Below are positions 1 through 64,000 of a stretch of 64,000 nucleotides of DNA, piece after piece. Under the pieces are notes generated by a model that was given only the letters and a program-made list of their open reading frames with translations, was not told the origin of the DNA and made no database searches. Origin of the DNA: Blasia pusilla (lineage: Eukaryota); contig CM114271.1 of assembly GCA_050084515.1 (NCBI GenBank), positions 3,348,001-3,412,000 of the forward strand, written 5' to 3'. The position numbers were made by a program, and so were the translations under genes. Every line of letters begins with the position of its first letter. Position 1 is the stretch's first letter.

Positions 1-274
1 GATATATGTTGGAAAGGTGCACATGTGTAGATGCTAGTTTGTTTTATTATTAGCATTTGCACATGTTAGATGTTAAATTCAAGTACGACTCAAACTGTGC
101 TTTTTCTTGCTTGACGAATATGAGATTACATAAAAGTGAATACGAGACATGACTGAAAGAAAATGGGGAATCCCAAAAGACTTATGAGGAGGGAAACTCC
201 AAGGTTAGAAAAAAAAGGTAACTCTTAAAATATAATATCACAAACACCCGAAATAATCTATATTATTATGGGAG

Positions 275-801
275 TGTCACGTCGTTTAGAATAGATCGGT
301 GAGCTCTAGTAGAGCGTCTTCAAGAGTAGTGGAGGACAGGCCTAGGAGGTCGAGGATGACAAGCTGAGGCCCCAGGAAACCTGAGAGAGCAAGTTTCCCC
401 TTCGTTTTGGCTCACTTGGAGCCATATTGAGGAACTTACTATTTTAGGTAAGTACCATTTTGGGTATATGATCGACTTTCTATTTTTGGTAAGTGGCCCT
501 TGACCTCCTACATCAGGTCAAAAGCCAAGGAGGTGACTTGGGAGAATACGTTACCATGGACAAAGCTTGGGAGAGGGGAGGGGTATATATCCCAAGGAGA
601 GAGAGAGCTTGAGAGCTCATTCTCTCTTTGTTGAACCTCTTGGCATGAGGCGGCGGAGCTATGGTCCCTTGCCTTGTGAGTGTAACCCAAGCCTCTCATT
701 AGGAGAGTGGGTTTGGTTTGACATGAGAGAGAGTGCACACCTTTGAGAGCTATGGTGTTAGATTGTGTAGAGAGAGATTAGATCTAATCTCTCTCTACAC
801 A
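275..801 (+). repeat. Candidate 5' LTR of a Gypsy element related to the 30.5-40.3 kb element
   Basis: Starts TGTCAC (275) and ends CTACACA (801); TATA-like GGGTATATAT at ~581-590. Followed by a self-complementary primer site, a long leader and a gag homologue. No partner LTR in the window. Confidence 0.55.
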
Positions 802-1374
802 AAGAGAGAATTTGAGAGCTACAATGCGGGAGCTTGGTGGAGTTTCGATGTGTATGTAGGTTAGGGACCGTGTTCCCTGCTTCATGACTCATGGGAGTGC
901 TCACGGGAGCAAGAGTCATTCAGTTTGATGTTTTCCTTTACTGTTTTTTCGTACGGGAGAGTGGCGTGCGGAAGCGTTGCCCAAATGTTGGTAGAATTTG
1001 AGTGTGTGGGAGGATTACCCATGCCGGTGCTCTGGGGAGCACCATACAGCTTTCTGATTTTTCTTTTCACAAGTTTTATATTTTCTTTGGGAGAAATCAG
1101 CGCGGAAGCGTTGCCGAATGTTGGGTAGAAGAAAGAGACGTTGGGCTTTACGACAATCCCCGTCAGTTTTTACAGGAATGTCCAATTCAAATACTTTGTA
1201 ATTTTGGCGTAGATCGTGAAGCTTTGCACGCTGTGCAACAAACAGTGCGCAATTTGGAGTTGCGAGCAAAAAGTTATGGTCAATCTTGCAAAACTGCCAT
1301 TGCTAGGCGATTTTTAGGGTTAAATTGTGCAAACCCTTAACCAACCGCCACACCGGCGGCGGCCGTCGCCGTCA

Positions 1375-1500
1375 TAGTCAACGGTCAACCGTCACCATCA
1401 CAGGTCAACCATCACCAACGACGGTCAACCGTCAGTGTCACCGTTCGGCCGTCACCATCAACGGTCAACCGTCACCGTCAATGGTCCACCGTCCGTTGTC
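1375..1500 (+). repeat. Short degenerate tandem repeat (CAACGGTCAACCGTCACC-like units) in the retroelement leader
   Basis: Several imperfect ~20-nt copies are directly visible. Confidence 0.7.
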
Positions 1501-2419
1501 CACCCTTGGTTGCCATTGCCGCCGTTACGGAGTGGAGGGTCTTCCACAACGTTCGTTGATTCTCGGACTTGCGTCGCCATCACGTACTTTGTTTTGGTCG
1601 CCACCGTCATCAACCTGTGATGGCATATGACCTCCTGTTATAGTGTTTGAGTTTTGATTTCATGCTGCTATGTTATGATTGGTAGCCGCTCAACGACGAT
1701 CGGGTACCGTGCGGTGACGCTCGTAGCCGCAACGCGCCACCGATTTCCGCGCCGTGCTGCTCATGGCCGCACCGCACCGTCTCGATCTCAGAGCCGCTTG
1801 GGCATTGTGGAGCAGAGTGTGGGTTTATTGTTGATTGAGGAGGGTATGCCGCCGAGTGCCGCATCCCATCATCGAGGGCCGTGCCGTTCGTAGCCGTTCC
1901 GTGCCGCCTGCAACGCCGCATTGTTCTGCTGGAACCGCACCGTCTATCGAGGAGTTTTGAGCAACGTTAGTACGGGAGGAGTATGACTTGCTAATTGGAG
2001 GAGTTGTCTCCACGACCGAGTTGGGGTCGAGATTTGCAGTTGCTGAGGAGCGACATCGACATGTATTCAGGTTACCCATTCTAGTCCTTTACCTTGCACG
2101 TGTGAGGGATTCTCGGATTTGGGTAGTTTATTTGGGGATATTGGGTGTGTGGATGCTGAGAGCATCATTTATGTATGTGGTTTAGGGGACATAGACCTGT
2201 GTGGGATGTCCGGAGTTGAGGGTAGGTTGTCGATGAGATGATAGCCTGGTCGATTTGCCGCATCACGCCGCTTATTTCCGCACGTTACATGTCTCGGGGA
2301 GGGAGAGTGTAGATCGAGTGCCGCATGTTTGGGATAAGTGATTGAGGGATTACTCGCGAGGCAAGAGTGATATGGTGAGAAGGGCACGAGGGTCATCACG
2401 GCGTCCATTCGGGACTTTG

Positions 2420-2868
2420 AGAGGCGAGGTGGTGAACCCGAGAGTAGCTCTAGAGGTTTTACGCGGAGTGGCGTGAGGTTCCGAGGGTCTTCACTTCAGG
2501 GACCACCTCAACCTCCTTCTGTGTCATCGTCACACGAGGGGGAGGGTGTAGAGGAGTTTGTGAGCACATCGCCACACATTGTGAGTGGTCCTACCAGTTG
2601 GGCGTACGAGATGGACGACCGGGGTATAGGACCGAGGTTTTCAGTGCGATGAGGGTGCGATTGAGTTGCACGATTTCATAGCGAGTTTAGGAGTTGGTGC
2701 AACTCCCAGCGGGCCACGAACTCTAGAGAGTTCAAACCGTTTACAGCATGGAACGGTATGTTCCAGCATTTAGAGGGGGCACCCATGGACGATTACCATG
2801 AGTTTTCCCATAGATATACCCAGGAGATTGAGGCATGGCGACTCTACTACGACCCACACTATGTGTCC
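2420..2868 (+). pseudogene. Gypsy gag N-terminal fragment
   Basis: Reads GFTRSGVRFRG...EMDD...WNGMFQHLEGAPMDDYHEF. This matches the gag of the minus-strand element at 38.5-38.9 kb (GLTRSGVRYRG...EMDD...WKGLFQHLEGPPMDDYMEF). Frameshifted and truncated. Confidence 0.75.
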
Positions 2869-3590
2869 TAGATAGTGACGCCACTTCCTCAAGCAATGAA
2901 CCATCGTGAACAACTTTTTCTTATGAGTGGGCCATCTCTTTTCGGTGTCATGAAGCTTCTTGCTCTCGTATGCTTCAAGTCTACCTTTTTGCACCAATAT
3001 TCCTACTCACGAAATCATTAGCATCAGTGTGCACCTCGAATGGTTGGTCAAACTCCGGAAACTTCAGAAGTAGTTCTTGCGAGAGGATCTCCTTGACTCG
3101 GTTAAACGCTTCATCCTTTTCCTCGGTCCATGTTGTGTTTGAAAACTTGGTGGTCCAATCTGTGAGAGGTTTCGCTATTCTCAAAAAGTTCTTCACGCAT
3201 GTTTGGTAAAATTGGACCGCTCCAAAGAACCTCTTCATCCTCTTCACAGTAGAAGGCGGTTCCCATTTGATAATCGCGCTTACCTTTTCCATGTCTGAAC
3301 TCACTCCATCTGCACTAACCACATGCCCCAAGAACTTGATCTTCATCAAACCAAACTCACTCTTATCTGCATTCACATACATCTTGTTTGCCTTGAGTTT
3401 CTCAAACACCGTCTTCAAATGTCGAGGGTGCTCCTATAGTGTTTTCAAATAGATGAATATTTCATCTATATAGATGATCACAAACTCATCCGTCTCCTTA
3501 TGAAAGATGGAGTTCATCAAAGTGGCGAACGTCGAAGGTACATTACAAAGACCAGAAGGCATTTCTACAAACTTCGAAGGACCAAAAATT
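2868..3590 (-). pseudogene. Ty3/Gypsy RT (C-terminal part) and RNase H fragment
   Basis: MPSGLCNVPSTF, IIYIDEIF (YxDD box, decayed), IKFLGHVVS, FEVHTDAND, AYESKKL...WRHYL in ORFs 3434-3733, 2981-3418 and 2770-2997. Confidence 0.9.
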
Positions 3591-3799
3591 AAAACTGTGG
3601 GAACCACGCTCGATGTTGTAGCTATCATCTCCTGGCGTACCTGCAAAACATCCCAAGAAGTCCAAGGGTTTCTCTCTTGATCACCCCTCGACGTGTCGAT
3701 CTCCTCAGGTCTTGCCCCCAGCCACTGCCTCAACCGTCTTGGTAGGCATGGGGCTCACCAATTAAAGCAACAGTTGTGATCTGTCGTATCCTCAAATGA

Positions 3800-4440
3800 C
3801 CCTTCTCAGCTACTCCTAAGCTGAAAATCCATATCAAGCAATTTAGGTCCATTGCATGATCCAAGACATAACGTCGTCATGCCTTTGATAGTGACGATAT
3901 TGCTGTCACTCATATGGGAAATCCCATCGCTCACTCGCGCTCATTGGCGTTGGGCTCCACCAACCGTTGTACCTGGTCATCCCAAACCAAGCCATGCCGG
4001 ACCTCCTTGAATGCATAGGAAGCGGGAAAACTCTAAAATGTGGGAAAGGTTGCCCGTGGCATACCAATCCTATTGACTACACTCAACGGCAGTCGATCAT
4101 CGTGCCTCACTTCCTATGATCAACGGCCTAGATCCAATATGGAATCCACCAAAAATTGGGAGGGGCTCTCCACTTGCGCATTTGCGCTCCGCAACACCTC
4201 GTATGGCACCAAGTTGGTCCACCAAAGATGCGGGTGGTGTGCTCTAGAACCAACACTAGCCGCATCCAAAAACAATGCTGAGCCGATCCATGCATGCACT
4301 TGATGTGCACTCATCACCACCTGTGACCTCAAATCTCCCAAGATCGGCACATTCTCTAAAATGTACGTTGGAGAACGGGATTGATGCTCCTGCAAGTGTT
4401 GCACAATCCGCATCATCTTCCGAAACAACCTAGACCGAGT
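3800..4440 (-). pseudogene. DNMT3-like C5-cytosine methyltransferase fragment (motifs VI-X), retrotransposon-borne
   Basis: YILENV (motif VI), LDAASVGSRAHHPHLWWTNL (motif VIII; compare DNMT3 AHRARYFWGNL), EPNANERE*AMGFP...RRYVLDHAMDLNCL (IX-X). In-frame stops; the N-terminal half is cut off at 4440. Confidence 0.85.
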
Positions 4441-6050
4441 TACTAGAAGAAATCCATGGTTTTATGACTAGGTTATATGACTCAAGTGAGTCATACTTTA
4501 CATACCACGGCTAACAATGAATGACGACTAAATTGGACATAAAAGCCAAGTCATATTTTTCTGGCAACTAGGCTAACTATGATGGTTGGCTTAGGTGGAA
4601 GTTGGTACATGACTGGAGGGTGTAGTCATAAAGCCATGATCGACACGTCACTTAGATAATGTGGAAGAATGCCATATCAGCGTATGACATGGACAATTTG
4701 GTATGACGTGGCCCTCATGATGTGGACTATTTATTGTGATGTGTCATCGATGACATGTACTATGAATATGACTCGTGAGTGATTTGTGTATATTCCCTCA
4801 GTTACCACCAATGACTATTGTAGTTGTGTTTAGTGTGCAAAAGTTCATAATATCCTACCATGATGCAACAAGTGTATTTAATTTAGGAGGAATCAAAATT
4901 CGTGGTAATAGTTATGACTCTATGAGTCATAATTAAGTCGTCCCTAACGACTCGTGTAGTCGATTTTTTAATTGGAATCCTGGGATTGATTCATGTAGTC
5001 GTGTACCATGAGTGGACGAGTAGAGCCGCATGACTATCGTAGAAACAAACACAACTGATTGAGTCATGACGATATGACTGTGTGAGTTGCGAACAATAAT
5101 TAGTCCTAACAATAGAACTGAATGAGTCATAATTGTATGATTAGATAGCACTTGAAGCTCACTACTTCAGTGATTGGATTTCACTATGCTAGTAATATCG
5201 ATATGACTAGTGATAGTATCAATATTTCATTTTATTGGATTTTTTTGTATGCCTTTGAATGGTGCTAGAATTAATGGATCTGAATTAGTGAATCCTCTTA
5301 TCTATTTTTATGGTGAACACTTAAGCATTTTTCTTAGCATACACTACAGTTCTGAGAAAAGTGCACATAACAAAACATTAATACAAACAAAAAAACGAAT
5401 TACAAACAAGTAGTGTGTGGACATTATGCTGTTACACAAAGAATGGGCATTCCGGAAGCAATGAAGAATAAGCATATATTGTTTTCAAAGTTTGAAACGA
5501 GACTAAGAAGTATATCTTGTTGTAAAGAAAACACATGCAAACAGCCAACCAATCAATGGATAGATGGAGATTCTAAAAAACAGATCTTGAGGGATGGAAA
5601 GTCATCAAGAAGTCGTCTTGATACTATTTGATGCAAAACCAGACACAACTTTATATTTTTGTATCCAAATAAAACATAAAAAGTGACTCAAATCAAGATA
5701 AGATATCAAAATCAGTGGAGTTCTGAAGTCTCAACTACAATGGGCAAGATAGATGTCTTTTGCCTATAAAAGTCACCCTTAAAAATAAAGATAGGACATA
5801 TTAGAGAGTCGGAAGCCAAAAGAAAGAACTATCCTACTAGATCACCTTTCTCATGTGCATTTCTGGCCAGAGCATGCTCAAACCAATCGTATAACCAAAT
5901 GTTTCTTGTGCGGGGTCGTCTATCAAATTTGGCATCCACAAAGCGTGTTCCGGATCGAACACCTCATGAAGGTGAACCCTAACCATGCCTAAGGGGATGT
6001 CCTTGGCAAGGAACTTTTTCCTTCCACCAAAACCTGAAATGTGAGAAGGG
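4441..6050 (-). mobile_element. CACTA/En-Spm remnant (one terminus, subterminal repeats, Tnp1-like exon)
   Basis: TACTAGAAGAAA at 4441 resembles a CACTA TIR with a C>T change. Many ATGACT/AGTCAT subterminal repeats extend to ~5150. ORF 5837-6091 (IPLGMVRVHLHEVFDPEHALWMP...DD...TIG...LWP) resembles En/Spm Tnp1/TnpA C-terminal domains. Confidence 0.55.
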
Positions 6051-6099
6051 ACCCCAATGTGAGAAGGGAACAAAAATAGCTCAGAAGTCAAAGAAATAA

Positions 6100-6620
6100 G
6101 CTACCTGTCGGAACCAGACGGGTTGCAAGGCCGAGGCATCCCATGAACAACTCTGCGACCTGTCGGTTCCTGACGTGTTGTAACACCCAGGAACCACCTA
6201 GTGCAACCCATCCGATTCCGACGGGTTGCAAGTAAATTTGGCAAAACTCCTTGCAACCTGTCCTTTTCCGACTGGTTGCGCACTCAGGCAACCCGTCAAC
6301 CCGTCCTTTTCCGACTGGTTGCACTCTCACGAAACCCGTCAACTCGTCTGATTCCGATCGGTTGCAAGTAAATTTGGCCGTGCGACTTGCAACATATCGG
6401 TTTCGGACTGGTTGCACACTCAAGCAACCCGTCAACCCGTCCTTTTCCGAGTGGTTGCACTGTCACGAAACCCGTCAACCTGTCCGATTCTGACCGATTG
6501 CAAATAAATTTGGCCGTGCGACTTGCAACGTGTCGGTTTCTGATTGGTTGCACACTCATGAAACCCGTCGGTAAGCGACGGGTTGAACACTCAAGCAACC
6601 TGTTGCATCCGACAAGTTTC
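6100..6620. repeat. Array of TGCAACCCGTCGGA-N-TCCGACGGGTTGCA-type palindromes in a transposase intron
   Basis: About 10 degenerate palindrome copies, partly in a ~120-bp higher-order repeat. Lies 3' of the GT donor at ~6718 on the minus strand. Confidence 0.85.
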
Positions 6621-6716
6621 CTGGTTTCTTCGGTTTGAAATTCCTATAGTGCCCACGCTTCTCAACTTTAGCTGTAACTCTTCAAACAATTTTCAGCGAG
6701 ATAAATTAGTGAACTC

Positions 6717-8600
6717 ACCTCCTGCATGAAGTTTCCCCATTGTCTCATTCTTACAATCCACAAACTCAACCAAGAGCATAACTCTTTGTACTTCCCCTCA
6801 ATCGCATGTTTCCTCCACCACCCATGAATTTCTTCTTGGCATTCCATGGCATGTTTCAAGGTTTTGCTGTCTTTGCAACGTTGGAGTAGAGTGACATGCT
6901 CCGTCCTCTTATTCTCCTTGATGCAAGATTTGGTGTACTGGGTCACAGATTGTTACCAATGGAAAGCATCCGACCTTTCTCTCTCCGGTTGAACCTCCCC
7001 ACCCCAAAACACTTCCCTGATAGCAATCCACCCAGGTTGTGCATTGTTCGCCATGAACCCATAAATTTCTGGAGGTGGCCTTTTGTTTTCCTTCACCACC
7101 TCCAATAAGAGTAACCAACACATCTTCAAACTGCTAACGTCTTCTGCTTTTACTTCACAGAAAAATATAGTTTTCAGTCCCTTCTCCACGTGGTCATAAA
7201 CATGAGCACCCATTGTCAACCATCCGTTCAGTACTCTATAACAAATATCAAAGCTTACCCAGCTGCCGTAAAGATCTTCCCCTTCCCTCATTCGATCTAT
7301 AAGATCGAGGCCACTCGACGGACCTGTCGTCAATATTTTGAAGACATAGGCCCTGAATCCTTCACCTCCCTGGCCCATGAAATGCCATCTCTGAATGAAT
7401 GGAAATCTGGAGTTGGTCTTGATTATGGCAATGGCATCCATTTCGGCCGTCTTTCCATCTAGTACCCGTATTTGACGCACCAAATTCCGGAAGCATTCAG
7501 GATCAGCGAGAAATGCGAGATTTTCCCATAGTTGTTTCTCCTCAGCAGCCGTGATCTCGCCGTGTCTAGGGATTCCAAGCAGTTGTTCAAAAATTTGTGA
7601 TGTTGTTGTTAACTTGATCACTCCGGGCTATGAACTCGGAGAGTTTCTGTAGACCTCGGCCACTTTCTTCGCCACATCCTCCTTGATGTGTCTCTGAATT
7701 GCATCAGTCACAGGATGAGTGTGGGAGCCAACATGAACTGCCAACCTTGTGTACTCTGACGTGGAACCCAAGTCGTGGACAATGAAAAATATGTATGCAG
7801 GACACGCTCTAATGCGGAAAGGGGATGCCTGATAATGAGGACATCGATGGCCTCTCAGCCGTATGGTGGCACCGACCTCATATGGAGTTTCTGCATTTTT
7901 GGGAGGGAATTACGACGTATTGACCCGCCCGTTGCACTCTAGATACAGGCATGCTGGACTTCTACACTCCAAGGCTCCAACGCATTGGCGGCGGGAGACA
8001 ATCCAAGGACCATCTGGAATTGAAGCACTAGTCCGTTGAAGCCTGCACGATCGATGACAATCAGACTTTCTATCCGTACCCTTCAAGCTTCGTCCATCTT
8101 TCTTGTGAGCAGGAGCAGCAAGTGGAGGCAACTCAAAAATGCAATTACCATCGTACGTGGGCGGCAGCTCGTTGACCAAAATGTGCTTGAACATTTTAAA
8201 GGCCAGAGACGATAGCAAACTATTTCCTGATACTCGCAAGAGGAACGAGTAGGCGCACAGAGGGCCCGGTTTGTGTCCGACAGATTCACTGAGGTAGACA
8301 ACATCGGGAATTTCTTTAGGAAGTACAACATTCTAAGGAACGTGTGAAGTTGGAGTCGATGTCGGATCTACTGAGCTAGGAGTTGCAAACATAGAGTTCG
8401 GTGCACTAGGAAATTCTCGACCGTCTACTTGGGAAACTAAGGAATTCAGAGGCAAGCCGTAAACTTTGTATTGACCATTTGCTAGAGGTAGGAGATTCCA
8501 TACTTTACGGTCAGCAATCACTGGCTGGATTATCTCACCTATTATGTCCTCCGTACCGTCCACCCTAACATCCTTGGACACAGAGATGGTTCCAATTTGG
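6717..8600 (-). pseudogene. MULE-like DDE transposase with N-terminal GCM-like Zn/DNA-binding domain (copy 1)
   Basis: GCM-like: RRQCVGALEC..PAC...RCPH...GSHTHP. MULE core: WVSFDICYRV (D1), IYGFMANNAQ (D2 position), ERSDAFHW (CxxH-like). Frameshifts and stops present. Confidence 0.7.
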
Positions 8601-9792
8601 AGAAGAAATAGAAGTGAGAAAATTTTCATCCACTGGTATGAAAGACTCATGAGCTTGCGGTCGAACGATTTCTGATTGAGGAAGGGCCGATAGATGACTG
8701 CCACAAGTGAGCTTCACATAATTATCCATTCCCAGAAGATTCCACCGGGAGGAGACTGAGAATAAGAATGAGGATAAGAATGGGAATGGGTATGACAATA
8801 AGAATGAGAATGTTCAATTTATAGTGAATAGGGACTTAGATTCTCCTGACAGAATTTGACTGACAAGATGAAGTTTGGTAGGTGAGATTGTCTGACATGA
8901 TGGATTCAATTCTGTTGCAACCTGTCAGAGTCCGATGGGTTGCAAAATTTGGGAATCAAAGACGTGGGTTACGAAGCACCCAGTTCCATTTTTTCTTTCC
9001 GTGTCCCAATGCAAATTGGAAGCCCTCGGAGTCCGTTGGGTTGGTACCCCCTTCATGCCGACCAATGGTCTTTTGAGACAATTTTGCTAGCATCAAACAC
9101 GAGACATCGCTTGCAGTTGCATTTGCATTTGCTAAGGTAACTAATCGCTGGGGACTGTTACGGGATTGTCCAACTCAGGGTAGACCTTCTGACCCGTCGG
9201 ATTGCAAGAGGTTGCCTCAGAACTATCCGTTGTCGCATTGTTACCCGAGGGATAGAAAAGAGTGCAACCTGTCGGTAACCGACAGGTTTCCCAGGTACCT
9301 CGCCTATTACCCTAAGATGAGGGAAGCGTGCAACCCGTCGGCCTCCAACGAGTTGCGCGGGTACCTCGCGTTCTTGCCCCAAGACGGCGGAGGCGTCCAA
9401 CCTGTCGAACTCCGACGGGTTGCCGGGATAGCTCGGCTAGGACGGATGCCGCGGATGGTCTAGATGTGGTTTTCACGTCCAGATCTCCATAGCAATCGAC
9501 ACGTCGCCGTCGGAACGACGGTGCGACCCAACGGTCATCCCAACCGCTCGAAAAGTATAAATAGGCTAGGGTTCGCTCATTTCCGGTTTTTTGTTTCTCG
9601 ATCTCGATTGCTCTTCAGCACAGTAGCGGACCAGATACCAAGGGGTGCTTTACACGATGACTCATCAAGGCAACTCATCGAGGCGATTCATCTAGGAAAT
9701 TCATTGAGGCGACTCATCTGAGCTACTCATCAAGGCGACTCATCGTGCACAGAAAGTAACTTCGTTGTCGATAGGAGGCATTTTCGGGAACA

Positions 9793-12700
9793 ATGACGAG
9801 GAAAAAAACTCAAGCAACCAAGGCTGGGAGCTTCACTCCCAAGTCCATGAGGACTCCTGCGTCACCATCTCCAGGGCCTCGTTTTGCCAATGAGATAAGG
9901 CAGCAAGAGATCGAGGAGCGGGAAAGGGAAGCGGAGATGCACATGTAGGAGCTTCTTGCAAAACGTGTTAAGGAGGCGCTCAAAAAACAGAATGCAGAGG
10001 CTGAGGCGTCGCACGCCTTTAAGAAAAGGATCGCCGAGGAAAAGCGTGAAAAGAAGCGTCTGGACGCATCGGTGAGGAGAGCAGAATTGGCAAAAGCTCG
10101 AAGGGAAAAAGCGATTGCCATTGAAGAAAGCCCGGCCGTCCAACCCAAAGTGTTGAGATGCAGGAAATGTCCCCGATGAAGTCTGGGGACACAATCAATT
10201 TAAAATCGGTTGAAGAAACGGACGAAGTTCAAGTGATAGATGATGAGGTCATGAGGACCGCCAACGTGGAGATGGTGGACATCTCTAAAGAAGCACGAGA
10301 TCGGTCCTCCTCGTCTTTGAGCCCGGCGGAAGAAATCGACCTCTATCGGATCGATGAGTTTCCAGTGGACTTGCCACTTGCTGTCCTAGAGCAGTTGGCG
10401 GGCCAAGACACCGACCCAATCTTTGAGCGGGTAAGAAACGATCTTGGATCTTTGAGTAATGTGAAGGCCCATGTTGCAATTCATTGGTAATTCAGTGTAG
10501 TTTATTGACTTTGTACCCGTTGTGACAGGTTGTAACGCAGATGGCACTGATGGAGGGCCAGAACGCCCCAAGAATTTCACTTTGCCGATTGCGGACAATG
10601 GAGTATGTCCGCGAAATTCAGTCTGATGAGGATATTGCGAAGTTGAAACAGCCGGCAGCGACAGCATCCTACTTAGACAACTTCCCTCCGTTCTATGTTC
10701 AGCCTTACCATCAACATGGAACCCAAGCGCTGGTGACGGAGGAGGACTTGGAAGCGCTCGACACATTCTGGAGGATGAGAGATCAGGAATTCAGAAGAGC
10801 GATTGAGGGGACGGAATTCAGCTGGATGCGGAACCTCTATTTCTTCATCTGGGATGGAAACCACAGGTTCATGGCGTGGACCCAGTTTGCAGAGGAGCAC
10901 CCAAATTCATTGGAGGCGCATTTTTGCGTGAAGGCACTCGTGCTAAATCCATACCCTCATCACATGGCGACGGTGGAAAGGGCCATGCATGCCATAAACA
11001 CGTAAGTTTCCTCTTCCTTATTTTTTGATTGCCGCAAACTGTCGGACTCCGACAAAGTGTTTAACGAGTGGTAACAAAACATTGGATGCCTTAAAGCAAC
11101 TCGTTGGAGTCCGACGAGTTACTTGAATCGCCACTATTTTTAGGATGTTTTTGGCCAAAAGCAACTCGTCGGAGTCCGACGAGTTGCTTGACTGACCACT
11201 ATTTTAAGGATATTTTTCACCGAAAGCAACTCGTCGGAGTCCGACGAGTTGCATTCGCCACCACGGGTAGGTGATCAGAGTAGGGGACTTTGATTTTTGG
11301 CGTGAAATTGTAGCTTTACTTGAAATTGCGCAACCTATCGGACTCTGACGGGTTGATATGTTCACTTTTTCTGCGGAAATCACTCTCTGAATACAAATCA
11401 TCTGACAACCCGTCGGAGTCCGACAGGTTGTAACCAGGCAATCACAAATCAGAATGCAATCCTTCGGACTCCGATGAGTTGCAATATTTAGCTCTTAGCT
11501 ACCATTTCGACCATGAGGTGTAGCGACCTATCGAAGTCCGACGGGTTGCAGGAACTCATGTAGCTTGCAAAAATTCTTATAGTGTGTTTGGATGTGCAAG
11601 ATTGTATCCAAGGGGAACGTCATCGACCACTGGATCCAAGATTGCGACCAGGTGAAGAAAGTGCTAACGACGCATTCGGCAGAGTACAAGGGGTTCTTAG
11701 GCGACGCTCTTGTAAATGAGATGTTGGCGAAGGGGGCTCAAATCAAGAAAAAGACTTGGGCGAATACATTTATTTCCCAAGATGCAGCCGTGACAATCCT
11801 TTGCTGGTCGAAGATACAGGCCGCCAAGAAGAGCGCTTCATTGGAGCTGGAGCGGAGGGAGAACGTGTCTGCGAGTGAGCGTGCTAAGTTCATCCAAGCT
11901 GCAGTATCTGCAGCTACGAAGTACACGGAAAGCAAGATGCAGCACTACATTGCCATTCTCAACCCCAAACTTGGTCCCGATTTCTACAAGGAGCTGAAGG
12001 CGATAATCAAGCGCCAACGGAAGAGGGATGAAGATCCGCAGGGTCGGATTGGGGAGAAAATGTCTCTCAACTACGTCCATAGATTTGCCTTGTCTGGAAT
12101 TTCGGAATTTAGGAGAATCCGACTGATGAAAATCAGTCTCGAGGGCACAGAGGCCCAAAAGAGGGCGGCACACCATCCTCCGGGTGTCTCTGATCCAGTA
12201 ATCTCCCACTAGCTCTGTGAATGGTCATTCTAGGACGCGTTGCGGCTTCTCGGGAAGTCCATGCTTGTGGGTCTTCAAGCGGAGCTGAAAAAAATAGAGC
12301 CCGATCCGGAGGAAGCAAACTTGGAGAGTGTTGAAGATTTCAAACTTTGGCTTGATGACATCCGGGACAAGCCCATGAAAAACCCAGGCTTCAGGACGAT
12401 GTTCAAGGATCACATCTTCCCTCAGGCAGACCTGGATGAAGAAATAGAGGCAAAGAAAAGGGATTCCGCAAAGAAGAAGCGAGATCTTTAGGAGCAGGCG
12501 GCCGATGCATCTCGACAAAGAGTTGCCCAACGGATGGTGTTCAGGTACCTCATCCAATGTAAGAATGCAGGAACCTCGAAAAAAATACCGGCAGCCTGCA
12601 AATTGTGGGCTTCTCCAACTGATGGAGAGGCATTTTCCATGTACAACATGGAGATGGCACACGGCATGTCCGACTGGGAGGTTGACAATTGCCCGATCTG

Positions 12701-12875
12701 GTTGGACTTCAACGACCGTGAGGACATAACCGAGAAAAATCTACGCGTGGTCTATGATGCAATGGCCATAGGTAGGGACGACATCTCGAATTTTGTGGAG
12801 CCTGAAGACTTCTTCGAAGGAGATGGGGAGGAGCAAGCCCTTGGGTCGAAAAGGACAAATCTACAGCGGGTCTGA
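9793..12875 (+). pseudogene. Spliced accessory gene: coiled-coil N-terminus, ParB/Srx-like domain, long helical region (copy 1)
   Basis: ATG at 9793; charged coiled-coil (EEKREKKRLDASVRRAE); GT donors at ~10431 and ~11002; FFIWDGNHRFMAW at 10841-10879 matches the ParB/sulfiredoxin hhDGxHR / GxxRxxA motif. Continues in ORFs 11592-12875 with a few stops. Confidence 0.65.
11030..11560. repeat. Intronic array of the same ~29-bp palindrome
   Basis: About 8 copies of GCAACTCGTCGGAGTCCGACGAGTTGC-like sequence with variable spacers. Confidence 0.85.
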
Positions 12876-13298
12876 AAGCGAAGGCAAGGGGATCGAAGAA
12901 TTCCGAGGCCAAGTCTTTCAAAAAAGAGGTTGAGAATTCAAGGCAAGAGGCGGAATTGTCCGGGCGAGCGGGGAGAGAGGGCCGGACTAGGTCCTCCGCC
13001 AAGAAAACTCCAACAGAGTCCGAGGTAATAGAGATCCCAACAAGCCGACCGTAGACTCGGGAAAAGCGGAAGCGAGAGGCGCCAGGTTTGTCCCAGGGAG
13101 CAAACTAGGATGGGGAATACACTCCATCATCCTTGGGAAGACATAGAGAAACAACGAGCCGGACAAGCGTCATCATTCATTGCACGAATCTTCTGGATGA
13201 GCTGCAAAGTTTCAGTTCCCAATAGTCAACACCCGCCATCGACAAATTGACAATGCTGGGACGGAAGCTTCAACGAAACGGGCATGCTCCTTGGACGG

Positions 13299-16200
13299 TC
13301 ATAGACCAGGCGTAGACTTTTTTCAGTTATGTCCTCAGGGTCATTGAAGTCCAACTAGATTGGGCAATTGTCAGCCTCCCAGTCGGACATGCCTTGTGCC
13401 ATCTCCATGTCGTACATGGAAAATGCCTCTCCTTCAAGCGGAGAAGCCCACAATTTGCAGGCTGCCGATAATTTGTTCCAGGTACCTGCATTCTTACAAT
13501 TGATGAGGTACATGTACACCATCCGTTGGGCAGCTCTTTGTCAAGATGAATCAGCCGTTTGCTCCTGAAGATCCCGCTTCTTCTTTGCGAAATCCCTTTT
13601 TTTGGCGTCAATTTCTTCATCCAAGTCTGGTTGAGGGAGGATGTGATTCTTGAACATTATCCTGAAGCCTGGGTTTTTCGTGGGCTTGTCTCGGATGTCA
13701 TCAAGCCATAGTTCAAAATCTTCGACACTCTCTAGGTTTGCTTCCTCTGGAACTCGCTCAATCTTCTTCAGCTCCACTTGAAGACTCATAAGCATGGACT
13801 TCCCCAGAAACCGCAACGCGTCCCAGAATGACCATTCACGTAGCCAATGGGAGATCACTGGATCAGAAACTCCCGGGGGATGGTGTGCCGCACGCTTTTG
13901 GGCCTTTGTGCCCTCAAGACTGATTTTCATCAGTCAGATTCTCCTAAACTCGGAAATTCTAGACAATGCAAATCTGTGAACACGGTCCAAAGACACTTTC
14001 TTGCCGATCCGACCCTTTGGATCTTCGTCTCTCTTCCACTGGCGCTTGATTATCCCCTTGAGCTCCTTGTAGAATTCTGGGCCAAGTTCGGGGTTCAGAA
14101 TGGCAATGTATCACTGCATCTTGCTTGCAGTGTACTTCGTAGCTGTAGAAACTGCAGCCTGGATAAACTTTGCATGTTCAGACGCAGACACGTTCTCCCT
14201 TTGCTCCTGTTCCAATTCAACGCTCTTCTTGGCGGTCTGGATCTTTGACATACAAAGGATTGTGACGACTGCATCTTGGGAAATGAAGGTATTTGCCCAA
14301 GTCTTCTTTTTAATTTGATCCCCCTTCACCAGCATCTCATTTAACAAAGCGTCACCCAAGAACCCCTTGTTCTCTTCCGGGTGCGTCGTAAGCACCTTTT
14401 TCACCCTGTTGCAATCCTTGATCCAGTGGTGGATGACATTCCCCTCGGATACAATCCTGCATATCCAAACACACGCTAAGAATTATTGCAAGCTATCGAG
14501 TTCCTGCAACCCGTCGGACTCTGACTGATCGCAATACCTGGTGGTCGAAATGGTAGCATAGAGAAAAATATTGCAACTCGTCGGAGTCCGACGGGTCAAA
14601 CACCTTTTTTTTTGTTACACTTATTGCAAAACTCACACAAATTTTGAGACATAATTGCAACCCATCAGAGTCCGACGGATTGCACTCGGATGTGTGATTT
14701 TCTGGTCCATCCGTTTTAGTCCTTGGCTACAACCCGTCGGACTTCGACGGGTTGTAAAATGATTTCCATTGAGAGACTGGTTTTCGGAAAAAAACTGTAC
14801 ATATCAACCCGTCAGATGTCCGACAGGTTGCGCAATTCCTTGTAAAGCTGGAATTGGACGCCTAAAAGCAAGCTCTCCTACTCTGACCACCTACCCGTGG
14901 GGGCAAATGCAACCCGTCAGAGTCCGACCAATTGCTTTCGGCCAAAAACATCCCAAAAAAAGCGGACAGTCCAACAACTCGTCGGACTCCGACGAGTTTC
15001 TTTTACGCGTCCGATGATTTGTTACCACTAGTTTAACAACTCGTCAGAGTCCGACGGTTTGCAAAACATATAAATCATGCACTCATTTTTACACCCGTCG
15101 ATGGTGGACTGGTTTTGGTATCCCGGCTTTCTCCGGTGTGCTTGGCCACTAGGCAACCCGTCGGACTCCGACAGTTTGCTTGAAGCTTTCCAATCATGCA
15201 ACCCGTCTGACACCGACGGCCGCGGGTTGAAGAAATCAAAATTAAGGAAGAGGAAACTTACGTATTCATGGCATGAATTGCCATTTCCACCGTTAAAATA
15301 TGATGAGGAAATGGATGGAGCACGACTGCCTTAACGCAAAAATGCGCCTCCAATGAATTTGGCCGCTCCTCTGCAAATTGGGTCCACACCATGTACCTTT
15401 GGTTTCCATCCCATATGAAGAAGTAAAGGTTTTGCATCCAGCTAAATTGCGTCCCCTCAATCGCTCTTTTGAACTCCTGATCTATCATCCTCCAGAATGT
15501 ATCGAGCGCTTCCAAGTCCTCTTCCGTCACTTGCGCTTGGGTTCCATATTCATCGTAAGGCTGAACATAGAACGGAGGGAAGCTGTTGACGTAGGATGCT
15601 GTCGCTGCCGACTGTTTCAGCCCTGCGATTGTTTCAGCTCTGCAGAGCTGAAACAGTCTTCAGCCTCAGTCCTCAATGCGGTGGCGGCAAGCAACCTCCA
15701 ACTGAATTTTGCGGATGTACTCCATTGTCCGCAATCGGCAAAGTGGAATTCTCGGGGCGTTTTGGCCCTCCATTAGTGCCATCTGCTTAACAACCTGCCA
15801 CAATGGGGACCAAGTCAATAAACTGAATTGTTTTGCCAATGAATTGCATCATGGGCCTTCACATAACTCAAACGTTTCTTACCCGCTCAAAGATTGGGTC
15901 GGTGTCTTGGCCCGCCAATTGCTATGGGACAGCAGTTGGCAAGTCCACAAGAAACTCATAGATCCGATAAAGGTCGATTTCTTTGGCCGGGCTCAAAGAC
16001 GAGGAAGACTGTTCTCCTGCTTCTTCAGAGATGTCCACCATCTCCACGCTTGCAGTCCTCATGACCTCATCGTCCATCACTTGAACTTTGGCCGTTTTCT
16101 CTGCCGATTTTATATTCATGGTGTCCCCAAACTTCATCGGGGATATTTTCTGCATTTCAACACTCTCTGTTGGACGGGCAGGGCTTTCTTCAATAGCAAT

Positions 16201-16521
16201 CTCTTTTTCCCATCGAGATTTTTCCAATTTTGCTCTCCTCACGGACGCGTCCAGACGCTTTTTCTCACGTTTCTCATCGGCGACTCTTTTCTTCAAGCCC
16301 TGCGATGCCTCCGCCTTGGTGTTTTGTTTTTCGAGCGCCTCCAGAACATGTTTTGCAAGAATCTCCTGCCTGTGCATATTTGCTTCCCTTTCCCGCTCCT
16401 CTATCTCTTGTTGCCTTATGTCATAAGCCGAACGAGGCCCTGGAGATGGTTACGTAGGAGTCCTCATGGACTTGGGAGTGATGCTCCCTACCTTGCTTGC
16501 TTGCATTTTTTTCCTCGTCAT
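13299..16521 (-). pseudogene. ParB/Srx-like accessory gene (copy 2)
   Basis: ORFs 15922-16377, 15258-15530 (FFIWDGNQRYMVW), 14111-14404 and 13541-13930 are homologous to copy 1. Confidence 0.65.
14490..15240. repeat. Intronic palindrome array (copy 2)
   Basis: About 10 copies of the same palindrome. Confidence 0.85.
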
Positions 16522-16844
16522 GGTTCCCGTCAATGCTTCCTCCTCGACAATCTAGTCTCTTTCTGTGCACGAAAATGCCCTTGAATGGTCTCGCGATGAA
16601 TTGCCGTGACCCTAGACCCAACCCTCTTTGCGTTTCGTGATGAAGCGCCCTCACCCTCCTCACTCTCCTTGGTATGTGGTCAGCTGCTGCACGGAAGAGC
16701 ACATGAAATCTCAAAATGAAAAATGCAAATGAGTGAAACCTCGGCTATTTGTACTTTTTGAGCCGTTGAGCTTACCGTTGGGTCACACCGTCCTACCGAC
16801 GGGGACGTGTTGGCCGTTATGGAACTTTGGATGTGGGAACCCGG

Positions 16845-17550
16845 CCAACCCGACGGTCTCCGATGGGTTGCATGCTTCCTGCATCTTGGGGATGCAGGGC
16901 AAGTTGCCCAAGAAACTTGTCCGAGAACCATGGGTTGCACGCATCCGTCCTCCTCGGGTAACAATCCGAGCTACCTTGGCAACCCGTCGGAGACCGATAG
17001 GTCGCATGCCTTCACCGTCTTGGGGTAACAACGCGAGGTACCCGCGCAACCCGTCAGAGATCGGGGGGGTTGCACGCCTCCCCCGTCTTGGGGTAACAAC
17101 GCAAGGTACCCGCGCAACCCGTCAGAGACTGGGGGGTTGCATGCTTCCCTCGTCTTGGTATAAAAATCCGAGGTACCTGCGCAGCGCGTCGGAGGCCGAC
17201 GGGTTGCACGCTTCCTTCATGTTGGCGTTACAAGGCAAGGTACCCGCGCAACCCGTCGGAGGTCAACGGGTTGCATGCTTCCCTCATGTTGGCGTTACAA
17301 GGCGAGGTACCCGCGCAACCCGTCGGAGGTCGACGGGTTGCACGCTTCCCTCATGTTGGCGTTATAAGGTGAGGTACCCGCGCAACCCATCGGAGGTCGA
17401 CGGGTTGCACGCTTCCCTCATCTTGGGGTTACAAGGAGAGATACCCGCGCAACCCGTCGGATATCGACAAGTTGCACGCGTTTCTCTCCCTCAGGTAACA
17501 ATGCGACAAAGCATAGTTCCGAGGCAACCCGTTGCCCTCCGACGGGTTAC
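16845..17550. repeat. 67-bp minisatellite, each unit containing the palindrome, in the divergent intergenic region
   Basis: Unit starts at 17248, 17315, 17382 and 17449 (67-bp period); about 10 units versus about 4 at 9190-9425 in copy 1. Confidence 0.9.
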
Positions 17551-18226
17551 AAGGTCTACCCGGAGTTGGACACTTCCCAACATACGGCAAAACTGCACTC
17601 AAAGTTTGCACGGTTAATTGAATAAGAGAAATTGACGCGAGATACAAAAGGGAAAGCAAGGTTAGGTACCTTTGGATCCCGTAATAGTCCCCAACGGGTT
17701 GCGGTAGGAAATCCATGCAATGTCTCGTGTTTGATGCTAGCAATCTCGACTCAAATCACTTTGGTCAGACAAGAAGGGGGTACCAACCCAACGGACTCTG
17801 ACGGGTTGCAACTCGCATTGGGACACTAACAGAAAATGGAACTCCGAGCTTCCCAACCCACGTGTCTGATTCCCAATTTTTGCAACCCATCGGACTCCGA
17901 CAGGTTCCAACAAGATTGAATCCATTCCGTCAGACAATCTCACCTACCAAACAGCCTCTTGTTAGTCAAATTCTCTCAGGAGAATCTGAGTCACTATTCA
18001 CTATAAATTAAACATTCTCATTCTCATTCTCATTCTTATTCTTAATCTCAGTCTCCTTCCAGTGGAATCTTCTGGGAATGAATAATTATGTAAGCTCACT
18101 TGTAGCATTCATCTAGCGGCCCTCCCTCAATCAGAAATAGTTCGACCGCAAGCTCGTGAGTCTTTCATACCACTGGATGAAAATTTTCTCTCAGTTCGAT
18201 TTCTTCTCGAAATTGGAACCATCTTT

Positions 18227-20856
18227 GTGTCCAAGGATGTTAGGATGGACGGTACGGAGGACATAATAGGTGAGACAGTCCAGCCAGTGATTGCAGACTG
18301 TAAAGTATGGAATCTCTCACCTCTAGCAAATGGTCAATACACAATTTACGGCTTGCCTCTGAATTCGTATGTTTCCCAAGTAGACGGTCGAGAATTTCCT
18401 AGTGCACCGAGCTCTATGTAACTCCTAGCTCAGTAGATCCGGCATCGACTCCAACTTCACACATTCGTAATAATGTTGTACTTCCTGAAGACATTCCGGA
18501 TGTCGTCAACCTCAGTGGATCTGTTGGACACCAACCAGGCCTTATGTCCGCCTACTCGTTCCTCTTGCGAGTATCAAGCAATAGTTTGCTATCGTCTCTG
18601 CCCTTTAAAATATTCAAGCACATTCTTGTCGACGAATTGCAGCCCACGTACGATGGTAATTGCATTTTTGAGTTGCCTCCACTTGCTGCTCCTGCTCAAA
18701 AGAAAGATGGAGGACGCTTGAAGGGTATGGACAGAACGTCTGATTGTCATCGATGGTGCAGGCTTCAACGGACTAGTGCTTCAATTCCAGATGGTCCTTG
18801 GATTATCTCCCGCCGCCAATGCGTTGGAGCCTTGGAGTGTAGAAGTCTAGCATGCCTGTAGAGCGCAATGGGCGAGTCAATACGTCGCAAATCCCCCACA
18901 AGAATGCAGAAACTCCATATGAGGTCAGTGCAACCATACTGCCGAGAGGCCATCAATGTCCTCATTGTTTAGGCATCCCCTTTCTGCGTTGGAGCGTATC
19001 CTGCATTCATATTTTTCATTGTCCACGACTTCAGTTCTACGTCAGAGTACACAAGGCTGGCAGTTCATGTTGGCTCCCACACTCATCCTGTGACCGGTGC
19101 AATTCAGAGACACATTAAGGAGGATGTGGCAAAGAAAGTGGCCGAGGTCTATAGAAACTCTCCGGGATCAAAGCCCGGAGTGATCAAGTTAACAACAGCA
19201 TCACAAATTTGTGAACAAGTGCTTAGAATCCTGGGTAAGGCGAGATCACGGCTGGTGAGGAGAAACAACTCTGGGAAAATCTCGCATTTCTCGCTGATCC
19301 TGAATGCTTCCGGAAATTGCTACGTCAAATACGGGTACTGGATGGAAAGACGGCCAAAATGGATGCCATTGCCAAAATCAAGGCCAACTCATATTTCCAT
19401 TCATTCAGAGATGGCAATTCATGGGCTAGGGAGGCAAAGGATCCAAGGCTTATGTCTTCAAAATGTCAACGACAGGACCGTCTAGTGGCCTTGATCTTAT
19501 AGATCGAATGGGTGCTCACGTTTATGACCATGTGGAGAAGGGACTCAACACTATATTTGTCTGTGACATAAAAGCAGAAGACGTTGGCAGTTTGAAGATG
19601 TGTTGGTTACTCTTATTGGAGGTGGTGAAGGAAAACAAAAGGCCACCTCCAAAAACTTATGGGTTCATGGCGGACAATGCACAACTTGGGTGGATTGCTA
19701 TCAGGGAAGTGTTCTGGGATGGAGAGGTTCAAACGGAGAGGGAAAGGTTAGATGCTTTCCATTGGCAACAGTTTGTGATCCAGTACACCAAATCTTGCAT
19801 AAAGGAGAATAAGAGGACATAGCATGTCACTTTACTCCAACGCTGCAAGGACAGCAAAACCTTGAAATAGGCCATGGAATGCCAAGAAGAACTTCATGGG
19901 TGGTGGAGGAAGCATGCGATTGAGGGGAAGTACAAAGAGTTGTGCTCTTGGCTGAGTTGGTGGACTGTACAAATGAGACAATGGGGAAACTTCATGCGGA
20001 AGGTGAGTTCACTATTTTGTCTTTTCAAACTCACGCTGAGAATTGTTTGAAAATTTGCAGCTCAAGTTGAGAAGCATGGGCACTATAGGGATTTCAAACC
20101 GAAGAAACCAAGCAACTTGTCGGATGCGACATGTTGCCCAAGTGTGCAACCCGTCGGAAATGGACGGGTTACTTGAGTGTGCAACCAGTCAGAAACCGAC
20201 GGGTTGCATCAAGAATGTTGGTACAACCCATATACAAGTATGCAAGTCGTATGTATACAAAGCCTGCAAATAGTTCGACCTTGATGGGTTTCGGATGACT
20301 TGCACTTGGATCTTCTAGCCCAGAGTGGCCAAAGGTTCTTGCAACCCGTCGGAATCGGACATGTTGCACATGGGTGTTGCAACACGTCAAGACCCAACGA
20401 GTCGTAGAGTCATTCATGGGATGCCTTTGACTTGCAACCCGTCTGGTTCCGACATGTAGCTTTTTTCTCTGACTTTGGAGCTATTTTGGTTCCCTTCTCA
20501 CATTGCCGTTGTTGCAGGGATTGAACATTCATGAAAATGCCCTCTGCCCCAACACAAGTAGAGCAGAAAGTGTCCATTCCTCTTGGAGGTCGTCACAAGC
20601 ATGCCAAAGAATTTCACTTGTGGAGGCATGCCAACAAAACTAGGAAAGAGCAATGCTACGGTCTACAACATCCCATATCTTCCTCACAAAAAGCATAACA
20701 AAAGGAAGGGGGCCTTCGATCTACGAGCTCTATGTTAGGGCCGCTGTGAGATCGGGTGATGAGAAATTCTATGTGAAAGCCTTCAATCGGTGGTATGTGG
20801 ATGGAAAAAGTGATTGGTTCCACACTTATAATTCCACTGATTTTTCAATTTTCTAA
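18227..20856 (+). pseudogene. GCM-like + MULE DDE transposase (copy 2), with intron ~20004-20517
   Basis: DCHRWCRLQRT...RRQCVGALEC, CPHC, TYGFMADNAQ (D2 intact), LDAFHW. After the intron, PNTSRAESVHSSW (third catalytic E region), then KGRGP...RSG. Confidence 0.72.
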
Positions 20857-21466
20857 ATTTTGTGCAAATTGCAACTTGTTGGACTCACATGGGTTGCTAA
20901 AATGTGGAAGAAGAAAAACAATCTGTGGGAGTGCTTAAGAACTGAGAAGAAAAGTGCAAAAAAAATCACACAAAAGGTTTACTCTCTTCAACCCAACAGA
21001 AACTCTCTTCAAACCATAGGAAACTGTCTTTTAAAAAAAGTATCTCTTTGGGTTGAAGGTAGTTTCCTCTCTCCTCTCTCCTCTCTCCTCTCTTCCTCTC
21101 TTCCTCTCCTCTTACCGCACCTCTACTCGCAGCTGCCCTTGCGAGGGTTGGGAGAGGAGTGAGTTGAGGTGCGGTAAGAGGAGAGGAAGAGAGGAGAGAG
21201 GAAACTACCTTCAACCGAAAGGGATACTTTTTTTTTAAGAGAGTTTCCTATGATTTGAAGAGAGTTTCCGTTGGGTTGAAGAGAGGAAACTTTTTGTGTG
21301 AATTTTTTTGCAGTTTTTTGCTCAGTTCTTAAGCACTCCCACAATTTTTTTTCCTCTTCCACATTTTGGAAACCCATCTGAGTCCGACGAGTTGCAAATT
21401 GCACAAAATTTAGAAAACTGAAAAATCAATGGAATCATAAGTGTGAACCAATCACTTTTTTCATCC
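20799..21466. repeat. Foldback inverted repeat (~330-bp arms, ~30-bp loop)
   Basis: GGATGGAAAAAGTGATTGGTT...AACCAATCACTTTTTTCATCC; the arms are reverse-complementary throughout (ORFs 20860-21162 and 21123-21404 mirror each other). Confidence 0.9.
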
Positions 21467-21574
21467 AAGGTCTGGAAAAAATCTATCATTTGCCCTGGGC
21501 TGAGTAGAGTTCAATCTCAAAGTGAAGGTTCTCGAAAAATGAAAATACAATCTAAAACCTCATTTTTCATCCTC

Positions 21575-22777
21575 AAAGTGGTTTGTTTAAAATACTTCGC
21601 ACTTCTTTGAGGGACAAAATTGGTTGGTGGATTCTTACTCCTACCTCCGACTCTCTTAAAACTACAAGCAACACATAGTCCATGTGCTAACAAGGGAAAT
21701 ACCTTTTGCCACTTGTCTCTCTTTGCACAAAGTCATCACATGAACATGTGGGAAAGAAACAGATGTGCACCATATACACCCCTGTGATACTTGAATTTAC
21801 AGTGTTGTTCCTGACCCAATACATCCTTCCTATTCCATTGCCACTCTGGACATCTTTTGTGGCAATGATCTCCATTTTTGCCTCTCGAGGTGATGCAATT
21901 CGCTTTGCTCTCTCCACCGTTGGCCTACACATTCTGTTTCTCTTCACCCGATTTCTAGACTCAAACAAAAATAGTGGATTGAGATCATCCACCTTCTCCG
22001 GGTACATGCTGACATCAATCTTGGGTTGAATACAAAATGCGAAGGTCTCTGTAATGCGAACATGCTCCAAACTTCCTCCGTCTACGAGTCTGAAATCGGC
22101 ATTTGTAAGATTTTCCACTTCGTCTTGAGTGCAATTCGTACCTGCAAAAATAGGCCAAATCCTGGGGGTATTCCCTGGAGCTCCAATGGCAGCCGGATAA
22201 GACTTCTGAAAAGCGCAAGATTCATTTGGGCAGAAGAAGTACTTCAATTGATCCCTGGTCCTCGTGAAATGATCAAAGGTTTTGAGTCCCCAAAATCCAG
22301 GCAGTGGTCGTCCAATCCTTGTATAGTTCTTATTTAGGAAAGTTCCGCATGCTCTCCTAATGCCATCAGATCCTGCCCAACAAGTGGGTCCACGTCCAGG
22401 GTTGCTCTGAGATATATGCCATCCTTTGAGGTTGCAATCCACCTCAATGAACGGAATCCCACACTGTTGAACCACCCTAGCGACGGGATGTTGCAAACTT
22501 CCAGCAACGGAGGGCTTTTGAAATAAAACATTCACTGATTTTGGAGAAGTTATTGCATCATGGATTTGGGAGTAATCCAAGGTCTCCGAATACTTGGGCG
22601 GCGTGATTTCCTCATCCAAATCAATCACGGGGTTCGTTCCTCAATGCTGCCTTTTCACCAAGTCAAGATACTTATCTGGTCTCCACGAGACTTGCTCTAC
22701 CACCATTTGTATGGGACGTCTTGAGATGCGCCCACAAATATCCCCACCAATGTGTACGTCTTGCTCGAGGGGAAGTG
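21575..22777 (-). pseudogene. SWIM zinc-finger-containing ORF (probable C-terminal part of the MULE-like transposase)
   Basis: YMVHICFFPTCSCDDF...KRYFPC*HM matches SWIM CxCx(n)CxH; 313-aa open stretch at 21687-22628. Confidence 0.7.
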
Positions 22778-22880
22778 GTCTGGGAAAAATCTATCATTTG
22801 CCTTGGGCTGAATAAAGTTCAAGCTCAAAGTGAAGGTTTTGGAAAACTGAAAGTACAATCTAAAACCTCATTTTGCATCC

Positions 22881-23537
22881 TCAAAGTGGTTTGTTTAGAA
22901 TACTTTGCACTTCTTTGAGGGAAAAAATTGGTTGGTGGATTCCTACTCCTACCTCCGACTCTCTTAAAACTACAAGCAACACATAGTACATGCGCTTACA
23001 AGGGAAATACCTTTTGCCACTTGTCTCTCTTTGGACAAAGTCATCACATGAACATGTGGGAAAGCAACAGATGTGCACCACATACACCCCTGTGACACTT
23101 GAATTTATAGTGTTGTTCCTGACCCAATACATCCTTCCTATTCCATTGCCACTCTTGACATCTTTTGTGGCAATGATCTCCATTTTTGCCTCTCGAGGTG
23201 ATGCAATTTGCTTTGCTCTCTCCACCGTTGGCCTACACATTCTGTTTCTCTTCACCCGATTTCTAGACTCAAACAGAAATAGTGGATTGAGATCATCCAC
23301 CTTCTCCATGTACATGTTGACATCAATCTTGGGTTGAATACGAAATGCGAAGGTCTCTGTAATGCGAACATGCTCTGAACTTCCTTCGTCTACGAGTCTA
23401 AAACCGGCACTTGTAAGATTTTCCACTTCGTCTTGAGTGCAATTTGTACCTGCAGCGATGGGCCAAATCGTGGGGGTATTCCCTAGACCTCCAATGGCAG
23501 CCGGGTAAGACTTCCGGAAAGCGCAAGATTCATTTGG
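22881..23537 (-). pseudogene. Second, tandemly duplicated SWIM-ORF 3' half
   Basis: 22777-23537 is a direct repeat of 21468-22228; YVVHICCFPTCSCDDF...FPCKRM. Confidence 0.75.
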
Positions 23538-25649
23538 CAAGGGGCAGCGACGAGCCGAGAGAGCCAGGCAAGAGCACGAGCAGGGCCGGCGACGAGACGA
23601 GCTGAGCAAGAGAGCAAGAAGGGCAAGCAACAAGCCAAGAGAGCCAGCGACAAGTCGAGCAGAGCACGAGCACGAGCAGGGCGAGCGACGAGCCGAGTAG
23701 TGGCACGAGCCGAGCAGGAGCAGAGCAAGGGCGACGAGTTGGGCTAAGCTGGGCTAAGCTGGGAAAATGAGAGGGATCAGGGAGCGGAGGGGAGGGGGGG
23801 TATGGGAGGAGTGAGAAGGGAGAAGTGGGCGGCGGCTGCCTAGAGCCGTGTGATTTCAGATCGAACGGCCAAGCCTTGTGCAAAGCTGCATCGTAGGATC
23901 TAGGTCGAGCAGGGAGAGCCGCTCGATCTCTAGAGGCTGCGGTGGCGGTGGGAGGGGTCGGGGGTACTAATCTAGGTTAGGTGTAGGTTTGGGATCCCGA
24001 ACCTACAAGTTTGGGATCCTAAACCTCATTTTTTTAAATTATTATTATTATTATCATTAAATATCCTTTTTAAATTTTAAATACCCTACCCTACCCTCAC
24101 CTACCCTTTTTAAAATATCCTACCCTACCCTACACAATTTATTTTAAAATAACCTCCCTATTTTGCCTTTTTTTTTACAAAGCTTTTCCCTAATTTTTAA
24201 TTTTGACCATTCAAATTTAACATTTTTTCACTGCAATTCTCACTCTCTTTATTTCACTTCAATTCTCAAGTTTAATGAATAGTTTTGTGTGTCATGTAGA
24301 TGGAGAGTGTCAACGGGTCAGTGAACTTGGAGAGACGGCCACTGGGTGTTATAAAAAATATACCAATACGGCAACAAATTTCAAGGATATAATTTGAGCT
24401 ATCAAAGATCAGCTCTCCGATGTAAGCACGCTTGATTTATGCCTTAGTTCCATTTCCATGATGACGCCTTCGATGCCATTTTTATGTTAATTATATACTT
24501 TGATCATGCAATCCCCCAAATTTTGTACAGACTTCCTCTTCCATCAAACCCAACGGATTTGCGCGACTTTCAAAAATTGATGTGAGCGAACGCACAGCAA
24601 AAAAGACATGCTCGTTGCAAGGAAATCTTTGCACAACAAACATATGTTGAAGATAAACTCCTCCCAAAAATATCTCCAACGTACATTCAATGCATTAACA
24701 ACCATTCCGAACGTTCAAATTCACTTTGCATAATCTCAACTTCATTTGTTCTTTACATTCATTTGTTGTTCCAGACTTCCCATTCCATGGAATCTTGTCG
24801 ATATAAGTGATTTTTGGAAGGTTCTACGTGGCGAAGCCCAAAAAGGAAAGTGGGTTATTCGTGCTGATAAAATGGAAGCTCTCAAAGAAAAAAACAAGAG
24901 TTGCTATCAAGAGTATACAAAAAGAAGGAAAGCACTTAATGCTCAACTTGAGCCTACTTTGGTAGTTGAGAGTATTTCAACGATGGAAAATAATGACCTC
25001 ATGACTATGGATAATCAATTTATGAGGTATATATATCTTACTTTTCTTATCCTCACTCCAAATCATTCACTTCATTGTTCATCTTTTATTTTTATCTAAT
25101 ATTTCTAATATGTTGATGTTTTCTTAGGCCTTTCAGTGAGGATGGAGTAACGGTAGGAGAAAATCAAGAACCTCATGTTCTATCCTCACCAAGACTTGAT
25201 ATACGGGATAGTGCACTCCATGCAGTTATCGAAAATATATCCCTGAGCAGGCCTACTACTTATGTAACACTACGAGTTGAGTTACCTACCACTCTTCCCA
25301 TTCCGGTTGATCATGATGTTGTTGACAATTCTGAGACTTTTCCCCATGTGGGGGATGAAGGTCAAGAGTAGATCCCGTGTCTTCTATCATTGATGGAGTT
25401 GTGTTATCTCCACAAAGCGCCACTAGTATTTCGATGTCTACTATTGAATACATTACTCAATCTTGCCAGACGACCAAATTTCCATGAAAGTAATATTAGG
25501 AAGTTGCGATTACAAAGGAGTTTGAATTGTACCAACGGTCGTCATACGTTGGGTTCTATGACAGAGATATGCCCAAGAGCGGTAAGAGAAGAGGAAGAGA
25601 GGAAGATATTGGCAACCCCAGAAGGAACATGAACATGATAAATACAACC

Positions 25650-26480
25650 AAATACTTTTAAGAAGGAAAATCAAGTTTACTTCCTATGAAGACTTCAAAT
25701 GGAGTCTTATCATGGACTCATGTTGTTGGAGTTTAGTTGATTAATAAGATTGCACACACTACAGCCTTTGTTCAATACACCTTAGGCATTTTCTTCTCAT
25801 TCAGCATAGCTAGTGCCGCCTCAACAATATGTAGACTCTTCCTCTCAACCACACCATCTTTTGGTGAGTGTAATGGCAAGTCAATTGACGTTGGATGCCA
25901 TTCTGACGCAAGTGTCATCAAAGTGTGTTGAAAGATATTCTCCTCCTCCATCACAACGCAATTTCAAAATGAGCTCTCCAATCAGCTTCTCTACAAGAAT
26001 TCTAAAGGTTTGGAACATTGACAATACCTCTCACTTGGCTTTCAAAAAGTATACCCATATACACCTAAAGAAGTCATCAATAAATGAAACATAGTATTGA
26101 CAACCGCTAAGTCTATGTTGTGATCTTGTCCACATATCACTATGAATCAACTCCAAAATCTTGGATGCTCTTCTACCTTGATTTGGAAATGGAAATCTAT
26201 TTTATTTTCCAAATTGACAAGTAGGACATACCTCTAACGTAGCACGACTTGCTAATTTAGGAAGTCATATTACTAGATTAGATGATGAAAAACTCTGTAA
26301 TCTTTGAAGATTCATATGTCCAATTCTCTTATGCTACGCATTTAGATACGTGACTTGTTGGCCAATTTGACCATACATTGTGGTTTGGATCTCTAGCATA
26401 GAAACATCTAATTTGAACATTCTGCTAGTTTCTTTAGCTATCGTAATTTGATCTCTATCTTTCCTGTACTTAAAATCAAG
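25650..26480 (-). pseudogene. Ty1/Copia GAG-pre-integrase and integrase fragment
   Basis: HKRIGHMN...CPTCQFGK...LELIHSD, SFIDDF, LRCDGGGEY, SPKDGVVERK...MLNEKKMPK. Confidence 0.85.
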
Positions 26481-27506
26481 CCCTTCGATACCCGATCACA
26501 CCAAGAGACACGTTTTGCTATGCACTGATCTGTCTTTGCTTACAGACATTGAAATAAGACCAAAATGCAAGTTTCAATTGCAATCAATTTGTCTCAAATC
26601 CAGACACCTTGGTCCTTCCATCAAAGAAGATTTTGAATGGTATGAAATCCTAGGTACCCAACTACGGCATACTCCATAGCACATGTTATCTTGTTCATGT
26701 GCCCATCAACCCTGACCCATATTAACTACTATGAATTTCTTTGGTCACTTTCGTGTTGCTCCAAAGACTTTGCAACCTTGAAACATCTACTACTATTTTC
26801 TGTGGCATTGTCACTTTCTCCACACATAGTGCGAGTACAACAAGGGAGCCAACTCTAGGCTACTATGCAACCACGAACGAGACATGTAGCTGAAAAATTT
26901 ATGTTCCATTAACATAATTCACCAAGCTTGTAATAACCCTAATCTCCTTGTCACCTCTGCGACACATCCTAACCAATGTGGCTCTCACCTGTAGGGATAA
27001 TGTCCACGACTTCGGGCCTCCATACCCTTGCACCATACTTGATCAGGTAGGGCTACTTCCTCTAATTAGTGTGAATTGTGAATACATATTTTAATACAAC
27101 CTCTATCTACCTACCTAGTGGGTAGCTTGATACCACAAGGAGACAAGATAAATCAAACTCTTCACCACTATGGTTATGATAGTGAACAGCAAGCATGTCC
27201 GGATCAGGAAACTTATGAACAAACCTAGGTTGAAAGCTTGCAGACTTCGTGCTGTAGCTAGGATAGCTGATAAGCACAAACTAGCACAATATCCTTTAAG
27301 TAGGATATGACCGGTTATCTCTTTCATCCTACCTAGTTGGAAAACCCAGTGCTCTCTTCTCATAAAGCAGATTGAGATGCTATCGTTACTGCGACATTGT
27401 CTCATATAGCAATGGTGAACTAAGGATGACCACAACCACTACACAAACGCTCTCACCCTATGGCCTCTATAATGCGTATATGTTGCAATATATAATGCCC
27501 TCTCCT

Positions 27507-27568
27507 TTATCTACATAGTGCTGGAAAATATAAAATCTATTTTATATTTTCCAGCACTATGTAGATAA
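27507..27568. repeat. Perfect 30-bp inverted repeat with 2-nt loop
   Basis: TTATCTACATAGTGCTGGAAAATATAAAAT-CT-ATTTTATATTTTCCAGCACTATGTAGATAA. Confidence 0.95.
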
Positions 27569-27611
27569 TGGACCGTGCACAAGATACAATGTTTATACGA
27601 CCCCTGCTTAT

Positions 27612-30520
27612 ATGCGTGATGTTTTAGCTGCCAACCCGATTCACCTCCAACTTCTTTCCCTTGTTGACTCGAGAGTGGGTATTGAAAAAAAATACAACGG
27701 CTTTCCTTGGGGGTTTTTTCAGGTTACCTCACTTATTGATTTTCCACTAGTTGCATGCAGCAATGACCAAACTATTGACAACAATGCAGATTATATCTAC
27801 AGCCAAGTCAAGAACGTCTTGATGGTTAACTTACATCTTAACGAGCTTTATTCACAATACACGCCATTAATACAACTACCCAATCCCACTTGTGGTCTAT
27901 TGGTTCTCCCCTCATCCTCTGTGGAGCAGATTATTAGGTCATCCCAAGAAAAGAGCCAGCCAACGAATAGTATGGAAAGTGATCCTTACCAAGTAGAGCT
28001 CAAAATTCTCTAGGATGTCTAGTACTCCCTTCCTATTAAAAGAAAGCCATCCTACAACATTTTCCATAATCCTCTATTTTTCTCAAGGAAAATGCACACT
28101 CAAGAGATCACTTTCTTAGTGATAGTAATGGTATCTTACCGGATTCTAGACTCACTATTGAAATAGGAATATTCCCTTTTATATTCCCATACCTCAGAGG
28201 TTACTTTTCGATCACGAAAACATTTACAGAGTATATGAGATGTCGCATTAGACAACTGTTGAGTGTCGTCACTCTATACAAACCGTATTTGCTTCTTAAA
28301 CACCAACTAAGGCAGTCTATTATTCTTGCATCCTCTTCACGCACATCTATATTATTATGGGAGAATGCCCTTATAAGAGGTGTCACGTCTCCTCATGATA
28401 CATGCTTTTTTGGGACCAATAACATTCTTCCTCTTAATTCATATTCTTCCTCCTACTAGTTACAAGTGCTCTACTCCCGAGTATGGAGTCGGCTACCTTT
28501 TTTCACCCGTGAGAAGCACAAGCACTGTCTAGTGTATATTAAACGAGGAACTTGAGCAATTGAGGTGAAGGCAACTTGACCTCACCGATGAGGATTTATA
28601 CTCTCAACTATCCAAATATAGCTTCAATGCTCATATTCCTAGCACTCCATCGTGGCATCGCCAACACCTTCCTGACCTTAAGGCCATGGTCCAAAAGTGG
28701 GGCATGCCAGACCTTTTCTTAACACTTACATCGGATGAGGTCTCTGATACAAAGTGGCTTGAGGTGTTGGACATTGAACACCTTGTACGGAAGTTTAACC
28801 CCGCCTATTCATGGAGAGATGCACTTGTTGAGTGAGTTGTTTTGTTTCATACTCGACTTAAGATGTTCTTTTGTAACTATATCCTTGGTGGTCCCCAGAT
28901 CCTTTGTTGCGTAGAAAGTTACCTTATCAATTATGAATTATTGAATACGGACTGCCTGCACTCTCATATTATACAAGGGATAAACAAGGATGACATTGAC
29001 ACCGTCACTAATGAAATATGTTGTTATATACCCTCTCCACTAATGCAACTATCAACACAAAAAGTCTCCCCTGATGAGACGGCCCAGTTGCATCACCTGG
29101 TTCAACCAAGTAGTTGCATACATGTAAGCAAGGCATATGTATTGTCCCCAGGACCCTTGACCATCCTCCCTATTGTCAAATGGGGTTCCCTGCTCCCGCT
29201 AGTTATCAATTAAGGCCACCAATAGATCCAGCCACACTAAAATGGGTGTACTATAGGCCTAGGGCAACTTATCGCAATGTAATACCATATCACTTAGCTA
29301 GTCTGCTCTTGTGGGGGGCATATATGAAGTTGCGAAGAGTCACGAATGTCCAATGGTCCTTCTACCTCCTTAAGTATGCTCTCAAATCATAACCATAGGG
29401 TTCCCTAAATATTACTACTAAGTGCGCCAGATACTTTGGCCTTGACAATCTCGACGAGGTCTGGGTGAAGTTGATATCTGGTTTAGTTTTAAACAGGTCT
29501 GTGTTATCTACTAAGGCAACACTAACAACCCTCAAGATACCCATCATTCATAGATTTGAAGATGTTCAATATATGGAATCAAACCCACCACATCGAAGTA
29601 TTGTGCTTTACAAGAATTGTAAAACAATTTGTGTTCATCCAGCTATACTTTACGACCATCGTCCAGATTGTCTGTCTGATCTGACATTTATTCAATTTTG
29701 GACCAGCTACGAAGTAATTTCATTAGAGACAAAACAAAGCAAAAATCTTGTGGGCCTTGATTGTATTAGGAACTTAGTGTATAAAACCAACCGTGTTGTT
29801 AGGTTTATTGAACATCATCCCCTCAATCAGTGGAATAAGTTCTTCTTCACTACCTTGTTGTCTAATGTTCTTTTCAGATCTGAAGCAGATCTCCTAATTG
29901 TTTCTTCTCCTGATTGGACTTATCTACATGAGTACGTATATAGGAAAAATATTCATGGATATCTCATGCATTGTATAAGAAACTAGAAAACACACCGTAG
30001 CAAATCTCTAGAGCAAGGTACACACTGCACAAATTGTAACAAAGGTATTGGAGGTTGTTTCTCCACATCTTCAGTCCAATTTGTCCCCTCCCACCCATGC
30101 TACAAGTTAGGTTAACTGATATGATATATGTGATGCTAGTGATGTTGTGGGTGAGACTTCCCCTGCACCTCATATCCTAAACTCAGAGCATCTAGATTTG
30201 TATACTCAGCTGAAGCAAATCACATCAAGCTTAGTTCTGCTTATAGGCCCACCACGGTGTGGTAAGACATTTTTCATCCACTTTATGCATGCCTATTGGG
30301 AAATGAAAGTTGGCAATTGTTTACCTTAATGATGACACTCGGGTCATTTGTTCATATCGATCAGATGTAAGTGTATTCAATATTATTGTACTTCAACAAC
30401 TATACTCCTTGTTCATGTTACAATAGACGCACCAAGTGAACCACAAATTCTTCAATGGATACAAGATAGTGACTTTTACCAATTACAATTCCCCGCAAAT
30501 GGTTGTCAGGTTATGCTCAA
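27612..30520 (+). pseudogene. Helitron RepHel, 5' part (HUH Rep and helicase N-terminus)
   Basis: WGMPDLFLTLT (Rep motif 1, ~28700), YE...LHSHII (HUH), FYLLKYALK (YxxKY-like), Walker A LLIGPPRCGKT (~30240), GCQVML (Pif1-like) at the insertion point. The 5' limit is uncertain. Confidence 0.8.
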
Positions 30521-30659
30521 TGTCGTGCGCATACATATCGCTACACAATATACATCGCTCGTCACATCTACACCACACAACACCGATCTTCCCCACACAC
30601 GGGTCGATCCACACATGTACAAAAATCAACTCATACATATACATGGATATCACACAACC

Positions 30660-31274
30660 AAAAATAACGAGTAGTAAAAACGGCACACCCGGCCTAAAAC
30701 TCCACTCCTCAATCTACATTGGCATATCGAGCCTCGTCCACCCTGTGCTATCAAGGAATCCGGACGCTAGCACCCTAGTCCTAGCTCACACACATACAAG
30801 GGAGGTGCTCCAACGGCCCAACATGAGAAAGATGGCTTAGGAAAGCCATCTTCCTCTCTTATATAGGGTTGGGAAGAGCCAAAAGGCTCTTCCCCTAAAA
30901 TAGCCCTTCCCTTGGTAACCTCGCAACAGGTTACAGGGGTGGGTGAAGTCAACAAGTCACCCGGGCCGTGAAAGACCTCAACATGAAAGTCGTCAGAAAG
31001 GACGTTTCTGACACAATGGACCTATCCTCAACCTCATCCAACATTGTGGGACAAAGTTACACTCAAGATAGTCCGCTGGCTCTTACGCCCTATCCACGAT
31101 AGATCTCAGCCTATCGGCTACTCAGATGTGATGGTATGCGTCTTATGCATACATATCGCTACACAACATACATTGCTCGTCACATCTACACCACACAACA
31201 CCGATCTTCCCCACACACGGGTCGATCCACACATGTACAAAAATCAACTCATACATATTCATGGAGATCACACA
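30660..31274 (-). repeat. 3' LTR (~615 bp), followed by an extra U3-start copy at 30521-30659
   Basis: On the minus strand, PPT AGCTAGGGGGGCGGT (31289-31275) then TGTGTGA. 30660-30965 repeats 39996-40308; 30529-30659 repeats 31147-31277. Confidence 0.8.
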
Positions 31275-31356
31275 ACCGCCCCCCTAGCTGGCAGTTGGAT
31301 CCCCCTAACTCCACATAAAAAATATCACAACTCTCTGACATGACCTACTACCCTAT

Positions 31357-31500
31357 ACACATCTCGGACACATCCATTGTCTTGTGGGAACCACATCAAG
31401 AGGGGGGGTCAGATGACATATGCCACCCTCGAGAACAACCATCACATACCAACATGGTGGCTGCACCCCTCGCAGATCCGCACAACATACACCTCAAGCC
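31357..31500 (-). pseudogene. PHD finger at the integrase C-terminus
   Basis: CMLCGSARGAATMLVCDGCSRGWHMS[fs]LTPPLDVVPTRQWMCPRCV* fits C4HC3, with one frameshift at the fifth Cys. Confidence 0.9.
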
Positions 31501-32700
31501 TCCAGGTACCACTGCCAAGCTCGGATCCACCGTCCCATCTACGTCGGAAGATGACATGGCGCACAATTGCGCACATGATCCTTCCAAACCATACCATCCC
31601 GCCCCTCCAACATGAGGACTCGGTCGGTAATACCTCGCACATGTAGGATCGGCGCCTGATGACATCTAGCGTCGTGGGTGCTCTGTAAATACACGTAATC
31701 TCCAGGATGAAACCTCCTAATCCTCGGACGCGATAACCTCCTCCACGAAGGGTCGCACCTCAATGTATCTCTATGTTGGGCAATAGCTAAGTTCTCAAAG
31801 GCCATAGGCATAACTCTCTGAAAAACTTCTGCCCTTTGAGAACATGCTTGCACCCACACATCCGGATCATCAAGATCTAACACCTCCGCCATGCCACGTC
31901 AAATTGCTGCAGGTAAATCGGCTCTCTCCCAAAGAGCAAAAACGGTGAAAATGACGCCAAGGATGCTGCCGACTAAGCGATAACCCATAGCCAACCATGG
32001 CAATCAGAGGTCCCACTCCTCAATCGTCCCCGCGCAAGCCATACTTGCACAATTCTCTCTTCACCGTCTGTACCACTCTCTCGCTAATCCATCCGCCAGG
32101 ATGATCCTGGGCGTGGTGCGGTGATCTATCGCGCCTTTGATCACACAAGGCCTGAAACTCTCCCTCGAACTCGGTACCTTGGTCGACCAACACCTCCGCC
32201 GGTGCACCAAAGTGACTAAGCACACGATCTAGAAACGCATAATTTGTTCCCTTGCTCGCTTTGTCTCGGTAGTGCCACCAACTCTATCCACTTGGAGAAA
32301 TGCTCCACCATGACCAACACGTACCTATGATGATGACTGTCAATGGCAAAGGTCCATAAAGTCTAAACTCCACGGATAACCTAAACCCATAATCGGCAAA
32401 GGATGTAATGTGGAGTGGGAGCATTGAAGGATGCTCGCACTCTGTCACAACAAATCATTGACCCAAGTATGCATGCCGCGCCACCAATACTGAACTGGAG
32501 TAAGTTGTGAGTACGCTTTACTCGAAATGTCCCAACTCCTCATGGGCATGTCGACTACACGTGCTCGCTGGGAAGGATGAGGTACCACTCGTATCCTACC
32601 ATCTCCCCATACCCCAAAATGTGAGTCCCCTCCCACCGAACCTCTTGGCTCTCTCAGAGGATCCGATCCCGCCCCTAGCACTCATCACTGCAATGACGCC
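31500..32700 (-). pseudogene. DDE integrase
   Basis: YWWRGM, EHFSKWIE, LSHFGAPAEVLVDQGTEF, ERVVQTVKR, F.PGDYVYL; frameshifted. Confidence 0.88.
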
Positions 32701-32899
32701 GGCGCAAGAACTCCACAACCTCCACGTCATCATGGATATTGCCGCCTCCTCACCGACCTCGGATCCAAAGACTCATCATCCAACCCCACCACCGAGTCAT
32801 CACCGTGCGGGTCGACCGCCATAGTTAACCAACAAAGATAGGCGGATGCATGCCAACGGGCACCATCTCCTCATCACTCTCTCCGTGCCATCAAGCTCT

Positions 32900-34170
32900 G
32901 TGTCGTCTCGACTCGGACATGGGTTACGACTCAACCTATCCGCATCCTGGTTCAGCCAACCTGGCCTATGAACCACCTCAAACTCATACTCCTGTAGTAA
33001 TAGAGCCCACCTGGCAAGCTTTCCCGTAAGCTTGTCGGACTCCATCAACCACCTCAACGGCTGATGATCAGTGATAAGTGTGAAAGGGTTGCCAAATAAA
33101 TAGCACCTAAAATGTGCCACGGCCCATACCGCAGACCAAGCACTCTCCTCCTAGGAGTCAGATTGCCTGCCTCTGCAATGTTGTTCGATCGGCTCGCGTA
33201 AGCCACAACGAACTCCCTCTCCTCGTCATCCCTATGAGTAAGCACTGCTCTTAGACCCAACATGCTCCAACCCGTATGTAACTGGAATGGGCGACCCCTA
33301 ACCGGTCTCTGTAAAATGGGTGAGGACGTCAACTTGTCCTTGAGCTCCTGAAATGCTCGCTCCTGATCATCTCCCCACAACCACACCTAATCAAGTCTCA
33401 TCAACAAGGTCAAAGACTTTGCGATCGCACTAAAACCCTTGACATACCGTCGATAGAAGTTCGCCAGTCCAAGAAATGCTCGGACTCCACTCACATCTGT
33501 AGGGCGTGGAATCTGCGCAATAGCCTCTACCTTTGTCTGCTGAACGCCTAACCCACTCGAGTATATGGTGTGTCCCAAGTACTCAATTTGCTCTGAAAGA
33601 ATGCACTTGCTGGATGTAAAGTCCATGTAATCGCAATCGCCGAAACACCTCCTCCAAGTGTCGCTCATGCTCCTCAACCGTGGAATCAAGATAAGAATAT
33701 CATCTATGTATCATCGTACAAAATCCAAGCCAGCCAGTAATCCTATCCATCACTGAAACTCGCAGCGTTCTTCAACCCAAATGGTAAGAACCGCCATCGA
33801 TACAAGCAATCTCTCCCAAACCGATCTATCCCCTAGAATGTTGTCTTCTCCTGTCCTCCAACTCGATAGGAAGTCGATGATAGCCAAAGACGGAGATCTA
33901 AAATCAAGATCTTTGCATGCCCTACCGCATCAAAGATCTCCTCAGAGTAGGCATGGCATACCGATCGACCTCGTTTGTCGATTGATAGGAAGGTAAAGAT
34001 CGGCGTATCACTAGCCAACTCAATCCGTATCCCGGGACCCTTCAGCGCACCCAAGTCTCTCATCATCAAGGCAAAACAACCGACATGCCCTCTCGAGAAA
34101 CCTATGAACTGTCGCTCTCCTCCTATCAACTTGAGACCTATCACAGGCTCCCAAGTCTCCATCGTGACCT
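32900..34170 (-). pseudogene. Reverse transcriptase and RNase H
   Basis: PFGLKNA, YIDDI, IEYLGHTI, VRAFLGLANFYRRYVKGF, PFQLHT.WS, VVAYASRS, FTLITDHQPLRWL, LARWALLLQEY. Confidence 0.92.
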
Positions 34171-34464
34171 TGAGAGGCGCAACCTCCGGCTTTGGTTGCT
34201 ATGTAGCAACCCTAGCCACCTCAATACAACCACTCCACTTTGACCTCCTACACCATGCTCCACATCTGAAAAATGAACATGTGCTATTCTAGCCGCCTTT
34301 GCACTCTCTGCTCGAACACGCCCCAGAAGTCCATGGGTGCCTATCTCTCCTCGTCTCGCCCCACCAATGCTCTGACAGACCCATGAGGCGTGGTCCAACT
34401 CGTGGGGCGTGACGGCATGGATGACACTCGCATCCGTCTACCTTTCCACCATACCTAGGTGACT

Positions 34465-36390
34465 ATCCATGTGAGACATTGAGGTCCATGCCCCAAAACT
34501 CTCTCGGGATGCCTCGGTCATCCTGGCACCGCCAATACCGGTAGTGAACCCATGGCGCACTCTCGCTCATCTGGTGTAGGCTCCTCCAATACTCCGGTCA
34601 CCTCATCCCAAATCATGCCTGGCCTCACGACAAAAGGCATGGGATGCCGGGAAGCTCACCAACGAGGTAAGGCTGCCCTCAACTCCCCACCCTATTGGCC
34701 GTGGCCACGGTGGTCTATCATCGCATGTCACCACCGAGATCGACGCCGTGAGTCCAAAATAGCATCCACCGTGAGATGTGGTGCTCTCGACTCCACGTAG
34801 GTGGACTCGGTACCTCGATGGTATCAGGTTCGGCCCACTACGATGCGTGGGCGATGGCACGTGTCGGCGCCTACTCTCCTTGAACGTTAATCTTGTTTGT
34901 TGCGAAGCGTGCGTTCGATGAGGTCACGCTCTCAACGCTGATGCATCCAAACACGCACGGTTCGTTAGTCGGGTCTTGGATCAATCAGCGGGATTACTTT
35001 CCGAGTTCTCGTCTCGGACTCTCTCTTCAAGCTCAACCTTCCTAGTTTCGCGGTTTCCAACACGGGCAAGTCTCGAAAGAGACTTTCTCGTCGGTTGAGG
35101 AACTGAAAACGGCGTTCGCCTAGCGGTTCCAATCGTCCGATGAACATCCAATGAGTTCCTCACCAAGACTCGCACAAAGTGAATCTGGTTGGAATCCAGG
35201 GTGGCGACAAAGTCCACTCCCTTGGATCAGGTTTGGGTTTGGGTTTCGCGCCAAACTCCCGTTTCATCCCGTGCCTCAAACGCCGTTTGGCGCCCAAAGT
35301 GGGGTTTCGTTTCGAGACATCTCAGAGAAGGTACTCCTTACTAGTACTTCTGGGGATCTCCGGGGCCCCCTACATTTAGGGAAAGACACCGGGCCCCTCC
35401 ATTGGCCCTCAACCCGATTGCTCTCTGAATCGTTTTCGGCCAATATCTCAGCCTGTACTTATGCATTTGCTGAGATCGTTGGTGCGTTGGAAGCGTCTCA
35501 AGATCAGCTTTCCAACGCGCCCTTTGTCCCGAACGCATCTCGGAGCTCAACGTTATGGTCCTAAACACAGTCAGATTCTCCCAAACGCTAGTCATGTTCC
35601 AAACTGGTTCTCACCTCTTTGGCAACCAACCTCCAAGACTCAACTCATCTCAAGTCTCGGCTCGCGTTTGGTCTAGGTTTCCTGGTCGCGACCACTAACG
35701 CATGAAACGCACAACTCTGTTCCGCGTTTCGTCTCTTAGACTTTTCCAAGAGACTCTACCAAACGCCTCTCCAAAGCGCAAACCTCGCGGCGTGAGTTCC
35801 TTTGAGTTCTGATGTTTCGCTTGGCGCGTATTTGGTGTTGTTTGGTTATGAGGGTCGCGACAGCACTTGACCCAACTCTCGCTGCATCTAACAACACAGC
35901 CGGTCCCAACCAGGACTTCACCTGATGTACACTCGTCATCACACGTGCATGAGTATCTCCCAACAACGGCACGTTCTCCAAAATGTACGCTGGAGAACAT
36001 ATCTGACTGTGCTACAAGTGTCGTACTACTCGCAACATCTCCCGAAACATCCCCTGACCTCGGATCCGCAATCCAAATCCTCGGCCGGTGATGAATGATC
36101 CGACATGGCCATCCAAAGCAATCACCAAATGAATGGTGCCAACTCTATCAGATCTCGCGCCCCACCAAAGATATGTTGGCGGGTGGCGTATGCCGGTATC
36201 CCCATCATCGCAGATACCGACAAAACTCAGGATACCCTGGACCAATCTCGCCACGTGGCGTAATGATACTCGCCGACGGTCTCATCTCTCCACATTGATG
36301 CACCCGTCGCCTTTTTGCAATATGGCGCCAATCCGGTGCTAATCCCTCGAAGAGATCTAACACCCTAACACCCTCCTCAGGCACCGCCAT
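34465..36390 (-). pseudogene. DNMT3-like C5-cytosine methyltransferase domain within pol, interrupted by a solo LTR
   Basis: Motif I VRVLDLF(G)GISTGL (~36340-36370); motif IV IHLVIA..GWPC (36103-36114); motif VI YILENV (~35970-35987); motif VIII LDAARVGS(R)AHRPR...NL split by the insertion; IX-X EEPTPDERE.AMG...RVLG..MDLN. Confidence 0.88.
34862..35862. mobile_element. Solo LTR (1001 bp) with 5-bp TSD
   Basis: TGTCG...CGACA termini; flanks GCACG / GCACT; the DNMT motif VIII sequence continues on both sides. Confidence 0.8.
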
Positions 36391-36749
36391 ACAACAGTGT
36401 GGTATCTAGTGGGGTCATCGTCTCCACTCCAAGAGCCCGATCGCCACGTGACTCGTTGCTCGGGATAAACACATGACTCCACGCCGCCTCACGAGGTCGC
36501 CGGCACTCCTCTGAGCTCTCGAGTCGTACCCCACAATGGTGAAGAGGCATCGCTAACATGGGAAGAGACACCCGCCATGGCTGTTGTCTCTCCGTGGGAG
36601 TGTCCGCTCTTTGGGACATCCTCCGCATGTGTGTTCCCCTCAACAACTCTCCTGGCCGCTAACACTACCGTGAAAGCGCGCAACGTGGTCACGCCTCGTG
36701 ATCGACCACCTCGCCCCAAATCGACGGGGTAATCGCTCATCCGACCGTC

Positions 36750-37150
36750 ACCTAACCGCCATCCTGGCCGATAAGCAACGGTCTCTCCCGAGAAGTCAGG
36801 ATGAATCCTAGGGGATATAACATCACTCCCCACCAACACATCGACGACTCAGGTGTCGTAATCACACGTAGCGCACATCATAGCACTATCCGTCGATGCT
36901 CTGGCTGGACTCGAGAACAATCTCGTCGAAGTCATATATCGAGTGGGTGATACGCCCAATCGAGGTCTCAGATCTGGAAGGACAAGGCTCAATGTCAGCC
37001 TTCCGTAACCCTAACGCTAAACACGCCGCTTCCCTAACATCAAGGGTTGCGCCCCGAATCAAGTAGGACGCGTTATGGTGGTATATCTTGTCCCCTTCGG
37101 ACTAACCAAGCGAAATACTCCGGCTCGGTTATCCAAAGAACACTACTCCA
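36750..37150 (-). pseudogene. Retroviral-type aspartic protease
   Basis: RVLLDSG(A)QPLMLGK at ~37035-37070 and DVLVGSDV flap motif at ~36840. Confidence 0.8.
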
Positions 37151-37649
37151 TGTGTCACCATCGCCGCTCTATGGCGGTTGAGTGGCATATCTACCAACTT
37201 TGCCGCCGCATGCCATGACTCTGGGGAACGCCCCAAGCACCGGCTCTAAGGGCAAGTCCATGACCTCCTCAACTACCTCTCGAACAAGAAGGTCATCTCT
37301 CCACGCTCACACAACGTTGCCAACCGAACACCTCGGCCAGTCACCACTCTGTTGCCTCAGCCTCAACCCATATTGGAGAGATCCTCACCCGGTCGGGGTA
37401 AGAGGTAGAGATTGAGTCACACTAGCGCCGCAGCCTGCCTTCCCTAAGCCGCATCATCATCATGGCGCAATCCCTGCTCCAACCGATCGATGCGTGAGAG
37501 AAAGCGCGGCTTTGTGCTCTGCTCCATCTCCCTCTCGCTGGTGGTGGTCCTCTACCACCACGTCGGGAAGAACTCCCGACCTCCTCGGGGACGGCCGCCC
37601 CAGGCCTCGGCCTACCACCGACGTGCCCCTCGGCGAAGGTCAAAACATC

Positions 37650-38873
37650 TATCCCTAGTGTGACCATATCTGCGGGCAATGGTCACACTGGTGCCGTGGT
37701 GGGGCCATCCTCTCCTGGGCTCTGCGCAATTGGAGGCGCTGTGGTCTTCTCCCATCTTGTGGGCGATCTCTCTGCCTATGGGCCCCTCCACACGCCCAAC
37801 AAGACCACATTGGTCCTGCGGGCAACATATGTAGCGGTCGTTGCCTCATAGGCTCACGGTACCCGCCCGCTCTTTCTAGGCACACAGCCCGCTCTCCGGT
37901 ATCGGTGCTCGTTTAGGCACTGTGGGGTCACCGCCGTGGACCCGTCGACTCTCGAGAAAATCCAGCGGTCACTACCGCTCCTCACTCATGTTGAGCTCAA
38001 TATGCTCAGACAACTCAAAGACCACCTTCAATGTGGGCTTGGGCCATTTGTGTGAATCAAAGACCGCATCTCGGACTCTTCTCTGTAGTTCTCGGTCCGT
38101 AACCCCAGACCAATCTTTGGATCGCGCCTCGATCACTCCAAACATAGCAATGATCAGCCTCCTCATGCGTGTGAATGCCTCTCTCGACTCTCACCCGATC
38201 GCCGCTGAAAATCTGAGACTCTTCAGCTTGTCGGGACGCTGGTAGTTCTTCCCCAAGCTGCCGGAAGAACTCCTTTGTGGGCTGAAGCCGGGTGGCCCTC
38301 TACCACCAAAGGTCTCTCGCCACATCGCTTTGTCTCACCGCCCTCCTCTCCATCTAGTCTCCGGGTTGATGGTGTGGGTCTCTCTCCTCTCACAATCCCA
38401 TCATATGCCTCGCGACCACTAGTGGACACATACCCGGAGCCAAGTACATCCTCCAGGCATCGATCTCTCTGAATATAGTGATCGAAACTCCATGTAGTCA
38501 TCCATCGGAGGACCCTCCAAATGTTGGAACAACCCCTTCCATGCCATGAAAGGGTTGAACGTGTCGGGTCCGTATCTCCGGAAGTCGCACAATGTGTCGA
38601 ACTCTGGATGAAATCATCTAAGTCGATGGTGCCCACTGCACCTGAGAAACGACGAATGCCCGGATGGCCCATGTCGTCCATCTCCTGCCAAGTACTACTC
38701 TCTCTGTCGGTGATCTCGTCACAAGACCCACTATCCAGTGATGACGATCCAATCACGGATGGATGTCGAGGGAGCTCCTCACTGGTAACCCCTCGGTATC
38801 TCACTCCACTCCGTGTCAAACCTCTACCACGACTACCCCGTTCTTCCGAACCCGAAGAACGCCGTGATGACAA
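37650..38873 (-). pseudogene. gag with zinc knuckles
   Basis: MSSRRSSG...LTRSGVRY start; CWACGGAH...D.P and CDHC...H knuckles at ~37650-37800. Confidence 0.75.
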
Positions 38874-39975
38874 ACCCTATCTCACCCACTCAAGCACTAG
38901 ACTCACCGAGAGTCTCCCACACGCCTCACTAGCTCACCTATGCTAACGTCAATCCCGTGATGACATACCCGGCCTCACGCACTCTCAACACTCGGGCTCA
39001 CCATGAGCCTCCCAACTGACTCACATAACCTAGCGACACTCTCTCGGGTCATACACGCGATCCTACTCGGCAAACCGCCGATATCCACCAACATGATACA
39101 CATGAAAAGAATCTACACTCGTCACCATCATCGCACCCATCTAGCACCGGCTACTACCCGATACCCAAAGACTCTCAATCACACACGACAAGTGCGGAAA
39201 AGGGACTAATGGGTAACTGATCACGCCCTCCAACTGCTGCACCGTCAATATGTACTCCTCCACATGATATGACAATCTCCGCCACATAAACCAACACATC
39301 GATCCTCCCGTCACAGATGCGGACAACCCGTCGGCATCATATACACTGCCCCTCCATCGTAAATCCTCACAACGCCTGTCGCGCCCCAAAAACATCATTT
39401 CACACCCGCTGTCCAACTTGTCGGTCACCCACCACGTCGACATCCTCCCTGCCCTCCACGTTGCCCATGCGCGCGTTCGCGGACCGACCTCGTCCGCCCT
39501 ACCACGTTCGCTACATAATCGCATCCACCTACCACGTTGGAGGGGGAACTTGGACCGCGACCCTATCTGAGACCCTAAATGGGACCCTAAATGCCGGGGT
39601 CCGCACCTCGCTTTGTCGCGCCCGCGATTCGCGTTCGCGCCCCTCGCCCGTTATTGTTTGCCCCTTGCGTTCCGTCCGCCGCCCTCGCCGTGACCTAACT
39701 CTAGCCGCTTTTACTTGACAGTCCCCCGGAGGCTGCAAGACCCAAACCTGCCCTTTCCTTCTCTCTCGACACCCTCACTTTCGTGACACCCGACGCCCCA
39801 CCACGCTACACTGTTGTCCCCCATCAATCCGCACCAAAGCAAAATCTGAGAAAATGGAAGCGCTTACGGCCTTCGAACAGAAAAATGACACAAAACGTCA
39901 CACACACGTCTCCAGGGGCTCCCCAACCGAGGCAACTCGCTTGCCTACCTGCAAACAACAAATTCCCACCAGCCC

Positions 39976-39992
39976 CTAAGCCATCTTTCTCA
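39976..39992 (-). promoter_or_regulatory. Self-priming primer-binding site (complementary to the LTR R region)
   Basis: 39976-39995 is the exact reverse complement of 40157-40176; no TGG-tRNA PBS is present. Confidence 0.7.
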
Positions 39993-40308
39993 TGTAAAAA
40001 TAACGAGTAGTAAAAACGGCACACCCGGCCTAAAACTCCACTCCTCAATCTACATCGGCATATCAAGCCTCGTCCACCCTGTGCTATCAAGGAATCCGGA
40101 CGCTAGCACCCTAGTCCTAGCTCACACACATACAAAGGAGGTGCTCCAACGGCCCAACATGAGAAAGATGGCTTAGAAAAGCCATCTTCCTCTCTTATAT
40201 AGGGTTGGGAAGAGCCAAAAGGCTCTTCCCCTAAAAATAGCCCTTCCCTTGGTAACCTGCGTGCACAGGTTACCAGGGGTGGGTGACCTGGTCAACAAGT
40301 TACCCGGC
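39993..40308 (-). repeat. 5' LTR, 5'-truncated
   Basis: Ends ...TTTTTACA at 39993 (minus strand); TATA CTATATAAG at ~40202-40194. I count 4 transitions and 1 indel versus the 3' LTR over ~260 bp. Confidence 0.85.
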
Positions 40309-40641
40309 TATGAAGTAACAACAATAATTATCAGCTTGCACTCTAACAATAAGCTTATCCGTGTTACACGTACAAACTTTTCCACTTTACATTATGGCCC
40401 TGACCAAAAGTATCAGAAGAGAACTTTTCCACTTGTTCTTGGTTATGCCATGATAGGACACAAGAATCAAGGCATGACTATTACAGGAAAATGTCTGCTT
40501 GTTATCAAGGCTCCGTTTGCTCTTGGTCTTGTGTACGTCACGCTATCGTGGATTAAGACAAGGGAAAAATTGTCAATTCTTTGTTCAATTTTTCCATCTG
40601 ATGTTCATGTATATAACCACCTTACTTCTTCTTTCACCTAA
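40309..40641 (+). pseudogene. Helitron Pif1-like helicase C-terminus
   Basis: RTFPLVLGYAMIGHKNQGMT...FALGLVYVTLS matches Pif1 motifs V-VI. Confidence 0.88.
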
Positions 40642-41689
40642 TTTTTCTATCTCCTTTTACAAAATTTTATGATATAGGATGGCAACTAGCGACAGTTTAG
40701 CAAAGGGTCGTGGAAGGAGATCATTAGCGCCTGCAGCTCCCATCCATGGAATGGACAAGCCTGCATCTCCACTTGGTCTCTCAAAGACAACTTAGACAAG
40801 TACTATCGTGTTGAGCGAAAACACTTAAGAGGATCAAAGAACTCCATTAACGCATGTTGGTCTCTTTCATCAAGTCGAGCAGCAACCGCAGATCGCTACC
40901 CAGGTTTGTGTCCATTGTCCACTCTTGCTGCCATATCTCCAACTGTGAACTCTTTCTGATATACTTTTTCAAGTTCCAAGTTCATATGTCGACTTTTTCA
41001 AGTAATCTTTAAAGACATGTCTGAGCTACCTCAAGACAGCCCCCCGCAAATCGTTCCACCAATCGAGGCTCAGTTGAAATACGCCAACAGCTTGGGCCTT
41101 AACCAGTCTTATTGGGGAATTGACATTTCTTCTCGACAAATGAGCCGTCTGATTGATCAAAGGAATGCATGGGCTAACTTTTTTAGACAACTAAAGAACC
41201 AGCCACCAGCAAAAGGTACAAAAGTAAACCGCCTGCCACATTCTATTTGTTTTCGTGTCGTTCAAATTTCTCTCTCCTATTTCCTAACATTCATATAATA
41301 TTTTGCTTTCATGTTCAGGGATTCAAACAGAAGTAATGACATTCCATGGCATCCAATTCCATGAAGTTGATGTAATAGGGCAGCAGGCTATTGCCCACTA
41401 TGGCAGATTGACAGGCGGCATTAAACCTGACCAAATCCAAGAGCTACGACTTATCATGAAGCTCTCGCTTGACAAACTTGTAGACTTATATCCTCCTAAA
41501 GCTACGCACCTTGTGAATCGATAGAGAGATGCACAGCAAGATGGTATCATATGCAGCTTTCCTAATCTTGAACAACATAGTAATTGTTCAATTGTTGGTA
41601 AAAACCTCCGTGCCACTTCATCGTTCAACGATAATATGCGTGTGGGGTGTACTTTGTCGATACACCTACAAAAAAAATAGCATCGACTA

Positions 41690-41738
41690 TTAGGGATCCG
41701 TCTTATCGGAGTCCCCTAACAAGAGAAAGTGCACCTAG
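41690..41738 (+). other. Candidate Helitron 3' end (hairpin + CTAG)
   Basis: TTAGGGATCCG-TCTTAT-CGGAGTCCCCTAA stem ~15 nt before CTAG (41735-41738). The next base is A rather than the canonical T. Confidence 0.4.
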
Positions 41739-41916
41739 AAAATTAATCAGTTCACTCTTTCACTTGTAAATTACCTATCTATTTAGTTTTATTGTTCATA
41801 TTTTAATTTAACATTATAATTATATTGCACAAGACTTTTAATTGTCGTCTTTCTTTTGCCTTATGTTTATATGAATGTGAGAGATGTTTCCCACCAGTTA
41901 TGCTTCTTTATCTACA

Positions 41917-43560
41917 TGGTATCAGAGCGATAAGAGAACATGAATTGAATTTATTGATGTTTGAGGAGATGAGAGAGGCAACAGAAGGCACAATTTCTAC
42001 TTGGGATAAGAACATTTCGTTCAAAGCTCAATGGCCGTAGATTTCACATGGAATTTTGACGATGATAAAACTTTGGAGGCATTTTTTAGGACTTTCCCGG
42101 TCTATTTAGCCATTTGGCTCCGTATCGGTTAGAAGACTACGCAAGATGGTTCTTATGGTCTTGCAGAGATCGTCGAGAGATTTCCAACGCATCCAAAATT
42201 AGTCAATTCTGACGCTCTGAGCTCCTACAATAGCAATTACAATGTAGGAAAGTGTAATTAGTGAAGAAAAGTTGTGTAGTTTGCTTTCTTAAAGGCCAAT
42301 TTCGACTAGTTCTTTCATACAATTGATCAATTTTGGCAAATTGTAGATCGATTTCTATTTAAGAATGGTCTTTGCTTCAGTTCGAGTATTGGAGAGCCTG
42401 AAATTATATTTTTGTAATAAAATCGTTCGTCATGGAGTATTCCTTAACAGCAATCACAGGCGAAAAGTTAGATAAGCAGAATTACAATGTCTTGAAGTTT
42501 CACATGAAACAAATTCTCAAGGATCAAGAACTTTTGGGAGCTTGTAATAGCTAATAAGACCAAGCCTGAAGGTGACTCAATAGATTTGAATGTTCGCGTT
42601 TGCAACAAGCGCGCAAGGTAAATAATCCACTATATTTCAATAACGATCAGTTTGCCAATGATAGGTGGCATACAAGATGTTGATACTCCGAAGGAGACCT
42701 AGGATGCATTGGAAAATTTATTTGTAGACATCTACAAAGGCCATAAAGCTTTAATTAAAACAAAAATTGAACGGAGAGAGGATAGGATCATAGAGCATCC
42801 ATGATTATATTTTGAATTTAAGATATATTGTTGATCAGTTGAATAAAATTGGAGTAAAAATGTTGATGTATGGTGTTCAATTTTCAAAGCCTTCCAAAGG
42901 ATTAGAAGTTTTTGAGACCTCTATCTCTGTGAGAGAGAAGTATTCTCCTTTCAAGAGTTAGTCCCACTGTTAATCAGTGAAGAGATGCGTTCCTAGTAGG
43001 CAATGGTAGTTCGTCTAGTTTGCAAGAGAGCGCGTTATTTGCAGGTAATGGATCAAACAGAAGTTGGGGTCGTGGTAGAAGCTTTCGTAATCATGGTGGA
43101 TATCAAACATATGGAGGGAGATGCGCTAATCATAATTTCACTTAATCAACTACGAATCAGTACCAAACACAATCATAAGGTGGTGATGGTGGAAATCTTT
43201 GGGTTCGAGATCAACAACACATGGTCCCTAGATCTTGCAATAATTGTGGGATAAAGGGTCACGATGCAAAGTTTTGCTTCAAGAAGAAGGCAGATATGAG
43301 AAGAGGAACCTTACAACAACTAAACTATGTGGAGCAACAACACCAAAGGCACTATCAAGAATAACAACATTTAAAAATTGAGCACCTATTGGTCATGACT
43401 CACTATATGTGAGCAATGGTCAAGAAAAACTTAACAACAGATTGGTACATTGACTCTAGTGCATCAAAAGCTACATGATTCAATAATATGGAGCTAGTAA
43501 AAGATCCTGCAATAATGCTCACAAGAGATGACACTCAGCATCATATCACGCAACTGGTAA
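41917..43560 (+). mobile_element. Ty1/Copia 5' remnant (tRNA-iMet PBS, gag, protease)
   Basis: CA|TGGTATCAGAGC PBS at 41917; gag from 42432 (EKLDKQNY..KF.MKQIL); CNNCGIKGHDAKFC knuckle at ~43236; WYIDSSAS protease motif at ~43443; decayed. Confidence 0.88.
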
Positions 43561-46150
43561 AGTTCAAATAGCTGTAGATAATCTTCTGAGTCCGTAGGCT
43601 CAGAAGCGAGCTTCCATTCCACTAACGACAAGAAGGAGAGAGCTGCGAAGGTTAGAGGTAGTCTGGCAGCTAGTCCTACTGTGGTTGTTGAGTGTCATTG
43701 GCTATATGAATTCATGATGGTCGTTCAGGAAGTAGGCACAATCCCTGAAATTGATGCAACAACTACACACTGAATGGAATGTTGGTTCATCGTTCAACAT
43801 ACTTGGAGAATGCGGGAATGGAAATTGGATTGTTCATGGATGAGCGAGTATTTGAGTGATCAACAAAGTGGACTCCGTTGTATGTGAAGGTTTATGAATT
43901 GTGTGGACAATCAGGATACTTCCAACGGCGTATCTGGCTGGCCGCGTGTTCAGGATAGTAAGTCGTGTGATTTAGTCTCGTTCAAAGATACACAAAGATT
44001 AGTAATGGCATGAACAAATAGGAAGATGGGGTGCCGAAATCAGAAACAACTGCATTGTTTTTCCAGGTGCGTCCCCGATTACTCAAATGCTGTGAGGGGT
44101 TGAGGAAAAATGACTTCTTAAATAATAGCGGCACTTTATTGCCGCGTATGTGTCATTCTTTGGTTACTCTGCAGGTAGGGAAGCTGGTGGCGCAAATAGC
44201 TACGTTTGGAACGAACAATATGTGCATGCCATTAGAACACCATGCATAAAATTTACAACGAGCAAACACTAATGGATATAGAGGAAATAGCATGGCTACT
44301 TAGGAATTCATATGCAAAATGCGACGTGAAAGCAAGGAGTCACGAAGAATATTGAACCATGGTAGATTGCCCAATGAGCTGCAGGGAGACAACATACCTG
44401 ATAGGAAAAGCGACAAGTGCGAAACTTCACAGGTATTTAGCTGCAGTGGAACAAACCCTCTATCAGCTTTGAGATGGAAACAAACTACAATACCTCCATA
44501 ATCTAGTTAAGAGTCAATCGAAAAATGAGGGACACGACAGGGCGCAATACAAAATTGCAAGTGTTGAAGAAGGCTCACCACTAAGTCGGGAATGAATCCC
44601 AATCTGCACACGATAGATATAGACAACAATGGTAAGTGTAGAGCAAGACGGCTAAAGGTACTGCGAAGAAGTCTTCCAGAGTTGCAGAAAAGGTGTGGCA
44701 AATGGAAGAACTGAAATGAATAGACAATCGGAGATTTGAGAACGAAAGTCATTAGTTAGTATCGTGGGCCGAGGGATCTCACCTGGATCGATGAGCAATG
44801 ACTATGAAATGGCTGGAATAGAGATAGGAAGGGAATTGAAGGTGCGCACCCATATGGTCTAGTGTAGCAAGGAGCATTAAGGCCTATCATATGTGAGCAA
44901 CCAGTAGCAGCAAATCGTAACCAACCCTTGTACACGGGGACATTCACACCTAGTTAGGTGCATGAATTGGTGCCTACGCACTGAACTTGTTCAGAATTGG
45001 ACATAGCACGGGCTTCTCCTTCGTATACAAGAAAAAGAAAGACAGAATGCTTTAGAGTCGAGATGTAAGCACCCAACAGGGTGATAAACTTTCTTTTCTG
45101 TTTGGAGAGAGCAAGACCGAAGGGCACGTTGGCGATGTGAATCAGGCTTATCAGCTTGCACCTTCAAAACTAGTGGCTCTTTTCAGTTTTAACATTAGAG
45201 TTGAGAGAATATGCACTAGATGAATTCAACCCAAGTTGATGAAAAACATTAATGACGAAAAACTTCATTGAGCTCTACCGCATCAAGCCTAGGCACTCGT
45301 TCAGATACTACACACATGAGCCCAGACAAGAATTGACCTGCCTAGAGCCATTTCTCAAGACGCCCAAATTTAGAGACCTTGCATTGGGCTTGTAGTTTCA
45401 TGAAAGACTTATGAAGATGAGTTTGTTCCAAACAAGTGGAACTAACTGCATTTAATACTGCTATGAAATCCAGCCTTAGCCTCACAAGTTCGCAGTGACA
45501 TTAGTTCAATGCCATAAGCAACCAAATCCTGCAAGTGGGATTGAGTGCTGCGGACCTAATGAAGAGCCGCAAAGCACCTCAAGTTTCCAAAGCACATGGA
45601 ACCAATGATGACTGAATTCATCCACCTTCCCATGAGTGCAGACCACAACAACCAATGATAGCAAAGACACCTCCATATTAAAAAATCGACTATACCTTTG
45701 CTATAAATTGACCCTATCAACTTTTGCTACCTGAATGGCCTGGCTTTGGAGCAACAATACCATCATCAAGCCTTCATTTGCTTTCTGATTAACTCTATTA
45801 TTCATTCCATTCATTACAAAAGGCTTTTCCCATTTTGAGGTCAAAATGCAATCAATTACAGAACATATGCTCCTCCACTCGAAACTAGGAGATCCTCACT
45901 ACATGCAATGAAACAGGTATCATCTGAGGGCAAGGAATGTGAGAATCCAACATAGAATCATATAGGTGCGCGTATAAGAGATATATGTGAATATGCACAC
46001 ATTGCCAATTTGAAAATAGAATAAAGTTGGCACCTGCAATCTCCGACTAGTGAAATTGCAGAGAGACTTCCTAAGAAATGAAATGGATTATAGCTTTACC
46101 GTCAGCCCAACAACCTCATCTAGTCTACAAAATCATTGTTGATATCCCTT

Positions 46151-49100
46151 TCAGAAGTACTGAGACAAGTCTTCCCCACTCAAATCCTCCAAAAGCTTGA
46201 CCACCTCCTGAGTCTGGGCAACCACAGTCAACTCAGTGTCTTCAAGTAGCTCAGCAAGGAAAGGAATGGTTTCTGGAAGAAGGACAAGGTATTCCTCTTT
46301 CAAATGCTCAGCAAGGAATTTCACCACTCGTAAACCCAGCAGCCGAGTTCTCTCATTCTCAAGACGTGTTCGCATCAGAACCTGCTCTCGTGTACACCAG
46401 TGTAAACCATCAAGGAAAGACTTTCAGAGTTTGTCATGAATCCTTACTGCTCTTTACAGAAGCAGATCCAGGATTGACTGAATTTGATGACCTCCCTTTT
46501 CCCAAAAAGGACAAGGAAAGACAATCACAGCACTAATACTCCTCAGAGGTTTTAGTGCTACCACAAGCAATATCAAGAGATAATTGAACTTAATAAGAAC
46601 TACAAATTTTTTTTGCAGAAGGATACTTTAAACATCGTAGAACTTCCTCAACCACTTCGACCAGCCATAACTTACTAGACGTGGTCCGATCACATACCTA
46701 CAATTAGCTTCAAAACATATCCAACCCGCTCCCAATATCTACTGCCCTGATTGGCCCATCCCAAAAGCCAAAGTAACCCGCCTACGGCATAGATAGCTAT
46801 GAGTAAACATACCTCGTGATTTAAAGGTTTCCAGAGAAGGTCGGTCCCTGCAGTCAGAGCCATTTGGCCGAGACAAGACACTAACGTATCATCCATTTCT
46901 CTGAGACTCGGAATTTGTTTGAGTGTGTGAAGGTCATCCTCATTTGCAAGCTTCGTTACTTCAGTTGGAGGATCTACGGCAAGTTGTGTAACAACAGGTT
47001 CTAACAAGAGCTGCAAGTTTGCATTGCAATAATGTCAGAGGGAGGACCCAAGCTAAAAAAAGTAATATTCTTTTCTCCCATCAAATTGCACATGTCAAGC
47101 ACTTCTGCTGTGAGAAGATTCAACAGCCACAACTCACCTGAAATTTTGTTGCATCCAAAAAATTCACTGTGTCATATAGAAAGCACTTGTGCAGTGATGA
47201 AAGGACAAGCTGTCGAAGATTCCACTCTGAAGAACTAAATGAAGACTTTTGCTCTTCAGCTGCAGTATCTTGTGGCTGTTTCCTCTTCTTCTTCTTTGGC
47301 TTCCACGACTCATGTTCCATCGAGTTTGCTCCACTTGTGAGATGGTGCACACAACCATCAAGTAGATACTGAAAGTATGGAACAAAGACTGACCTGTACA
47401 TGTGATAGTGCAGTTAGAAGGTGTTAATTTATCAAAAGATTTTTTCGACAGCACACCCCAGAACAACTAGCAAAATCATTACATTTGCAAATCCAGAAAA
47501 GGCAATCTCTGGTTCTACCAGTAGACTGAATTGCTGTAGTAGCAGTATGGTGATTGTCTACCTCACATCTTAGACTACATCTGGAAGGATCTACTTAATG
47601 GCCCTAGTCTCAGTGCCTCAAGTCCAAGGGATATTACAAGTGTTCAACTATTCTTAACATTCTTTTGATTTTGAGATCTCAACCTAAACCCAGATGACTG
47701 GAATCTGGAAGGATCTACTTAATGGCCCCAGTCTCAGTGCCTCAAGTCCAAGGGATATTACAAGTGTTCAACTATTCTTAGCATTCTTTTGATTTTGAGA
47801 TCTCAACCTAAACCCATTCCAGTAGGAGCTTATTATAAAAAAAAAAGGTTTACCTGAGTTTTTCAGTTAGATGATTTACGAGCTTATAGAACAAAATGTT
47901 GCGATCCACACTTCTACTTGCCATTGAACCATCTCCAAGTTCAACCTCAGATTCAGCCCACTCCAACATTTTCACAAATATTGGCTTGAAAGTTGTTTCA
48001 TTAAGTTTCATGACCAGAGAAGTAACTGCCGTCACCAATGCCGTCTCCACCTTTGATACAGAAACGATTGTGCTGGGAGCTTGGAGACGGATATCAAACG
48101 CAGCCAAGCAGAAGTCGAAGATTTTCCCATGATATGCAACTACTGCAGGTCGGTCCAGTGTAGCAGTCATTGTAGCCAACATTTCGAAGAGGGCACATGC
48201 AGAGTCTTCCCCTATTTCAAGTGCCCTCTTATATGTACTCATTAGAGGGTCAAGCAGGAGGCGAACCTGCATAAGTTCCACCATTATAAATAGTTAATTT
48301 CAATGGATATCAGGGCTAACAAATACGAAACAATATGTTGTAGGACAGAAACCAGGATCAAATGTGCATCAGCACAGACATTGCCTTCAACTGAGATCAA
48401 GCTCCTGAGAGTGTTTGTGCAGTTAAATATCCCTCCAGTCAATTTGGTTTTCACAATGACACAAGAAAAAGGCTAGCTGATGAAGTAATAACCAGCTCTG
48501 CATCTAGTTCATACCGGTATTTTAGCTGGTATTAGTGTCCGCAGAATTGCTGCCTTTTTTGTGAGTTTTGAAACAGAACCTGTAATAAGCTGTGGTTGTA
48601 AGAGAACCAAGCCAATAATCTTTTGCAAGTAAGGAGTCAGGAAAGGTCCTAATTTATCTAATAAAGTTTCTAAAGCTCCAAGAATAGCCACAGCAAGTTC
48701 GGATTCGTCCCCTTCACTTTCATATTCAAAAGAGCCTTGCACCTCAGAGGTAGGTGCAAGTGCATGCTCTGCCACTTCAAATAGTGCAACCACTGTGTCT
48801 GGCAGACCCGGCAAAGCATGGGGACCTAATTGAGTTAGAATTGTTGACACACATCTCACAGCTGCAACGACCACTGCCCTGCTATTCACGTGAAAATTCT
48901 TGACCAAGGCTGCAAGAGAAGAAATGAAAACGTCCGGCAGTCTTGCAGCGCAGTTCCATGCTGATACATCCAATGCTTCAATTGCTGCACGCTTGGTACT
49001 CATGGACAACTCTTCACCAGGGCCTGTTAATAGCCCACCAATGTCTTTAATCATTTCAATTCGGACCACAAGTTCCTCCGTTGTAAAATGCTCTTCTTCA

Positions 49101-52100
49101 GTAGATAATGCCTCTGGCTGTCTCTTTTTTGACTGAGCAGTCTTGTTAGATAAATCTTGCTCCTTCAACCTCAAGGTGTACATACGTAAAGCCTGGAAAA
49201 ACATAAAAATCAGCTTTAGGCTCGTTTTGATGTGCTGAAATCCTTTCACGACTACTTATAGTATTCTCCCATTTAACCAGGAACCTGGGAATGACTTCAC
49301 GACGAATGACGTACAGGTTCCACACAGGGTGCAAACTGAATTTAGTTGAGAACGATCATTCAAAATTATAATCATTTGATGGAGTGAATTGATTCCTCCT
49401 TCTAACAAGGACCTGCCACTTTGGTATCCTTGACATATACCTATACACCTTTGAGACTGGTGAGAATCTCAATTTCTCTTCATCCAGATTAAAAAGGTTA
49501 AAAAATTCTATAATACTCTACACACACTGCTGTCGTTGTAAAGTGAACGCAGACATCACTTTACTTTCTTGCTAAGACTACCCATTCTATATAATGCAAC
49601 CAAATCCTCGAAAATGAGTCACAGTAAATTGTAGAAGCTTGAAGACACATGCATTATCTATCCTAAGAGCAAATCCTTATCATAACTTCCTACGAAGCCA
49701 TTCCAAGCTTCATCTGTGAGCATATACTTGCCTTTCGCCGTATGCTTGAATCCGCATGTTTTAGTAAAGAAGTGATTCCCTTGATGTATTCAGTCAAGCC
49801 CATCACTTGAGTAAGGCCATCCAGGAGAGCACAAGATGTCTCTTGTGCACTCTTTTTTTCTTTAACAGAAATCGAGGCATTCCTTCCTAGCATCTGAAGT
49901 TGTAGAAGGACTTGCTCCATCAAAGCCACATAAGATTTCTACAGAAAGCCAGAACCCAAAAATTAAAATAATCTCATAGCTCCTCACCAAACTTAGGGGA
50001 AGACGTGTTTGATGGACATCTAGACAGGTGAATGAAGTCACAACCGATCACAACTTCCATGATTGCATAACTTTCACTTGCACCAACAATTCCCAAAGAG
50101 TACCTGCACAATATCTGAGCTGTCTGGGAAAGTTACAGCAGCATGGCGATCTGGACTTCGCAAATGGTCTGCCACAAATTTAGTGGCCAACTGCTGAAGT
50201 GCCCAAGCCATTTGTCTAGACAATTTATCAGTGCCATTATCAAGTTTTTCGTTCACTTTGGCCATACTCAACAATTTGACCATCGCAGGCAGTCTGACAT
50301 CTGGAGAATAATGTCTACAAAGAGTTTCTGCAAAGTCCAATTCCAAACTCTTGGCAGCTTGCGCGATGTCAGCTTCAGTAACTCCACTTCGTATCTGCTC
50401 AACTGATAGGGGTCCATCATTTCCAGACTGTGCAGCTAATTCTAAGAGGAGGAAAAGGAAGATGTGGAGACCCTGCTCTTCTGTAGTCACTCTGAAATTA
50501 ACCACAACACACATTACGACGAAACTAGAAGTTTAAAAACAAGTAAACCACTGATGGAGAAAAGAAGCAGTGGAACCTAAAGCTCTCCACAGAATCACGA
50601 ATAAATTGTGAAGGCACATAATGCTACTTCCACACACTGATATGCCCAAATGCCTTGCAATATACCTTTCAATAAAACCGAAGACAAGTCACTAAAAGAT
50701 TGATCTAAAAAGTAATGTGTCAGGATCAGGCAATAGTTTCATTACCTCAAAAGATTTGAAATGAGGGTCAATCTACGATGTGGTGGGACCCTTGGTAAAG
50801 CACTTATGAACACCTGTGCAAGCATAATACTTCAATGTCATGCAAGAAGAACCAACTTCATGATAAAAGGAAACACTTTACTATAGCACACATTTTTTTG
50901 CCTAAAAAATGATAGTCACCAGATGAGCGGAGTACGTGACGTTACCTGCAGCAAGACTGTCGGATCTTTCTCTACAGTTAACCAAATTGGAATAAATGCA
51001 GTTAGCATTTGATCCACCACCTGGTGCGAATGATTATCATCCTGCCAAGTACGGTAAGCTCAAAAATCAGTAACTTGCTCGTGATAGGCACAACCTACTT
51101 CGGAACATGGAGTGTTTGATCCCCCGTACATGGCAGAAGTCGAAGATTCCTAGGGCAAATCATCCAAAACCCTTACCTAGTTGTAAGGTACCTACAAGCC
51201 AGAAGCAATATGTGCGAGGTACAGTCTTTACTGTCAATGCAGTTCAGAGTATAAAGCCTGGGAGAGGGAGAGTATAAATGTTGTGGTGACAGATCCATAT
51301 AATGAGTATGATTTGGATATATATATGTGGGGAACTTAGGCACATTAGAAATACATTACAGCACTGGCATACCTTAGTAATAGTGGATTTTCCAACAACC
51401 GAAAGAATGTCAACAAGATGCTTTAACACATCATTTGGCATCAATTTTCCCAAAGTGGTCAGAAGTGCCAGGGCATAATTTCTTGTTGCCAAGTCAACCG
51501 CATTATTGACTGCTGCAACTACTGTATCTACATCAAAGGCTTGTTTAGTGGTATCCTGCAAATAAGCATCAGACAAATCAAAGGAGTGAGACCATGATAA
51601 GCGGGTGTAGACAAAAACCGTCTTGATAGTTCCATTGGATATGACGAACTTGAAGCAACTATCATGGCTCTAGAGTTCAAGAGATATTCCCTTGGATATC
51701 AGTCTACACCTCGATAGAGCAAGACAGCACAAACATAATGTTCCAGACCCATATGTTGGATAGTTAGGCAAATAGAGATATGGCTGAAAAACCTTTCAGA
51801 AAAAAATAATTAAAAAAAAAAACAGCTGGTAGAACAGCCAAGGAGGATTCTTTGTTGACACAAATAAAGACAACATTCCAGGAGCACATCTGCCACCAGG
51901 CAGAAGGTGACAACATGGATACCTTGTCATTGTCAGCGCCTATTGTAGGGTCCTTTGCTATACTTTCAAGGATCATTAACACCAGATGCTGTATGTTAAG
52001 CACAGCTGCACTGTGGGGGACTTCGTTACCCATGGGCACATCTTCATTGCCTTCAAATCGCGGCCATACTCCAAGAAGTATTTTCTTCAAAAGATTGCAC

Positions 52101-55100
52101 AAAGGACCAATAAGGACCTGCCTGTATATTTCCTCAATACGAACAATTGGACACAACACACAAACCCAGTGAGCTAGTAAATATATACAAAACAATTTCC
52201 AAGTGAGGTAAATTAAATTTCAAAAAACACATAATCAAGACGAGGAGATCTTCGCACTTGAACATTGAAAGTGAAGAGTTTCCAAGTCCACAGCCAAATG
52301 AATGGATTCTGTGACAGGAAAAAAAAATTTTGAACTTTCAGATCTTTGGAAGGGCCACAGTGGAAATATATTTACCCCAAAGCAAGATCAACTAAAAATC
52401 TACAAGGATGTCCAAGAGCGAATCTTAACTGCAATTAGAACTGACTCAGTTTCTTTCTTGACAAAGAGTATTTTACCTTCCACGAATATCTGACTTCCAC
52501 AAAAGGAACTCCAAGATTGAAGCAGTACCAGTAAGCAAGTTTTCTCGACCAGGCCATTTATTTTGTATCGCACTCTTCTCTTCAATGGTTTCTTTCTTAC
52601 TTTTCTTCTTTTTCCTTATATCTCTCAAATTTGAGTCTTCCTTCAGTAAGTACTCCAAGTGTCTTGCTATTATTCCTGAGCTTATCTGCACAAATATCGC
52701 GGTACCAAAAGGAACACATTACATGTGAGTGCCATCTACTAGAAAATGACGTCTTGGAGAAGCAAGACGTTACTCACATGGCCGAGGGAAACATAAGTCT
52801 ATATATCAGGGTATATTTACACGAGGTCCAAAGTGAAAGAAAGGTGAAAACAAAATTCAACATACTTTTTAGCAATGTCACAGACAAGTCCCACTCAAGT
52901 CTAGATATGAATTTCAAGTTATTCAGTAGTACTCATAAGTATGCAGGTATTAGAAAGAAGGTAGGTAGACACTGGTACTCAATTTTGGCTACTGTAGCTA
53001 CAAGCTCCATCATTGCCTCCTACCCAGGGCCTTTTATATAATCAATTCCTGTATTCAACTCAAGATCCATATGGGGTCGGGTCAGGTCAGAGCATATGTG
53101 GATGCACACCTTTACACTCCTCAACACATCTTGGGCTGCAGAGCGAATAATTTCGCTTTTAACAGTGGACAGGGTTATCAGTGCTTGGAATATCACATCC
53201 TGCCATTCACAAGAGGACAATCAGATAAGTGCCCTTTAGGATCCAACTACAACAGCAAGAAAATGGCACATACTTCCCCTACGGCATTCATCCTCCGGAT
53301 ACATTATGGGTGTCAGAACTTCAGGGATATGCCCGAGCTTATCACTTCGGAAGTGCAAGACTTGTGCTGCAAAAGTGGTCCAAAAGGAAGGTGCTTGCAT
53401 GCACTTGCCAGACCATACCATGATCTGAGAAAGAATGGTTACAGTCATTATAAATGCCTCATAGGAATGAATAGAGTACGACGCCTACCTGTGTTGGAGT
53501 ATCAACAACACTATAGAATGCTGGAGTCACACACTTAAGTGCAGCACAACAAGGCTGGAGAATTGCAGGATCCAGCAAGGATCCTCCTTTAACCTGAAAT
53601 AGAACAGAGGGAGGCATGCGTTACTTCCTAAACAAGTTTTCTTATTCTCTTTGTCCACATGAAGGACTCGCATCTTTTAGAAAGCAGTTTCTAGCTAAGA
53701 CAAGCAGGAATGCCTAACTTTGAAGGTTCTGTTACAACACTGAACAACCAAACAATAACCTTAGTAGACATTGCATTTCAAATCAATAAGACGATAGAAT
53801 TCACATCCCTTTTCATATTCACCAAACCGTCCACTTAATTCATTTGCATTAAAAGTAATCAGATGACAAATCATACTTACATTAAGAGTTTCCAAGAATG
53901 GTGACATCAGATCCTTGCCATGGCTACTTGGAGCTTGGGAACATTCAAGGGCAACCTCTGGTGTGTACATCTGTTATCACCACCATATTTGAGATCCAAT
54001 ATACTTGCAGGGCAATTTCAAGTCCTTAAAAAACTTTCATATCTCCACAGCAAAGTTTGTCATAAGATTAGGTCACTAGACTCCTGAGATCTGAACTTGA
54101 AAAGCAAGCCCAAGAGACTGAATTCATTTCAGGGCCCTGTCAAGAATACCTTCGACTTGACTAAATCAAGGTACTTGCCCCAACATCTCTGAATTTGCAA
54201 AGCAGGTACTTACTTGCACTAAAACTTCCAGCACTTGGACTTCAGTCTGTGTCAACCTTTCAAATTCACCGTCTGAGGGATCTTGCAAATGACATAACTT
54301 GCGGCACTCTACAAGCTGCTTGAACCTTTCATGGGTAGCATTCACGAGCTCAGAACCATGTGCTATCCCTAGAAGAGCTGTGAACAGCACGCGCTATGTA
54401 AACCAAAACAAAAAAAACCTTCCAATTAGCAACTCCAGTAATAAAAATTGCAAAACTTGGAAAAAATCCAAGACTCTGAGTTTGATTCACACTGACCTGA
54501 TCACGTGATGAAAGTGCAGATTATGTCACATATTTCATAACAAACACTCCGCATAGAGTTTAGTGCAACTATTTAGCTCCATACATGATTATGTAGAAAA
54601 CTATAAATGACAATACCTGAGCGTGGACAGGTAGGCGGAAGGTATGATGCACAAAGAATGTGACAAAAGAGAGTTGTCTCTCATCTCCAGTTCTGCCACA
54701 TAGGAACAGCAAATTAGTCCATGAACTGTCCATAACCAACTACGGACAATTTCAAACAATCATAGAATCAATAATTATACCCAACCGTGAGTGGAGTCCC
54801 TTCCTCATAAAACCATCATAAAACTGACATCAAGGTATATCAGTGGTAGGCATCAGACCTTATCTTCACTGTGTCTACAAGACCTTCCCCTGTGATCTGT
54901 TTCTTGGTGGGACCAAGTTTCTCAGATAAGAACTGACCGAGATAGGTTCCACTAGCTATGAAATTCTCCTTGGCATCCACAAGTGCATGGACGATCTCTC
55001 CAAAAGTCTCTGAATTTAAAATAGATAGGTCTACTCCCTTGACCCCTGCACACAGTCACACTTTTAGAGCAATGGAAACCTTTTTTAGACCTGAGGATGA

Positions 55101-58100
55101 GCTCAATTGCTCATAGCTTGTACAAAGCAATTAAAGAGATGTCCAGGAAAGAAACCCCAGCCGATCACCACAAAGCCCAATTCAAATGTATGTAAAAGGG
55201 GCGTCCTGAAGCAGAGGGTTTAAGAAAAAGGCATTCCTCGTCCAGTTTCACTTCATAAAACGAGATGAATAGTCCACTCCCTCTGCGTAAGCACCTTTTT
55301 AAACAATACAGACTGGACGTTCCTCAAAGTGCTACTTTCAAATCACTCAGGGACATACCAGATCCACCAAAAGCTCTGACAATTGGGCCATAATACCTTT
55401 CTTAGACTGCAGCTTGTAGCTTTCCATCACATTTGTTATATTTTCCAAACATTGCATGGCACTCCTGCGGACAGCCTACAGCCTAGCAGTAATTAGTGCA
55501 GCAGTGGTGGACCGCAGGATTTAAAATTGTGTCTTTAAGGAGTAAATCAAGCATCTGTTCAATTCAACAAGTATAGACATTCGTACAACTGTATAAACGT
55601 ACAGTGTACACAGGCACAGGCACAGGAGAGAAATATCCAGTTTACAAACAGAGTGTACTTGTCCTCTCCAAATTCAATATGCATTCAAGTGTGTTGGGGT
55701 GGGCACCTTCAGAGGGCTAGCCAATGCCACAAGTAAAGGTGGAAGAGTTCCTTGCAGATGAGTAAATGTGACATCGTCCACCACTTTGGACTTCCCAGCT
55801 CGAGTCCTTGGAACGTCAGGTTTTTTTCCTAATTGAGTAGCTAGGACATCCAAACTGTGTACTTGAACAAAAGCTGGGACAGCTGAACCTGAAATAGGAA
55901 AAACGATTTACTTACTTCATGCACAAGCTGACACAACTACAGAACGGGATAACCAAATTTGAAGTTGAGAAGTGTTTGGTCCTTCAAATGATAAAAGTTG
56001 AAAATTGATCCAATTAGTGAGAAGCCAAGAATTCATTTCAAAAGCGAACAGATTTCACAGAAAGTCCATATGACCTTCAGCAATGAAAAACTTTGAGAGG
56101 AAAATGAATGTGTCAAGCACTTGCAGACGACCCAGAAGAAGCTGGATATGGGGTGTGAAGATCTTCATTGAAGATGAGCCAGCAAAAAGCACAAAAAGCC
56201 CATCCAGGCTATCCTCTCCGCAGTGGCCATCACTCTGCAGCATAAACAGCATAATCATTTTGTCGACAACTCTGAATGAGAATTGATAAAAAAACTCAAG
56301 ACTCCAAGAAGACAAATTGAGACCTGAGAGATGTGCATTTTCAGAACTCTGAAGTACACCCAGTGTCCCATTTTGAGATCAAGGCAAACTCACACGATCT
56401 ACATTCACCAAGAAGAATTAATAAAATCCGAGGTCATCTTTGATGTGTACCTCAAATGTCACAGTATTGTTACAAGGAACGTAAGGAACTAGGCTGTAAA
56501 GTGCACGGAGTAGAAGCTCTGGGTATGCGCCTGGGGACTTGACTCCCAGTCGGTGGTAAAACTCAGAGGGAATGTGAATCGAATCCTTCGGGCCCGCGTA
56601 GTCTATCTGCAAAACCACCACTTCGTCATAACACAACAAGTATACTATACATGCAAGTGTATAGTAAACCTAAACCCTTTCTTCAAGCTCCATACATGGT
56701 TAAGAGAATGTGTAGTTCAATTGACTTCTTCCGTCCATTTTTCTTCAAGCTGTACCTTTACGTGAAGTCTTGTGGATGCTTGTAGAGTTAAGATCAATCA
56801 ATCTTACATTCAGAGGTTCTAAAACCACTAAAATTTGAAAGACATACAGATGTGTTGGTCATCTGGATTCTGAAAACAATTCTTAGATTGACGGATTGAT
56901 CATATCCAGCTACCCATGACAACGCCTGCCATTTCTGCTTTCCTTTTACTTCAAACAAAGATGACAAATTTACATCGTGTCATATTCTCTGCCTCAAAAT
57001 TCACAAAGAAATGAAGGGTAAATCACTAGAAAGTGTGGTACATTTTGCAGTTCAGCCAGTGGAATAGATGTTCTAGATTCCACACTTGTCCATTCATCTC
57101 TTAGCCATCGCAGACTAGCTTCAACCAATTGAATCGAGGTATCTGCAAAGCATCAAACCCAACTTGTGAGAAATTCTTTAGTCAAGATAGTACAGTAGAT
57201 ACTTTTTATGCTGTACGCAAACTACAAGAGGAGAAACAGTAAAAAAGAATTGATTTGTTGATGGGGATGCAGGAAGACCATAGGACTAAGAGAAATGACC
57301 CAAGCCGGTACATTTTCAAGACTTCCTTAGAGGACTGCTTGTAGTGGACAGAGTACAGTCTGCACTTCTTCAATAGTTCACATAACTTTTTCGACGAATT
57401 ATCTGGCAGTGTATAGTTGTGATGATATGCTGGAGCACTTCACTTTCCTACCTTTGGAATGTTTCTTAAAACACTGGAGAAGAACTAGTGTCACCAAGAC
57501 TTTTGAGTTGTCGCTCAAGTTAGACTTAAGTAGCACCATAACCCATTCAGTTGTATGTTTGGCTACTTTTCCTGCCAAAGACTTGATTATTTTTCTGTTT
57601 AGCTCTGCTCGTAATTCTCTCCGTATTTCCTGCAAATCCATTTTGTGGAAATGAATTATCAATTTCTCTACTAGGTCAGAGCAGGGACAACTATAGCCAT
57701 TTCATAGACAAAAAGCTCGATTCAGAGGTCTAGGGAAATCAGTAGGTCATTGACATTATCAGGGAAATTAAACAACATGCCCCCAAATTCACAATATGAT
57801 CCCCTTCTCAAAAGAAACATATAAATCCTTCACCAAATGATTTATTAGTCGCAAGTTTGACACCAAGGTAGACTGCACCTGAACAGGTCATTCACACTGG
57901 CAGACATTATGAGGGCCTAACTGAGAGGGCTTAGATTCAGTAAAAAGAATGAATTGTGTTAACATCTGAGAGGCCACCTTTGGAAATGAAAGAAGAGGAC
58001 TAAAATGGCCCAATACAGAACTACATTCCGGCTATGCTCTCATGACTTCACCAGAGATATGATCCAAAGCCCCTACACAATAATGGTTTGATAAAGCTAA

Positions 58101-61100
58101 AACACATATTTCCAAAGAGATAATACTTTCCTCTTTGGCTCATCCCATGTTGTAAATCTCATTGACTTTGCATCTCATCAACTTCCATAAAATACCTTAG
58201 ACCAACTCCAGACGAAAAGCTACTGGAGGAAAAAACTCAAACTCTACTATCGACCGCACATGTGCAATTCGAGTTGACTTCAAGGCAATTGCATAGAAAC
58301 CTTAGATTTCGTCTCTTCCTCCTGTGTCTCAACTGATGTTTCCTCATGAACTTTTGAGAGGTCTGTGAAAAGCGGAAAAGGCAACTTCGCAGCTGCTTCT
58401 AGTACATACTTGTTCAGTCTCGATGTCTGCACGTACAGAGATTTGAGTTCACAGTATCAGAGATTTAACGAGCTGCTGTAAACAGCTTTGCTGAAGATGG
58501 ACCTTTAAGGTTTCAGGCATGAAGGTGTGTCAATCTCTCTAATCATGACTGCTGAGGTTCTGACCTTAGGGAACTGAAGTAAGTAGTCAGAAAACGCCAA
58601 AGCCACTTGTTCGACATAGCTTGGGTTTTGTTTGAGGAAATCACATGCAAGCAGCTCAATTGCCTTCTTGCTGATAAGTCTCACTTCTGTCTTTGAAGAT
58701 TTTTTTCCTGCAAAACCAAAACAAATGAAGTTAGCAAATACTTGGATTGGGGTAGATAGTTCCACAAGATATGTCAAAAGGTACCAGCTGGTTTTGCAGA
58801 GTAATTATACCTGCCATCATTTCAGAGTAGCATCTGGAAATGATAGAAGCAAGCGCTTGGAAGAGGCGCTCAGCAGGTATAACCTTCACCAAGTCCTCAA
58901 AAGAAAGAACTGCTTGTATCACACTGTAATGGTCATCACTAAGACGTCGCAAATATGCCTCGCGCAAAACTGTGTATATCTGCACCAGAAAGAACCAACT
59001 TAGGACACAATTTCACATTTAAGTCAAAGGGCCCTGATTGTCATAACACAGTAGTGTTGTGTAGGTAAAGCCTTTGTTTCTCTGTAATAAGAAGATTCCT
59101 CAAGTAAGGCTCCACGTGCAGGGACATCACAGCAAAATCTTACCTCTGCTTGTTCATTGAGACTTGTTTTTGCAGCAAGTTTTGATAACTGTTGTACCGC
59201 TATCTCTCGTATTTGAGCCTGAAAAAAGGAAAAGATATAGACAGACCTTTTTGAAAACTTTTCGGAAAGAAGTTAGTATTTAGCAACTCTGGTTGACTAA
59301 ACTCCAAAGAAGTATGGATCTCACCAGTGTATCAACCAAATGTCAGACTTCCTTGCAGGGTTCTTTTCCTACATCCTGTAAGGTTCTCAAATTGTAAAAG
59401 TATGGGAATCTTCATGTTGGTCACAACAACCACTCCATTCAAAAAACATCAAGATTCCCAAAGGGCCTAGCTTAAAAAGCTTTCCATGTATCCAAAGGTA
59501 ACTGTGCAAGCAAGTACAAACAGCTCACACTTCCATTTTCAATGAAATTGATGGGGTGGCAGCACTATCTGAAAGTACCTGTGGATGATCGATGGAGAGA
59601 TAAAGGCTCATATGGGATTCTGCCAGTGGAGAGCGTAGACTTCCATGGAAGACTTCCGACAAAAACTTAAACAATGGGTCCTCTTCCTTGTCACCACGTA
59701 TGGCTTTTGAATTCTGAAATGAAATGAAGACAACAAAACTTATGAAAAATAAGCTTAATACATCCTGAATAAGAAAGCAAGCCAGAGAAGTCTTATCTTC
59801 CAGTTCTACCCAATCCACATCTACCTCAAGTTTAAGGTCATCGGAGGGCTTAGAATTTCACAAACCATGACTCTTTGACCAGCTGCAGATAGTTCCCTTG
59901 AATCTCCTTGGTTGGATAGGAAATACCTTAAAATACACACTGATCGCTTTGTCCAATTCAGCAGGATATCGCCTCTCTATAGTTTGGAGTAGCCTCTTCA
60001 TGACAGCTCCTGTAGTATACAGATATAATTTCTTGAGACTGAGCCACATGTCTACAGACTGCAAATTAGAAAGCCAGTTTCACAGACATCCCTTGCAGTA
60101 GTCCCTCTTGTTTACAACCTAACAAATGGAGGAAAGTGTACTCGGTGAATGAATGAGTGCATAATTCCTCCACAGAGCACAGCTAGAGGATATCAACACT
60201 CCCCACCAAAAGTTGGCACTGCTGTGCCAATGCATAATAGTGCTCTTAAACATTGTTCCAATGCAAGGCTCTGTCAGTTCTCTCTCTCAGAAATGACACC
60301 ACTGAGAATGGATTCAGGATTTAAATTCTACCTATGCACAGATTACTTCACACTGGAGCCCTTCACATCTTCTCCTTGGCTTTGTAGCTAATAACTCATA
60401 CTGGTGATTAAGAAATTCTTACTGGTGATCACATGATTATTTCTTCACTTCAAAAAATTGCTTCATAACCAAAACATGAACTCACTAGATTTTGCAGCCT
60501 CAGTAACACCCCCATTCTTGAAGCTGAGGTCAAGCAGCCTGGATACCATTGACCCTGCTTCGCTTGCCAAAGAAAAGGAATTGACTACCTCAAGGAGCAC
60601 ATGCTCGTAGTTATCATGAAGCAAACTGGAACAAAACACTTTGTCAGAACACTACATTAGTAAAATGACTAGCTTCTAACCATTTGACAAGCAGAAAGTT
60701 CAAACAAGCATATTTCAGAAAAGTCCATAGGACAGAAATATGTGCTTACCAATGATCGATAAGGACTTGGACCAACAGAGCTACAAGCTTTTGTGTATCG
60801 AAGGTCTTTGCCAGGTCTTTCAGAATAGGTAAGAACTCTCTGCAGAGGATTGACAACTTTCATTGAACAGCCTTTGTACAATGAAGGACCAAACACTTCT
60901 TGCTTCACAGAAAACATCAGCTGAGCAACAACAAACTGACACATCCTCCAGTCAACCCCTGACACAAGCAGGTCTAAGAGATAATTGACTGACTTCTTTG
61001 CAGGCCTGACAATTCACCAGAACACATCTGTCATCAGAAACGACAAGAGAGCCCAGAAATTTATCAGTTTTTTACAGGTACCTTGCTTTTATGAGAAGTT

Positions 61101-63361
61101 TGAACGCCTTCATGGGGAAAGAATTGATCTCTTGGGTCTGGAAGAAGTCCAAGAAAAGACAACAAAACATACTAGCGTAAGTTTCTTCCATACTATACTT
61201 TTGACTCAAAAGGACATACTGCCAAGCACAAAACACCCTTCTCTTTGTTGACTGGTAAACTGTAATGGAAGACTCCAAGCATTCTTTATCTGATTTGTTA
61301 AGCTGGAAGTTTCCATTGCAGTACACCAAAGAGGAAAACAGGTACTTCTACACAACTCTAAAAGGTGTCTTGTTCTGTTTTAAAGGGTCTAGTAAGCCTG
61401 TCTCAAGTTGTGCATAACCACGAGCATCTCTGTGAAACAAATAATGTAGAATTTCATGCCCAGAAATAGAATAGACCTAATGCTAGGTTCCTCGAAGATC
61501 AGGAGCCACAAGACATCTAGGAGAGAGAACAAAAACCTGCACTAACTGAATCAATGTCATAATATGCAACTGGAGAACAGGAAATCCGTCGCCTCCTGAA
61601 TCTCTCTGGAAAGCCTTGGCAGTGAGCTCAAACAGTGCCTCCACAAACAAGGGAGCCAAAGTGCTTCTATTTGCCAAAGCACCTATGATCATCAAAGCTC
61701 CAACCTGAGACCAGACATCAGGTGTTAGACATGTACCCCATATACCCATACGAGAAATACCAAATTTATTGGACAAACATCAAAATGTCAGGGAAATCTG
61801 AAACTCGATGATATTCTATGGTACATCGCTACAAAACATGTGCGCTGTCACGTTTAGGTAGAGCATCACAGTGTCAGCTTTGCATGATTAGCCTTAATCT
61901 TCTTTTCCATGGTATTGACTACATGCTGGCTGCTTAGCACCTGCTTAGGACGTGGATTCAGAGAGAATATTCTCAAAATTATTTGACATCATCCATTGGG
62001 TACATTCCAGAAGTTGACAGTTTTGCATAAGCACACACAACAGACCAACAAGCACAAGACTAAAGAAGAGTATGATAGAGGAATTGAGATACATTCAGCA
62101 GAAACTCAGACAAAACTTACATGCAGTACAAGCCTTACCCGATAGTCTTCTGTGAGATTACTTTCTAAACTGTGTAATATGAGTGGTTGTATTCTGTTGA
62201 CAAGATCTGATGAGACCCGTGGTACTTCTGCTATGGTCTCCACTAGAAGAACACAGGTGAAGGAAATCGTAGCTTTTGATTTGGCAGCTAGTCCTGACAC
62301 AGTCATGGCCTGAAGCATTACAACTACATGTTAAGAGTGAAATGTATGTTCCACCAGTATGTGCAGTAGAGTAGTAGAGACATTGCAATCTATCCCAAGA
62401 AGCAATTCGAAATAACAATTTCCAACCAACAAGTTTCACTTTCACAATATAATGAGGAAGATTGAGGGATGACAGCCAGAACTGGTGTGATATGGAAATG
62501 AATCATAAAACCCTCTTGCTATAAACAGGTACTTATTTCAGCACACTTCAGTGCTAGGAACAAGACTCTTACCGAGTCGCATATGGCTTCCAACACTGCC
62601 ATATCATTGGTGCATTGTTTAACAAGCCATTGTCGAGGTGGGGGTGCACCTGAGTTCTTGATTGACTCCAAAAATTGCCAACGTGTCTTCCTAAGGGTCA
62701 ACCCAGAAAGTCAAAGAAAACAATGTAACATCCATGGTGAGAGAAAGCATCTCACATGTTGAATGGTACTGAAAAAACCCACATTCATACACTCTACACC
62801 TAGCTAAACGTGTTGAGCATGAATTGAATGATGCGCAAAACAAAAAACTCACGTACTGTAGATGAAGAAGTTGGACTACTCGCACAAAAAGACTGGTCTC
62901 ATGGTAGGGGAGAACACACAGAACAACATCCTCTACATTGTACACCTCAATTCTGCACACAACAGAATGGTTACCGATCTGGAAACTTCAAGAAAGGGCA
63001 TCTCAGCACAAGTAACTGAACCTATCTGCTGACCAGACAGACCAATACATCATGCAAATTGCATGCCGAAAAGCGTAATTGACAGCCATTCACAACAGGT
63101 AAAATTAAGTGTCACAATATGATTGCAACAGTAGGAGGAACTGACTTGTGCCGTCTGATCAAGTACTCCAGTGTCTGGTGCGAGGGCGTCAACATAGCAT
63201 ATCCGCACAGTAGGCAGAGAAATGTTGAGATAGACTTGTCCAACTTTTCATTATCAGCTTTAGATAGCAGCTCTCTGTCCTCCTGAAATTTCTCCAAATT
63301 GAACAGTGTCTTTTTGAACGCTTTGAAGCGACCGTCCATACCTATCAGTTCCTCCAAACCT
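46151..63361 (-). CDS. UTP10: HEAT-repeat U3 snoRNP protein UTP10/HEATR1 (BAP28), multi-exon, 5' end beyond window
   Basis: N-terminal exons GLEELIGMDGRF...DRELL...TLEYLIRRHK and LPYHETSLFVRVVQLL. BP28CT-like LVMKLNETTFKPIF.KMLEWA, YRSVFVPYF, LWKPLNHEV. C-terminus EEYLVLLPETIPFLAELLED...LSGEDLSQYF* ending at 46151. GT-AG introns throughout. Confidence 0.95.
47579..47816. repeat. Intronic tandem duplication (~114 bp x2)
   Basis: 47579-47692 and 47703-47816 are nearly identical. Confidence 0.92.
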
Positions 63362-64000
63362 GTAGACGTCACAGCACAGCAATTTCATTTATCTTGGAGC
63401 TACCAGTCATGTGTCTGGAAACTGTTCAACCACCCTTGAGAGGGATTACGATTTATGTAGCCGTCCATCCGGATGATCCAAGACTAAGAAACGGCGAGGG
63501 TTGGCCATGGAGGGTCGGATTGACGAAAGCTTGAAGCCACGTGATACAGTAACCAATACATGGCCGTCGGCAAAGTGGATGTTAAATTCTGGTGGTGGCT
63601 TCTCGAGTTTTGAACTAGATTAACAGAAAGCCAGCCCGGGCAATTTTCAGTCGAACTTAAGTTCAGATATGGTCTTGCCTCGCAATGGCGCAAACTCATG
63701 ATATTTTACGACTCCCAGCTGGTGGTGCCAAGACCAGCTCATACGTCCAAATTTAAAGGTGACACAGCTTTCAACGACCAGGCTCACATGTAGAGAATGA
63801 CTCGATACCCAGCGTACAGAAAGGCTGGGAAATTCCTTCAATATTCACGTCCAAACGAACACCCACGATATAGTCGTCCTGGTCCCACACCGTCCAAGCT
63901 CTGAATCTTATGACGAGAAAACACTCCTAATGAATTACGTAGGACGAGGCTTCGTCGATAGCCGGAGCGACATCCTCAACTGAAAACGCAAATGTCAAGA

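Follow-up and report, generated by a model that had tools for sequence, protein, structure and literature searches.

A decayed Ty3/gypsy-type element with a DNMT3-type methyltransferase domain in pol, and its relatives in liverworts and mosses

Positions 30521-40308 of the window, by which we mean the whole 64-kb stretch of DNA that was analysed, are occupied by a Ty3/gypsy-type element on the minus strand. It is very probably a decayed, non-coding copy from a high-copy Ty3/gypsy-type family that carries a DNMT3-type methyltransferase (DNMT) domain in Gag-Pol, has repeats in the order A-coding-B-A-B, is found in both liverworts and mosses, and represents the same type of element as KnitGypsy-Dnmt3. 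This kind has so far been known in an alga (Klebsormidium), and the relatives in liverworts and mosses appear to extend it to land plants. A sequence-only reading of this DNA had proposed a gypsy-type retrotransposon with a DNMT3-type C5-methyltransferase (C5-MTase) in pol between protease and reverse transcriptase (RT), and both the motifs and colinear tblastn matches bear this out. It had also suggested that such an element would be new for land plants. Our literature search found no paper on a retrotransposon-encoded DNMT in embryophytes, which favors that view, but the finding is less new given that the Klebsormidium element was published with repeats laid out in the same way.

Structure of the focal copy

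Relatives' gag, protease, DNMT, RT, RNase H, and integrase match the window colinearly (tblastn). The Pol order is protease, RT, RNase H, and DDE integrase, as in Ty3/gypsy elements, by tblastn on the window and by Pfam on P0063. Coding parts outside the DNMT domain are as follows.

37579..38682, minus: gag-like region, decayed (tblastn P0011, P0018, P0005, E 1e-30 to 1e-39)
36934..37142, minus: aspartic protease region (LLDSG 37066-37052; tblastn)
33168..34159, minus: RT (YIDD 33710-33699; tblastn P0008 E 6.9e-107, linked segments)
32902..33386, minus: RNase H (Pfam RT_RNaseH 55.1 bits and RT_RNaseH_2 55.9 bits, both above cut-off; 75.6% identity to P0008)
32035..32702, minus: DDE integrase (tblastn P0063, P0026; Pfam rve 22.3 bits, under the 32.6 cut-off)
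31399..31665, minus: PHD finger remnant at the C-terminal end of pol (Pfam PHD 20.7 bits, under the cut-off of 24)

The gag in the family's Gag-Pol is of the CCHC type, and the relatives' protease is PF13975/PF13650 (Pfam). Both rve and Integrase_H2C2 score above cut-off in P0063 and P0064. These take the place of the phage-integrase (tyrosine recombinase) domain expected of a DIRS element, of which Pfam found none in the relatives.

In chromoviruses, a group of Ty3/gypsy elements, integrase ends in a C-terminal chromodomain. The present family also has a chromatin-reader module at this end, but it is a PHD finger instead of a chromodomain. This terminal domain (PF00628) scores 40.5-44.1 bits in the relatives L021, L019, and L056, with a stop codon directly after it, and the remnant peptide of the focal copy matches 29 of 80 related metagenome loci.

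Two equal LTRs, as expected of Ty3/gypsy elements, were not found in the focal copy, where the repeats run A...B-A-B.

39996..40307, minus: repeat A1, the 5' terminal repeat (95.2% identity to A2 over 312 columns)
39977..39994, minus: 18-nt self-complement directly after A1 (exact complement to a stretch inside A)
31279..31291, minus: polypurine-tract-like run CCAGCTAGGGGGGC, directly before B1
31147..31277, minus: repeat B1 (96.9% identity to B2 over 131 nt)
30965..31146, minus: 182-bp stretch separating B1 from A2 (nothing matching it upstream of A1 in the focal copy)
30660..30964, minus: repeat A2
30521..30659, minus: repeat B2, the element's 3' terminus (ends ...CGCACGACA)

The A-coding-B-A-B layout is shared by three independent metagenome copies (L009, L062, and L068), in which CCAGCTAGGGGGGC also precedes B1. 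Element ends agree with those first read from the sequence: 1856 DNA reads with loose ends before 30521 break there into unlike flanks (agreement among them 0.46), and repeat homology stops at about 40307. A further 511 DNA reads connect the end of A1-like sequence (40309) to 30968, and a longer A probably begins with the 182-bp stretch. No target-site duplication was evident at the ends of four copies, where boundaries are uncertain by a few bases. Elsewhere in the window, a HEATR1 gene lies at 45.7-53.5 kb.

In Tf1/sushi-type LTR elements, which are self-priming, the sequence that follows the 5' repeat can pair with a segment within that repeat. Complementarity of the same sort is seen in the sequence of the present element. 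No tRNA-type primer-binding site was recognised after A1; the site there pairs with the inside of A, and A1 itself includes the inner arm of the 18-nt self-complement as well as a TATA-like box. The 18-nt stretch has three exact matches in the window, a number attained in none of 100 shuffles, and L068 has an analogous 16-nt self-complement of different sequence. Because the stretch occupies the position expected of a primer-binding site, it may be a putative self-priming site.

The methyltransferase domain

C5-MTase motifs I, IV, VI, VIII, IX, and X are present between protease and RT in canonical, non-permuted order. All of the motifs listed in the sequence-only reading were located on the minus strand, in three different frames and with a 981-bp insertion separating VI from VIII. 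We take the motif names I to X used here to be the customary ones; equivalence to DNMT3A positions was taken from alignments with DNMT3A.

35862..36412, minus: N-terminal half of the domain, with motifs I, IV, and VI (three frames; in-frame TAG 36014-36012)
36369-36343, minus: motif I, VRVLDLFEG, followed in another frame by ISTGLAP 36343-36323
36114-36103, minus: motif IV, GWPC
35987-35955, minus: motif VI, YILENVPLLGD
34881..35861, no strand assigned: 981-bp insertion, splitting the domain between motifs VI and VIII
34353..34880, minus: C-terminal half of the domain, with motifs VIII, IX, and X (in-frame stops; tblastn E 5e-9 to 3e-12)
34880-34845, minus: motif VIII, RRVGADTCHRPR
within 34583-34548, minus: motif IX, DERECAMG
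34508-34482, minus: motif X, PERVLGHGP

A Marchantia relative searched against the window by tblastn matches the two halves of the domain at E 4e-26 and 5e-9. Since its parts lie in three different frames, the domain gave no match to Pfam DNA_methylase (PF00145), which had been put forward as a check on the motifs, in raw or X-read-through frames of the focal copy. At least five frame changes, together with stop codons and the 981-bp insertion, disrupt the methyltransferase; therefore, the focal copy makes no enzyme, and the earlier proposal that one is made from its polyprotein does not hold for this copy.

The 981-bp insertion was first taken for a solo LTR, but it has no LTR or TIR features and is not recognisable as one. 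It has no second copy within the window, and the residues RVG are duplicated on both sides of it. A total of 105 DNA reads connect 34788 to 35863, bridging the insertion. The abundant subfamily to which the window's element belongs seems to carry the insertion in its DNMT domain, because DNA depth is 790-895 inside it compared to 585-740 in two upstream bins (35737-37070).

Closeness to DNMT3 was tested on the relatives (L001 among them) and not on the broken focal copy. Compared with solved structures, a sequence profile of the relatives scored 1.1e-8 for DNMT3A, 4.8e-7 for DNMT3B, and 8e-7 for DNMT3C. Beyond DNMT3, it scored 1.2e-4 for tobacco DRM, 2.9e-3 for DNMT2, and 0.012 for HaeIII; there was no DNMT1 match to this profile. 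An AlphaFold model of the relatives' domain (pLDDT 76) was searched with Foldseek, and among the matches listed (ranks 1-50) all were DNMT3A/B/C, with a best E of 5.6e-16 and TM of 0.69-0.76 against methyltransferase-domain-only chains. Profile and predicted fold thus support a DNMT3-type domain, closest to DNMT3 among solved methyltransferases, in line with the DNMT3 flavor that had been read from the motifs.

Host DNMT3A/3B/3C (mammals), plant DNMT3, and DRM share with the family the catalytic fold, LFxGIxTG, and a motif VIII of the AHRxRxxWxNL type. A short target-recognition region is also common to host DNMT3, DRM, and the family's domain in alignments. Unlike host DNMT3, the family's domain sits in a retrotransposon polyprotein, and Pfam found neither PWWP nor ADD domains upstream of the catalytic domain in P0008, P0011, P0015, P0063, and P0064. 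Motif IV is GSPCN in the DNMT3A chain and GWPCQ in the family. DRM has a rearranged motif order, whereas the family's is non-rearranged, and in the alignments DRM chains cover only the part from motif I to motif IV.

Relatives and comparison with known elements

In a database of 5.8 billion proteins, 26 are matched by the frame piece 35739-36281 (minus), with E values from 2.4e-24 to 9.7e-8. PF00145 is present in 21 of these, and 17 bear a Marchantia, Calypogeia, or Sphagnum name, all of the named ones being bryophyte proteins. PF00145 was above the cut-off of 22 in six of eight relatives scanned (27.7-36.2 bits); it scored 33.0 bits in P0063, 23.6 bits in P0064, and 31.3 bits in the intact 451-aa ORF of L001. 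Relatives conserve ENV (28/28), [GR]WPC (24/28), and motif I (24/28). Among the relatives, P0063 and P0064 alone are full polyproteins. P0063 encodes gag, protease, DNMT, RT, RNase H, and integrase in a single 2352-aa ORF, in the same order as the window.

The window also contains a second fragment, a diverged one, from an element of this type.

2984..4437, minus: DNMT C-terminal half, then RT

This fragment has ENV at 4365-4333 and AHHPHLWWTNL at 4242-4210, matches P0015 by tblastn (E 1e-80, 59% identity, six in-frame stops), and scores 37.8 bits for RT_RNaseH_2. At the nucleotide level it shows no similarity to the focal copy with a threshold of E 1e-5.

The motifs could in principle be a chance resemblance or a host DNMT3 fragment inserted once in a single copy, and the missing Pfam match on the focal copy's own frames would fit this. 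The best match in the protein database argues strongly against it. The same domain occurs in the same place in 26 relatives, 80 loci, and the second window fragment; its place in three bryophyte genera and in P0063 likewise answers the earlier concern that other family members might lack it. Based on the relatives' matches, colinearity, the second fragment, and the 80 loci, this explanation was rejected as having a negligible probability.

Phylogenetic placement bears on the origin of the window itself. Both window copies fall inside a clade (support 97/99) that also contains the Marchantia, Calypogeia, and Sphagnum sequences, but each forms a long branch that joins none of the three genus clades. 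The long branches would fit an origin of the window in an alga or another non-land-plant, with its likeness to bryophyte copies reflecting horizontal transfer. In addition, no host gene in the window gave a taxon, and an exon of the HEATR1 gene used as a search query had no match, so the land-plant attribution is drawn from the bryophyte identity of the element's relatives. We consider this improbable given the position of both copies within the supported clade and the exclusively bryophyte identity of the 17 named relatives. Two diverged lineages in one 64-kb window and about 10^3 copies also speak for long residence.

KnitGypsy-Dnmt3 of Klebsormidium nitens has gypsy-type domains and a non-rearranged Dnmt3-type domain in its Pol ORF (de Mendoza et al., 2018, PMC5890265). 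Its repeat structure is described there as "the same as that of a DIRS retrotransposon," which corresponds to the order A-coding-B-A-B. The present family has the gypsy domains, Dnmt3 in Pol, and repeat layout in common with it, a likeness of architecture; the hosts differ, being a charophyte alga for KnitGypsy-Dnmt3 and land plants (Marchantia, Calypogeia, and Sphagnum relatives) for the present family. SymbioDIRS-Dnmt3 of Symbiodinium, from the same paper, also shares the Dnmt3-type domain in Pol and A-coding-B-A-B, but it has a tyrosine recombinase, whereas the present family has a DDE integrase (rve, Integrase_H2C2) and gypsy-type protease, RT, and RNase H (PMC5890265).

Whether the bryophyte and Klebsormidium elements form a single streptophyte-wide lineage depends on how often DNMT3 was gained. 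De Mendoza et al. (2018) argued for recurrent, independent captures (PMC5890265), and the DNMT domain of P0064 follows RNase H and precedes integrase, which shows that the arrangement is not always the same. Both points favor convergence, with bryophyte elements gaining DNMT3 independently of the Klebsormidium element. Nevertheless, we regard convergence as rather doubtful, since a double origin of both the A-coding-B-A-B layout and the gypsy-type domains, as described for KnitGypsy-Dnmt3, is less likely.

Copy number, selection, and possible function

DNA depth is 250-1290 over the element compared to a mean of 0.7 in 12 non-repeat bins, and read depth gives about 10^3 family copies in this genome. 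By comparison, K. nitens is reported to have few KnitGypsy-Dnmt3 copies (PMC5890265). The family is transcribed in sense. No ORF longer than 508 aa was found on the element's strand in the 80 related metagenome loci; thus, none of these loci holds a demonstrably intact element.

For intact members, we infer, as a tentative reading with less than an even chance of being right, that a methyltransferase made as part of Pol would act in cis on the element's own DNA. It would methylate newly made DNA or the new insertion, and the complex would be placed on chromatin through recognition of a histone tail by the PHD finger that follows integrase.

Alternatively, the methyltransferase may be a decaying passenger, captured once and no longer serving the element in bryophytes, with copies spreading through proteins supplied in trans. 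Selection on the DNMT domain is clearly weaker than on RT: over one set of 16 copies, dN/dS is 0.58 for DNMT and 0.30 for RT-RNase H, with DNMT higher in 115 of 118 pairs. A Ka/Ks below 0.2 is reported for the Klebsormidium DNMT domain (PMC5890265), so constraint in the present family is also much weaker than in that alga. In 19 of 20 metagenome copies, the 398-codon DNMT domain contains 1-7 stops, and the insertion that the abundant subfamily seems to bear, judged from DNA depth, points the same way. Sense RNA depth in three RNA runs is 0.5-13 over DNMT and gag, and over DNMT it is several-fold below that over RT-integrase (27-36). However, DNMT dN/dS is still below 1 in nearly all of 190 pairs (range 0.31-1.05, median 0.60), and every copy compared is dead, a condition in which neutral decay since insertion raises dN/dS whatever the domain. 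We therefore consider a passenger unlikely, though well within reason. Also against it, the place of the DNMT domain does not differ between the Marchantia, Calypogeia, and Sphagnum clades, and its catalytic motifs are retained across genera that are 47-68% identical.

Anatomy and decay of the focal copy

Among stop-to-stop ORFs on the minus strand of the window, those at 32-34 kb contained pieces of RT, RNase H, and integrase, and those at 34.4-36.4 kb contained the candidate methyltransferase motifs. tblastn of protein relatives against the window placed the coding pieces in colinear order from gag to integrase. The sequence-only reading had claimed a C5-methyltransferase motif series between LLDSG and RT, and the series was located on the minus strand.

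Coding pieces (tblastn of relatives) and motifs of the focal element
38682-37579, minus strand, gag
37142-35862, minus strand, protease and first DNMT half
37066-37052, minus strand, protease motif LLDSG
36369-36343, minus strand, DNMT motif I VRVLDLFEG, then ISTGLAP in a different frame
36114-36103, minus strand, DNMT motif GWPC
inside 35987-35955, minus strand, DNMT motif ENV
last base 35862, minus strand, DNMT stretch LLDAARVGSSA
34880-34353, minus strand, second DNMT half
first base 34880, minus strand, DNMT stretch RRVGADTCHRPR
inside 34583-34548, minus strand, DNMT motif DERECAMG
34508-34482, minus strand, DNMT motif PERVLGHGP
34159-33168, minus strand, RT
33710-33699, minus strand, RT motif YIDD
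33135-32902, minus strand, RNase H
32702-31545, minus strand, integrase and C-terminal region

The first DNMT half can be read only with five or more changes of frame and contains an in-frame TAG; the focal copy is unable to encode a methyltransferase. When the three minus-strand frames were read through with X at stops, the Pfam matches were limited to RT_RNaseH (55.1 bits) and RT_RNaseH_2 (55.9 bits), and DNA_methylase had no match in these frames, either over the whole element or in shorter pieces. The lack of a DNA_methylase match, which had been named as evidence against the claim, is literally true of the focal copy, but the domain is present and was missed because it is fragmented, not absent. 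Rfam and tRNA scans of the whole window gave no matches.

The DNMT domain is split by 981 bp (35861 to 34881) without likeness to any relative, and the residues RVG flank this insertion on both sides. A solo LTR had been proposed inside the domain. This proposal is unsupported, since the insertion has no terminal inverted repeats and no LTR-like ends, and a second copy was not found within the 64-kb window. DNA depth inside the insertion (789-895) is similar to that of the upstream bins (585-739 at 35.7-37.1 kb), so the insertion is apparently common to many copies; 105 DNA reads bridge it. A deletion variant without motif VIII (105 reads skipping 34789-35862) was considered and set aside, as the content of the joint is not determined by read mapping and 81 bases by the joint are too diverged in the focal copy for read placement.

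A DNMT3-type domain as a family feature

The frame piece 35739-36281 (minus strand) matched 26 proteins (E 2.4e-24 to 9.7e-8, among 5.8 billion proteins). Thirteen are annotated gene models of Marchantia polymorpha, two come from Calypogeia fissa, and two from Sphagnum. Precomputed PF00145 was present in 21 of the 26, and two were labelled 'DNA (cytosine-5-)-methyltransferase' in the source record. One relative, P0008, carries RVT_1, RT_RNaseH_2, DNA_methylase, and RT_RNaseH. Our Pfam scan of eight relatives placed PF00145 over the cut-off in six; P0018 had no match and P0026 had rve alone. An alignment search of proteins of 2185-5000 aa gave two matches, and no Klebsormidium or host DNMT3 protein appeared by name within this length range. 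The polyprotein P0063 (2352 aa) holds all domains within one ORF.

Pfam domains of P0063 (residues)
399, zf-CCHC
764-860, protease
from 1018, DNA_methylase
1497-1656, RVT_1
1719-1848, RNase H
1967-2135, Integrase_H2C2 and rve

The order differs in the polyprotein P0064 (2995 aa), which has protease, RT, RNase H, DNMT, G-patch, integrase, and PHD; this shows that the DNMT module either changed its place inside pol or was captured on more than one occasion. A second fragment in the window (4437-2984, minus strand) includes the DNMT C-terminal half and RT with six in-frame stops, and it has 59% identity to the Marchantia relative P0015 over 226 residues (tblastn, E 1e-80). It is much diverged and without nucleotide likeness to the focal copy, and therefore two family lineages are present in one 64-kb window. 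A gag-like piece (2455-2868, plus strand) adjoins this fragment on the opposite strand. A metagenome scan yielded 103 relatives; 80 loci from these were retained. Presence of the domain in P0063, P0064, the second window fragment, and metagenome loci indicates a family feature and not a one-off insertion.

A tree was built from 24 of 28 relatives and the two window pieces, excluding four relatives with fewer than 200 aligned residues. Marchantia (99/100), Sphagnum with other rows (99/99), and Calypogeia (97/93) formed separate clades. Both window pieces fell within an enclosing 97/99 clade, each on its own long branch, and P0063 and P0064 were outside it.

The DNMT3 flavour noted in the motifs is borne out by the relatives' domains, for which DNMT3A/B/C ranked top in the sequence profile and among the Foldseek matches listed. 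Best matches of P0015 were DNMT3A chains (E 2.3e-6), followed by HaeIII (0.016) and DNMT2 (0.3). A profile from eight relatives matched DNMT3A (1.1e-8), DNMT3B (4.8e-7), DNMT3C (8e-7), tobacco DRM (1.2e-4, motif I-IV part only), DNMT2 (2.9e-3), and HaeIII (0.012); this profile search gave no DNMT1 match. Unlike DRM, for which a rearranged motif order is characteristic, the element domain has the ordinary order. A first AlphaFold model from eight rows was not usable (pLDDT 38). A protein-representative search (36 matches of 42-627 aa, all but three shorter than 270 aa) provided extra rows for a second fold, made from the naturally intact domain of metagenome locus L001 with 34 alignment rows (pLDDT 76, pTM 0.76). 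Among the Foldseek matches listed for it (ranks 1-50), all were DNMT3A/B/C (best E 5.6e-16), with TM 0.69-0.76 against methyltransferase-domain-only chains. Motifs are conserved across the 28 relatives, many of which are truncated gene models: ENV is retained in 28/28, and [GR]WPC and the motif I pattern in 24/28 each.

Terminal repeats and the end of pol

The DIRS arrangement is given as 'A-coding region-B-A-B' in the available text of de Mendoza et al. (2018; PMC5890265), where the Klebsormidium element KnitGypsy-Dnmt3 is described as having repeats as in DIRS and domains as in Gypsy. The window element matches this published description, with DIRS-type repeats and Gypsy domains.

Repeats of the focal element, in sense order
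40307-39996, minus strand, repeat A1, first, then the coding region
31277-31147, minus strand, repeat B1, after the coding region
182 bp, minus strand, spacer from B1 to A2
30964-30660, minus strand, repeat A2
30659-30521, minus strand, repeat B2, last

Identity is 95.2% between A1 and A2 and 96.9% between B1 and B2. The layout was checked in ten long metagenome loci. Three (L009, L062, and L068) have A1-coding-B1-A2-B2, with A2 abutted directly by B1 and B2; L054 and L064 have the A pair alone, and L035, L037, L060, L043, and L015 showed none of these repeats. In the window copy and the same three loci, a CAGCTAGGGGGG run precedes B1 and B terminates in ...CGCACGACA. In the classical LTR reading, U3 begins with B, which follows the polypurine run, and U5 is the final part of A. 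We infer that the genomic form is equivalent to a circle with two LTRs, opened at a B|A junction. This layout occurs together with a DDE-type integrase. No target-site duplication was evident at four element copies.

The 18 bases directly after A1 (39977-39994, minus strand) are exactly complementary to a stretch within A, with partners at 40158-40175 and 30822-30839 (plus strand). The stretch has three matches in the window, a number reached in 0 of 100 shuffles, and in A it starts 18 nt past the end of a TATA-like box (~26 nt from the first base of the box). L068 has an equivalent 16-base self-complement of different sequence just after 2017. A self-complement after the 5' repeat, found also in L068, suggests that reverse transcription may be self-primed; Tf1 biology is the basis for this reading of the site.

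The ORF at 31399-31665 (minus strand) has a partial PHD match (20.7 bits, Pfam cut-off 24), and 29 of the 80 metagenome loci have a match to its peptide. In three metagenome loci the PHD finger scored 40.5-44.1 bits, with a stop codon immediately after it.

PHD finger in metagenome loci
L021, 6926-7129
L019, 6576-6779
L056, 10013-10216

P0064 also has a PHD finger C-terminal to integrase. The predicted PHD finger is the extreme end of pol, after integrase, and is conserved in 29/80 loci as judged by peptide likeness. Chromoviruses carry a chromodomain at that pol position. The PHD finger occupies the same place, and both are chromatin-reader modules.

Abundance, constraint, and possible role

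With reads placed at 85% likeness and both orientations summed, DNA depth per bin was 1064-1289 at 30.4-34.4 kb and 254-937 at 34.4-40.4 kb, compared to a mean of 0.7 in 12 non-repeat bins. The depth ratio indicates roughly 10^3 family copies in the genome; this estimate is approximate, given the low baseline and the possible filtering of conserved-gene reads. At 30521, 1856 DNA reads break with unlike continuations; therefore, 30521 is a true family end. Many reads have single-base indels relative to the focal copy, so its frame breaks are not all common to the family. RNA reads from three runs lie over the element mainly in the orientation that marks the minus-strand host gene, and the family is transcribed in sense. 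RNA depth was 27-36 in the RT-integrase part, compared to 0.5-13 in the DNMT and gag parts. Most element RNA reads are less than 95% alike, and the transcripts therefore stem from other copies.

No ORF longer than 508 aa was found on the element strand in the 80 metagenome loci. Among 20 ungapped DNMT copies, 19 have one to seven stops and only L001 is stop-free. The DNMT domain had a median dN/dS (Nei-Gojobori) of 0.60 (range 0.31-1.05, 190 pairs). In 16 copies (118 pairs), dN/dS was 0.58 for DNMT and 0.30 for RT-RNase H, with the DNMT value higher in 115/118 pairs; the pairs are not independent, and both values are inflated because all compared copies are dead. These figures indicate that the DNMT domain is constrained, but clearly less than RT. 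The weaker constraint speaks for, and the dN/dS below 1 against, the reading of the methyltransferase as a decaying passenger no longer serving the element, which we consider unlikely. Constraint on DNMT is far weaker here than in the Klebsormidium element, for which the available text gives Ka/Ks below 0.2 (de Mendoza et al., 2018; PMC5890265). The role of transposon-borne DNMTs has been a question since 2018, when that study described them in dinoflagellates and a single charophyte. Liverwort and moss relatives, ~10^3 copies, and the PHD finger all bear on it.

Cytosine methylation is the main weapon of the host against transposons, and a transposon with its own de novo methyltransferase is therefore paradoxical. 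As a tentative mechanism, somewhat short of an even chance, the methyltransferase would be translated inside Gag-Pol and would methylate new cDNA or a new insertion in cis, and a histone tail would serve as the anchor for the integrase end through the PHD finger. Alternatively, the enzyme may act in trans on host chromatin, or it may methylate RNA. Methylation in cis was also proposed for the elements in the available text of de Mendoza et al. (2018; PMC5890265), where Symbiodinium and Klebsormidium are the only hosts given for them. It is rather doubtful, although conceivable, that bryophyte and Klebsormidium DNMT3 gypsy elements form one ancient streptophyte lineage, vertically inherited since before plants colonized land, replicating by way of a circular intermediate and marking their own insertions with an autonomous chromatin module (a DNMT3 writer and, at the integrase end, a PHD reader).

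The sequence-only reading was not aware of DNMT capture being established for embryophytes. Literature searches yielded no account of bryophyte retrotransposons with a DNMT; supplementary lists (de Mendoza et al., 2018; PMC12344493), outside this scope, may include such copies. The available text of PMC6453930, PMC9516144, PMC5784723, PMC11982613, PMC8616336, PMC9289625, and bioRxiv 363937 and 2021.02.12.428880 has no mention of transposon-borne DNMTs in bryophytes. 'DNMT3' gene counts in bryophyte annotations include transposon copies. The present results shift the role question to land plants, which are amenable to knock-outs, methylomes, and transposition assays; since Marchantia polymorpha has many copies, it would, if the one-lineage reading is true, offer a tractable land plant for tests of what a transposon-borne DNMT does. 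The land-plant assignment of the window comes from the relatives of the element, and a host outside the embryophytes is improbable.

The element (30521-40308, GC 53%) has a CpG observed/expected ratio of 0.89, versus 0.38 at 45700-64000 (GC 41%); the element kept its CpGs and the surrounding genome is strongly CpG-depleted. A HEATR1-like host gene lies at 45700-53500 (minus strand; PF23243, 35.6 bits). Three RNA runs show its expression (depth 5-35 per bin) and splicing: six introns, 127-539 bp long, each have 20-70 supporting reads per run. A search with one HEATR1 exon among proteins of up to 2000 aa gave no match, probably because complete HEATR1 proteins are longer, and a look-up of this exon in an atlas placed it no more finely than Eukaryota. 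An ORF with halves at 29399-30520 and 40309-40641 (plus strand) is interrupted by the element; by their motifs the halves resemble a PIF1/Helitron-type helicase, and Pfam found nothing in them. Another repeat at 41740-43740 has DNA depth of 120-290 (both orientations) versus 0.7 for single-copy sequence and almost no RNA. Two pairs of similar long ORFs are also present, at 21690-22640 and 22884-23753 (both minus strand; C-terminal part cysteine-rich) and at 6956-7627 (minus strand) and 18973-19482 (plus strand). Pfam gave no family for the three of these four ORFs that were scanned (21690-22640, 22884-23753, and 6956-7627), and the pairs are probably other mobile elements.
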